Part shown: positions 1 to 41,762 of the stretch, piece by piece | How the letters are laid out: every line of letters starts with the position of its first letter | How positions within the stretch are numbered: position 1 is the first letter of the stretch | DNA from: Gemmatimonadota bacterium | GTDB taxonomy: Bacteria > Gemmatimonadota > Gemmatimonadetes > Palauibacterales > KS3-K002 | DNA: 41,762 nt | Reading direction: 5' to 3' | Assembly (NCBI GenBank): GCA_039586795.1 | Contig: JBDHJS010000053.1 | Span: 1-41,762, forward strand | Notes under the pieces: model-generated | The model's database searches: none | Told to the model about the DNA's origin: nothing | The model's input: the letters and a program-made list of their open reading frames with translations, nothing else | Made by a program: the position numbers and the translations under genes

Positions 1-348
1 TATTCCGCACGGAACAGGCCCGATGATGTCAAAGAACGGGTTGTTGTAAGCAGAATAGTGAACAGCCTTTCCACTGTTGTTCGGTACGTCTGCATGACAG
101 ATGTGATGTGCGTTTCCATTGCGACTTTGAGTTATTACACTCTTGGCAGGTATTCCGCCCACACCATTGCCGTCGCCATCGAATAACCCGCAGGTGGCGT
201 CAGTTATATAGGCGTGAGGCGGGTGTTCTTCTGACGCATCTAGCGTCGGGACGTATGCAGCCTTATTGACCGCTTCGGTAGGGCCCTGTTCCTGACAGGC
301 GACTGTAAACAGAACCGTGAGCATCGCGGCCAAGATCACGTTCTTCAT
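1..348 (-). CDS. Hypothetical lipoprotein (partial; 3' end runs off the window)
   Basis: Not in the ORF track; read by hand. ATG at 348 follows SD-like AGGAAGGGA and the frame is open to base 1: MKNVILAAMLTVLFTVACQEQGPTEAVNK...TCGLFDGDGNG...HICHAD...VPCGI. Basic n-region, hydrophobic h-region and lipobox-like VAC. Confidence 0.75.
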   Translation of the reverse strand, partial: MKNVILAAMLTVLFTVACQEQGPTEAVNKAAYVPTLDASEEHPPHAYITDATCGLFDGDGNGVGGIPAKSVITQSRNGNAHHICHADVPNNSGKAVHYSAYNNPFFDIIGPVPCGI

Positions 349-684
349 AATTCCCTTCCTGTAGTATGATCGCTTCATGTAAAGGCTTCTCACTTCCAGA
401 AGTGAGGAGGTGCGCGCACCCAATTGTCGGCGCGCCCGGTATTCCGCCCCACGCCGGTGAAAGGGCCAGCGCTCGCCTGGTGACCGACGGTTGTCCCCGC
501 GTGGGCAGATGGGCTGAGGATCGACATCGATCGCCGGCGGGAACTTGGAATCACCACAGAACGGCCTCCGAGACGAGCGGTCTGGCCCTGAGTGTTGCGA
601 TGGAGCTATTCTGTAGAACGAGGATCGACAGGACGTCTTTTCAGTATCTTCTGCCCCAACCTTCCCGGCGTCCGAAGTTTCCGT

Positions 685-3225
685 ATGCACACTCTTCGCC
701 TGTTCGGTGGTGTTTCCGTCGACGGGCCGACGGGACCGTTGACCGGTCGTGTGGCCCAGCGCCGGCGGCTGGCGTCGCTGGCCATGCTGGCGGCGGCGCG
801 AGGCAAGGGGGTGACACGGGAGAAGCTGGCGGCCTACCTGTGGCCGGACAGCGATGACGAGCGGGCCCGCCACCAGGTCGCCGACACGCTGTACGTGATC
901 CGCTCCGAGCTGGGGCCGGATGCCGTGCAGACGTCGGCCGACACCGTGCGCCTGAATTCCGAAGCCGTACGGTCTGATCTGGAGCTCTTCGAATCGGCAC
1001 TCGAGCGCGGAGACGAGGAGGCCGCGGTGCTGGCGTACTGCGGTCCGTTCCTGGACGGCCTGTATCTGAGCGGCGCCCAGGAATTCGAGATGTGGGCCGA
1101 CACCGAGCGACAGCGGCTGGCCGGAGCCTACGGTCGGGCGGTGGAGACGCTGGCCGAAGCGGCTGAGAGTACCCGCGATTACCGCGCCGCTGCCGACTGG
1201 TGGCAGCGGTTGGTCATGCACGATCCCTACAACTCGCGATTCGTAGTGAGGCTGATGCGGGCATTGGCCGGCGCCGGAGACCCAGCCAACGGGCTGAAGC
1301 AGGCTCAGGAGCACCAAGCGCTGCTCAAGCGGGAGCTGGAGATCGACCCGCCGCCTGAGCTGCTCGAAGCGGTTGAGGGGCTCGCCGCGGGCACCTGGCC
1401 CGATCTTACGCGTGAAGCTTCGCGGCCGCAGGCGGAGCCTTCCGTAGCGGCTGCTGCGACGCCGGTGATGACCCGGCCTCGGTTCAGCACGGGCCTTTGG
1501 CTGGGTCTGGCCGTGGCCGCGGGGGTCGTGGCGGCCATCGCAATCGGTGTGTGGCGGTACGCGGGATCGGGCGGTACCGGACTTTGGCCCGCTCCCGACC
1601 CGAGATCAGTAGCCGTCCTGCCGCTGGAGAACCTCAGCGCCGACCCAGACGACGAGTTCTTGAGTTACGCTATCGCCGGCGAAGTCATCGGTCAGCTCTC
1701 CAAGGTCGCCGACCTCAAGGTCATCTCCCGCACCTCCAGTAGGGTCTATGCAAACACCGATAAGACGGTGCAGCAGATTGGTCAGGAGCTGAACGTCGCC
1801 ACTGTGCTCGAGGGTCAGGTACAGGTCGTCGACAGCCGCGTTCGGATCAGTGCCCAGCTGGTCGATGCGTCGACCGACGAGCTTCTCTGGTCGGAACAGT
1901 ATAATCGGGATCGGGCGGACATACTCGACCTGCAGAGCGAGGTGGCGCGGCATGTGGCGTCGGCCCTGCGGGCCACGTTGACGCCTGAAGAGCTCGGACG
2001 GATAGAGGCGACGCTGACCGACGACCCACAAGCCTATGAGTACTACCTGCGCGCGTTGGCCAAGGTGGACCATCCCAACGTCCAGATCGAACAGCTGAAG
2101 AGGGCTGTGGAGTTGGATCCGAACTTCGCCGTCGCCTGGGCGGACCTGGCCTCGATCCAGGTCAACGCGCTGAGCAACGGCATCTGCTGCCACACGATGT
2201 CTCAGGTGGAGGAATCGCTGGCCAGAGCGAAGGAGCTGGGACCGAATCTGGCCGCAACGCACCGGGCCGAGGGCTGGTACTACTACGCCGGCAAACGCGA
2301 CTACGAGCGAGCATACGAGCACCTTCAGGTCGCGCGGCGACTCCAGCCGACGAGTTCCGACATCGAGGCGATCGGTCTGACGCTGGAACGCTGGGGCCGC
2401 TGGGAGGAAGCGATAGCCGTGATGGAGGAAGCGTCGCAGCTCGACCCCCACGATACAGGGTACACGGCAAACTACGGCCGTACCTATATGCGCATGCGAC
2501 GCTACGCAGACGCGGAACGCATCTTCGACCGAGTACTCTGGGTCGAGCGCGATCACGCGTATGCGCACATCTGGAAATCTCTGCTGTTCATCAAGTCGGA
2601 TGGTGCGGTAGACAAGGCTCGTCAGAACCTACAAGCGGCCTCCGACACCGTTCCCATACTCTACCTCATAGCCGGCACAGCCGGAACCGGCTGCTATGCC
2701 CCGCAGGTCAGAATTCTCACCGACTTCTGGCAGAATGCCCTAGCCGATTCGGCGCTCGATCACGAGCTACGTGAGAAATGGCCTGTTCGCTACTGGAAAA
2801 TAAGAGCCTTCACAGCACGCGCTGACCGACCGGAGCTTGCACGGGCTTATTTCGACAGCGCTTTGGCGGTCTACGCCGAGCAGCTGGACGACAGCGTCGA
2901 GGCGGGAAGCTACTACAACCAGATCCTGCGCTACACGGGTTTCTATTCCGCCTGGGCAGGCCACCGGGAGCAGGCGATCGAGATGGCCGAGCGAGCCGCA
3001 CAGCGGCTGCCGGTCTCGGCCGACGCCGTGACGGGCGCGGAGATCGTCCAGAGCCTCGTCGAGGTTTATATCCTGACCGGTGAATACGACAAGGCCTTCA
3101 AACAGCTGGACTATGTGCTGTCGATCCCGTCTGAGGTGTCCGTCGCGATTATGCGCCTCGATCCGGTGTACGATCCTATCCGGGCTGATCCGCGCTTCCA
3201 GGCGCTGTTGAGGAAGTACGAGTAG
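685..3225 (+). CDS. SARP/BTAD-domain transmembrane transcriptional regulator with TolB-like N domain and TPR repeats
   Basis: N-terminal SARP-type wHTH plus BTAD (LRLFGG, REKLAAYLWP, GPFLDG, WADTER, DPY). One TM helix (LWLGLAVAAGVVAAIAIGVW), then TolB-like SVAVLPLENLS...LKVISRTS, TPRs and a C-terminal DPVYDPIRADPRFQ motif. Start placed at ATG 685. Confidence 0.85.
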   Translation: MHTLRLFGGVSVDGPTGPLTGRVAQRRRLASLAMLAAARGKGVTREKLAAYLWPDSDDERARHQVADTLYVIRSELGPDAVQTSADTVRLNSEAVRSDLELFESALERGDEEAAVLAYCGPFLDGLYLSGAQEFEMWADTERQRLAGAYGRAVETLAEAAESTRDYRAAADWWQRLVMHDPYNSRFVVRLMRALAGAGDPANGLKQAQEHQALLKRELEIDPPPELLEAVEGLAAGTWPDLTREASRPQAEPSVAAAATPVMTRPRFSTGLWLGLAVAAGVVAAIAIGVWRYAGSGGTGLWPAPDPRSVAVLPLENLSADPDDEFLSYAIAGEVIGQLSKVADLKVISRTSSRVYANTDKTVQQIGQELNVATVLEGQVQVVDSRVRISAQLVDASTDELLWSEQYNRDRADILDLQSEVARHVASALRATLTPEELGRIEATLTDDPQAYEYYLRALAKVDHPNVQIEQLKRAVELDPNFAVAWADLASIQVNALSNGICCHTMSQVEESLARAKELGPNLAATHRAEGWYYYAGKRDYERAYEHLQVARRLQPTSSDIEAIGLTLERWGRWEEAIAVMEEASQLDPHDTGYTANYGRTYMRMRRYADAERIFDRVLWVERDHAYAHIWKSLLFIKSDGAVDKARQNLQAASDTVPILYLIAGTAGTGCYAPQVRILTDFWQNALADSALDHELREKWPVRYWKIRAFTARADRPELARAYFDSALAVYAEQLDDSVEAGSYYNQILRYTGFYSAWAGHREQAIEMAERAAQRLPVSADAVTGAEIVQSLVEVYILTGEYDKAFKQLDYVLSIPSEVSVAIMRLDPVYDPIRADPRFQALLRKYE

Positions 3226-3316
3226 CGGCTTCGCCGTCTTCCGCCTTATCCTTCAAGGCCGCTGGATGCCGGGCCACCAAGAAAGCATAACATTTAGAGC
3301 AAACCCGAGGACGACC

Positions 3317-5449
3317 ATGAGAACGCTCGCTATCGCCGCCGCCCGTTTGCGTCTCCTTCATGCCGTGGCTTTCAGTCTCTGGCTGGCAATCCTCTGGCCG
3401 ATCGACCTGACGGCTCAAGAGAGGCGGCCGCTCAGGTTGGAGGATTATTTCCGTATCGAGGCGGTCGGAAGCCCTGCTATCTCACCGGATGGAATGCGAG
3501 TCGCGTTTGTTCGCACCGTTACTCTGAGGGACGAGGACCGGCTGCACAGAGAGATCTGGATCGCTCCCGCGGATGGCTCGTCGCCACCGGTTCGTCTGAC
3601 CAGCCCTGCGTTCAGCGCATCGAGTCCCAGGTGGTCTCCCGATGGTCGACTGTTGAGCTTCACATCGACGCGGACAGTCGTCGAGGGCACCGGCGAGACA
3701 AGAGAGTCGCGGTGGTTTCTCAGGATGGACCGGCCGGCGGGCGAAGCCTTCCGCATCGAGGGCGTCGATGGCACGCCCGTCTTCAGTCCCGACGATCGCT
3801 GGATCGCGTTCACGTCGCCAACGCCGCCGGAGGTCGAGACGCAGGAAGACACGCGGACGGAGTTCGAGCGGGAGATCGAGGAGCGGTTCGACGGTCGCAT
3901 CTACGATTGGATGAACTACCGCTTCGATCGACGCGGGTACCTGCCGGACCCGCGTGACCCCAGCGCGACGCCGCCGAGAGAGCTGTACATCGTTCCCCGC
4001 GATGGAGGTGAACCGCGCCAGGTCACGGAGATGGATGTGAACGTCGGTGGCGCGGTCTGGCGGCCCGACGGCAGCGCCCTGACTTTTACCGCCGACGAGC
4101 ATCAGCGAGACGAGCACAGCTACGAGCGGGCAGATGTATGGACGGTGGACCTATCCGGCGTGACAACGCGGTTGACCGACGATATCTATCACTATTCCAG
4201 CCCGGCCTGGTCGCCGGATGGGGAGCATGTCGTCGTCCGCGGCTATGAGGGCCTCGACCAGATCATCGCGCGGAAGCAAGACCACGGCTCCCCCATCGAT
4301 CTATTCGTGATACCGGTGGCGGGCGGCACGCCGCGCAACATCACGGCGGAGTGGGACCTGATGCCCGGCTCGCCAATCTGGAGCCGAGACGGAGAGCATA
4401 TCTACTTCACGGCTGGCATCGGTGGCGACTACCACGTCTTTCGCGTTGCTGCTGATGGCGGCGCGGTCGAACAAGTAACCGAAGGAACACGGCGGTTACG
4501 CGGAGTCACGTATTCGGGGAACTTCGAGTGGATGGCGTTTCATGGCAGCGGCACGACGCAGCCCGGCGGAAACATCTTCGCCGCCCGCGTCGATGGTTCC
4601 GACCAGCGACAACTGACGACCAACAATGCCGCGCTGCTCGGTGAGCTCAACCTGAGAGAGCCAGAACGATTTCAATACGCCAGTCGAGACGGCACTCCGA
4701 TCGAGGGCTGGCTGCTATATCCTCATGACTACGATGCGGAGCGGACCTACCCGCTGATCCTCGTGATTCACGGTGGACCACACAGCGCCTACGGCAGCGA
4801 CTTCTCTTTTCAGCGAGAGCTGCTCGCCGCCCAGGGCTATTTCGTCCTTTACACGAACCCGCGGGGCTCCACCGGGTACGGCGAGGAGTTCAAGTGGGCG
4901 ACCTGGGGTGGGTGGGGCGTGCTGGATTACGAGGACCTGATGGCGGGCGTCGACTACGTGGCCGAGCGATATCCCATCGATCGCGATCGCCTGGGAGTAA
5001 CGGGTGGATCTTACGGCGGCTTCATGACGAACTGGGTCATCGGACACACGACTCGCTTCGCCGCCGCCGTATCCCGGGCCTCGATCTCCAACTGGGTGAG
5101 CGACTACGCCGTCGCCGATATCCCCAGGACCAAGGAAAGCGAGTTTTTTGGACCCCCGTGGGAGCAAGAGAGCCGGGACCTGATGATCAGACTTTCGCCT
5201 ATAACGTACGCGGGCGCCGTGACGACCCCGACGCTCTTTCTGCACGGCGAGCTGGACTACCGTGTGCCGATTGAGGAGGCGGAGCAAATGTACGTGGCGC
5301 TGAAGAAGCGCCAGGTACCGGCGAAGTTCATTCGCTATCCCGATTCCTATCACGGTGGCTGGACGCCATGGCGGCAGGTGCACTCGCTTCACCACCAGCT
5401 CGAGTGGTGGGCGACATACCTGGGAGGAGATCCGCAGGCCACCCGGTAA
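3317..5449 (+). CDS. S9 family peptidase (acylaminoacyl/dipeptidyl-peptidase-like), secreted
   Basis: Signal peptide, SPDG/WSPDG propeller repeats, IHGGP, NPRGSTGYG, nucleophile GGSYGG, Asp in HGELDYRVP, His in DSYHG. Confidence 0.92.
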   Translation: MRTLAIAAARLRLLHAVAFSLWLAILWPIDLTAQERRPLRLEDYFRIEAVGSPAISPDGMRVAFVRTVTLRDEDRLHREIWIAPADGSSPPVRLTSPAFSASSPRWSPDGRLLSFTSTRTVVEGTGETRESRWFLRMDRPAGEAFRIEGVDGTPVFSPDDRWIAFTSPTPPEVETQEDTRTEFEREIEERFDGRIYDWMNYRFDRRGYLPDPRDPSATPPRELYIVPRDGGEPRQVTEMDVNVGGAVWRPDGSALTFTADEHQRDEHSYERADVWTVDLSGVTTRLTDDIYHYSSPAWSPDGEHVVVRGYEGLDQIIARKQDHGSPIDLFVIPVAGGTPRNITAEWDLMPGSPIWSRDGEHIYFTAGIGGDYHVFRVAADGGAVEQVTEGTRRLRGVTYSGNFEWMAFHGSGTTQPGGNIFAARVDGSDQRQLTTNNAALLGELNLREPERFQYASRDGTPIEGWLLYPHDYDAERTYPLILVIHGGPHSAYGSDFSFQRELLAAQGYFVLYTNPRGSTGYGEEFKWATWGGWGVLDYEDLMAGVDYVAERYPIDRDRLGVTGGSYGGFMTNWVIGHTTRFAAAVSRASISNWVSDYAVADIPRTKESEFFGPPWEQESRDLMIRLSPITYAGAVTTPTLFLHGELDYRVPIEEAEQMYVALKKRQVPAKFIRYPDSYHGGWTPWRQVHSLHHQLEWWATYLGGDPQATR

Positions 5450-5522
5450 TACAACCCAACCGGCATTCGGGCTGTCAAAGGTTGCGTGGAGCTTCAACAC
5501 AGTCAAAACGGAGAGTAGACGA

Positions 5523-7067
5523 ATGGCCTCACATCTGCAGCTGGCCGGAGCGACGCTCCTTTGCTCATCAGCGCTTTTTATCGCTTCGGCTGATGCCCTG
5601 CCGCAGGAACGCGAGACCGTCCTCGACGGGGTGGTTCACGTTGAAGACAGCGCGATTCTGGAGATCCCGGAGACGCCGCGCTTGGAGGCTGGTCTCGACC
5701 TGATCGTGCACCGCATCGACGTCGGCGATGCCGAGCTCTACGTCGAGGAGGAGGGGGCCGGCGTACCGATCATCGTGATCAACGGCGGCCCCGGCGGAAC
5801 GCATCACTACTTCCACCCGTGGTTCAGCCGGGCCAGCGGGTACGCCCGGGTGATCTACTACGATCAGCGTGGCACAGGCCTTTCAGACTTCGAGCCGGGG
5901 CCCGACGGGTACAGCGTTGAGCAAGCGGTGGCGGATCTGGATGCGATACGCGTTGCCCTTGGAGTCGATAAGTGGGTCCTCGTCGGCTACTCCTACGGCG
6001 GATTTCTCGCCCAGTACTACACGACGATTCATCCTGAGAACGTGGCGGGTCTTGTGCTGGTGGGAGCGAAGCCGGGCATGTGGACCGACACCGGCAGTTC
6101 CCGGCAGTACGACTATCTAAGCCAAGCGGAACGGGACCGGATGCGTGCGTCGCTGGACGAGCTCCGCAGCCTCCGCGAAGAAGACGGCTGGTCCCGGGAT
6201 GAGTTTCTCCAGCTGTTGCTCTATAACAACTTCATCAACGGTGATTGGAAGCGTCAGCACTTCTATAAGCCCAGCCCGGAGAAATTTGCGCACATCGCTC
6301 TATACGAGTGGGTCAACGATAGCAACTTCAATTCGATCATGAACCAGAGCGGCAACAAAGTCGACCTCACGGGCGCGTTCGAGAACAACCCGATCCCGAC
6401 GTTGCTGCTGGAGGGGAAGTGGGACCTCACCTGGGGTGACGTGAAGCCGACACTGCTGTCACGAAACCACCCCCGAGCCCGAATGACCATCATCGAAGAC
6501 GCAGGGCATTCTATTTACGACGAGAACCCGGACGTATTCTTCGCCGAGTTGGAAGGCTTCGTCAGGAACCTCACGCCGGTTGCCGATTCCGATATCGATC
6601 CCTATCGGCGGCACCTGGACGGCTGGCGCGCAACCTGGATGAACTCTCCGCGCTATTATCTGAGAGCCGCCGGCTGGGGCAAGAGCGGTAGCCTGGAGAT
6701 CGCCGAGGCCTTTTCGACGGACTGGCTGGACGAGATCAGGGGGACCACCGAGCTGCTCCGCATCGGTTTCGCACTCTACGACACGGAGCGATACGATGAA
6801 GCGCTGGAGGTATTTACGGAGCTCGAGGAGTCCGCGACGGGCAGCGGCGAGAAAGAGGGCCAGGCGCTCGGGTTGATCTGGCAAGGACACATGCTCGATC
6901 TGATGGAGCGCCGCGAGGAGGCAATCGCTCGCTATCAACGGGTCGTGGACATGGGCGTGGGTGGCAGCAGTCAACACAGCCAGTACGGCCTGGCGTACAC
7001 CTACACTACTTACGCGGCCGAACGCCTTGAGGCGCCTTTCGAGCGGATCGAGAACAGTACGCCCTAA
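5523..7067 (+). CDS. Alpha/beta hydrolase (proline iminopeptidase-like) with C-terminal TPR-like region
   Basis: Signal-like N-terminus from ATG 5523 (GGAG upstream). NGGPGG, YDQRGTGLS, nucleophile GYSYGG, GKWD, AGH; helical TPR-like tail. Confidence 0.85.
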   Translation: MASHLQLAGATLLCSSALFIASADALPQERETVLDGVVHVEDSAILEIPETPRLEAGLDLIVHRIDVGDAELYVEEEGAGVPIIVINGGPGGTHHYFHPWFSRASGYARVIYYDQRGTGLSDFEPGPDGYSVEQAVADLDAIRVALGVDKWVLVGYSYGGFLAQYYTTIHPENVAGLVLVGAKPGMWTDTGSSRQYDYLSQAERDRMRASLDELRSLREEDGWSRDEFLQLLLYNNFINGDWKRQHFYKPSPEKFAHIALYEWVNDSNFNSIMNQSGNKVDLTGAFENNPIPTLLLEGKWDLTWGDVKPTLLSRNHPRARMTIIEDAGHSIYDENPDVFFAELEGFVRNLTPVADSDIDPYRRHLDGWRATWMNSPRYYLRAAGWGKSGSLEIAEAFSTDWLDEIRGTTELLRIGFALYDTERYDEALEVFTELEESATGSGEKEGQALGLIWQGHMLDLMERREEAIARYQRVVDMGVGGSSQHSQYGLAYTYTTYAAERLEAPFERIENSTP

Positions 7068-7099
7068 CGAAGATGGCGTGCCTGTGGTGAGAGAAGTAT

Positions 7100-7693
7100 C
7101 TAGGAACAGACCCGCAGGCCACCCAGTAGGAAATTGCTCACCGCGTCGGAGCGCGACGCCAATCGAACGTTCTTCCGCGAGAGCACCCAGTCGGTGACCA
7201 TCTCGTCCAGGGTGCCGAACACCATCTTCGCCGCGAGCAGCGCATCAAGCTCGGCCTTGAACGTCCCCTCACCCTTGCCTTGCTCCACAACCTGGGCGAT
7301 GACGCCGAGGTAGTCGCGGATGCGGCTGCGTGAGAGCCGCTCGAGGATGTGCAGCGTGTGACGGAACTCCACCTGAAAGATCACCGCCAGGTCACGATCC
7401 TCCCCCAGAAGTGAGAGATGGAGGGCCACAATGCGCCGCAGCTTGCTTTCGGCCCCGGCGTCATCGGCCACGATGCGCCGCGCCTCGTCGCTGAACCGCT
7501 GCGTGGCACGCTCGAAGACGGACACGAGCAGGTCTTCCTTGCTCTTGAAGTAGAGGTAGATCGTCCCGTCGGCCACGCCGGCGCGGCGGGCGATGGTGGC
7601 TACCGTGGTGCCGTAGTATCCGCGGCGTGCGATCTCGAGTACGGCCGCGTCCAGGATCTGCTCCCGCTTTTCCTCTTTCCGCTGCGCGCCCAG
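7100..7693 (-). CDS. fadR: TetR/AcrR family regulator, FadR(YsiA)-like; apparent CTG start
   Basis: The ORF-track protein starts mid-HTH (GVADGTIYLYFKSKEDLL). The frame extends upstream as (L)GAQRKEEKREQILDAAVLEIARRGYYGTTVATIARRAG to CTG at 7693, behind GAGGAGG, with an in-frame TGA just upstream. Divergent from fadNAE; the symbol is by context. Confidence 0.85.
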   Translation of the reverse strand: MGAQRKEEKREQILDAAVLEIARRGYYGTTVATIARRAGVADGTIYLYFKSKEDLLVSVFERATQRFSDEARRIVADDAGAESKLRRIVALHLSLLGEDRDLAVIFQVEFRHTLHILERLSRSRIRDYLGVIAQVVEQGKGEGTFKAELDALLAAKMVFGTLDEMVTDWVLSRKNVRLASRSDAVSNFLLGGLRVCS

Positions 7694-7718
7694 AGAACCT
7701 CCTCAGCCGGACCCAGAA

Positions 7719-7732
7719 TGAATAGATATTCA
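7719..7732. promoter_or_regulatory. Putative TetR operator 1 (TGAATA-GA-TATTCA)
   Basis: Perfect 6-bp inverted repeat 25 bp upstream of the tetR start, with a near-identical second copy at 7866. Confidence 0.75.
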
Positions 7733-7833
7733 GTACCAGCCACTGAACTGGCCCGTTGAGGGCTTAGCCCGTCAAACCATAATACGTCTCTATAGAGCTT
7801 AATGCAAAGGGAACATCTGACGGGTCCCGGTTG

Positions 7834-7863
7834 TTGACAAGAAGGGTGACGAGCCGGTAGACT
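7834..7863 (+). promoter_or_regulatory. Sigma-70-type promoter for fadNAE
   Basis: TTGACA (7834-7839), 18-nt spacer, TAGACT (7858-7863); immediately followed by operator 2. Confidence 0.65.
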
Positions 7864-7865
7864 GG

Positions 7866-7879
7866 TGAATAGGTATTCA
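7866..7879. promoter_or_regulatory. Putative TetR operator 2 (TGAATA-GG-TATTCA)
   Basis: Same palindrome as 7719-7732; overlaps the predicted fadN transcription start. Confidence 0.78.
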
Positions 7880-7900
7880 GTTTTCGCCGGGGAGGAGCCT

Positions 7901-10303
7901 ATGAGCAGGCATTTGCACAAAGTCGCGGTCCTCGGGTCCGGCGTCATGGGAAGCGCTGTCGCGGCGCACTTCGCCAACGCCGGCATCCCGTCGCTGGTGC
8001 TCGACATCGTCCCCAGGGACTTGACCGAAAAGGAGCAGGCCGCCGGCCTCACCCTCGAGGACGGAGCGGTCCGTAATCGGATCGCTGCCGATTCAGTGAA
8101 AGCGCTCCTCAAGGCCAGGCCGGCCCCGATGTTCTCCGCCGATCGCCTGGCGCTCATCGAGGTGGGGAACTTCGAGGACGATCTGGCTCGTCTGGAGGAA
8201 GCAGACTGGGTGGTGGAGGTCGTCAAGGAGGACATGGGCATCAAGAAGAAGGTGCTCGCCGAGGTCGCGCCGCACATCAAACCAGACGCGATCTTGACCA
8301 GCAACACGTCGGGTCTTTCCCTGGCGGAGATGGTTTCCGAACTGCCCGAAGAGGTCAGGCCCAGGTTCCTGGGCACGCACTTCTTTAACCCACCGCGCTA
8401 CATGAAACTGCTGGAGGTGATTCCCACCGCCGAGACGTCGCCCGAGGCGCTCGACCTGATCGAGACCTTCTCGACGACGCGGCTGGGGAAGGGGATCGTT
8501 CGCGGCAAGGATACTCCCAACTTCATCGCGAACCGCGTCGGCGTGCAGGCCATCATGGTCACGATGCGTGTGATGGAGGAGATGGGTTTCACGGTCGAGG
8601 AAGTGGACGCGCTGACGGGGCCCGCGTTGGGTCGTCCCAAGACGGCCACGTTCCGGCTGATGGACCTGATCGGCCTCGACACCTTCCTGCATGTGGCCGA
8701 TAACGTTCGATGTAATGCGCCGGACGACGAGAGCCATGACATCCTCGCCGCGCCGGAGGTCCTGCAGAAGATGGTGGACAAGGGACTGCTGGGGCGGAAG
8801 GCCGGTGCCGGATTCTACAAGAAGGTGAAGCGTGACGATGGCTCGGAGATCCTGACGCTCGACCTGGAAACGATCGACTACCGCGAGAAGAAGAAGGCCT
8901 CGTTCCCCGAGCTCGAGACTCTCAAGTCCATCGACGATCCAGCGGAACGCCTCGCGAAGCTCGTATTCGGCAAGGGACGGGCCGCCGAGGCGGCTTGGAA
9001 GATGTTGGCGGGCACCTTCTCGTATTCGGCCATGCGCGTCGGCGAAATCTGCGACGACGTCTCGGCGGTGGATCGGGCGGTTCGTTGGGGCTTCGCCTGG
9101 GAGAAGGGTCCGTTCGAGATGTGGGACGCCCTCGGCTTCCGCACGGTCACCGAGCGACTCGTGGACGAGTCCTATCCGCTGCCCCCGTGGGTCAACGCGT
9201 TATACGACAGCGGATCGGAGTCGATCTACCGGCGTGAGAACGGAACGGTTCAGGTACCCACCGCTGAGGCAGGCGCTCTGGCAACCGTGCCCCATGATCC
9301 GCGGGTCTTCGAGTTCGATATCCTGCGGGGGGCAGGGAACGAAGTCCGCCGCAACCCCGGCGCGAGCCTGCTCGATCTTGGCGACGGTGTGTTCGCGCTC
9401 GAGTTCCACTCGAAGATGAACGTCATCGGTCAGGACACCATCTCGATGACCATGACCGCCTGCAAGGAAGCGGAGACCCAGGGACAGGCACTGGTCGTGG
9501 CCAACCAGGGAGAGAACTTCAGCGCCGGCGCCAACCTGATGCTCTTGCTGCTGGAGGCTCAGGAAGGGAACTGGGACGAGATCGATGCCATCGTGCGCCA
9601 GTTCCAGATGGCGACGAACCGGCTGGAACAATGCGCGGTGCCGGTGGTGACGGTCCCCCACGGTTTGAGCCTGGCTGGCGGTTGTGAGGTGGTGATGGCA
9701 GGCAACGCCATTCGGGCCGCGGCCGAGACCTATATAGGACTGGTGGAGTTCGGTGCCGGCGTGATCCCCGCCGGCGGCGGCTGCTTACGTCTGTACAAGC
9801 GAAATGTCGACGCGTTGCCCGATGCTTCGGACGTCTATCCGGCTTTGCGGAAGACGTTCGAGACCATCGGCATGGCCAAAGTGGCGACCTCCGCCGAAGA
9901 AGGACGCGAGCTGAGTTTCCTGCGGCCCCAGGACACCTGGTCGATGAACGGCGACCATCGGGTGGCGGATGCGAAAGACCTGGCGCTCGGCATGGCGCGA
10001 GCAGGCTTCGAGGCGCCGCTCCCCGAGCGTGAGATCCCCGTCATGGGCAAAGCCGGCGTGGCGCTCGCCGAGACCGTCCTCTTCAACATGATGGAGGGCG
10101 GCTACATCTCGGAGCACGACCGCAAGATTGGCCGGGAGTTGGCGCGCATCCTGAGCGGTGGCGACGTGCCCGGCCCGACCACCGTGTCGGAGCAGCACAT
10201 CCTCGACCTGGAGCGAGAGGCCTTTCTGCGCTTGTGCGGTGAGCGGAAAACACACGAACGCATGCAGTCGCTGCTCAAGACCGGCAAGCCGCTGCGGAAC
10301 TGA
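7901..10303 (+). CDS. fadN: 3-hydroxyacyl-CoA dehydrogenase/enoyl-CoA hydratase (FadN type)
   Basis: GSGVMG Rossmann motif, SNTSG, GTHFFNPPRYMKLLE, KDTPNFIANR, C-terminal crotonase (NFSAGANL, GGCE, GLVEFGAGVIPAGGG), ends GKPLRN. SD GGAGGAG before ATG 7901. Confidence 0.92.
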   Translation: MSRHLHKVAVLGSGVMGSAVAAHFANAGIPSLVLDIVPRDLTEKEQAAGLTLEDGAVRNRIAADSVKALLKARPAPMFSADRLALIEVGNFEDDLARLEEADWVVEVVKEDMGIKKKVLAEVAPHIKPDAILTSNTSGLSLAEMVSELPEEVRPRFLGTHFFNPPRYMKLLEVIPTAETSPEALDLIETFSTTRLGKGIVRGKDTPNFIANRVGVQAIMVTMRVMEEMGFTVEEVDALTGPALGRPKTATFRLMDLIGLDTFLHVADNVRCNAPDDESHDILAAPEVLQKMVDKGLLGRKAGAGFYKKVKRDDGSEILTLDLETIDYREKKKASFPELETLKSIDDPAERLAKLVFGKGRAAEAAWKMLAGTFSYSAMRVGEICDDVSAVDRAVRWGFAWEKGPFEMWDALGFRTVTERLVDESYPLPPWVNALYDSGSESIYRRENGTVQVPTAEAGALATVPHDPRVFEFDILRGAGNEVRRNPGASLLDLGDGVFALEFHSKMNVIGQDTISMTMTACKEAETQGQALVVANQGENFSAGANLMLLLLEAQEGNWDEIDAIVRQFQMATNRLEQCAVPVVTVPHGLSLAGGCEVVMAGNAIRAAAETYIGLVEFGAGVIPAGGGCLRLYKRNVDALPDASDVYPALRKTFETIGMAKVATSAEEGRELSFLRPQDTWSMNGDHRVADAKDLALGMARAGFEAPLPEREIPVMGKAGVALAETVLFNMMEGGYISEHDRKIGRELARILSGGDVPGPTTVSEQHILDLEREAFLRLCGERKTHERMQSLLKTGKPLRN

Positions 10304-10318
10304 CGGAAGGAGAGAGCC

Positions 10319-11503
10319 ATGAGAGACGTTGTGGTGGCCCTGGCGCTCCGCACCCCCGGCGGCCGGGCAAAGAAAGGGACCTTCCGGCAGACGCGCCCCG
10401 ACGATCTGGGGGCGGCGGTCATCCGCGCGTTGCTGGAGAAGGCGCCGAACCTGGATCCCGAACGGATCGGCGATGTCGTGATCGGGTGCGCGATGCCCGA
10501 GGGTGAGCAAGGACTCAATGTCGGCCGCAACCTGGTGTTGCTAGCCGGGCTGCCGGACAGCGTTCCCGGCATGACCGTGAACCGGTTCTGCTCATCGGGT
10601 CTCGAGACGATCAATATAGCCGCGGCCGAGATCGCCCTCGGGCAAGCCGACGTGGCGATTGCCGGTGGCGTGGAGACAATGACTCTGGTGCCCATGGGAG
10701 GCACGCGCTACCTGCCCAACCCGACGATGGCCGTCGAGTCGCCTGGAACGTATCTGGGGATGGGTCTCACCGCCGAGCGGCTAGCCGAGCGCGATGGGAT
10801 CGACCGCGAGGCCCAGGACGCCTTCGCCTACGCCAGTCATATGAAGGCCATCGTGGCGCAAAAGGATGGGAAGTTCGACGCCGAGCTCGTAGCTGTGAAC
10901 ACCTCGGTTAGCGAGCCGGGTCCCAACGGCAAACCGATCGTCAAAGAGGTCGTGCTGGATCGGGACGAAGGGCCGCGGGCCGATACGACGCTGGAGGCGT
11001 TGGCGAAGCTGAAGCCCGCGTTCAAAGCGGATGGTACGGTCACCGCCGGCAATTCGAGCCAGATGACCGACGGCGCGGCCGCCGTGCTGCTGACGACACC
11101 GGAAATCGCCGCCGAGCTCGGGCTCGAGCCCCTCGCCCGCTGGGTGGGCTATGCGGTGGCGGGCGTGCCGCCCGAGATCATGGGGATTGGTCCGGTGGAG
11201 GCGGTCCCGAAGGTTCTCGGTCGTGTTGGGTTGAAGCTGGAAGAGATGGACGTGATCGAGCTCAACGAAGCTTTCGCGGCGCAGAGCCTGGCCGTGCTCA
11301 AGGGCCTTGGCCTCGACGCGCAGGACCCGCGGCTCAACGCGAACGGCGGCGCGATCGCGCTTGGGCATCCGTTGGGATGCACCGGTGCCAAGCTCACCGC
11401 CACGGCGTTGCACGAGCTGCGCCGTCGCAAGGGACGCTATGCGATGGTGACCATGTGCATCGGCACCGGCATGGGCGCCGCGGGCATTTTCGAAGCTATG
11501 TGA
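10319..11503 (+). CDS. fadA: Acetyl-CoA C-acyltransferase (3-ketoacyl-CoA thiolase)
   Basis: NRFCSSGL catalytic Cys, [24 protein letters not shown]. Confidence 0.95.
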
Positions 11504-11528
11504 GCGCGTCATCGCGCAGGAGATAACC

Positions 11529-13319
11529 ATGTCGAACGAAAAGGCTTACCCGACAGGCGGCCAGTTCCTCCTCGAGGACACGGAGCCGTCCAACGTCTTC
11601 ACGCCCGAGGACTTCGACGAGACGCAGCGGATGATCGCGGACACCGTTCACGAATTCATCGAGCGGAGCGTCACGCCTCAGCGCGAGGAGATGGAGTTCC
11701 ATAAGAAGGTGGAGTTGAGTGTGCCGATGCTCCGGGAAGCGGGCGCAGCCGGACTCCTGTCGGTGGACGTGCCTGAGGCCTATGGCGGTATGGGCGCCGA
11801 CAAGGCGACCACGATGCTCGTCACCGAAGGTATCGCCTGGTCGGGGAGTTTTGCCGCCACGCATGGTGCGCACACGGGTATCGGTACCTTGCCCATCGTC
11901 TATTTCGGCACGAAGCAGCAGAAGGAGAAATACTTGCCGAAGCTGGCGTCGGGTGAGCTGGCGGCCGCTTACGCGTTAAGCGAGCCGGGTGCCGGCTCCG
12001 ACGCGCTGGCGGCCAGCACGACCGCCGTGCTCAACGAGAAGAAGACGCATTACATCCTCAATGGCACCAAGCAGTACATCACCAATGCCGGTTTCGCCGA
12101 CGTGATTATCGTGTTCGCGAAAGTGGATGGAGAGCAGTTCACGGCGTTCATCGTCGATCGCAACGCCCCGGGCGTGAGCATCGGTCCGGAAGAAAGAAAG
12201 ATGGGTCTGAGAGGCTCATCGACCTGTGCGGTTATCCTCGAGGACGCCGAGATACCCGCCGAGAATCTGCTGGGCGAGATTGGCCGCGGCCATGTCGTCG
12301 CTTTCAACATCCTGAACGTCGGCCGCTTCAAGTTGGGCGCCGCCACCTGCGGCGGCTGCAAGATAGCTCTCGAGCATGCGGTCCCCTACGTGAACGAGCG
12401 GCACCAGTTCGGGCGGCCGCTGAGCGACTTCGGCCTGATTCGCGCCAAGATCGCCGACGTTGCCGCCCGCACGTTCGTGTCGGAGTCCATGGTCTACCGC
12501 ACCGCCGGACTCATGGACTGCGCGATCGCCACTCTCGATCGCAACGCCGAAGACTACGATCGAAAGATCATTGAAAAGGTCGAAGAATACACGATCGAAT
12601 GCTCGATGATCAAAGTGTTCGTCACCGAATCGCTGGCGCTGGCCGCCGAGGAAGGGTTGCAGATGTTGGGCGGCTATGGATACTGCGAAGACTATCCGTT
12701 GGAGCAAATCTACCGCGACGAGCGCATCTACCGGATCTTCGAGGGCACCAACGAAATCAACCGCATGCTGATCCCCGGCATGATCCTGAAGAAGGCGATC
12801 AAGAAGGAGCTGCCCTTCTTTGCCGCGGCCAAGCAGGTTGCTGATGATTTGTTGGGTCCGCCGGCCTTCGAGGAGGCGGGCGAACCGGAGTTCCTCGAGG
12901 ATGAGGCGAAGTTGGTCTCCGCGATGAAGCAGGCTTGCGTCGCCGCGCTGGGGTTCGCTGCCCAGAAGCACGGCGAGAACATCAAGGACCAGCAAGAGAT
13001 CCTCTCCGACGCCGCCGACATGGTGATGGAGACGTACGCTTGCGAGAGCGGTCTGCTCCGCGCGCTCAAGAAAGCGGCGCGGGACGGCGAAGAGGCGGCC
13101 CGTCCGATGGCCGATATGCTGACGCTCTACGTGCACGACGCGATGGACCGCGTTGCAATTTGGGGTCGAAACGTCCTGGCGCAGAGCGCCGAGGGCGATG
13201 AGCTACGCACCATGATGGCCGGAGTACGCCGGCTCACCAAGCATGTTCCGGTAAACCGGGCGAAGCTTCATGATGCCATTGCAGCCCGAATTGTAGAAGC
13301 CGGCCACTACGCCGCCTGA
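11529..13319 (+). CDS. fadE: Acyl-CoA dehydrogenase (FadE/very-long-chain type with C-terminal extension)
   Basis: YALSEPGAGSDA, NGTKQYITNAG, KMGLRGSST, RHQFGRPL, QMLGGYGY, RIFEGTNEINR; third gene of the fadN-fadA-fadE order. Confidence 0.92.
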   Translation: MSNEKAYPTGGQFLLEDTEPSNVFTPEDFDETQRMIADTVHEFIERSVTPQREEMEFHKKVELSVPMLREAGAAGLLSVDVPEAYGGMGADKATTMLVTEGIAWSGSFAATHGAHTGIGTLPIVYFGTKQQKEKYLPKLASGELAAAYALSEPGAGSDALAASTTAVLNEKKTHYILNGTKQYITNAGFADVIIVFAKVDGEQFTAFIVDRNAPGVSIGPEERKMGLRGSSTCAVILEDAEIPAENLLGEIGRGHVVAFNILNVGRFKLGAATCGGCKIALEHAVPYVNERHQFGRPLSDFGLIRAKIADVAARTFVSESMVYRTAGLMDCAIATLDRNAEDYDRKIIEKVEEYTIECSMIKVFVTESLALAAEEGLQMLGGYGYCEDYPLEQIYRDERIYRIFEGTNEINRMLIPGMILKKAIKKELPFFAAAKQVADDLLGPPAFEEAGEPEFLEDEAKLVSAMKQACVAALGFAAQKHGENIKDQQEILSDAADMVMETYACESGLLRALKKAARDGEEAARPMADMLTLYVHDAMDRVAIWGRNVLAQSAEGDELRTMMAGVRRLTKHVPVNRAKLHDAIAARIVEAGHYAA

Positions 13320-13340
13320 CACAGCGGCTGTCGCAAATAT

Positions 13341-13385
13341 GGGGAGGGACCGGGGGACCGACGAGCGGTCTCCCGGTCCCTCCCC
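13341..13385. terminator. Long GC-rich hairpin between convergent genes (probable bidirectional terminator or 3' protective stem)
   Basis: GGGGAGGGACCGGGGGACCG-ACGAG-CGGTCTCCCGGTCCCTCCCC: 20-bp stem with one G-U pair and no clear U-tract. Confidence 0.6.
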
Positions 13386-13407
13386 GGCACTCGTCAAGAC
13401 CTCCGCG

Positions 13408-14115
13408 CTAGTTCGTCGTTACGACGATTCCGTTCCACACTCCGCCAAGATTTTTCACTACGACGCTGTAGGCTTCGGTGCGGCTGGGTGTCCAGATGAG
13501 CACGCAGTGGTCGGTGTAGTCGGTGTCGGAGACGATGAGTGTGCCGTATTCATCGTACACGAAGCAGTCGAGATCGGTGTCGCCATCGCCGACGACCTCG
13601 AATATCGCCACCTCGCCGCCTCGGAACGCGGTCTCGTAATATATAGACGCGTACGCCTCGACCCGGTCGTTCGCCATCCCCGGTCCGTCGACCCGCCCTT
13701 TGGTCATCGAAGCCTCGAGATCGGAAATCACCGCGAGCATGTTCTCATCATCGCCGGCCAGCTCGCGCGCAGTTCGCAGCAGCTGGATCAGGTTCAGGCC
13801 GGGAATCCCAGTCTTCTCAGACTCGGACGCTTGCTCTCCCTCGGCGCGCCGCTCGTACTTCGGCTCGCTGGTCGATGTCTCGATCATGATGCGGGCCGCC
13901 GCGATGTAAGGCTCGGCTGTCCCGGTCCGGTGGCCATAGAGCATCAGCTGGCGGGCCAGAGCGATATCGTGGACGGCCACGACTTCGGCGCTTGTCTCCA
14001 CCGCTGCCTTCTCCTGGTCCTGCGCCGTCGCCGCGTTCGGCACGAGCGGCAGTAGTAGCGCCAGTACGAGGCCGAGCTTGAGCAACCCGCGCAGGGCTGA
14101 ATCGAGGATGAGCAT
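13408..14115 (-). CDS. Secreted hypothetical protein with C-terminal PPC-like beta domain
   Basis: SD AAGGAGGT before ATG 14115; signal peptide ending ATA-QD; C-terminal VVGDGDTDLDCFVYDEYG...YSVVVKNLG resembles pre-peptidase C-terminal domains. Confidence 0.75.
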   Translation of the reverse strand: MLILDSALRGLLKLGLVLALLLPLVPNAATAQDQEKAAVETSAEVVAVHDIALARQLMLYGHRTGTAEPYIAAARIMIETSTSEPKYERRAEGEQASESEKTGIPGLNLIQLLRTARELAGDDENMLAVISDLEASMTKGRVDGPGMANDRVEAYASIYYETAFRGGEVAIFEVVGDGDTDLDCFVYDEYGTLIVSDTDYTDHCVLIWTPSRTEAYSVVVKNLGGVWNGIVVTTN

Positions 14116-14190
14116 CGCTACCTCCTTGGGGTGTATTGTCATCCACTCCGATGATCAGGAATCTCTTCTTGCGGCGGGGGATGGTTGGTG

Positions 14191-14538
14191 CTAGGGCGTC
14201 CAAACGAGCTCTGCGGTATCTCCCGCCATCCAGGCACGCCACAGCAGCTCGAGATCTTCAAGAGGGTCGTAGGCGATTGCCAACTCCACGTTGTTGTCTA
14301 GGAACCAGCTCTCTTCGATCACCCGCTCGCCCTCGGTCAGGCTGTAGAACAGCGTGTCGACCCCGTTCCAGTCACCGACCAGAGCGAGGAGATAGACGGT
14401 GTCCGGCGCGATACCGTCGCTGAAGTCGTAGTAGGTCACGGATACACCGGGAGGCAGATCGGAGAACGGGTCCGGGCTCTCCGGGCTCTCGACGCAGGCG
14501 GCCAGCAGCATGGCTACGACCAACGCAATTCTACTCAT
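14191..14538 (-). CDS. Small acidic hypothetical lipoprotein
   Basis: MSRIALVVAMLLAAC lipobox followed by a plausible acidic mature sequence. Confidence 0.7.
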   Translation of the reverse strand: MSRIALVVAMLLAACVESPESPDPFSDLPPGVSVTYYDFSDGIAPDTVYLLALVGDWNGVDTLFYSLTEGERVIEESWFLDNNVELAIAYDPLEDLELLWRAWMAGDTAELVWTP

Positions 14539-14628
14539 TTCTCGCTAGCAACTAATCCAGGTCTCGGCGGGGTGGCGGCGTGACGGGGCGTTCTGGTACC
14601 CTCGAGGTCGTGAATCGATCCGTGGGCG

Positions 14629-15237
14629 TCAGGGACGCCTTTCGGCTGATGTCCCGAGCCCACTGGCCCGGTCCTGCTGGGTCGAATTCCCGAACGGGCG
14701 CGCTACCCGCTCGATCTCCTCGGGCGGGAGGTTGAGCTGGCGCGGAGTCGTCGAGAGTTCCTGTCTGAGACTGGGATCGCGCAGCGACTCGTTCTTGATC
14801 CGCTGATGGATCATGAGGACGGCGTAGAGCAGACCTTCGGGACGGGGCGGGCAACCGGGGACGTAGACGTCGACGGGAACGATGGCGTCGACACCCTGCA
14901 TGACCGTGTAGTTGTCGAAGACGCCGCCGGACGACGCGCAGGCGCCCATGGCGATGCACCACTTCGGTTGCGGCATCTGGTCCCAGATGCGGCGCAGAAC
15001 AGGCGCTATCTTGTAGGGTACTCGGCCGCCGACGATCATCAGGTCGGATTGGCGCGGGGTGTGCCCCAGCCGCTCCATACCGAACCGAGCGATATCGTAC
15101 CTCGAAGCGGCGGCGGCCATGAACTCGATGCCGCAGCACGCCGTGTTGAACGGCATCATCCACAACGAACTGCGGCGCGACCAGTTGACGAGCCAGTCGA
15201 GCTTTGTTAACCACCAGGGGTGGGACTCAGTCTTCAT
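14629..15237 (-). CDS. nuoB: NADH-quinone oxidoreductase subunit B (stand-alone)
   Basis: [61 protein letters not shown] (N2 cluster ligands present). Confidence 0.95.
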
Positions 15238-15341
15238 TCGGCCTGACTCCGCCGTATGACGAGTTTCACAGCTGCTAAAGGCTCTATGACGATTATGACA
15301 ACAGGGCTGGGTGATAGCAACGACCAGCGTTGGGGGTACCT

Positions 15342-17048
15342 GTGCACCGACACAGACTGTTGACCGCGGTTCTCATTTCACTCGGCGTGTGGAGCGTGCT
15401 CGCGCTCGGCAGCACCGGAAGTGACAACGCGAGCTCGTTCAGCGCGCTGCAATCCTCGGTTACACCTCCGGCGGTCGGCACCGCCGGCATGGTGAGTACT
15501 GCGCATCCACTTGCCACGGAAATCGGCCTGGAAATACTCGCCGCTGGCGGGAACGCGTTCGATGCCGCCGTCGCCGTAGCTGCTGCGCTCAACGTGGTGG
15601 AGCCGATGATGTCGGGCATAGGAGGCTACGGTACCATCCTGGTGTACGATGCCATGGAACGGATGACGCGCTTCCTGAACCCCAGCGGTAGAATCCCGGC
15701 GTCCGTCGACTCGGACGTCTATCGACCTCCCACACCCAACTTCAGAGAGAACCGTCGCGGTGCCAAAGCGGTATCGACGCCGGGCAACGTCAACGCCTGG
15801 CAGGCGATGCACGACGAGTACGGAGTTCTCGAGTGGCGCGCTCTATTCGAACCGGCCATCACGCTTGCCGACGATGGCTTCGTGATCGACAGACGCATCG
15901 CTGGAATGATCCGGCCTGCCTACGGAGCGTTCCCGGATCACGCCAAGGAGTTCTACGGGTCGAACGGCAGGCCGCTGGAGGCGGGCGAACGGTTGGTGCA
16001 GGCGGATCTGGCCAACTCGTTTCGACTGATCGCGGAACGGGGAGCGGAAGTCGTCCACGGGGGCGAGCTGGGGCAGGCGATCGATGAGGAGATGAAGAAA
16101 GCGGGTGGATTCCTGACACTGCAGGACCTCATCGACAATCGCGCCGAGTGGTGGGACCCGATCGCTATCACTTACCGAGGCCATGAGGTGCTTACGGCAT
16201 CACCGCCGGCCAATTCCTTTCCGGCGCTCGTCCGGCTCGGGATAATGAGCCGCATCGATACCGAGTCGTTGGGTCACAACTCAGTCGAATACCTGCATTA
16301 CTATGCGGAGGTTACGAAGCACGCGTTCTGGACGCGGCTAGCGTACGCGGGTGACCCGGACGTGAGTCCGCCGCCGCTCGAAATGCTGCTTTCGGAGGGC
16401 TATTGGGAAGAGCAGGTGTCGCTCATCGATCCCCAGCGGGCCAAACCGTTCGAGCCACCTATCGCACCTTCGGACGAAGATGGCCACACGACGCACTTCG
16501 TCGTGGCGGACCGCTGGGGTAACATCGTCTCGGCCACGCAAACGTTGGGCAACTCTTTTGGCAGCCGCATCATGCCGCCGGGTACCGGCATCTGGCTCAA
16601 CAACTCACTCGCCTATTGCACATTCGAGCCGAAGGGTAACCCAATGGATGCCCACGCCGGCCGCCGCAAGCTCTCGGGCGACGTTCCGGTGATCGTCATG
16701 CGAAATGGAAGGCCGTGGATCGCCCTCGGCACACCGGGCGGGCACACGATCGGCCAGACGGTGCCGCAAATGCTGATGAACATGATCGACTTCGACATGG
16801 ACATCGCGGAGGCGTTGGCCGCGGGTCGAATCAGCTTCATCGAGCCGGACGTTCTGGGCGTCGAGGACAACATCCCGGAAGAAGTTCGACAGGCGCTGGA
16901 GGAGATAGGGCACAAGCTGGACGTCGGCTACGGGCTCGGCAACGCCCATGGCCTGACGATCGAGTACGACGAGGCCGGTAATCCGGTGCGCTTCACCGGC
17001 GCGGCGGACCCGCGTGGGCAAGGCTTGGCTAAGGGGCTAGAGAAGTAG
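15342..17048 (+). CDS. ggt: Gamma-glutamyltransferase family protein, secreted
   Basis: [21 protein letters not shown], nucleophile Thr in [28 protein letters not shown]. Start is GTG 15342 or TTG 15330. Confidence 0.92.
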
Positions 17049-17069
17049 CGCGTTCTTTGGGGTGCCACT

Positions 17070-18272
17070 ATGAAACGGCTGTGTATTCTCACTCTGGTGC
17101 TTGTCCTCTCGGCGTGCGGTCCGGAGAATGGATCGAATACAGCGATTGTCAGCGATAGCGCTGGCGTCCAGATCGTCGACAACACCGAGTACCTTTGGCC
17201 CGACGGGCAAGGTTGGCGCCTCTCGGAACAGCCGCTGTTGGACATCGGCGTGTTGGAGGGCGAACCCGCCTACCAGCTCTTCGAGGTGGTCGACTCGCGG
17301 CGGCTCAGCGATGGTCGCATCGCCATCGCGAACTCCGGCAGCTCCGAGATCCGTTTCTTCGACGCGGACGGTAAGTATTTGTACTCCGCCGGTCGGAAAG
17401 GCGGTGGCCCGGGCGAGTTCGAGAGCATGCTGTCGATGAAGCTGATGCAGGGTGACTCGCTGCTCGTATTCGATTGGCGTAACCAACGCGCGTCGCTTCT
17501 CGACGCTGATGGCAACCTTACGCGTGCGACTCAATTCAGATTCCTGGGGGCGATGGGCGGTTTTCCGATGATCGTCGCGCCGTTCGAAGACTCGTCGCTC
17601 CTGCTGGGCGTGCGATCGTTCTTCGGCACCGGCGATATCAAGAGCGGCCTGAGTCGAGACGAGGTCGTGTTCGTTCGCGCCGATGCTGAAGGGGAGCTCC
17701 TCGATACGCTGGCTGTACTGCCTGGCGGTGAGATGAACGTTCGCACCGAGGGAGGCGGAGTCATGCTGGGCGACCGTCCGTTCGGGCGATGGCCCAGTCA
17801 CGACGTGTACCGGGACGGATTCTACTACGGCAGCAGGGATCGCTATGAGATTGATCACTACAGCCTGGACGGCCGCCTTCTTCGATCGATCCGGCGAGCG
17901 ATCCCGAACATGAAGGTCAGCGCCGCGGACATAGAGAACTATAAGCGAGATCATATAGAAGACGCCGAAGATGAGAATCAGCGACAGTTGGCGGTACGAC
18001 TTCTGGAAGGAGTCGAGTTTCCCGAGGAGTTTCCCGCCTATGGGGAGATCATCGTCGACGACTTGAGGAACATCTGGGTCGCCGTGTACCGCAAACCAGA
18101 TGATGAGCAGCCGCGCTGGACGGTCTTCGATTCAAACGGCCAATTGCTCGGCGTGGTCTGGATGCCCGAGCGTTTCAACGTCCACCAGATCGGATCCAAT
18201 TTCGTCCTCGGCCGTTGGCAGGACGAGCTGGACATCGAACACGTGCGACTCTTCGAACTGATCAAGAGCTAA
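17070..18272 (+). CDS. 6-bladed beta-propeller lipoprotein
   Basis: Lipobox LSAC; DSAGVQIV, GRKGGGPGEF and WTVFD...DELDIEHV motifs; paralog at 40834-41762. Confidence 0.85.
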   Translation: MKRLCILTLVLVLSACGPENGSNTAIVSDSAGVQIVDNTEYLWPDGQGWRLSEQPLLDIGVLEGEPAYQLFEVVDSRRLSDGRIAIANSGSSEIRFFDADGKYLYSAGRKGGGPGEFESMLSMKLMQGDSLLVFDWRNQRASLLDADGNLTRATQFRFLGAMGGFPMIVAPFEDSSLLLGVRSFFGTGDIKSGLSRDEVVFVRADAEGELLDTLAVLPGGEMNVRTEGGGVMLGDRPFGRWPSHDVYRDGFYYGSRDRYEIDHYSLDGRLLRSIRRAIPNMKVSAADIENYKRDHIEDAEDENQRQLAVRLLEGVEFPEEFPAYGEIIVDDLRNIWVAVYRKPDDEQPRWTVFDSNGQLLGVVWMPERFNVHQIGSNFVLGRWQDELDIEHVRLFELIKS

Positions 18273-18292
18273 GGGAAGGTGAGGCCAGCGTC

Positions 18293-19915
18293 GTGAACGG
18301 TCACGAACATCGGCTTCTCACCCGGGGTGGAGAGCAGGAGCCACTCGGCGAGAGAGGCACGAAGACCGGGTTGCCGCTCAGTCTGCTCAAGCAGTCCTCG
18401 ACGCGCCTTCAGATCGTCTGCGTGGTGGTCGTGGCGCTGTTGGCCATCAATTGGCTGGGCGTCAACCTGGCCGAGGGCCAGTTTGCTGCAGAGTTCGATA
18501 CGCCGTTGAACTGGGCGCCACCCACGATGATGATCCTTGCTTCGCTGGTCGTGCTTGGACTGGCAATCAGCGAGTGGCTCGCACCGTCGAGCATCATCAC
18601 GGCCGGACTGGTCTACCAGGTGATCGTGAGTTATTGCATCGCGCTCAGTCAGTACTACGATGCGTTCGTAGGTATCCAGACCGAGTACATTTCGGTCGAT
18701 CTGATCGGCGTTTCTCCGGTCGCTCTGTGGATGCTCTTCTTCACCGTACTCGTGCCCAGCAAACCTCGACACGCTCTTGTCGCGTTGACGATGTCGGGGT
18801 CGGCGGTGCCCGTCACCATGGGGCTGTTAGCTCGCTTCGGAAACGCCCCCCATTTCCCCGTTCCCGACTTCATAGCCCTATTCGTTGGGCCTTATGTCTT
18901 TACTGTGATCCTCTCCTACGTTGCAGCACTAGTGATCTACCGACTGGGAACCGATATCCGACGAGCACGGGAATTGGGTAGCTATCACCTGCTGGATCCC
19001 ATCGGCCGTGGGGGGATGGGAGAAGTCTGGCGAGCGGAGCACAACATGCTCGCCCGGCCAGCAGCCATCAAGCTCATACGTCGCGACATCATCGGATCGC
19101 AACCGGGCGCTGTGGAACGAGCGCTGACCCGATTCGAGCGCGAGGCTCAGGTGACGGCGTCCTTGCAGTCGCCCCACACCGTTGACCTTTACGATTATGG
19201 TATCAGCGAGGACGGAGCGTTCTACTATGTCATGGAGTTGCTGGACGGCGTCGACCTCGAGTCGCTGGTTAGCCGTTCGGGCCCGCTCGCCGCGGAACGC
19301 GTCGTTTATATCCTACGTCAGGTGTGTGCTTCCCTGAGCGAAGCACATCGCCGGGATCTCGTTCATCGCGACATCAAGCCTTCAAATCTCTTTCTGTGTC
19401 AGCGAGCCTTCGAGTACGACTTCGTCAAAGTGCTCGATTTCGGCCTGGTGAAGCCCGCATCGGCCGTCGAGCCGCGCGAGAGGCGACGCGTGACCGAGAC
19501 GGGAGCGGTGGCCGGTACGCCTGACTTCATGGCCCCGGAAATGGCGTTGGGAGATGAGGCGATCGATGGGCGGTCGGATATCTATTCGATGGGGTGTGTG
19601 GCGTTCTGGTTGCTCACCGGTCGCCGCGTGTTTGAGAAAGACACCGCCATATCGACGATCGTGGCGCACATGAACGATGCGCCGGAAGCACCAAGCACAC
19701 GAACCGAGTTGACGATCCCCGCCGCCCTGGATTCGTTGGTGCTGGGGTGCCTGGCGAAGAAACCAGAAGGTCGCCCGGAGACCGTTGATGCTCTCGACCG
19801 CGCGTTGAGCGAAATAGAAACGGAAACGCCCTGGACGCAGGAACGCGCCGAGCAGTGGTGGCAGCTGCATTCACCGCCGAGTAGTCCCGAGTCCCTTCCC
19901 GCTCTCGATCGCTAG
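18293..19915 (+). CDS. Serine/threonine protein kinase with N-terminal multi-pass membrane domain
   Basis: About 5-6 hydrophobic segments, then IGRGGMGEVW, AAIK, HRDIKPSN, DFG, GTPDFMAPE, SDIYS. GTG start at 18293 is tentative. Confidence 0.92.
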   Translation: MNGHEHRLLTRGGEQEPLGERGTKTGLPLSLLKQSSTRLQIVCVVVVALLAINWLGVNLAEGQFAAEFDTPLNWAPPTMMILASLVVLGLAISEWLAPSSIITAGLVYQVIVSYCIALSQYYDAFVGIQTEYISVDLIGVSPVALWMLFFTVLVPSKPRHALVALTMSGSAVPVTMGLLARFGNAPHFPVPDFIALFVGPYVFTVILSYVAALVIYRLGTDIRRARELGSYHLLDPIGRGGMGEVWRAEHNMLARPAAIKLIRRDIIGSQPGAVERALTRFEREAQVTASLQSPHTVDLYDYGISEDGAFYYVMELLDGVDLESLVSRSGPLAAERVVYILRQVCASLSEAHRRDLVHRDIKPSNLFLCQRAFEYDFVKVLDFGLVKPASAVEPRERRRVTETGAVAGTPDFMAPEMALGDEAIDGRSDIYSMGCVAFWLLTGRRVFEKDTAISTIVAHMNDAPEAPSTRTELTIPAALDSLVLGCLAKKPEGRPETVDALDRALSEIETETPWTQERAEQWWQLHSPPSSPESLPALDR

Positions 19916-21246
19916 TCCAGAGACAGCCAGCCTACTCGACCGCTGGGTCCCCGAACGAAAAGGAACTCGCCGAACGCGCCCAGCACCGGTACCTCGGCCC
20001 CGGCATCGATGAGGTCCATCGCCACGCCAGTGGACGCCGGATCGGTCAATAGCACGGCGCCGCTAGCCAGAACCTCGCTCCTGATCGGGCCGTTCACCGC
20101 TTCGATCATGCTCGCCGCCACGAAGCCGACCGTGCCATCGGGTGCTCTGACCCTGTACCACGCGCCGGTCCCGGCTTCGACTTGCAAGGGAGTGTGGAGC
20201 GGCAGCTCCATGAGCGCGTCCGACTCGACAAGGGCGTTCGCATGGAGGCGTGCCTCCGCTCCGGTTACGCGGACGAGTTGGTCGATCAGCAGCGGGTCCC
20301 CGGTGAAGGGGTCAGGGGTCGTTCGCGTCTGCTGCAGCGCTGGCCAGGGATCGAACGGACCGCGGGAGTAGATGGCAAAATGAAGGTGGGGGGGCGTCGT
20401 TCTGGCGTTCCCCGAGTTGCCGACAAGTCCGATGGTATCGCCAGCTTGTACTTGCTGACCGCGGACCACGAGCTGCGTATCGAGGTGAGCGTAGTAGAGC
20501 ATGCGGCCGAAATCGTCGCGTAGCCAGATGACGTTGCCGCCCAAACGATTGCCGCGCGTGCTGCGGATCACCCCATCCGCGGCGGCGAGAACCGGCGTGC
20601 CTCTTCGAGCGAAGATGTCGAGTCCCGTATGCTCGCGACGCCCACCGTCCCGCGGGTCCCCGTACCAGCTTCCGATGTCGGACGTGTTGGCCCCGAAGAC
20701 CGGAAAGCCGAGCGAGGGGCCCGCACTGATGCTGATCGAATAGCGGCCGCCACGCAACAACTCGGGCTGGACGCGGACCAGGTAGTCACCGTCGCGCCTT
20801 ACCAGGTACGTCAGCTTGCGCTCCAGGCTGTCGGCGCTGGCTATATACCGGGCGAATTCGTTGGGCGTGTTGCGGATCACGAACAGCTCGATGAAGACAT
20901 GGTAGGCCGTGTCTGGCGCGCTCTCGAAGGTCACATCGAGGCGTTGGCCCCTCCGCAACGACACCTGGTAGGTCGTCGCCGTCGCTTCCCTCGGGTCCAG
21001 ATAGCTGTTCTCGCTGTAGGGAGCCGTGACCGGTATGGCCTCATCCAGCGATGCGGCCGCCGCGGCTATCCAATCGCTGCCCAATGCCGTCTGATCGATC
21101 CCCGCCTGATGTAGAGCATGCTCGTACTTTTCGCGCGGCGTGTAACCGCCGAAGAACTCTCGGACGACATCCTCGCATGCCGCGAGGCCGAAGAGCAGCG
21201 GCAATCCGAACAGCCAGGGCAGTATTCTCGACGCATTGGTCTTCAC
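19912..21246 (-). CDS. M23 family metallopeptidase lipoprotein with C-terminal SH3-like domains
   Basis: Lipobox LAAC; HTGLD, YYAHLD and PHLH Zn motifs; SH3b-like WYRV...GFV and GRVGW tails. Confidence 0.88.
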   Translation of the reverse strand: MKTNASRILPWLFGLPLLFGLAACEDVVREFFGGYTPREKYEHALHQAGIDQTALGSDWIAAAAASLDEAIPVTAPYSENSYLDPREATATTYQVSLRRGQRLDVTFESAPDTAYHVFIELFVIRNTPNEFARYIASADSLERKLTYLVRRDGDYLVRVQPELLRGGRYSISISAGPSLGFPVFGANTSDIGSWYGDPRDGGRREHTGLDIFARRGTPVLAAADGVIRSTRGNRLGGNVIWLRDDFGRMLYYAHLDTQLVVRGQQVQAGDTIGLVGNSGNARTTPPHLHFAIYSRGPFDPWPALQQTRTTPDPFTGDPLLIDQLVRVTGAEARLHANALVESDALMELPLHTPLQVEAGTGAWYRVRAPDGTVGFVAASMIEAVNGPIRSEVLASGAVLLTDPASTGVAMDLIDAGAEVPVLGAFGEFLFVRGPSGRVGWLSLD

Positions 21247-21297
21247 GGAACGCAGTACGTAATAGAGGTTCTAATTGTTCCCGGTTGCCCACCCGTG

Positions 21298-23647
21298 TCA
21301 CTCGCTACGCAGCACCACTACCGGGTCGACCCGGGTGGCACGACGGGCGGGGAGGAAGCTCGCCAGGAAGGCGGTCAGGGCGATCAGGCCTACGGTGCTT
21401 ACTATTGTCAGCAGATCTATGGCCGCAACCCCGTATAGCAGTGGAGTGAGCACGCGGCCCAGCAGCAGCCAGCCGACGAGCCCGACCGCCAAACCCAACC
21501 CGGCCATCCGGGCGCCATCGCCGACCACGCGCGCCAACACGTCGCCCGGGCCGGCTCCGAGAGCAACGCGGACACCTATTTCGTTCGAGCGCCGTGCAAC
21601 AGCATAGGACAGAATACCGGAATCGATCGGTGGTTGCCGTGCTGCCGATCAGCTGGCCGAAAGTTGCTGCTGTGTAGACGGGAACATCACGGTCCAGCGC
21701 TCTGATCTCTTCGCGGAGTGTGCGTACGAATCTGGACGGATCGCCAGCGACGCGGGCAACGATACCCAGCTGGGCGACGGGCATCTGACGATAGGGCAGG
21801 TAGAGCTCTGGACTGGGCTCTCGGTCGAGGGAGTAGAACCGTACGTCGCCCACGATGCCGATGATCTCACGGTCAAAGCCGTCCGCGTCCCAGCCGCCCA
21901 GATGGATGCGCTGACCGATGGGGTCTTCCCCCGGCCAATAGCGGCGGGCCGCCTCATCATTGATGATGGCGACGCCGATTGCGTTTGGACCGTCGAGTTG
22001 GTTGAAATCCCGGCCGCGAAGAAGCGGGATCTCCATCGTGCTGAAGTAGCCGGGCGTCGCGCTGACGATCCGGGCATCGGGCTCCTGGTTGGGCTCCGGC
22101 GCTGGACGACCCACGACCTCGAAGCTCGAGTTAACTTCCCACGAAGTGAAGGGAACGGTGGAGCTGGCGGCGACCGCGCGAACTCCGCTTTGTCGACCTG
22201 CTCGATCCAATAGGCCCTCTACGAATGTCAGTCGCGCGGTTGCGTCACGGTAGCGGGCGCCGATGTTGATGCGTGCCGTAGCTAGATCCTCTGTATCGAA
22301 GCCGACATCCTCGCCGATCAGCTTGCCGAAGCTCCGGATCATCAAACCGGCACCGCCGACAAGCATCAGCGCTATCGCAACCTGTGCGACGACCAGCGTT
22401 CGACGTGCTTTGAGTCCGTGACGTGCGGCGCCTCCACCGGTTCCGCCGGTCTTCATCGCCACCATCAACTGCGATCTGGCGTTGCGCAGCGCGGGCACGA
22501 CGCCGACGAGAAGTCCGGCGGCGAAAGTCACCGCCAGGGTGAACGCCAGGACTCGTCCGTCGATCCCGACGTGCTCCAGGCGCGGTAGCTCACCGGGCCC
22601 CAGTGCGAGCAGCAATTCAACGCCCCAATAGGCGAGCAGTAAACCCGCGACGCCGCCGACGAGGGCCAGCACCAGGCTCTCTGTGATGATTTGCCGAGCC
22701 AGCCGGCCCGGCCTGGCACCGATCGCCTGCCGCACGGCGAATTCGCGCTCACGTACCGATGCGCGAGCCAGAAGGAGACTGGCAACGTTGGCGCAGGCGA
22801 TGAGCAATACGAATCCCACCGCGCCCAGCAGCACGTACAGGGCGCGCTGCACATCGCCGATGACGTATCGCTTGAGCGGGACGACGTTGGTCGTCACACC
22901 TGTGTTCTGTGCGGGGTACGCTTGCTCGAGTCGCGACATGATGGTCGCCATCTCGACGGATGCCTCGTCCGTCGTCGCGCCATCTCTCAACCGGGCGATC
23001 ACGCGCAAGAAATGTGAGCCCCTGTCCTCGGCTCGAAGATCCCAGGTCAGCGTGCGGAATATCTCGGCCTCGGCGTAGACCGGGAGTTGAAATCCAGGCG
23101 GTAGCACACCGGCGACCTCGTAGCTCCGCCCGCTCACGGCGATGGGTTCTCCGATAAGCTCGCGATTCCCACCGAATTCGCGCATCCACAGCTCGTAGCT
23201 CAAGACGACGGTCGGTACCGCATCCCCTCGGCCGTCCTCAACGCTGAACAGTCGGCCCGCATAGGCCGGTACGCGAAGGACGTCGGAGAACATCCTGTGT
23301 TCGACGACCGAGCCGATCACGCGTGACGCGCCTTCCTCGCCGCTGATCGACACGCTCCAGTAGTGGGCCGCGGCCATCGCCTCGAACGACTGGTTCTGTT
23401 CCTGCCAGTCGGCGTAATTCGGCGGGGAGACCTGGCCCATCGTTTGGGGATAGGAAAGGTTGTTCTCCCAAACCGTGACCATCCGGTCGGGTTGTCCGTA
23501 GGGCAGCGGCTCCAGCAGCACGCCGCTCACGACGCTGAAGATCGCGGTGTTCGCTCCCACTCCCAGTCCGAGCGTGAGAACGATGACGGCTGTAAGGCTT
23601 GGGTTTCTGAAGAGCGTCCGGGCGGCGAAGCGCAGATCTGAGAACAC
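21298..23647 (-). pseudogene. ADOP/MacB-FtsX-type duplicated ABC permease, frameshifted with an internal deletion
   Basis: VFSDLRFAARTL start (GTG 23647 after GAGAGG), GANTAIFS, LLIACANVA, REFAVR. The frame breaks after ...TTDRF at ~21619, and the family C-terminus (GILSYAVARRSNEIGVRVALGA...PARRATRVDPVVVLRSE) is in another frame ending at 21298. Confidence 0.85.
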
Positions 23648-23874
23648 GGCGCACCTCTCGTATGGGGGATTCGATGCCTGCAGTGCTGAGATCATTCAGT
23701 GAAAAAAACGGGCCAGCCGACTGCGGCTAAATGCCGCATTTCTAAGGGTGTTTGAGCCGAAGGAAGGGGGTCACGATCCGCTCCCTGTTCGGTTTCGGGA
23801 CACCCTATCCCAGACTCGACCAGTCAGGAGGGCCTCTATGCCAACCTATTCGGGTGGCAAGAGGGTCTCACCCG

Positions 23875-23958
23875 ATACCTCGTCAGGCGAAATATCGCCT
23901 GGCGAAACTCGTCCGTTTCGGGCACCGTAGTTGCAATATGCTTCGCGTTACGAAGTAT
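23875..23958. promoter_or_regulatory. Putative PadR operator boxes (TCG-N5-CGA palindromes, x3)
   Basis: ATACCTCG-TCAGG-CGAAATAT (23875-23895), AAATATCG-CCTGG-CGAAACTC (23890-23910) and ATGCTTCG-CGTTA-CGAAGTAT (23938-23958), all upstream of padR. Confidence 0.55.
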
Positions 23959-24001
23959 CGTCGAGCGGCCCACAGCGAACCGGCACAAACTGGAGGGATG
24001 A

Positions 24002-24334
24002 ATGTTTAGCGCCGATCTGAAACGCGGGAGCATGGAGCTCTTGATCCTTTCTTCCCTCGAAGGCTGCACCCGACATGGTTACGAGATTGGAAAGCTCCTG
24101 GAGCACCGCTCTGGCGGCCAGCTCGAGTTCCGCGTCTCCACCCTCTACTCGGTTCTCTATCGCATGGAAGAGCGGGGTTGGATCAAAGGACGCTGGGTAG
24201 AGAAGAAGGGCGAGCGACGCCGCTGCTACTACAAGTTGACTCGGAAAGGCGAACGGATTCTGGTCGACCAGCGAAAGGAATGGAAGGCGTTCTCGACGAT
24301 GGTGAATCAGGTGATTGGAGTGAGCCATGCCTGA
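24002..24334 (+). CDS. PadR family transcriptional regulator (ADOP-associated type)
   Basis: LKRGSMELLIL, RHGYEI, TLYSVLYRME..GWI, RRRCYYKLT..G, WKAF; overlaps the permease start. Confidence 0.92.
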   Translation: MFSADLKRGSMELLILSSLEGCTRHGYEIGKLLEHRSGGQLEFRVSTLYSVLYRMEERGWIKGRWVEKKGERRRCYYKLTRKGERILVDQRKEWKAFSTMVNQVIGVSHA

Positions 24335-26048
24335 CTGGAAGAGATACCTGAAAGAATACCTGTCGCTCCCGGAGATGAAGGGACACAGGGAGCAGAGGAT
24401 GATCGACGAGCTGGCGGACCACCTGGAAGATCTCTACCGGGAGGCTGTGGCGCGTGGAGCCAGCGAAGAAGAAGCGATGGCCCAGATAGAAGAATGGCTA
24501 GGCGAGGCCGGCTTTGCATCGGGCGAGTTGGTGCGAAGCGAGCCCGCTCATGTGCGGTCCCGAATGAATCGCTGGGTGGAAGGACAGGAAGAGATGTTGC
24601 GGAGCAAGGGCGGCGCGCTCAGCCGAGTGGCCGACGCAGGCCGAGATCTGCGCCTCGCCCTTCGAACCCTGGCGAAGCGACCGTTCTTCAGCGGCGTGGT
24701 CATCTTCGTGTTGGCGTTGGGAATCGGGGCGACCACGGCGGTCTTCACGCTGGTAGACGCGATCATCCTTTCGCCGCTTCCGTTCGACGATGACACGCGC
24801 CTGGTGGATATCGATCACGCGGCGCCAGGGCTGGGAGTGCAGCAAGCCGGTCAGTGCGCGGCCTGGCACTTCACTTACGAAGACGAGAACCAGGTCTTCG
24901 AAGACCTGGGGATGTATGGAACGGGCTACGCGACGATCGCTGGGCAAGGCACACCGGAGTCGGTGCCCGACATGGGTCTGACGACCGGGGTGTTGCGGGC
25001 GCTTCGTATCACTCCCGTGGTTGGTCGTCTGCTGATGCCAGAGGACGAAGAACTCGAAGCGCCGAACGTCGTGCTTCTGGGCTACGGATACTGGCAGAGC
25101 AGATTCGGCGGCGACCTCAATGTGGTCGGGCAGACCCTGGAGGCGGACGGAAACTCATGGGAGATCGTGGGCGTGTTGCCGAGCGACATTCAGGCGCTCG
25201 GATCGGATCCGGCGATCATCTACCCCTACCGATTTGACCGCTCTCAGCTGTTCGTCGGCAATATCGGGTTCGGAGGCGTAGCGCGTCTGCGTGACGGTGT
25301 CACGTTGGAGCAGGCCAACGCCGACGTGGCCCGCATGCTTCCTTTGGCGTTTGAGAAGTTCCCCGGCGGTCCGGTCGCCGACTTTTCCGAGCGTGCCCAG
25401 TATTCTCCGAATCTACGCCCCTTGAAGGAGACGCTGGTCGGCAGTGCGGCCAGCCTGCTCTGGATCATCCTCGCCGGAGTGGCGGTCGTCCTGCTCATCG
25501 CCTGCGCCAACGTTGCGAACTTGTTCCTGGTACGCGCCGACGGTAAGCAAACAGAGATGGCGGTTCGCTCGGCCCTGGGCGCGAATCGGCGTCGCATAGG
25601 TTGGGAGTACCTGAAGGAGAGTCTGTTGCTGGGCTTGCTGGGCGGAGCGGGTGGTCTGGCTCTAGCGGGTTATGGACTCGACGCGCTGATCGCGGCGGGG
25701 CCGGCTAACCTCCCGCGCCTGAACGAGGTCTCGATACACCCGGGCGTTCTGATGTTCACGCTGGCCATCTCGCTGGGCGCCGGTCTCTTCTTCGGCGTGT
25801 TTCCGGTGCTCAAGCACAGCGGCGCCGCGATGCTCGATTCTCTGAAGCAAGGTGGGCGTGGCGGAACGACGGGTCGGGCTAGCTACCGAGCGCAGAACGC
25901 GTTGGCCGTGAGCCAGATGGCTATGGCCTTGGTGCTGTTGGTCGCCTCGGTCCTGGCGCCCTTTGCGAGGATGCGCTCCGCAAAATCCAACCGCTGCTGG
26001 ACATCTTCCAGCTGCGTTTCCACCTCGCTGCTCAGCGTCTCGAGTTGA
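24327..26048 (+). pseudogene. ADOP-type ABC permease with N-terminal prefix domain, 3'-truncated
   Basis: IDELADHLED prefix, DLRLALRTL, LALGIGATTAVF, LLIACANVANL. Family similarity ends at SQMAMALVLLVAS (~25950) and the remainder is antisense of the neighbouring gene, so the second periplasmic/FtsX half is missing. Confidence 0.8.
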
Positions 26049-26209
26049 TCCGAGAACCGTTGCAGGTGGCCAACCACCTGGCTGGTCAGTTCCTGGTCCG
26101 GTCGCTTGGCCTGCAAGTGTTTATGCCATCGTGAGATCAGCCAGCCGACGTGCCCGACTAGCAGAAACGTAGCCGAGAGCGAGCCGATTAAGTAGAGGAC
26201 TTCGTCCAT
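25883..26209 (-). CDS. Small membrane-anchored coiled-coil protein (natural C-terminus probably lost)
   Basis: MDEVLYLIGSLSATFLLVGHVGWLI TM helix, then coiled coil ending LEDVQQRLDFAERILAK; the tail reads antisense into the permease. Confidence 0.65.
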   Translation of the reverse strand: MDEVLYLIGSLSATFLLVGHVGWLISRWHKHLQAKRPDQELTSQVVGHLQRFSDQLETLSSEVETQLEDVQQRLDFAERILAKGARTEATNSTKAIAIWLTANAFCAR

Positions 26210-26342
26210 TGATTCTGTTGTCTCGGTTGGATTGTCGAGGATAACATGTGAGTGGTGCTGCTGCTCGGCAAGGGGAGAGCGAGCGCAAAAAGATGTGCAG
26301 TTGGTGCGACCGCGCAAATACCCGAGGAGCCTCAGAACAGGT

Positions 26343-26585
26343 TTACGGCTCGGGTACTAGGATCCTAGATGAGTTCAGGATAGTAGGCTTTGTATCGATT
26401 CTCCCTTCTTCGTATAACGGCATCAGTTCATCTCTGCGATCCTTCCGCTGGAAGAAGTCTATTGCCCCCGCGCAGATTCCCCAGATACTGCCCAGTGTTA
26501 TTGTACATCCTCCGCCAATAACCAATACCGTTTTGCCAAGCACGAAGAGCGCCTCGATGGTTTCTGGGTCCATTTCGTCCCTCAT
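26343..26585 (-). CDS. Small single-TM hypothetical protein, last gene of the cytochrome operon
   Basis: ATG overlaps the upstream stop (TGATG at 26583-26587; alternative ATG 26573). Hydrophobic, Gly-rich segment LFVLGKTVLVIGGGCTITLGSIWGICAGAI. Confidence 0.55.
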   Translation of the reverse strand: MRDEMDPETIEALFVLGKTVLVIGGGCTITLGSIWGICAGAIDFFQRKDRRDELMPLYEEGRIDTKPTILNSSRILVPEP

Positions 26586-27802
26586 CAGTTCTGGCGTTGC
26601 GCTGCAAAGAACGCAGCGATGTCGGCCATCTCTGCAGCGCTAATGACCGGCCAGAGGACAGCAAGGCTGTCTCCGGATTCCATGGGCGCCCAGTGATTCC
26701 ACACGGCAGAGATCACCGCCGCTGGCGAACCGGTGCACTTGCTCTCAGCTAGATTGCCGGCGACCCTCGCCCCTTGGTCATTGAGCGAGTGGCAGGTCAG
26801 GCACCCTTTGCTCTGCAATAGCTGGCGTCCCGCTCGAGGGTCACCGGACTCGGCGAAGTACTGAACGGAATACAGATACGCGACAAGATCGGCCATTTCC
26901 CCGGCCTCGAGTTGAGGCACTCGTATCCCGCGAGCTTGCATCTCAGCGGTCATCCCTGGCGCTTTGTTCCACATGGCAGCCGCGAACTGTGTCAGATCCC
27001 AACGAACTCCACGGCTAGCCAAGTCCGGTCCGACGCGACCTCCCGTGCCTTTAACGCTGTGGCACTCTGCGCAACCACTTCCCGTAAATATGGTTCGACC
27101 GATATCCGCATCGCCTGGCAACACATATAGCGGTCCACCCAGGGGCGGCGGCGATTTCGATTCGAGGTATGCGATGAGATCCGTGAGTTCTGAGCCCGAG
27201 AAGGTCGGTCGTTCGATTCCTTTGGCCTCCATCATGCTCTGCATGCTAGGGCCGTGATTCCACATCGCTGCAGCAACCAAGATCGGTGAGCCAAACTGAC
27301 CGAGGTGGTCCAGGCTGGGGCCCGTCACGCCTCCGTGCACGCCCACCTGGTGACACACGACGCACTTCTTCTCGACGAAGAGCTGCTCGCCGGCTTCCAC
27401 GTCACCCGGCGGGTCGAAGTAGTCCAACGTGAACAGAAACGCTACCAGATCGCCTGCTTCTCGCTCATTCAATCTTGGGCGCGCGATGCCAAGCTCGCGC
27501 ATCTGTTCTCCCATGCCAGGCAAGTGGTTCCACATGTTGGCGGCTAGATCGTAGAACGACCGGCGTATTGCTACGTGGCCCAGGTCTGGTCCGAGCGTTC
27601 CGCCCAATCCATCCACTGAGTGGCACTTGACGCAACCCTTCGAACCGAAAACCCGAGAACCGGCCATCGCATTCTGTGTATCTCCCGCCCGCTCTTGGGC
27701 GTGAGCCGGCTGGTGAACGCACAACAGAGACAGAACAACGGCGAGGCTCGACGCCAACGTGGCGCCGCCAGTCAGCCTGATTGGTTGGGGCGTGCCAATC
27801 AT
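26585..27802 (-). CDS. Periplasmic tetraheme cytochrome c (four tandem class-I-like domains)
   Basis: Signal peptide (AHA-QE); CVKCH, CVVCH, CAECH and CLTCH, each in a ~95-aa repeat with a GPxL-like motif and WN-x4-M; SD GGAGG before ATG 27802. Confidence 0.9.
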   Translation of the reverse strand: MIGTPQPIRLTGGATLASSLAVVLSLLCVHQPAHAQERAGDTQNAMAGSRVFGSKGCVKCHSVDGLGGTLGPDLGHVAIRRSFYDLAANMWNHLPGMGEQMRELGIARPRLNEREAGDLVAFLFTLDYFDPPGDVEAGEQLFVEKKCVVCHQVGVHGGVTGPSLDHLGQFGSPILVAAAMWNHGPSMQSMMEAKGIERPTFSGSELTDLIAYLESKSPPPLGGPLYVLPGDADIGRTIFTGSGCAECHSVKGTGGRVGPDLASRGVRWDLTQFAAAMWNKAPGMTAEMQARGIRVPQLEAGEMADLVAYLYSVQYFAESGDPRAGRQLLQSKGCLTCHSLNDQGARVAGNLAESKCTGSPAAVISAVWNHWAPMESGDSLAVLWPVISAAEMADIAAFFAAQRQN

Positions 27803-27913
27803 GGTAATCCTCCATGTCCCGCAGTACTCGTTCGAAACTCTGCACCTCGTAGGAGCGTACACTCTCGCTGACTTGATGGCCCGCTTCCGGGCCGGTGGAA
27901 TCCCTGGGCCGCA

Positions 27914-29122
27914 TCAATTGCCTGCGGCCAAGCGTCTCAGATAGACGGTGAGGTCTCTCATTTCCGTCCCCTCGAACCGGGGCCAGTCTACCTGTTCGAG
28001 TTGAATGACCGTGTACATCGCGGGAGCGTGGTTCCACATTGCCGTCGCGAGCTTCAAGGGCGCGAGTATCGCATCAGACTCAGAAAGATCGGGCCCGAGC
28101 GAGCTTCCACCTTCAAGCGCGTGACAGTTGGAACAGCCCTTCTCTCTAAAGACCACCTCACCCGCGTCTGCGTCGCCTCCAGTATCGTAGAACCGCAAGT
28201 AGTAGAGAAACGCAATGACGTCTGCCATCTCGCTGCCCTGAAACCGTGGGAAAGCAATTCCCCGGGCCTGCATAGCCGATGCCATCTGCGATGAATGATT
28301 CCACAGCGTGCCGGCAATCTCGGAGACACGTAGCCGTTGGGTCGCTCTGTGCAGATCCGGTCCGTACGCAGTGCCGCTGCCGCTGGATCCGTGGCAGTTC
28401 GAGCACCCTCTGTCACGGAATAACTCTCGACCGGAGTTGGGGTCGGGCGGCTCGAGAAGGAGGACGTCGCGACCTTGGAGATTCGAACTCTGTCGGATGT
28501 AGGCTTGGATATCGGCGATCTCGCGCCCACCGAACGTGGGGATTGGAACACGCTGTGCGGATTGTTGCGCCTGCATGGCGGGCCCGTTGTTCCACATGCC
28601 TTCCGCCAGCATGATGGGGGCGATATAGCGAGCATAGTCGTCGAGGGGCCGACCCGTTCGGCCGCCCTCGCCGCCAACCGAGTGGCATTCAACGCAAAGC
28701 TTCTCGCGGAACCACCGTTCGCCCAATAGCGGATCCCCTGGCTCGTCGAACAACTTCACGTAGTAGATGTAGCTGATGATGTCAGCGAGCTCGGCCTCGG
28801 TGAATGTCGACCATTGAAACCCCCGGTCTCGGACGGTTTGAATCATCCGAGGCGTGTGGTTCCAGAACATACCCGCTAGTTGCTGCAGACTGCGCCCAGC
28901 ACCGACTAGGGCAAAATCAGGACCGAGCGTACCCCCGTTGCCCCAGATCGCGTGACAACGACCGCAGCCTCGCTCCACAAAGATCCGACGCCCGGCGATG
29001 GGGTCGCCGAGGAGCGATAGCTCGGATTGAGCGTGCGCAATGTCGACTCCCGCCACTAGAACGCAGCAAAGCATGCCAACACAGGATATCACCGACATCC
29101 GTTTGACAGGTGAGTTGCCCAT
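27914..29122 (-). CDS. Periplasmic tetraheme cytochrome c, paralog of 26585-27802
   Basis: Signal peptide (AHA-QS); CGRCH, CVECH, CSNCH and CSNCH in the same repeat architecture; start overlaps the NrfD stop (TGATG). Confidence 0.9.
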   Translation of the reverse strand: MGNSPVKRMSVISCVGMLCCVLVAGVDIAHAQSELSLLGDPIAGRRIFVERGCGRCHAIWGNGGTLGPDFALVGAGRSLQQLAGMFWNHTPRMIQTVRDRGFQWSTFTEAELADIISYIYYVKLFDEPGDPLLGERWFREKLCVECHSVGGEGGRTGRPLDDYARYIAPIMLAEGMWNNGPAMQAQQSAQRVPIPTFGGREIADIQAYIRQSSNLQGRDVLLLEPPDPNSGRELFRDRGCSNCHGSSGSGTAYGPDLHRATQRLRVSEIAGTLWNHSSQMASAMQARGIAFPRFQGSEMADVIAFLYYLRFYDTGGDADAGEVVFREKGCSNCHALEGGSSLGPDLSESDAILAPLKLATAMWNHAPAMYTVIQLEQVDWPRFEGTEMRDLTVYLRRLAAGN

Positions 29123-30492
29123 CACGCTTCCTCCGCGGCCGCCGCAAACGCGTCGTCGGGCAGGTACTCGGCAACGCGTTCAGCAGTTTCGCGCACAGAC
29201 TGTTCTCGCCCTTCCTTGATTTCCCAGATCGAGACAATTGGGACGAACTTGGTCGCGATCATGTACAGTAGGATGAATCCTGAAAAGGTTGCCGCCATAA
29301 TTGACAACTCGACCCACGACGGGAGGTAGTTTCCGATCGACTCGATCTCCCAACGCGGGTTCACAGATGTCGGAACCACGATGTTGAACCGCTCCAGCCA
29401 CATGCCAATCATCACTGCGATTCCGGCGATCAGAGTTCCCCGAGGCGTTCTCATCGATTGCCGCGACATCAGTGCGAGCGGTATGAAAAAACAACCCAGG
29501 ACCATAGCCCAGAAGGGGATCGCGAAGGGCCCGGTCAACTTCGCCCAGAATGCGCGCATCTCCCCAGGCTCCCCACCGTAGAATGCCGTCAGGTACTCGG
29601 CGAAGGTGAAATAGAACCAGAGCAAGCTAAACAGAAGGAGCAGGCGGCCGAGGTAGTCGAAGTGGATGAGTTTAAAGTACTGTTGCAGACCGAATGCTCG
29701 TCGCAGCACGACCATGGCAACCAGAATAGCCGCAATGCCCGAGTAGATCGCGCCCATGACGAAGTAAGGTCCAAAGATGGTGCTGTGCCACATGGGGCGG
29801 AGCGTCATGGCGAAAATCCAACCGATCACCGTGTGGACGGAAACCGCTATCGGGATCACAATGATCGAGAGAACACCAATCACTCGCTCGAGCCGCGCAC
29901 GCTGCGCCGGCGTATCGCGGTAGCCGGCTGCCAGAAACCGGTACAGGCGTGGCGCCTTTATACCCGAGTCTCGAATCACCGCTAGGTCGGGCAACAAGGG
30001 GACGTAGAGATAGATTGTACACGCTGTGAAATAGAGACTGATGCTTATGACATCCCAGAGGAGCGGCGACAGCATTTGGGCGTGCACGACTACGTTCATC
30101 ACCCTGTCGGGTCGGCCGAGGTCAAGTATCGGTTGAATGGCGCCGAAGCCGATGACCAGGACTGTGATCAATTCCGCGGAGCGAGTAATCGAACGTCTCC
30201 ACTCCGCCTTGCTGACTCGGAGGATGGCGGAGATCAAAGTCCCGGCGTGACTTATCCCAATGAAAAAGACGAAGCAGATGATGTAGATACCCCAATAGCT
30301 GGGGCGATTCAGGCCGGTCCGGCCAAGCCCGTAGCGAACCTGCACGTAGTACGAGAAGATCCCCCAGATCGTGATCGCCGCGAGCAACGTCGCAACGACG
30401 TAGAAACCACGCGACGTATCGACCAGCGGCCTGAGAAGGACCTGCTCGTCGGCCGACATGCGTGCAAGTCTTTGTTTCACGTCTTGGCGCAT
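29122..30492 (-). CDS. nrfD: NrfD/PsrC family quinone-interacting membrane subunit (ActC/QrcD-like)
   Basis: About 10 TM segments; WGIYIICFVFFIGISHAGTLISAIL, WRRSITRSAE, DLGRP, SPLLWD, SVHTV, WHSTIFGPYFV.GAIYSG, GMWLERF, KFVPIVSIWE. Confidence 0.92.
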   Translation of the reverse strand: MRQDVKQRLARMSADEQVLLRPLVDTSRGFYVVATLLAAITIWGIFSYYVQVRYGLGRTGLNRPSYWGIYIICFVFFIGISHAGTLISAILRVSKAEWRRSITRSAELITVLVIGFGAIQPILDLGRPDRVMNVVVHAQMLSPLLWDVISISLYFTACTIYLYVPLLPDLAVIRDSGIKAPRLYRFLAAGYRDTPAQRARLERVIGVLSIIVIPIAVSVHTVIGWIFAMTLRPMWHSTIFGPYFVMGAIYSGIAAILVAMVVLRRAFGLQQYFKLIHFDYLGRLLLLFSLLWFYFTFAEYLTAFYGGEPGEMRAFWAKLTGPFAIPFWAMVLGCFFIPLALMSRQSMRTPRGTLIAGIAVMIGMWLERFNIVVPTSVNPRWEIESIGNYLPSWVELSIMAATFSGFILLYMIATKFVPIVSIWEIKEGREQSVRETAERVAEYLPDDAFAAAAEEA

Positions 30493-30493
30493 C

Positions 30494-31177
30494 TCATTCT
30501 CTCGGTCGCAGGTAGTAGACTTTCGGCTGCGTTCCTAAGTCCTCCATCAAGCGCATCGCTCGGGGGTCCTCTTTTAAATCGGCGACCCTGTGACTCGGGT
30601 TATCGAGGTCGCCGAAGACAATCGCACCAGTAGGGCAGACATCGGCACAGGCAGGCTGATAATCCTCCTCACGCAGCTCGCGGTCCTCGGCGCGGGCATC
30701 TTCGCGTGCTTTCTGAAGTCGATGATGACAGAGTGTGCATTTCTCTATGACACCCTTTGACCGTACCGACACGTCCGGGTTCAGGTGCTGCCGCTCGGTA
30801 TCGGACCATTGAGGTCCGTACCAGTTGAAGTATTTGACCATGTATGGGCAGGCGTTGGCGCAGTACCGGCAACCGATGCAGCGCGGATAGATCTGGCCCA
30901 CTATGCCTTCGCCATCGATGTAGGTCGCCTGGACAGGGCAAACCCTGATGCACGGCGGGTTGTCGCAGTGCATACAAGGGCGAGGGTAGAAGTGCATCGT
31001 CGTATCTGGAAACTCTCCTTCCAACTCCGCCATTACCCTCATCCAACTCATCGCACGACCTGCATCCGCCTGCTCGGGCGAGACAGTGGAGATGTTGTTC
31101 TCGCTCTTGCACGCTACCTCGCACGCCGCGCAGCCAGTGCAGCGGTCCAGGTCGATCACCATTCCCCAGCGCGCCAT
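30494..31177 (-). CDS. 4Fe-4S dicluster electron-transfer subunit (QrcC/ActB2/PsrB/NrfC-like)
   Basis: Start MARWGMVIDLDRC at 31177; CTGCAACEVAC, CMHCDNPPCIRVCP, CIGCRYCANACP, KCTLC...CADVCP give 16 Cys. Confidence 0.93.
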   Translation of the reverse strand: MARWGMVIDLDRCTGCAACEVACKSENNISTVSPEQADAGRAMSWMRVMAELEGEFPDTTMHFYPRPCMHCDNPPCIRVCPVQATYIDGEGIVGQIYPRCIGCRYCANACPYMVKYFNWYGPQWSDTERQHLNPDVSVRSKGVIEKCTLCHHRLQKAREDARAEDRELREEDYQPACADVCPTGAIVFGDLDNPSHRVADLKEDPRAMRLMEDLGTQPKVYYLRPRE

Positions 31178-31191
31178 AGCCTCGTGCCCCC

Positions 31192-33552
31192 TCACGCTCT
31201 TTCGAGGCGAACAAACGTGGAAGACCAGGCTGGAAGTCCCGTCAGTTCGTCGTGCGTGTCGTCGAGCAATTGGAGTGGATTTGCCGGCTCCCCATCGGGG
31301 TGACGGGGTCCGTACGGCGCACAAACCGTCTCCGGTGCCGTGCCGAGAGACAGCTTGAGGCGCGCTCGATACCGACCACGCGATGATACGACCCATACCA
31401 TCGTGTCGTCTCCGAATCCCAGGGCGCCTGCTGTCTCCGGCGCCACCTCGATCCAGGGGACCCAATGGACCTCGGGGAAGATGGCCGGTTGCTCAACGAG
31501 CCATCGCTCGAGACCCAGAGTGCCTGAGGCGAGAGTGGATACGCGATAGGGTATGAGCCGCAACGGAAAACCTTCCGAGTTCGCTTCCTCGTCGTCCGCG
31601 ACGTCGACGTAGAGCCCTCGCGGCGGTTGCTCCTCGTCCAGATGGCGCAACAATTCCGCCGGCATGAGTTCGATCCGGCCGCTGTCCGTTTGGGAAAGGC
31701 GGAGAGGATCCGTTTCATCGTAGAACAGATCAGTCCAGCCGCCGCGCTCGATCAACTCCTCCCAGAACGATTCGAAATCGGCATGCTCGGCCAGCCACCA
31801 GCCGCGCTCCTCCATCTGACGATGGTGCCTCCGCTCGAACTCGTTGCCCAGCGTCATGCCGTGGCGGACCGAGAAGAGACCGCGAGCCCTTTCTCTGAGG
31901 AGCTCTAGGAAGCTTTCGTGCGGCAGGCTGTCGCTGACACTGCCGCCCAGACTGCGAGCGAGCGCCAGTACGGTGTCTCCGGCGTGCGCCGCGCCCGCTG
32001 GCGGCTCCACCAACGGCTGGGCCAGCCCCCAGACCGGATACGGGTAAGAGATCGGTGTCGGCGCGTCCTGCCAGCGCTCGTACGCCAGCAGATCGGGCAG
32101 AATCACGTCCACGTAGCTCGCGGTCTCGTCGGGAAATGGTGAGAAGCTGACCACGAACGGGATCTTCTCGAGCGCTTCGCGCCATACAGATGGGTTCGTC
32201 GACGAAGCGATCGGGTTCGCGTAGTAGAGTAACAACGCCTCCACCGATGCTTCCCCACTGGCTACGGCCTCTGCGAAACGGGTTGTATCCCTATTTCCGC
32301 CGAACGAAGGCAGGGGAGCGCCGATCGGTTCGCGACCGAGGCCAGCTCGTCCTGTGTCGTCCAATACAGGTGGCGGCAAAGGTTTGATCGGGGCATCATC
32401 CCCAAAAAGCACCCCTCCCGGTCGGTTGATGTTTCCCGTTAGCACGTTCAGGCTGTGCACGGCCAAGCCTGCAAGCAGCCCATTCGGTGCGAACGTGACG
32501 TCTGTTCCGCAAACGGCGACAGCCGGGCGATCCGTAGCGGCGAACGCCCTGGCAAGTGAGGTGATCCGCTCAACAGGCACTCCTGTTATCGCGGAAACCT
32601 CCTCGGTTCGGTAGTTGCTCGTCACTAGCGATCGATAGCCCGCGCGGAACTGGCCTTTCGCATCAACGAAGTCCTCGAAGCCGCTAACGTGTCTTGCCAC
32701 GAAGTCGGCGTCGAACAATTCGTCCCTTATCAGTACGTAGGAGATTCCCAGGGCGAGCACGGCATGGGTTCCCGGCCGCACGCCGACCCATTCGTGGGCG
32801 CGCGCAGCCGTACGAGAGAAGCGTGTGTCGACCTGGATGAAGCGTGGGCGTGTTGCCCCATCATCATCGGGGCTCGCGAAGGCCACGAACGCTTGGAGCG
32901 GAGACCACCAGGACTCGAACAGCGGAGCGCCGAACGAAAGCACCAGCCGGGCACGGTCCAGGTCGTAGCTGGGTCGACGCCGGATGCCGTGCATGAGCCC
33001 CATGACCGCGTCGGTCCCGTCATCGTACTCATCGGTCACGTGGTTCGGCGATCCGAAGGAGCTCATAAACTGATGCCAAAGGTCGCGCATAGTGCCGGCG
33101 CTGTATCCAGCCACCAGCGCCAGCGCCTCAGGCCGCCCGCCGGCCCTGAGCGATTGAAGGTGCTCGCTGACGCGCGACACAGCCGCCTCGGGCGTAGCGG
33201 TCTCCCACTGGTCGGCGCCGCGAGGGCCGGCGCGCACCAAGGGCGCGGTGAGCCGATCCGGGTGGTAGAGCATCTGCACCCCGGCGATGCCGCGAGGACA
33301 GAGGCCACCGCGGCTCAGAGGGTGCAGCGGATTGCCGTCAATCCTGACAAGGCGTCCGTCAACCAAGCGGCCTCTTGTGCCGCAACGCGAGGGGCAGATC
33401 AAGCAGGCGGAATTGCGTCGGTCTTCGATCCCGGGCGCCCACCCGGCCTCCGGTTCTTCCGATGTCCAAAGAACGTCCTGCGTCCCCGTCAGCGCTACCG
33501 TAGCTGCGGCAGCACCCATCGTCCACACGAACTCGCGCCGCGTGGGGCTCAT
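31192..33552 (-). CDS. Tat-exported molybdopterin oxidoreductase-family subunit (QrcB/ActB1-like)
   Basis: Tat motif TRREFV; C-x2-C-x3-C-x27-C; YHPDRLTAPLVR, FGSPN, DTRFSRTAARA.EW...RPGT, GNINRPGG, DVILP; C-terminal dinucleotide-binding-like barrel. SD GAGGAGG. Confidence 0.9.
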   Translation of the reverse strand: MSPTRREFVWTMGAAAATVALTGTQDVLWTSEEPEAGWAPGIEDRRNSACLICPSRCGTRGRLVDGRLVRIDGNPLHPLSRGGLCPRGIAGVQMLYHPDRLTAPLVRAGPRGADQWETATPEAAVSRVSEHLQSLRAGGRPEALALVAGYSAGTMRDLWHQFMSSFGSPNHVTDEYDDGTDAVMGLMHGIRRRPSYDLDRARLVLSFGAPLFESWWSPLQAFVAFASPDDDGATRPRFIQVDTRFSRTAARAHEWVGVRPGTHAVLALGISYVLIRDELFDADFVARHVSGFEDFVDAKGQFRAGYRSLVTSNYRTEEVSAITGVPVERITSLARAFAATDRPAVAVCGTDVTFAPNGLLAGLAVHSLNVLTGNINRPGGVLFGDDAPIKPLPPPVLDDTGRAGLGREPIGAPLPSFGGNRDTTRFAEAVASGEASVEALLLYYANPIASSTNPSVWREALEKIPFVVSFSPFPDETASYVDVILPDLLAYERWQDAPTPISYPYPVWGLAQPLVEPPAGAAHAGDTVLALARSLGGSVSDSLPHESFLELLRERARGLFSVRHGMTLGNEFERRHHRQMEERGWWLAEHADFESFWEELIERGGWTDLFYDETDPLRLSQTDSGRIELMPAELLRHLDEEQPPRGLYVDVADDEEANSEGFPLRLIPYRVSTLASGTLGLERWLVEQPAIFPEVHWVPWIEVAPETAGALGFGDDTMVWVVSSRGRYRARLKLSLGTAPETVCAPYGPRHPDGEPANPLQLLDDTHDELTGLPAWSSTFVRLERA

Positions 33553-33568
33553 TCAGCTCCTCCTCGGA

Positions 33569-34117
33569 CTAGCGGTGGCAAGCGTTGCAGTCCAGTGTCT
33601 GTCCCGCGTCGCGGTGGCAATCCATGCAGAAATCCATATCGATCTTCACCAACGCTCGGTCGGGCGGACGTTCGGTCTCGGCGATATTGCCGTGGCAGAT
33701 GTAGCACTCTAGTTCAGCAATCCCCACATGGCGGCGGTGCGTGTAGAAGACGTGGGGTGCAAGTCGGAACAGCTTGTTGAAGATGAGCGGGTCGCCTTGC
33801 TCTATCAGCGTAGTGACGCGAGCTGCCTCGGCCGACGTGCCTTGCGGGGTGGTGTGGCACATCCTGCAGGTTCGCGCACCCGGTAAACCGGCGTGGGCGC
33901 CGTCCTTCAGGTACGCATGACAGAATTCGCAGTTGAGCTTGAGATCCTCCGTATGCTTCAAGTGGTTGAACGCCACCGGTTGTGGGACCGGCGGGGCGCC
34001 CTGCGCAATCAGAGTGAAGCCAATCGCTACCGTCAGTACGATCGCGAGCGTTAAGACGCCCCACCGGGCACCTGCAAACCCGCCCCGGTCTGTGCTGTCA
34101 CTCAGCCTCTTCACCAT
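33569..34117 (-). CDS. Membrane-anchored pentaheme cytochrome c (QrcA/ActA-like, c3-type)
   Basis: One N-terminal TM helix; QPVAFNHLKH, CEFCH, CRMCH, HVFYTHRRH, CYICH, MDFCMDCH, CNACHR. Confidence 0.93.
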   Translation of the reverse strand: MVKRLSDSTDRGGFAGARWGVLTLAIVLTVAIGFTLIAQGAPPVPQPVAFNHLKHTEDLKLNCEFCHAYLKDGAHAGLPGARTCRMCHTTPQGTSAEAARVTTLIEQGDPLIFNKLFRLAPHVFYTHRRHVGIAELECYICHGNIAETERPPDRALVKIDMDFCMDCHRDAGQTLDCNACHR

Positions 34118-34310
34118 CTCTAGATCTCAGTTTCGTATTCGCAGTCGACAACACGTCGGTTCGGATCTGGCGTACGAGCGATGCTGAAGAAAGACTCGAG
34201 GTAGCCGTTGGCTACCGGAAGTGGCCGGCCGAGGAGCGTGCCATCGTCTTGTGTCGACGAGTCTCTGGAGGCTTATAACGCTCCTCAGCCTTGCCGGATT
34301 GCTTCTACCC

Positions 34311-35990
34311 TTAGGGATCCGGGTATGTGGTCGTATTCGTTAGCGCCAGGTACAGATCCAGAATGTCAGCGATGTCGGTTAGTAAGCTCCCCATGGACGT
34401 GCCCGGCTGTCCGAACTTGACCTTGTGCTGCACTTCGTACGGCTTCGCTCGGAGGAAGCTTCCCACCGAGAAGCTCCCGTCCACTAGGATTTGCCTACCG
34501 TCCGAGCCGTGACAGGCAGCACAGTTGGCTGTGTAAATCGCATCACCATCCCCAGCGTTACCACCCGCGCCGATGTTCGAGTAAGTAATCGAACCAGACG
34601 GGTAGTTCCCGGAGGTGACGAAGTCGTAAAGGAGATCGGTGTCTAGCGCCTCCTCCTTCAGGAACTTCACCAGATCCCAGACCTGCTCCTCCGTCATGAT
34701 GTCACTCAGGTCTGGCATCTGGTCGCCGACCGTTGAGTTCGTCACCGGATCGTAGGTGGAGAGATCCGCGCTCACCGGACGCCGACCGGTGGACGTCCAC
34801 AAGGCGTCGAACAGTTCCTGCTCGTTCATCGCCGCCGTGGCCGTCTTCAGGTTCAGCGAGGACACGTTGGGCCGCGTTGTGCTCGGCGCGCGGCCGATAT
34901 ACGAAGCCGCGTTGCCCAATCGGTCCCACGCGTGGCACTGCTTGCAGCGGAAGAAGTTCGAGTAGGTGTTGAACGTCGCCAGGTTGGGATCGCTCTGGTC
35001 CCAGCCCGTCTCTGGCGTCCAGAACTTGTCGTACATCGTCCCGCCGTTGATGCCGCTCGCCAACTCGAAAGCTGGATCCGGATACATCGTCTCATCTGTC
35101 AATGCAGCGTAGAGATCCAGTATGTCGTTGATGTCCGTCACCAGGCTCCCCATGGACGTGCCCGGTTGTCCGAACTTCACCTTGTGCTGTACTTCGTACG
35201 GCTTCGATCGCAGGAAGCTGCCCACAGTGTATTCACCGTCTACCACGATCGCCCGCCCGTCGGTGCCGTGGCAGCCGGCGCAGTCGGCTGCGTATATCGC
35301 GTCGCCGTTGGTGGCGTCGCCGCCCATACCGATATTCGAGTAAGTGACTGACCCGGTGGGGTACGTTCCGGTGGTCGAGACGTCATAGAGCAGTTCAGTA
35401 TCGTTCGCCTCTTCTTTCAGGAACTTCACGAGATCCCAGATCTGCTCGTCCGTCATGATCTCACTCAGGTCCGGCATCTGATCGCCAACGGTCGAGTTCG
35501 TGGCCGGGTCATACGTCGACAGATCCGCACTCACCGAACGCCGTCCGGCTGAGCTCGAGAGCGCGTCGAACAGTTCCTGCGGCGTGTGATGCTCTGAGTG
35601 CTCAATGAGATCAACAGAGGACACGTTCGGCCGCGTTGTGCTCGGCGCCCGGCCGATGTACGACGCTGCGTTACCCAGCCGGTCCCATGCGTGGCATTGC
35701 TTGCAACGGAAGAAGTTCGAGAAGTTGTTAAAGGTCGCCAGGTTCGGATCGCTCTGATTCCACCCCGTCTCCGATGTCCAGAACTTGTCGTACATCGTGC
35801 CACCATTGATGCCATCGGCGGCCGTGAACTCGGGCGGGTCATCCGGTGGACCTGTCGTCTCATCGTCGTCGCACGCAGCCGCGCCGACGACTAGGAGAGC
35901 TACAAGCGCCAGCGCTAGGGTCTTGTAGCTTGGGATGGCCATAGCTCCCACACCCCGTGCGTCGCGAGACCACCGCAATCGATTGAACAT
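34311..35990 (-). CDS. Tetraheme cytochrome c lipoprotein made of two tandem diheme modules
   Basis: SD AAGGAGG before ATG 35990 (alternative ATG 35942); lipobox AAAC; CKQCH, CAGCH, CKQCH, CAACH. Confidence 0.9.
   Translation of the reverse strand: MFNRLRWSRDARGVGAMAIPSYKTLALALVALLVVGAAACDDDETTGPPDDPPEFTAADGINGGTMYDKFWTSETGWNQSDPNLATFNNFSNFFRCKQCHAWDRLGNAASYIGRAPSTTRPNVSSVDLIEHSEHHTPQELFDALSSSAGRRSVSADLSTYDPATNSTVGDQMPDLSEIMTDEQIWDLVKFLKEEANDTELLYDVSTTGTYPTGSVTYSNIGMGGDATNGDAIYAADCAGCHGTDGRAIVVDGEYTVGSFLRSKPYEVQHKVKFGQPGTSMGSLVTDINDILDLYAALTDETMYPDPAFELASGINGGTMYDKFWTPETGWDQSDPNLATFNTYSNFFRCKQCHAWDRLGNAASYIGRAPSTTRPNVSSLNLKTATAAMNEQELFDALWTSTGRRPVSADLSTYDPVTNSTVGDQMPDLSDIMTEEQVWDLVKFLKEEALDTDLLYDFVTSGNYPSGSITYSNIGAGGNAGDGDAIYTANCAACHGSDGRQILVDGSFSVGSFLRAKPYEVQHKVKFGQPGTSMGSLLTDIADILDLYLALTNTTTYPDP
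34314..35831 (-). repeat. Intragenic tandem duplication, 2 x 759 bp (253 aa)
   Basis: Unit 1 is 35073-35831 (EFTAADGINGG...YPDP) and unit 2 is 34314-35072 (AFELASGINGG...YPDP). Gap-free alignment; about 55/253 aa differences by hand count (~78% identity). Confidence 0.92.
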
Positions 35991-36078
35991 GTCCGCTCCT
36001 CCTTTTGGTAGGCTGCTGCAACCATCGAGATCCGATTTCGGCCAGGCGGGGGGTTGGGGCCTGCCGCGGGTTAGGGAG

Positions 36079-36095
36079 AGCAGGTCTCGTACCAG
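36079..36095 (-). promoter_or_regulatory. Sigma-54 (-24/-12) promoter for the cytochrome operon
   Basis: Minus strand CTGGTACG-AGAC-CTGCT with exact GG-N10-GC spacing, ~90 bp upstream of ATG 35990; adjacent AT-rich IHF-like tract at 36101-36137. Confidence 0.7.
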
Positions 36096-36167
36096 TCTTC
36101 CATAAACTGTAACTCATTATAGGGTAGCAATTTATAGGACTTGGTCGCGAGTGGGCCTGGGCTCTAC

Positions 36168-36206
36168 AGGGGCAAATCCCCCACCTTGAGTGGGGGATTT
36201 CACCCG
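36168..36206. promoter_or_regulatory. Paired upstream activating sequences for a sigma-54 enhancer-binding protein
   Basis: AGGGGCAAATCCCCCA (36168-36183) and TGGGGGATTTCACCCG (36191-36206), inverted and 23 bp apart; they contain a perfect 11-bp inverted repeat AAATCCCCCAC-N5-GTGGGGGATTT. Confidence 0.62.
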
Positions 36207-36269
36207 CTCGCTGGCCTCCAAGCATCGCTCGTGGGCCGGTAAAGCCTTATTATTCGGCTGGTCCCTCGA

Positions 36270-36285
36270 CGGTACCGTTCTTGCC
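36270..36285 (+). promoter_or_regulatory. Sigma-54 (-24/-12) promoter for the two-component operon
   Basis: CGGTACC-GTTC-TTGCC with exact GG-N10-GC spacing and canonical TTGC, upstream of the receiver gene. Confidence 0.55.
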
Positions 36286-36362
36286 CAACTCGTGAATGGG
36301 CAAAAGACCCACACCACGGAATTCAGTTGGAACGGCCGGCAATCGGGAAGGTTGGACTGAGA

Positions 36363-36737
36363 TTGGGCAGGAAGATCGTTGTGGTGGATGACGATCGCTT
36401 GGTCTTGCAGAGCGTATCGGTTGCGCTGGAGGAGAGCGGGTTCGAGGTATGGGCAACCGATTCAACCGAGAAGGCGGTTGAGCTGAGCCGGGAAGTTGAG
36501 CCGGATGTAGTGGTGACAGACTTCAGGATGCCGGGTATGGATGGGGTATCGTTGCTCGAGCAACTGGAGGAGCAGGCGGCGGTTCGGCTGATGCTGGTGT
36601 ACAGTGCGACGCCGCCGCCTAGGGGCCGGCTGACTCGGCGATTGCGTGAGGTGCACTGGGTAGCGAAATCAGCTGGGCACGAAGGCCTTCTCGGGAAGCT
36701 CTACGATATTCTGGAGGACAGCGTTGACCGGCGATAG
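36363..36737 (+). CDS. Single-domain response regulator (receiver)
   Basis: KIVVVDDD, phospho-Asp in VVTDFRMPGMDG, YSA, VAK. Start uncertain (TTG 36363 or 36327). Confidence 0.85.
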   Translation: MGRKIVVVDDDRLVLQSVSVALEESGFEVWATDSTEKAVELSREVEPDVVVTDFRMPGMDGVSLLEQLEEQAAVRLMLVYSATPPPRGRLTRRLREVHWVAKSAGHEGLLGKLYDILEDSVDRR

Positions 36738-38580
36738 GTCCTGGCGGTCGTTGTGGAAGAGGGCGCCGCTTTGGAGCGGGCTCGGTCGCCGGATACTGCT
36801 GTGGTTCCTCGTACTTTCGCTCGTCCCTCTGTTCGTCTCGAATAGCGTTGGCTACGTCGTAAGCCGCGGGATCATTGACCGGCAGATACGACGCTATCTG
36901 CGCGCTCTCGCCGATGTTCAAGCTCAGCAAGTGACCGCAGAAGTCGAGCGCCATCAGGTATTGCTTGAGGGCATTGCCGCTGGCAACCGTACTCTCTTTC
37001 AGGGAATCCCCTCGGCGACCGCATCGCTGCAGACTGGGGGGCGCGAGGAAACGTCTCTTACAGAAATCCGGGCGCACCTCGCTCACGAACTCGAGGAACT
37101 GAGGTCGCTAGCCGAACTCTTTGTCATCGACACGGCTGGACTGGTGATCGCGGCGACCATCAGTGGCCGGCATGGACAGGACTGGTCGGGCACCGAGCTC
37201 TTCCGCCGCGGCCGCGTCGAGCGGTACTTCGCTGCGGAGCGCGACATGTGGGGCCGCCACTCCGAGCCTCTATACCGGCTGGCGGTTCCGATACGGGACG
37301 AGCAGCAGAGACTGTCCGGCGTGCTCGGTGGCTCGGTGAGTTTCGACGGGCTTCGAACGTTCCTGAGGCTTCCCGAGCATCCGGCTGTCGACGTCCACGC
37401 CTTCATCGTAGACCGCCAGGGTTACCCCGTGTTCTTCTCGCATTTGCACACCCCCTTTGACTTCGAGCGGTCTCTCCCATCGCCGCTGATCGATCAGCCG
37501 CCGGGCTCGATGGCCCGCTACGTCAACTATGAAGGCGTCGAGGTCGTCGGCACTTCGGTAGAGGTACCTGATCTTCCGTGGATGTTCATCTCCGAGGTTT
37601 CGGTAGCCAGCGCCCTTGGTGAACTCCGTGGCCTTGCGCTGCTGGCCGCCGCGATTGAGAGCGTATTCGCCCTCCTACTTGTGGCTGTGGTCTGGACCGT
37701 GGCGCGGTCAATCGTCACTCCCCTACGGCGCTTGGTCGGTGCGGCCGAGCGTATTCGCGAGGGCGATCTGGGTGTCGAAGTCGAGATAGAACGAGACGAT
37801 GAACTGGGCCATCTCGGCCATACATTCAATCAGATGTCCAGCGAGCTTCAAGCGTCGACGCACCAAATCGAGGAGCTTCACGAGCAGGAGATGCGTCGGG
37901 CGGCACAGCTGGCCTCCGTGGGCGAGTTAGCGTCGGGGATAGCGCACGAGATAAAGAACCCGCTCGTCGGTCTGGCAAGTGGGGTCGATCTTCTCTCGAA
38001 ACAACTTGGGGAAGATCCAAAATCGGCGGCTGTTCTGGATTTGATTTACGCGCAAGTCCGCCGTATCGAGTCGGCAATACAAGATTTGCTCAGCTACGCC
38101 AGTCCTAAAGAGCCTCTTCTTACTTGGACGGACCCGAAGCTGCTGGTGGAAAAGCTCGTCGCCCTGGTGCGTCATCAGGCCGAGGCAGCGGACGTGCGAA
38201 TAGAGCAGCAGATCGCTGACTCAGTTCCAACAATCCGAGTCGACCCGGAACTTCTCTCCCAAGCGCTGGTCAACCTCGCTCTCAATGCAATCCAGGCGAT
38301 GGGGCCGGGCGGTGTACTTCAGGCTTCACTCGAAGCCACCGACAACGCGGTGCTCTTCTCGATCTCCGATACTGGAGCGGGGATCTACCCCGATGACGTA
38401 GACCGGATCTATCGACCGTTTTACACCACTAAACATCAAGGCACAGGACTTGGCCTGGCAATCACAAGAGGGATCGTAGAGCGCCACGGTGGCCGGATCG
38501 AGATCGAGAGCAGGCCAGGCGAAGGCTCGACGTTCACTCTCGTCATACCGGCGAAACCGCAGGAGGCACTTGTGCCATGA
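36724..38580 (+). CDS. Sensor histidine kinase (TM-dCache-TM-HAMP-HisKA-HATPase)
   Basis: Two TM helices flanking a ~270-aa Cache-like domain; HAMP (PLRRL...DELGHLG..FNQM), AHEIKNPL, NLALNAIQA, DTGAG, PFYTTK..GTGLGL. Confidence 0.93.
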   Translation: MTGDRSWRSLWKRAPLWSGLGRRILLWFLVLSLVPLFVSNSVGYVVSRGIIDRQIRRYLRALADVQAQQVTAEVERHQVLLEGIAAGNRTLFQGIPSATASLQTGGREETSLTEIRAHLAHELEELRSLAELFVIDTAGLVIAATISGRHGQDWSGTELFRRGRVERYFAAERDMWGRHSEPLYRLAVPIRDEQQRLSGVLGGSVSFDGLRTFLRLPEHPAVDVHAFIVDRQGYPVFFSHLHTPFDFERSLPSPLIDQPPGSMARYVNYEGVEVVGTSVEVPDLPWMFISEVSVASALGELRGLALLAAAIESVFALLLVAVVWTVARSIVTPLRRLVGAAERIREGDLGVEVEIERDDELGHLGHTFNQMSSELQASTHQIEELHEQEMRRAAQLASVGELASGIAHEIKNPLVGLASGVDLLSKQLGEDPKSAAVLDLIYAQVRRIESAIQDLLSYASPKEPLLTWTDPKLLVEKLVALVRHQAEAADVRIEQQIADSVPTIRVDPELLSQALVNLALNAIQAMGPGGVLQASLEATDNAVLFSISDTGAGIYPDDVDRIYRPFYTTKHQGTGLGLAITRGIVERHGGRIEIESRPGEGSTFTLVIPAKPQEALVP

Positions 38581-39956
38581 ACGCTCGAACTGTGGTCGCT
38601 GTCGTTGACGACGAGGAGCTCTTCCGAAGCTGGCTGAAGGAACACCTCGGCACGGCCGGCTACGCAGTAAGTGAAGCGGCGACGGGCGGCGAAGCTCTAC
38701 GTGTTGCAGCAGTAGAGAGCCCGGCGTTAATGCTACTCGACCTGCGGCTCCCCGATGCCGATGGCCTCGATCTCGTCACTCGACTTCATGAGATCGACCG
38801 TGATCTGGTGGTCATAATCGTAACGGCCTATGGACAGGTACAGACGGCCGTTCGGGCGGTGAAGGCCGGGGCATACCATTTCCTCGAGAAACCCGTGGAT
38901 CTGGACGACCTGCTCATCACTATCGAGAAGGGATTGGAAGCTCAGCGTCTTCGCCGGGAGATCGCGGCCCTCCGTACGCAGCATCGCTGGCAATTTGCCA
39001 ACGTCGAGTTTGTGGGCCGCTCTGGCGCCGCGCGAGAGCTTGCCGAGACGGTGGAGAAGGTGGCGCGCACGGAGGCGGCCACAGTTCTGCTCCAGGGAGA
39101 GAGCGGCACGGGCAAGGATCTCGTAGCGCGCGCCATTCACGCCCGCAGTAGTCGCAAGGATCAACCCTTCCTAGAGATCAACTGCACGACACTGCCTGAA
39201 CAGCTCGTAGAAGCGGAACTTTTTGGCCACGAACGCGGTGCTTTCACTGACGCGCGCGAGCGAAAGAAGGGCCTTGCTGAACTGGCTGACGGGGGAACGC
39301 TCCTGCTGGACGAAATCGGAGACATGTCGCTCGGCGCTCAGGCCAAGCTGCTGCGGTTCCTTGAAGATTCGAGGTTCAGACGGTTGGGAGGCACTGCCGA
39401 CATACCGGTTAACGTGCGGGTTATTGCCGCGACCAACCAAAAGCTGGACGTGGCGGTGGGAGAAGGGAGGTTTCGAAGCGACCTGTATTACCGGCTCAAA
39501 GTCGTCGACCTCTATGTTCCTCCGTTGCGTGAACGTCCAGAGGATTGCGCGCCACTGGCTCTCTACTTCGTTGAACAATTGGCCCGTGATCTGAAACGTG
39601 AGCCACCCACCGTAACCCCAGAGGCGATCCGTGTCCTGGAAGCTTACCATTGGCCAGGAAACATTCGCGAGCTTCGAAACGTGCTCGAGCGTTTGCTTAT
39701 CTTCGAAGAGACGGTCAATATCCTTCCGGAACACTTGCCGTTAGAGATCCGCCGTGCTGCTCTACCTACCAATGGAGAACGTCATATCGTCCAGCTCCCC
39801 GCCGAAGGCTTTCGCATGGAGGATGTTGAGCGCAATGCTATCGAGCAGGCCCTCGTGCGAACGGGCGGCAATGTGGCAGGTGCGGCTCGCTTGCTTGGTC
39901 TGAGCCGGGACACTCTCCGTTATCGAATAAAGAAGTACGAACTAAGGACGTCTTAG
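38577..39956 (+). CDS. Sigma-54-dependent response regulator (NtrC/AtoC family)
   Basis: Receiver (VVDDE, LLDLRLPD), GESGTGKD, ELFGHERGAFTDA, LLDEIG, FRSDLYYRL, WPGNIREL, Fis-type HTH; ATGA overlap with the kinase. Confidence 0.95.
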   Translation: MNARTVVAVVDDEELFRSWLKEHLGTAGYAVSEAATGGEALRVAAVESPALMLLDLRLPDADGLDLVTRLHEIDRDLVVIIVTAYGQVQTAVRAVKAGAYHFLEKPVDLDDLLITIEKGLEAQRLRREIAALRTQHRWQFANVEFVGRSGAARELAETVEKVARTEAATVLLQGESGTGKDLVARAIHARSSRKDQPFLEINCTTLPEQLVEAELFGHERGAFTDARERKKGLAELADGGTLLLDEIGDMSLGAQAKLLRFLEDSRFRRLGGTADIPVNVRVIAATNQKLDVAVGEGRFRSDLYYRLKVVDLYVPPLRERPEDCAPLALYFVEQLARDLKREPPTVTPEAIRVLEAYHWPGNIRELRNVLERLLIFEETVNILPEHLPLEIRRAALPTNGERHIVQLPAEGFRMEDVERNAIEQALVRTGGNVAGAARLLGLSRDTLRYRIKKYELRTS

Positions 39957-40708
39957 GCCTTTCGCGCGATTGCGATGAGCCGTGCCGCCTCGGGGCCGTA
40001 GGGATTTCCTTTCAGATCGCCATAAAGATCGACGGTGGAAAACCCAACCTTCTGCAACATTTCTTTAAACTCGCGGCCGGAGTAGATCCAGTGCCTGAGG
40101 CCAAACGAGCGCACCGCCCCATCTTTTATGAGCAGCCACTCGTTCTCCATCTGACTCCAATCGTTGATAGCTTGACGACGCTGAACGATCAGCGATCCGT
40201 CTGGAAGCTCGTTTGAGTTCGTGTTCAGAAAGATCTTTGCGAGGACCTCCTTACCCATCATGTCGAAAACAAACACGCCGCCGGGCTTGAGGCTCTCGTG
40301 GACGTTGCGAAGCACCTTCAGATTCTCTTCGTCATCGTCGAAATAGCCGAGCGACGTCAGCATACTGATGGCGATGTCGAAAGCGCCGGGTCGGACGAAG
40401 TCTCGCATGTCAACGTGTAGCAGTTCGATCTCCACCCCCTCCGCGTCGGCATAGGTCCGCAATTTGTCCATCAAGAAGGGTGTGATGTCGACACCGGTCA
40501 CCTCGAACCCTCGTTTGGCGTAGGGGACGGAAAAGCGGCCCGGCCCGCTGCCCACGTCGAGCAATGTGCCTTCGGTCACTCCGCTCAACTCGATGATCTT
40601 GTCGACTTGCTCAGTCGCGGACTCGAAGCTGCTGTCCGGGAACATGAACGGGTAGGTCTCCGCCCATAGCGATTTGTCCGCGTACCAGTCGCCAGGTGCT
40701 CCGTCCAT
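39953..40708 (-). CDS. Class I SAM-dependent methyltransferase
   Basis: LLDVGSGPGR, VTGVDI, DMRDF, TSLGYF, LKPGGVFVFD; start ATG 40708 after GAGGT. Confidence 0.9.
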   Translation of the reverse strand: MDGAPGDWYADKSLWAETYPFMFPDSSFESATEQVDKIIELSGVTEGTLLDVGSGPGRFSVPYAKRGFEVTGVDITPFLMDKLRTYADAEGVEIELLHVDMRDFVRPGAFDIAISMLTSLGYFDDDEENLKVLRNVHESLKPGGVFVFDMMGKEVLAKIFLNTNSNELPDGSLIVQRRQAINDWSQMENEWLLIKDGAVRSFGLRHWIYSGREFKEMLQKVGFSTVDLYGDLKGNPYGPEAARLIAIARKA

Positions 40709-40833
40709 CGATACCTCGATTCGGGTAGTCGGCCACGTCAGAGGATGGTGTGCACCTCTTCCCATAGCAAAGGCGCGGAGCAATGACAACCTCCAGGTGG
40801 GCGCGCCGGATCGGCGCGACACGATTCGGTGAG

Positions 40834-41762
40834 CTATTTCGCGAGAGACCCTGGCCGCGAAGCGCCTTTCCTCAACTCGTACTTCATCACCCTCTCGGTA
40901 TCGAGCTCATCACGCCAGACACCAAGCACGTAGTCAGACCCGATCTCCGTCACCGTACCATCCGCCGGTATCTCTACCAGCCCCAGGTATCGACCTTCAG
41001 AGTCGAATACGGACCATTCAGGCGCCTCTTCACTGAGCCGGAACTCCTGGACCCAGAGATTCCCCTCCAGGTCGGCCAGCAATGATCGATACGCTGGCAT
41101 CGTCTCCGGCAACGGGGCGGGGGCTTCGATGCGGCCGCCCATACGCTTAAGCATCTCCAACGTACGCTGTCGGGATCTCTCTGCTACTTCGGCGGAGATC
41201 GGTCGATTGGCGACCAAGCGTCGAATGATTCGATCCAGCGTACCGCTGCTCGAATAGACGTCGATTTCGTAACTGTCTGTTGAGCCGATGTACCAACGGT
41301 CCTCGGCGACAGCAAACTGAGTGCTCCGCCCATAAGCGAGAGGCGCGCTGAACCTGAAGTTGTCGGCGCCGTTGGCTTGATAGAACTCCTCGGCAGGAAA
41401 CAGTCCAACCGTGTCGATTACTTCACCGTCGAGTGAGTGTAGGCAGTAGGCCATGTCGTACCGCTTGGCTCCAGGCTGTCCGGCCATCTCGCCGTACACG
41501 TAGGAACGCGCAAGGATGCGCGCATCGCCTAGCCGCCCTATCGCATGGGTCGACCCCTCACCGCAATCAGCACTGAGCCTTGCTGTTCGTCCGAACTGGC
41601 CCGCGTGGCTGAACACGGAGAGGCGCGCTTGGCCATAATCGTAGACGGCTATCGAATCGCGACCGAATCTCCAGATTCGACCCATGCGGGAAAACTCGCC
41701 CGGGCCGCCCCCCTCTTGCCCGGTAGCCTTCAGAAACTTGCCGGAGGAATCGTAGAACCGGA
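40834..41762 (-). CDS. 6-bladed beta-propeller protein (partial; 5' end beyond the window)
   Basis: The frame stays open to the window edge (RFYDSSGKFLKATGQEGGGPGEF) and aligns with the 17070-18272 paralog, including WSVFD...DELDTERV. Confidence 0.85.
   Translation of the reverse strand, partial: RFYDSSGKFLKATGQEGGGPGEFSRMGRIWRFGRDSIAVYDYGQARLSVFSHAGQFGRTARLSADCGEGSTHAIGRLGDARILARSYVYGEMAGQPGAKRYDMAYCLHSLDGEVIDTVGLFPAEEFYQANGADNFRFSAPLAYGRSTQFAVAEDRWYIGSTDSYEIDVYSSSGTLDRIIRRLVANRPISAEVAERSRQRTLEMLKRMGGRIEAPAPLPETMPAYRSLLADLEGNLWVQEFRLSEEAPEWSVFDSEGRYLGLVEIPADGTVTEIGSDYVLGVWRDELDTERVMKYELRKGASRPGSLAK

Follow-up and report, generated by a model that had tools for sequence, protein, structure and literature searches.

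Five genes, not eight, form the conserved unit of this locus: a pentaheme cytochrome (A), a split large subunit (B), an iron-sulfur (FeS) subunit (C), an NrfD-family membrane subunit (D), and a tetraheme cytochrome (cyt1). We consider it fairly probable that their products form a pared-down sister complex of alternative complex III (ACIII), likely oxidizing membrane quinol and serving as a second, predicted inducible outlet to periplasmic cytochromes. A large radiation of cytochrome–quinone complexes has been studied at two ends, ACIII and Qrc, which operate in opposite directions. Because this lineage retains ActC channel residues in the absence of ActD/F and combines them with a four-Cys motif and a quinone-site Asp as in Qrc, it provides a natural experiment on whether pumping requires ActF/ActD and on which features determine direction. 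It also represents a second such complex in sediment Gemmatimonadota and Acidobacteriota.

The window, i.e. the whole stretch of DNA analyzed (41,762 nucleotides), derives from a Gemmatimonadota bacterium of sediment type. Eight minus-strand genes are divergent from three plus-strand regulators:

26343..26585, minus: accessory membrane protein, single helix, 80 aa, without family; in 10/80 loci
26585..27862, minus: accessory cyt2, second secreted tetraheme of the cyt1 family; 38% identical to cyt1
27914..29125, minus: core cyt1, secreted tetraheme; four class I domains (CxxCH ... WN-x4-M), predicted His/Met hemes
29122..30492, minus: core D, NrfD-family membrane subunit; sister to ActC, altered quinone site (D124, I226)
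30494..31177, minus: core C, iron-sulfur subunit, 16 Cys; likely start ATG 31177, upstream GTG 31195
31192..33552, minus: core B, Mo/W-bisPGD family, Tat-exported, unfused; FS0 C50/C53/C57/C85, Asp178 at the Mo-ligand position
33569..34117, minus: core A, ActA/QrcA-like pentaheme cytochrome c; one N-terminal membrane anchor
34311..35990, minus: accessory tetraheme lipoprotein, 559 aa; two tandem diheme units, predicted lipid-anchor Cys40
36079..36095, minus: sigma-54 -24/-12 promoter element, 88 nt upstream of the lipoprotein start codon
36169..36205, no strand assigned: conserved 37-bp palindrome, predicted sigma-54 activator site; sole copy found in the genome
36327..36737, plus: stand-alone receiver protein (Pfam receiver)
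36724..38580, plus: histidine kinase, dCache-HAMP (Pfam)
38577..39956, plus: NtrC-family sigma-54 activator (Pfam receiver-Sigma54-HTH)

The genes, 17 heme motifs, and divergent regulators named in a sequence-only reading were all present where it had placed them. Pfam matches of the minus-strand genes comprised cytochrome c, c7/cIII, Molybdopterin plus Fe4S4, Fer4, and NrfD; those of the plus-strand genes were receiver, dCache-HAMP-HisKA-HATPase, and receiver-Sigma54-HTH. The CxxCH motifs are distributed over the lipoprotein, the pentaheme, and the two tetrahemes (4 + 5 + 4 + 4), the single CxxCH of C being part of an FeS motif. The description of most junctions as tight holds for the TGATG overlaps at D/cyt1 and cyt2/small protein, but not for the gaps between lipoprotein and A (193 bp) or cyt1 and cyt2 (at least 51 bp); A–B and C–D are separated by 16 and 1 bp, respectively.

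The cyt1 gene directly follows the NrfD gene in 67/67 loci. Both tetrahemes had been regarded as dedicated, which fits cyt1 but not cyt2; the latter was found in 34/60 loci, and the genome has paralogues of it (55–62% identical) in two further multiheme clusters. The lipoprotein gene lies immediately upstream of A in 8/50 loci and its family occurs in 17/80; in other loci, single-unit diheme homologues sit elsewhere. With cyt1 alone fixed, the 17-heme system including the lipoprotein did not hold as a unit.

Subunit A contains five CxxCH motifs plus invariant H52, H55, H127, H130, and M161, its distal heme ligands being of the ActA type, Met161 included. Four WN-x4-M motifs occur in each of cyt1 and cyt2, and each of the four class I domains of cyt1 has a conserved Met. 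In the lipoprotein, a diheme unit has been duplicated in tandem, the copies being 78% identical over 253 aa. Sequence searches of the PDB with cyt1 and the lipoprotein returned generic cytochrome c matches only, as did an Atlas search with the lipoprotein unit (generic cytochrome c clusters). A fold search with the cyt1 model gave nothing at E 0.001 or better, with weak class I cytochrome rows only.

Position within the ACIII/Qrc radiation

The expected core order of pentaheme A, B, C, and D, as in Qrc and ACIII, was confirmed, with the four genes unfused. The reading as a putative quinone-linked cytochrome c oxidoreductase of this radiation, with a tetraheme fixed by synteny, was supported. 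The proposed Qrc/ACIII hybrid, by contrast, was not borne out: in phylogenies, B, C, and D form lineages of their own, and the QrcB model scored the fused ActB of the same genome at 309 bits versus 270 for B. The designation "Qrc-like B" was dropped because this model is unspecific, fused ActB scoring higher.

Like the ACIII structures of Rhodothermus marinus (6F0K), Flavobacterium johnsoniae (6BTM), Roseiflexus (6LOD), and Chloroflexus (8K9E), the unit comprises a pentaheme A, a molybdoenzyme-like B1, an FeS B2, and an NrfD-type C in the same order. Unlike them, it is without actD/E/F, has unfused B1 and B2, carries H139D and D253I at the quinone site and a four-Cys instead of a three-Cys proximal motif, has a secreted tetraheme in place of the monoheme lipoprotein ActE, and possesses its own sigma-54 system. 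With QrcABCD of Desulfovibrio (Nitratidesulfovibrio) vulgaris it has in common the gene order and the unfused state of the four subunits, along with the Asp at the QrcD D120 position and a C subunit nearest to the QrcC model (313 bits versus 202–208 for ActB2 domains). However, 0/4 subunits exceeded the NCBIfam cut-offs for Qrc (84/180, 270/440, 313/400, and 33/570 bits for A to D), most carriers are without dsrA, and the fixed tetraheme is of class I, whereas Qrc has type I cytochrome c3. D was nearest to solved ActC (E 8.5e-65; 35–40% identical to ActC). In a quick tree of 47 rows without bootstrap, in which locus L161 was the sole QrcD reference and a long branch, D was distant from QrcD and formed its own clade beside ActC, apart from the QrcD/HybB-like rows (SH-aLRT 99); it branched as sister to the 12-row ActC clade and not within it (SH-aLRT 98).

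The arrangement had been taken as undescribed, but related ones are in print as genome annotations. These include a split ActB with the FS0 motif in iron oxidizers (PMC4643136), ACIII without ActF/G in Nitrospirales (PMC12342949), and an ACIII-like cluster with a four-heme "ActE-like" cytochrome (PMC9386147). Both split-ActB forms have actB in two and the ActB1 [4Fe-4S] motif, but keep ActD and ActE (the iron oxidizers also ActF), none of which is present here. The third, cluster 4 of MBNT15 bacterium SHF-111, lies far from oxidase genes and was proposed for Fe(III) reduction (PMC9386147); compared by description only, it differs in having ActD and comes without analysis of regulation or residues. 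Our literature search found no biochemical study and no sigma-54 report for the arrangement, which Refojo 2010/2013 and Yanyushin 2005 may list.

No actD/E/F occurs in the window, in line with the sequence-only reading, but these genes are present elsewhere: a complete ACIII with actDEF is encoded on another contig (C102), without an adjacent oxidase there. A second, ActC-type copy was found in 14/14 carriers sampled; none was found in G215 and G216, reached through loci and with completeness not given. ActD/F matches in 4/80 loci each came from a neighboring full ACIII.

Direction of electron flow

We propose that quinol would be oxidized at D, with electrons passing via C and A to cyt1, which would take the acceptor role of ActE in ACIII without a membrane anchor. 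His/Met hemes are typically high-potential, so that the predicted ligation of cyt1 would make quinol oxidation downhill. B would act as a Mo-free scaffold with one extra FeS cluster, and cyt2, the lipoprotein, or other small cytochromes as exchangeable downstream carriers. The final acceptor would be periplasmic or extracellular, reached via multiheme chains and not via an oxidase supercomplex. Cytochromes with at least 8 hemes lie within 10 kb of the core in 18/80 loci and a putative beta-barrel gene in 5/80; such conduit neighbors thus mark a minority of loci, and kin among the loci are not independent. In G001, the core sits inside a nonaheme/barrel/nonaheme cluster. No Cyc2-like gene was apparent among the neighbor families that recur in at least 4 of 80 loci.

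Reverse, Qrc-like flow is an unlikely alternative. Here an external donor, which could be a mineral, reduced sulfur, or a partner cell, would load periplasmic cytochromes, and these would reduce menaquinone in a reaction that is either downhill or powered by the proton gradient. The ActC quinone-site residues His139, Ser164, Asp169, and Asp253 correspond to D124, S142, D147, and I226 in D. Two of the four are therefore lost, D124 and I226 each being conserved to at least 97% (81 sequences). An Asp at the His139 position is found in QrcD (D120) and HybB (D109), both quinone reductases (PMC8076601), yet also in the quinol-oxidizing PsrC and TtrC. All 16 Cys of C are invariant in 77 sequences, and the proximal cluster motif, CIGCRYC in 77/77 C sequences versus CVGTRYC in 5/5 fused ActB, suggests a cluster of lower potential than the ACIII [3Fe-4S]; this four-Cys motif is common to the Qrc-type locus L161. 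Reversal also gains from the ACIII already available in the genome for quinol oxidation, and from the proposal of the split-ActB ACIII of iron oxidizers as a reverse-flow complex (PMC4643136). The genome encodes dsrAB/MKJOP, and dsrA was matched in 8/31 carriers versus 1/40 non-carriers, but it had no match in the remaining 23/31, and no NiFe hydrogenase match was found in this 97.8% complete genome. Reverse flow is further opposed by the grouping of D with ActC instead of QrcD and by its retention of 12/13 N-side and 5/6 P-side ActC channel residues (list from PMC8076601; the 2 differing residues judged by eye from the alignment). The predicted His/Met hemes would, moreover, be poor donors to menaquinone.

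Several features weigh against the favored reading as a whole, quinol oxidation with a Mo-free B: the H139D/D253I changes, the four-Cys proximal motif, the preference of C for the QrcC model, a B fold nearer to ArrA, the invariance of Asp178, the small share of loci with conduit neighbors, and the lack of a second ActC-type copy in G215 and G216.

The large subunit and molybdenum

Subunit B is probably Mo-free despite its FS0 motif and an invariant Asp at the ligand position. That it instead works as a molybdo- or tungstoenzyme, with Asp as the metal ligand, appears improbable. The complex would then form a three-way junction between a small-molecule substrate, quinone pool, and heme wire, with the kinase sensing the substrate. 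If true, the ACIII/Qrc radiation would gain its first catalytically active member, a periplasmic enzyme linked to outer-membrane conduits via a 9- to 17-heme chain.

ArrAB (6CZ7) and PsrABC (2VPW) are closest to B in fold and sequence and likewise keep FS0, but differ in their ligand Cys, in their cofactor-pocket motifs, and in having no pentaheme and tetraheme partners. The best structural match was ArrA (Z 38.8, rmsd 2.6, 703 aligned), ahead of ActB (Z 29.4, rmsd 2.9, 583 aligned). The FS0 motif and Tat signal were present in 67/67 loci sequences, and FS0 with the adjacent Arg/Lys was kept in 65/67. Asp178 is invariant in 67/67 loci sequences and in 84/84 pattern-matched close homologues (119 examined). 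It aligns, in the loop after GSPN, with the ligand Cys of ArrA and PsrA, which is itself absent in B. It lies within a D-x-Y-x-D motif reminiscent of NarG-type Asp ligation. Moco genes are also present, with moaC in 30/31 carriers; the sole miss, G178, has moaA, moeA, and moaE and is probably an assembly gap.

Against catalysis, Asp178 lies just before a helix, and the fused ActB of the genome also has an Asp at the same count after GSPN, so that a helix-cap role would suffice. FS0 cysteines are likewise kept in 129/150 radiation representatives and 5/7 fused ActB, and moaC is near-universal in the phylum (79/80 genomes) and thus uninformative. Loss of Mo is favored by the ActB-type SFGAxxxExW motif in B, by the absence of the polar domain-IV motif of ArrA, and by a ligand position that is unconstrained in the radiation at large (among 148: D 21, E 18, S 16, G 15 ... 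C 6); the pterin-pocket motifs look ActB-like and not ArrA-like. No TorD-like chaperone occurred among recurring neighbor families, and Asp-ligated enzymes form a separate lineage (PMC10100899).

Promoter and regulators

Sigma-54 control, as anticipated from the sequence, is predicted by a -24/-12 element, an upstream palindrome, an adjacent activator, and rpoN in the genome. The element at 36095-36079 scored 12 of 14, a value reached in 6/1500 random 340-nt genome windows. Element and palindrome are conserved in 9/9 aligned promoter regions, and both track the regulators (13/26 loci with them versus 0/31 without). Between lipoprotein and A, no second sigma-54 or sigma-70 promoter and no clear terminator was detected; in L019 and L020, which are without the lipoprotein, promoter and palindrome remain ahead of A. 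The dCache kinase would phosphorylate the activator, which would bind the palindrome and open the sigma-54 promoter. Neither a Cys nor a heme motif is present in the kinase, and across 26 sequences few pocket residues are conserved, which gave no pointer to a particular ligand. The single-target promoter, palindrome, and kinase offer a direct route to the inducing condition, and hence to the acceptor or donor served.

This separate promoter is one of several arguments that make it very improbable that the unit is merely an isoform subunit set, a Qrc or ACIII orthologue borrowing ActD/E/F of the canonical operon: carriers retain canonical ACIII, the two operons are neighbors in 4/80 loci, and D keeps many ActC residues, but B, C, and D each fall into separate clades, the quinone site is changed, and the fixed tetraheme comes from another family.

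Four RNA runs contained exact pieces of 150–510 nt from inside and outside the operon, as contigs only and with DNA carry-over possible. The samples concerned, marine sediment or seawater, indicate where the organism occurs.

Conserved core and accessory cytochromes

The source genome (4.68 Mb, 97.8% complete, with close relatives in Gemmatimonadota) contains the window as its contig C97, on which the cluster is organized as follows.

Lipoprotein, minus strand: 559 aa, four CxxCH motifs
A, minus strand: pentaheme
B, minus strand: 786 aa, Tat signal, molybdopterin family
C, minus strand: FeS protein, 16 Cys
D, minus strand: NrfD protein
cyt1 and cyt2, minus strand: secreted tetrahemes, four WN-x4-M motifs apiece
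Small membrane protein, minus strand: 80 aa
Receiver, dCache kinase and sigma-54 activator: divergent from the minus-strand cluster

A diheme unit has recently been duplicated in tandem to give the lipoprotein. The sequence-only reading had counted 17 hemes, correctly, and had described most junctions as tight, which applies to some of them and not to others. Two ABC (MacB/FtsX-type) permease genes with a PadR gene between them (window 21305–23695 and 24327–26048) are both apparently broken, the first by a frame change near 21600 and the second by a premature end.

A GTDB scan with D found relatives encoded on 550 stretches, of which the best 80 were taken for locus counts; these came mainly from Gemmatimonadota, plus Acidobacteriota and a small number of other groups at 66–70% identity. 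Among them, cyt1 directly followed D in all loci having at least 1.3 kb downstream (67/67), and a second tetraheme match came next in 34 of the 60 with enough room, a count that takes in frameshift-split genes. The lipoprotein lay immediately upstream of A in 8/50 loci and a kinase or regulator upstream in 27/50; the lipoprotein family occurred in 17/80, in some relatives as a single-unit version elsewhere in the locus. The 80-aa protein was present in 10/80, a monoheme upstream of A in 20/80 and another diheme in 17/80. Closer paralogues of cyt2 (62% and 55%) reside in two further multiheme clusters of the source genome. These counts identify A-B-C-D-cyt1, with nine hemes, as the system and the remaining genes as probable exchangeable carriers; the 17-heme ensemble, previously read as the system itself, is a local elaboration. 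A more distant version (L130 and L131, B at 30–32%) has a c554-type pentaheme after the tetraheme.

Relationship to alternative complex III and Qrc

None of subunits A, B, C and D reached the Qrc cut-offs, and the QrcB model scored the source genome's own ActB above B. Among solved structures, ActC matched D with E values between 1e-56 and 1e-65. A quick NrfD tree built from 47 proteins (16 family rows, 12 ActC rows and six two-gene modules among them) put the family in one group (93) next to ActC (98) and the two-gene modules (98), all distant from the HybB-like rows and QrcD (99), the latter a single long branch. The FeS tree placed the family, ActB2 and QrcC as sisters of unresolved order, and a large-subunit FastTree (65 rows) separated the family (99), ActB1 (100) and a QrcB-containing group (100) as spokes of one radiation, which a profile search showed to comprise no fewer than 150 clusters (50% identity). 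The missed cut-offs and tree positions point to a third lineage of the radiation of Qrc and alternative complex III (ACIII), not to the Qrc/ACIII hybrid proposed in the sequence-only reading, which had named phylogeny among its checks: the family groups apart from ActC and QrcD for D, and from ActB1 and the QrcB-containing group for the large subunit. That reading had also weighed actDEF elsewhere in the genome and tetraheme synteny; actDEF is present, and synteny is complete for cyt1 and partial for the second tetraheme. The soluble cyt1 is proposed to take the role of the ActE lipoprotein of ACIII.

A-B-C-D-cyt1 is a real, widespread and uncharacterized lineage. The suggestion that it was undescribed is not supported. 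We found no functional study of the arrangement in the literature searched, and the Refojo and Yanyushin surveys of ACIII variants may list it. A published MBNT15 genome has ACIII-like genes clustered with an ActE-like protein of four hemes (PMC9386147), likened here by its description only. Also reported are a split ActB1 bearing a [4Fe-4S] motif (PMC4643136), ACIII without ActF/G (PMC12342949) and true Qrc in Acidobacteriota (PMC10564751). One Acidobacteriota locus (L161, G273:C90) has QrcA and QrcD above NCBIfam cut-offs, a QrcB keeping the cysteines of FS0 (the FeS motif of B) and a QrcC with 16 Cys. Six Gemmatimonadota genomes (L133–L138) carry a two-gene relative, an FeS subunit plus a D-like NrfD protein (43–47%) with a long C-terminal extension. 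This relative lacks A and B, is frequently accompanied by a monoheme and a sigma-54 pair, and makes up a separate clade next to ActC and the D family.

The source genome holds a complete canonical ACIII (C102:175900–183600; actA, fused actB, actC, actD, actE, actF and a small gene). No oxidase gene adjoins it, and two heme-copper oxidase subunits I are encoded elsewhere. All four FS0 cysteines are present in the fused ActB of this ACIII, as in five of the seven fused ActB examined; solved ActB structures differ. Within a 161-genome phylum sample, 150 had a D match at E 1e-40 or better and 14 the close form (66% or more). Since all 14 also hold an ActC-type copy at 35–40%, the unit adds to ACIII and does not substitute for it. 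dsrA was present in 8/31 carriers vs 1/40 non-carriers, a comparison that excludes nine genomes with intermediate forms; carrying the unit therefore does not depend on sulfate reduction.

The source genome also encodes dsrAB/MKJOP, napA and many multihemes, and gave no NiFe hydrogenase match at 97.8% completeness. Its dsr cluster (C73:60000–74400) comprises dsrC-like, dsrMKJOP, dsrAB, dsrL-like and dsrN-like genes and a short gene without a family match that we take to be dsrD-like. The same contig encodes a molybdopterin oxidoreductase–cysteine desulfurase fusion (C73:12–3422, 1136 aa). A putative porin-cytochrome conduit (C53:171400–179200) consists of two nonaheme lipoproteins, a 503-aa protein, a nonaheme and a cyt2 paralogue; the 503-aa protein is secreted and aromatic-rich, matches no Pfam family and has outer-membrane barrels as its nearest named Atlas clusters (0.92). 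A homologue occurred in 25/31 carriers and 18/40 non-carriers. At C55:68550–74400, napA, octaheme (multi-heme Pfam PF13447), cytochrome b and Rieske genes resemble the Nap/eHao locus of Caldithrix (PMC5317091).

Redox sites and proposed electron path

Of the ActC residues that PMC8076601 lists as conserved, D shares Ser164 and Asp169 of the quinone site, but His139 is replaced by Asp and Asp253 by Ile, two changes that are fixed across the D family; 12/13 N-side and 5/6 P-side channel residues are retained. The window's locus adds this altered quinone site, set in an ActC-like scaffold. In C, a four-Cys motif takes the place of the three Cys of fused ActB. This does not prove the cluster type, because a [3Fe-4S] cluster has been seen by EPR in QrcC of D. 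vulgaris (PMC6303296) and L161 likewise has four Cys at this motif. The distal ligands of A are those expected for four bis-His hemes and one His/Met heme, the putative assignment, and the cyt1 model (pLDDT 84) consists of four helical domains of class I.

We infer, for every step, a path modelled on the ACIII electron route (PMC5928083): quinol would be oxidized at D, and electrons would pass through the proximal FeS cluster and pentaheme A to cyt1, then to the accessory cytochromes, a scheme to which we give somewhat better than even credence. The final acceptor is probably anaerobic and periplasmic or extracellular, as the core lies near cytochromes of at least eight hemes in 18/80 loci and near a putative barrel gene in 5/80, and sits inside a conduit-type multiheme/barrel cluster in genome G001. 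Operation of the same complex in reverse, reducing quinone, is a less likely alternative.

An active Mo site, making B a molybdoenzyme, would fit the presence of all four FS0 cysteines and Asp178 in 67/67 sequences, the alignment of Asp178 with the ligand Cys of ArrA/PsrA, and a B model (pLDDT 92) whose nearest structure is ArrA. However, FS0 is also retained in 129/150 radiation representatives and 5/7 fused ActB, the ligand position holds 19 different residues among 148 representatives, and the source genome's ActB has Asp at the same count, ahead of a helix. B also has the ActB-type tryptophan in the segment following SFGA, and another sequence in place of ArrA's polar domain-IV motif. Published descriptions give both QrcB and ActB as free of Mo (PMC13059093, PMC10100899). 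An active Mo site in B is quite improbable.

Candidate sigma-54 switch

Two elements precede the cluster.

-24/-12 element: 88 nt ahead of the first gene, score 12/14
Palindrome, 37 bp: about 75–110 nt upstream of the -24/-12 element

The promoter score was matched in 6/1500 random windows, and the AT-rich stretch between the elements is presumably akin to an IHF site. Both elements were kept in 9/9 aligned regions, two of which have no lipoprotein gene, so that the promoter directly faces A. A palindrome weight matrix found one site in the source genome; across loci, the palindrome occurred in 13/26 with divergent regulators (7 of the 13 coming from the training set) vs 0/31 without, and promoter scores of at least 11 in 13/26 vs 5/31. 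Together with rpoN in the source genome, this unique, regulator-linked palindrome and the promoter support a predicted single-target switch at the A-B-C-D-cyt1 operon. The sigma-54 control first proposed is thus upheld at the level of sequence by promoter, conserved palindrome, divergent activator and rpoN, and the window's locus would add a dedicated, testable switch. The sequence of the dCache kinase's sensor domain gave no readable signal. A near-identical -24/-12 element without the palindrome precedes another multiheme operon (C79:71980, minus strand). In the Acidobacteriota relatives L099, L109 and L119, the upstream kinase has the same orientation and contains two CxxCH motifs, a hint of possible redox sensing.
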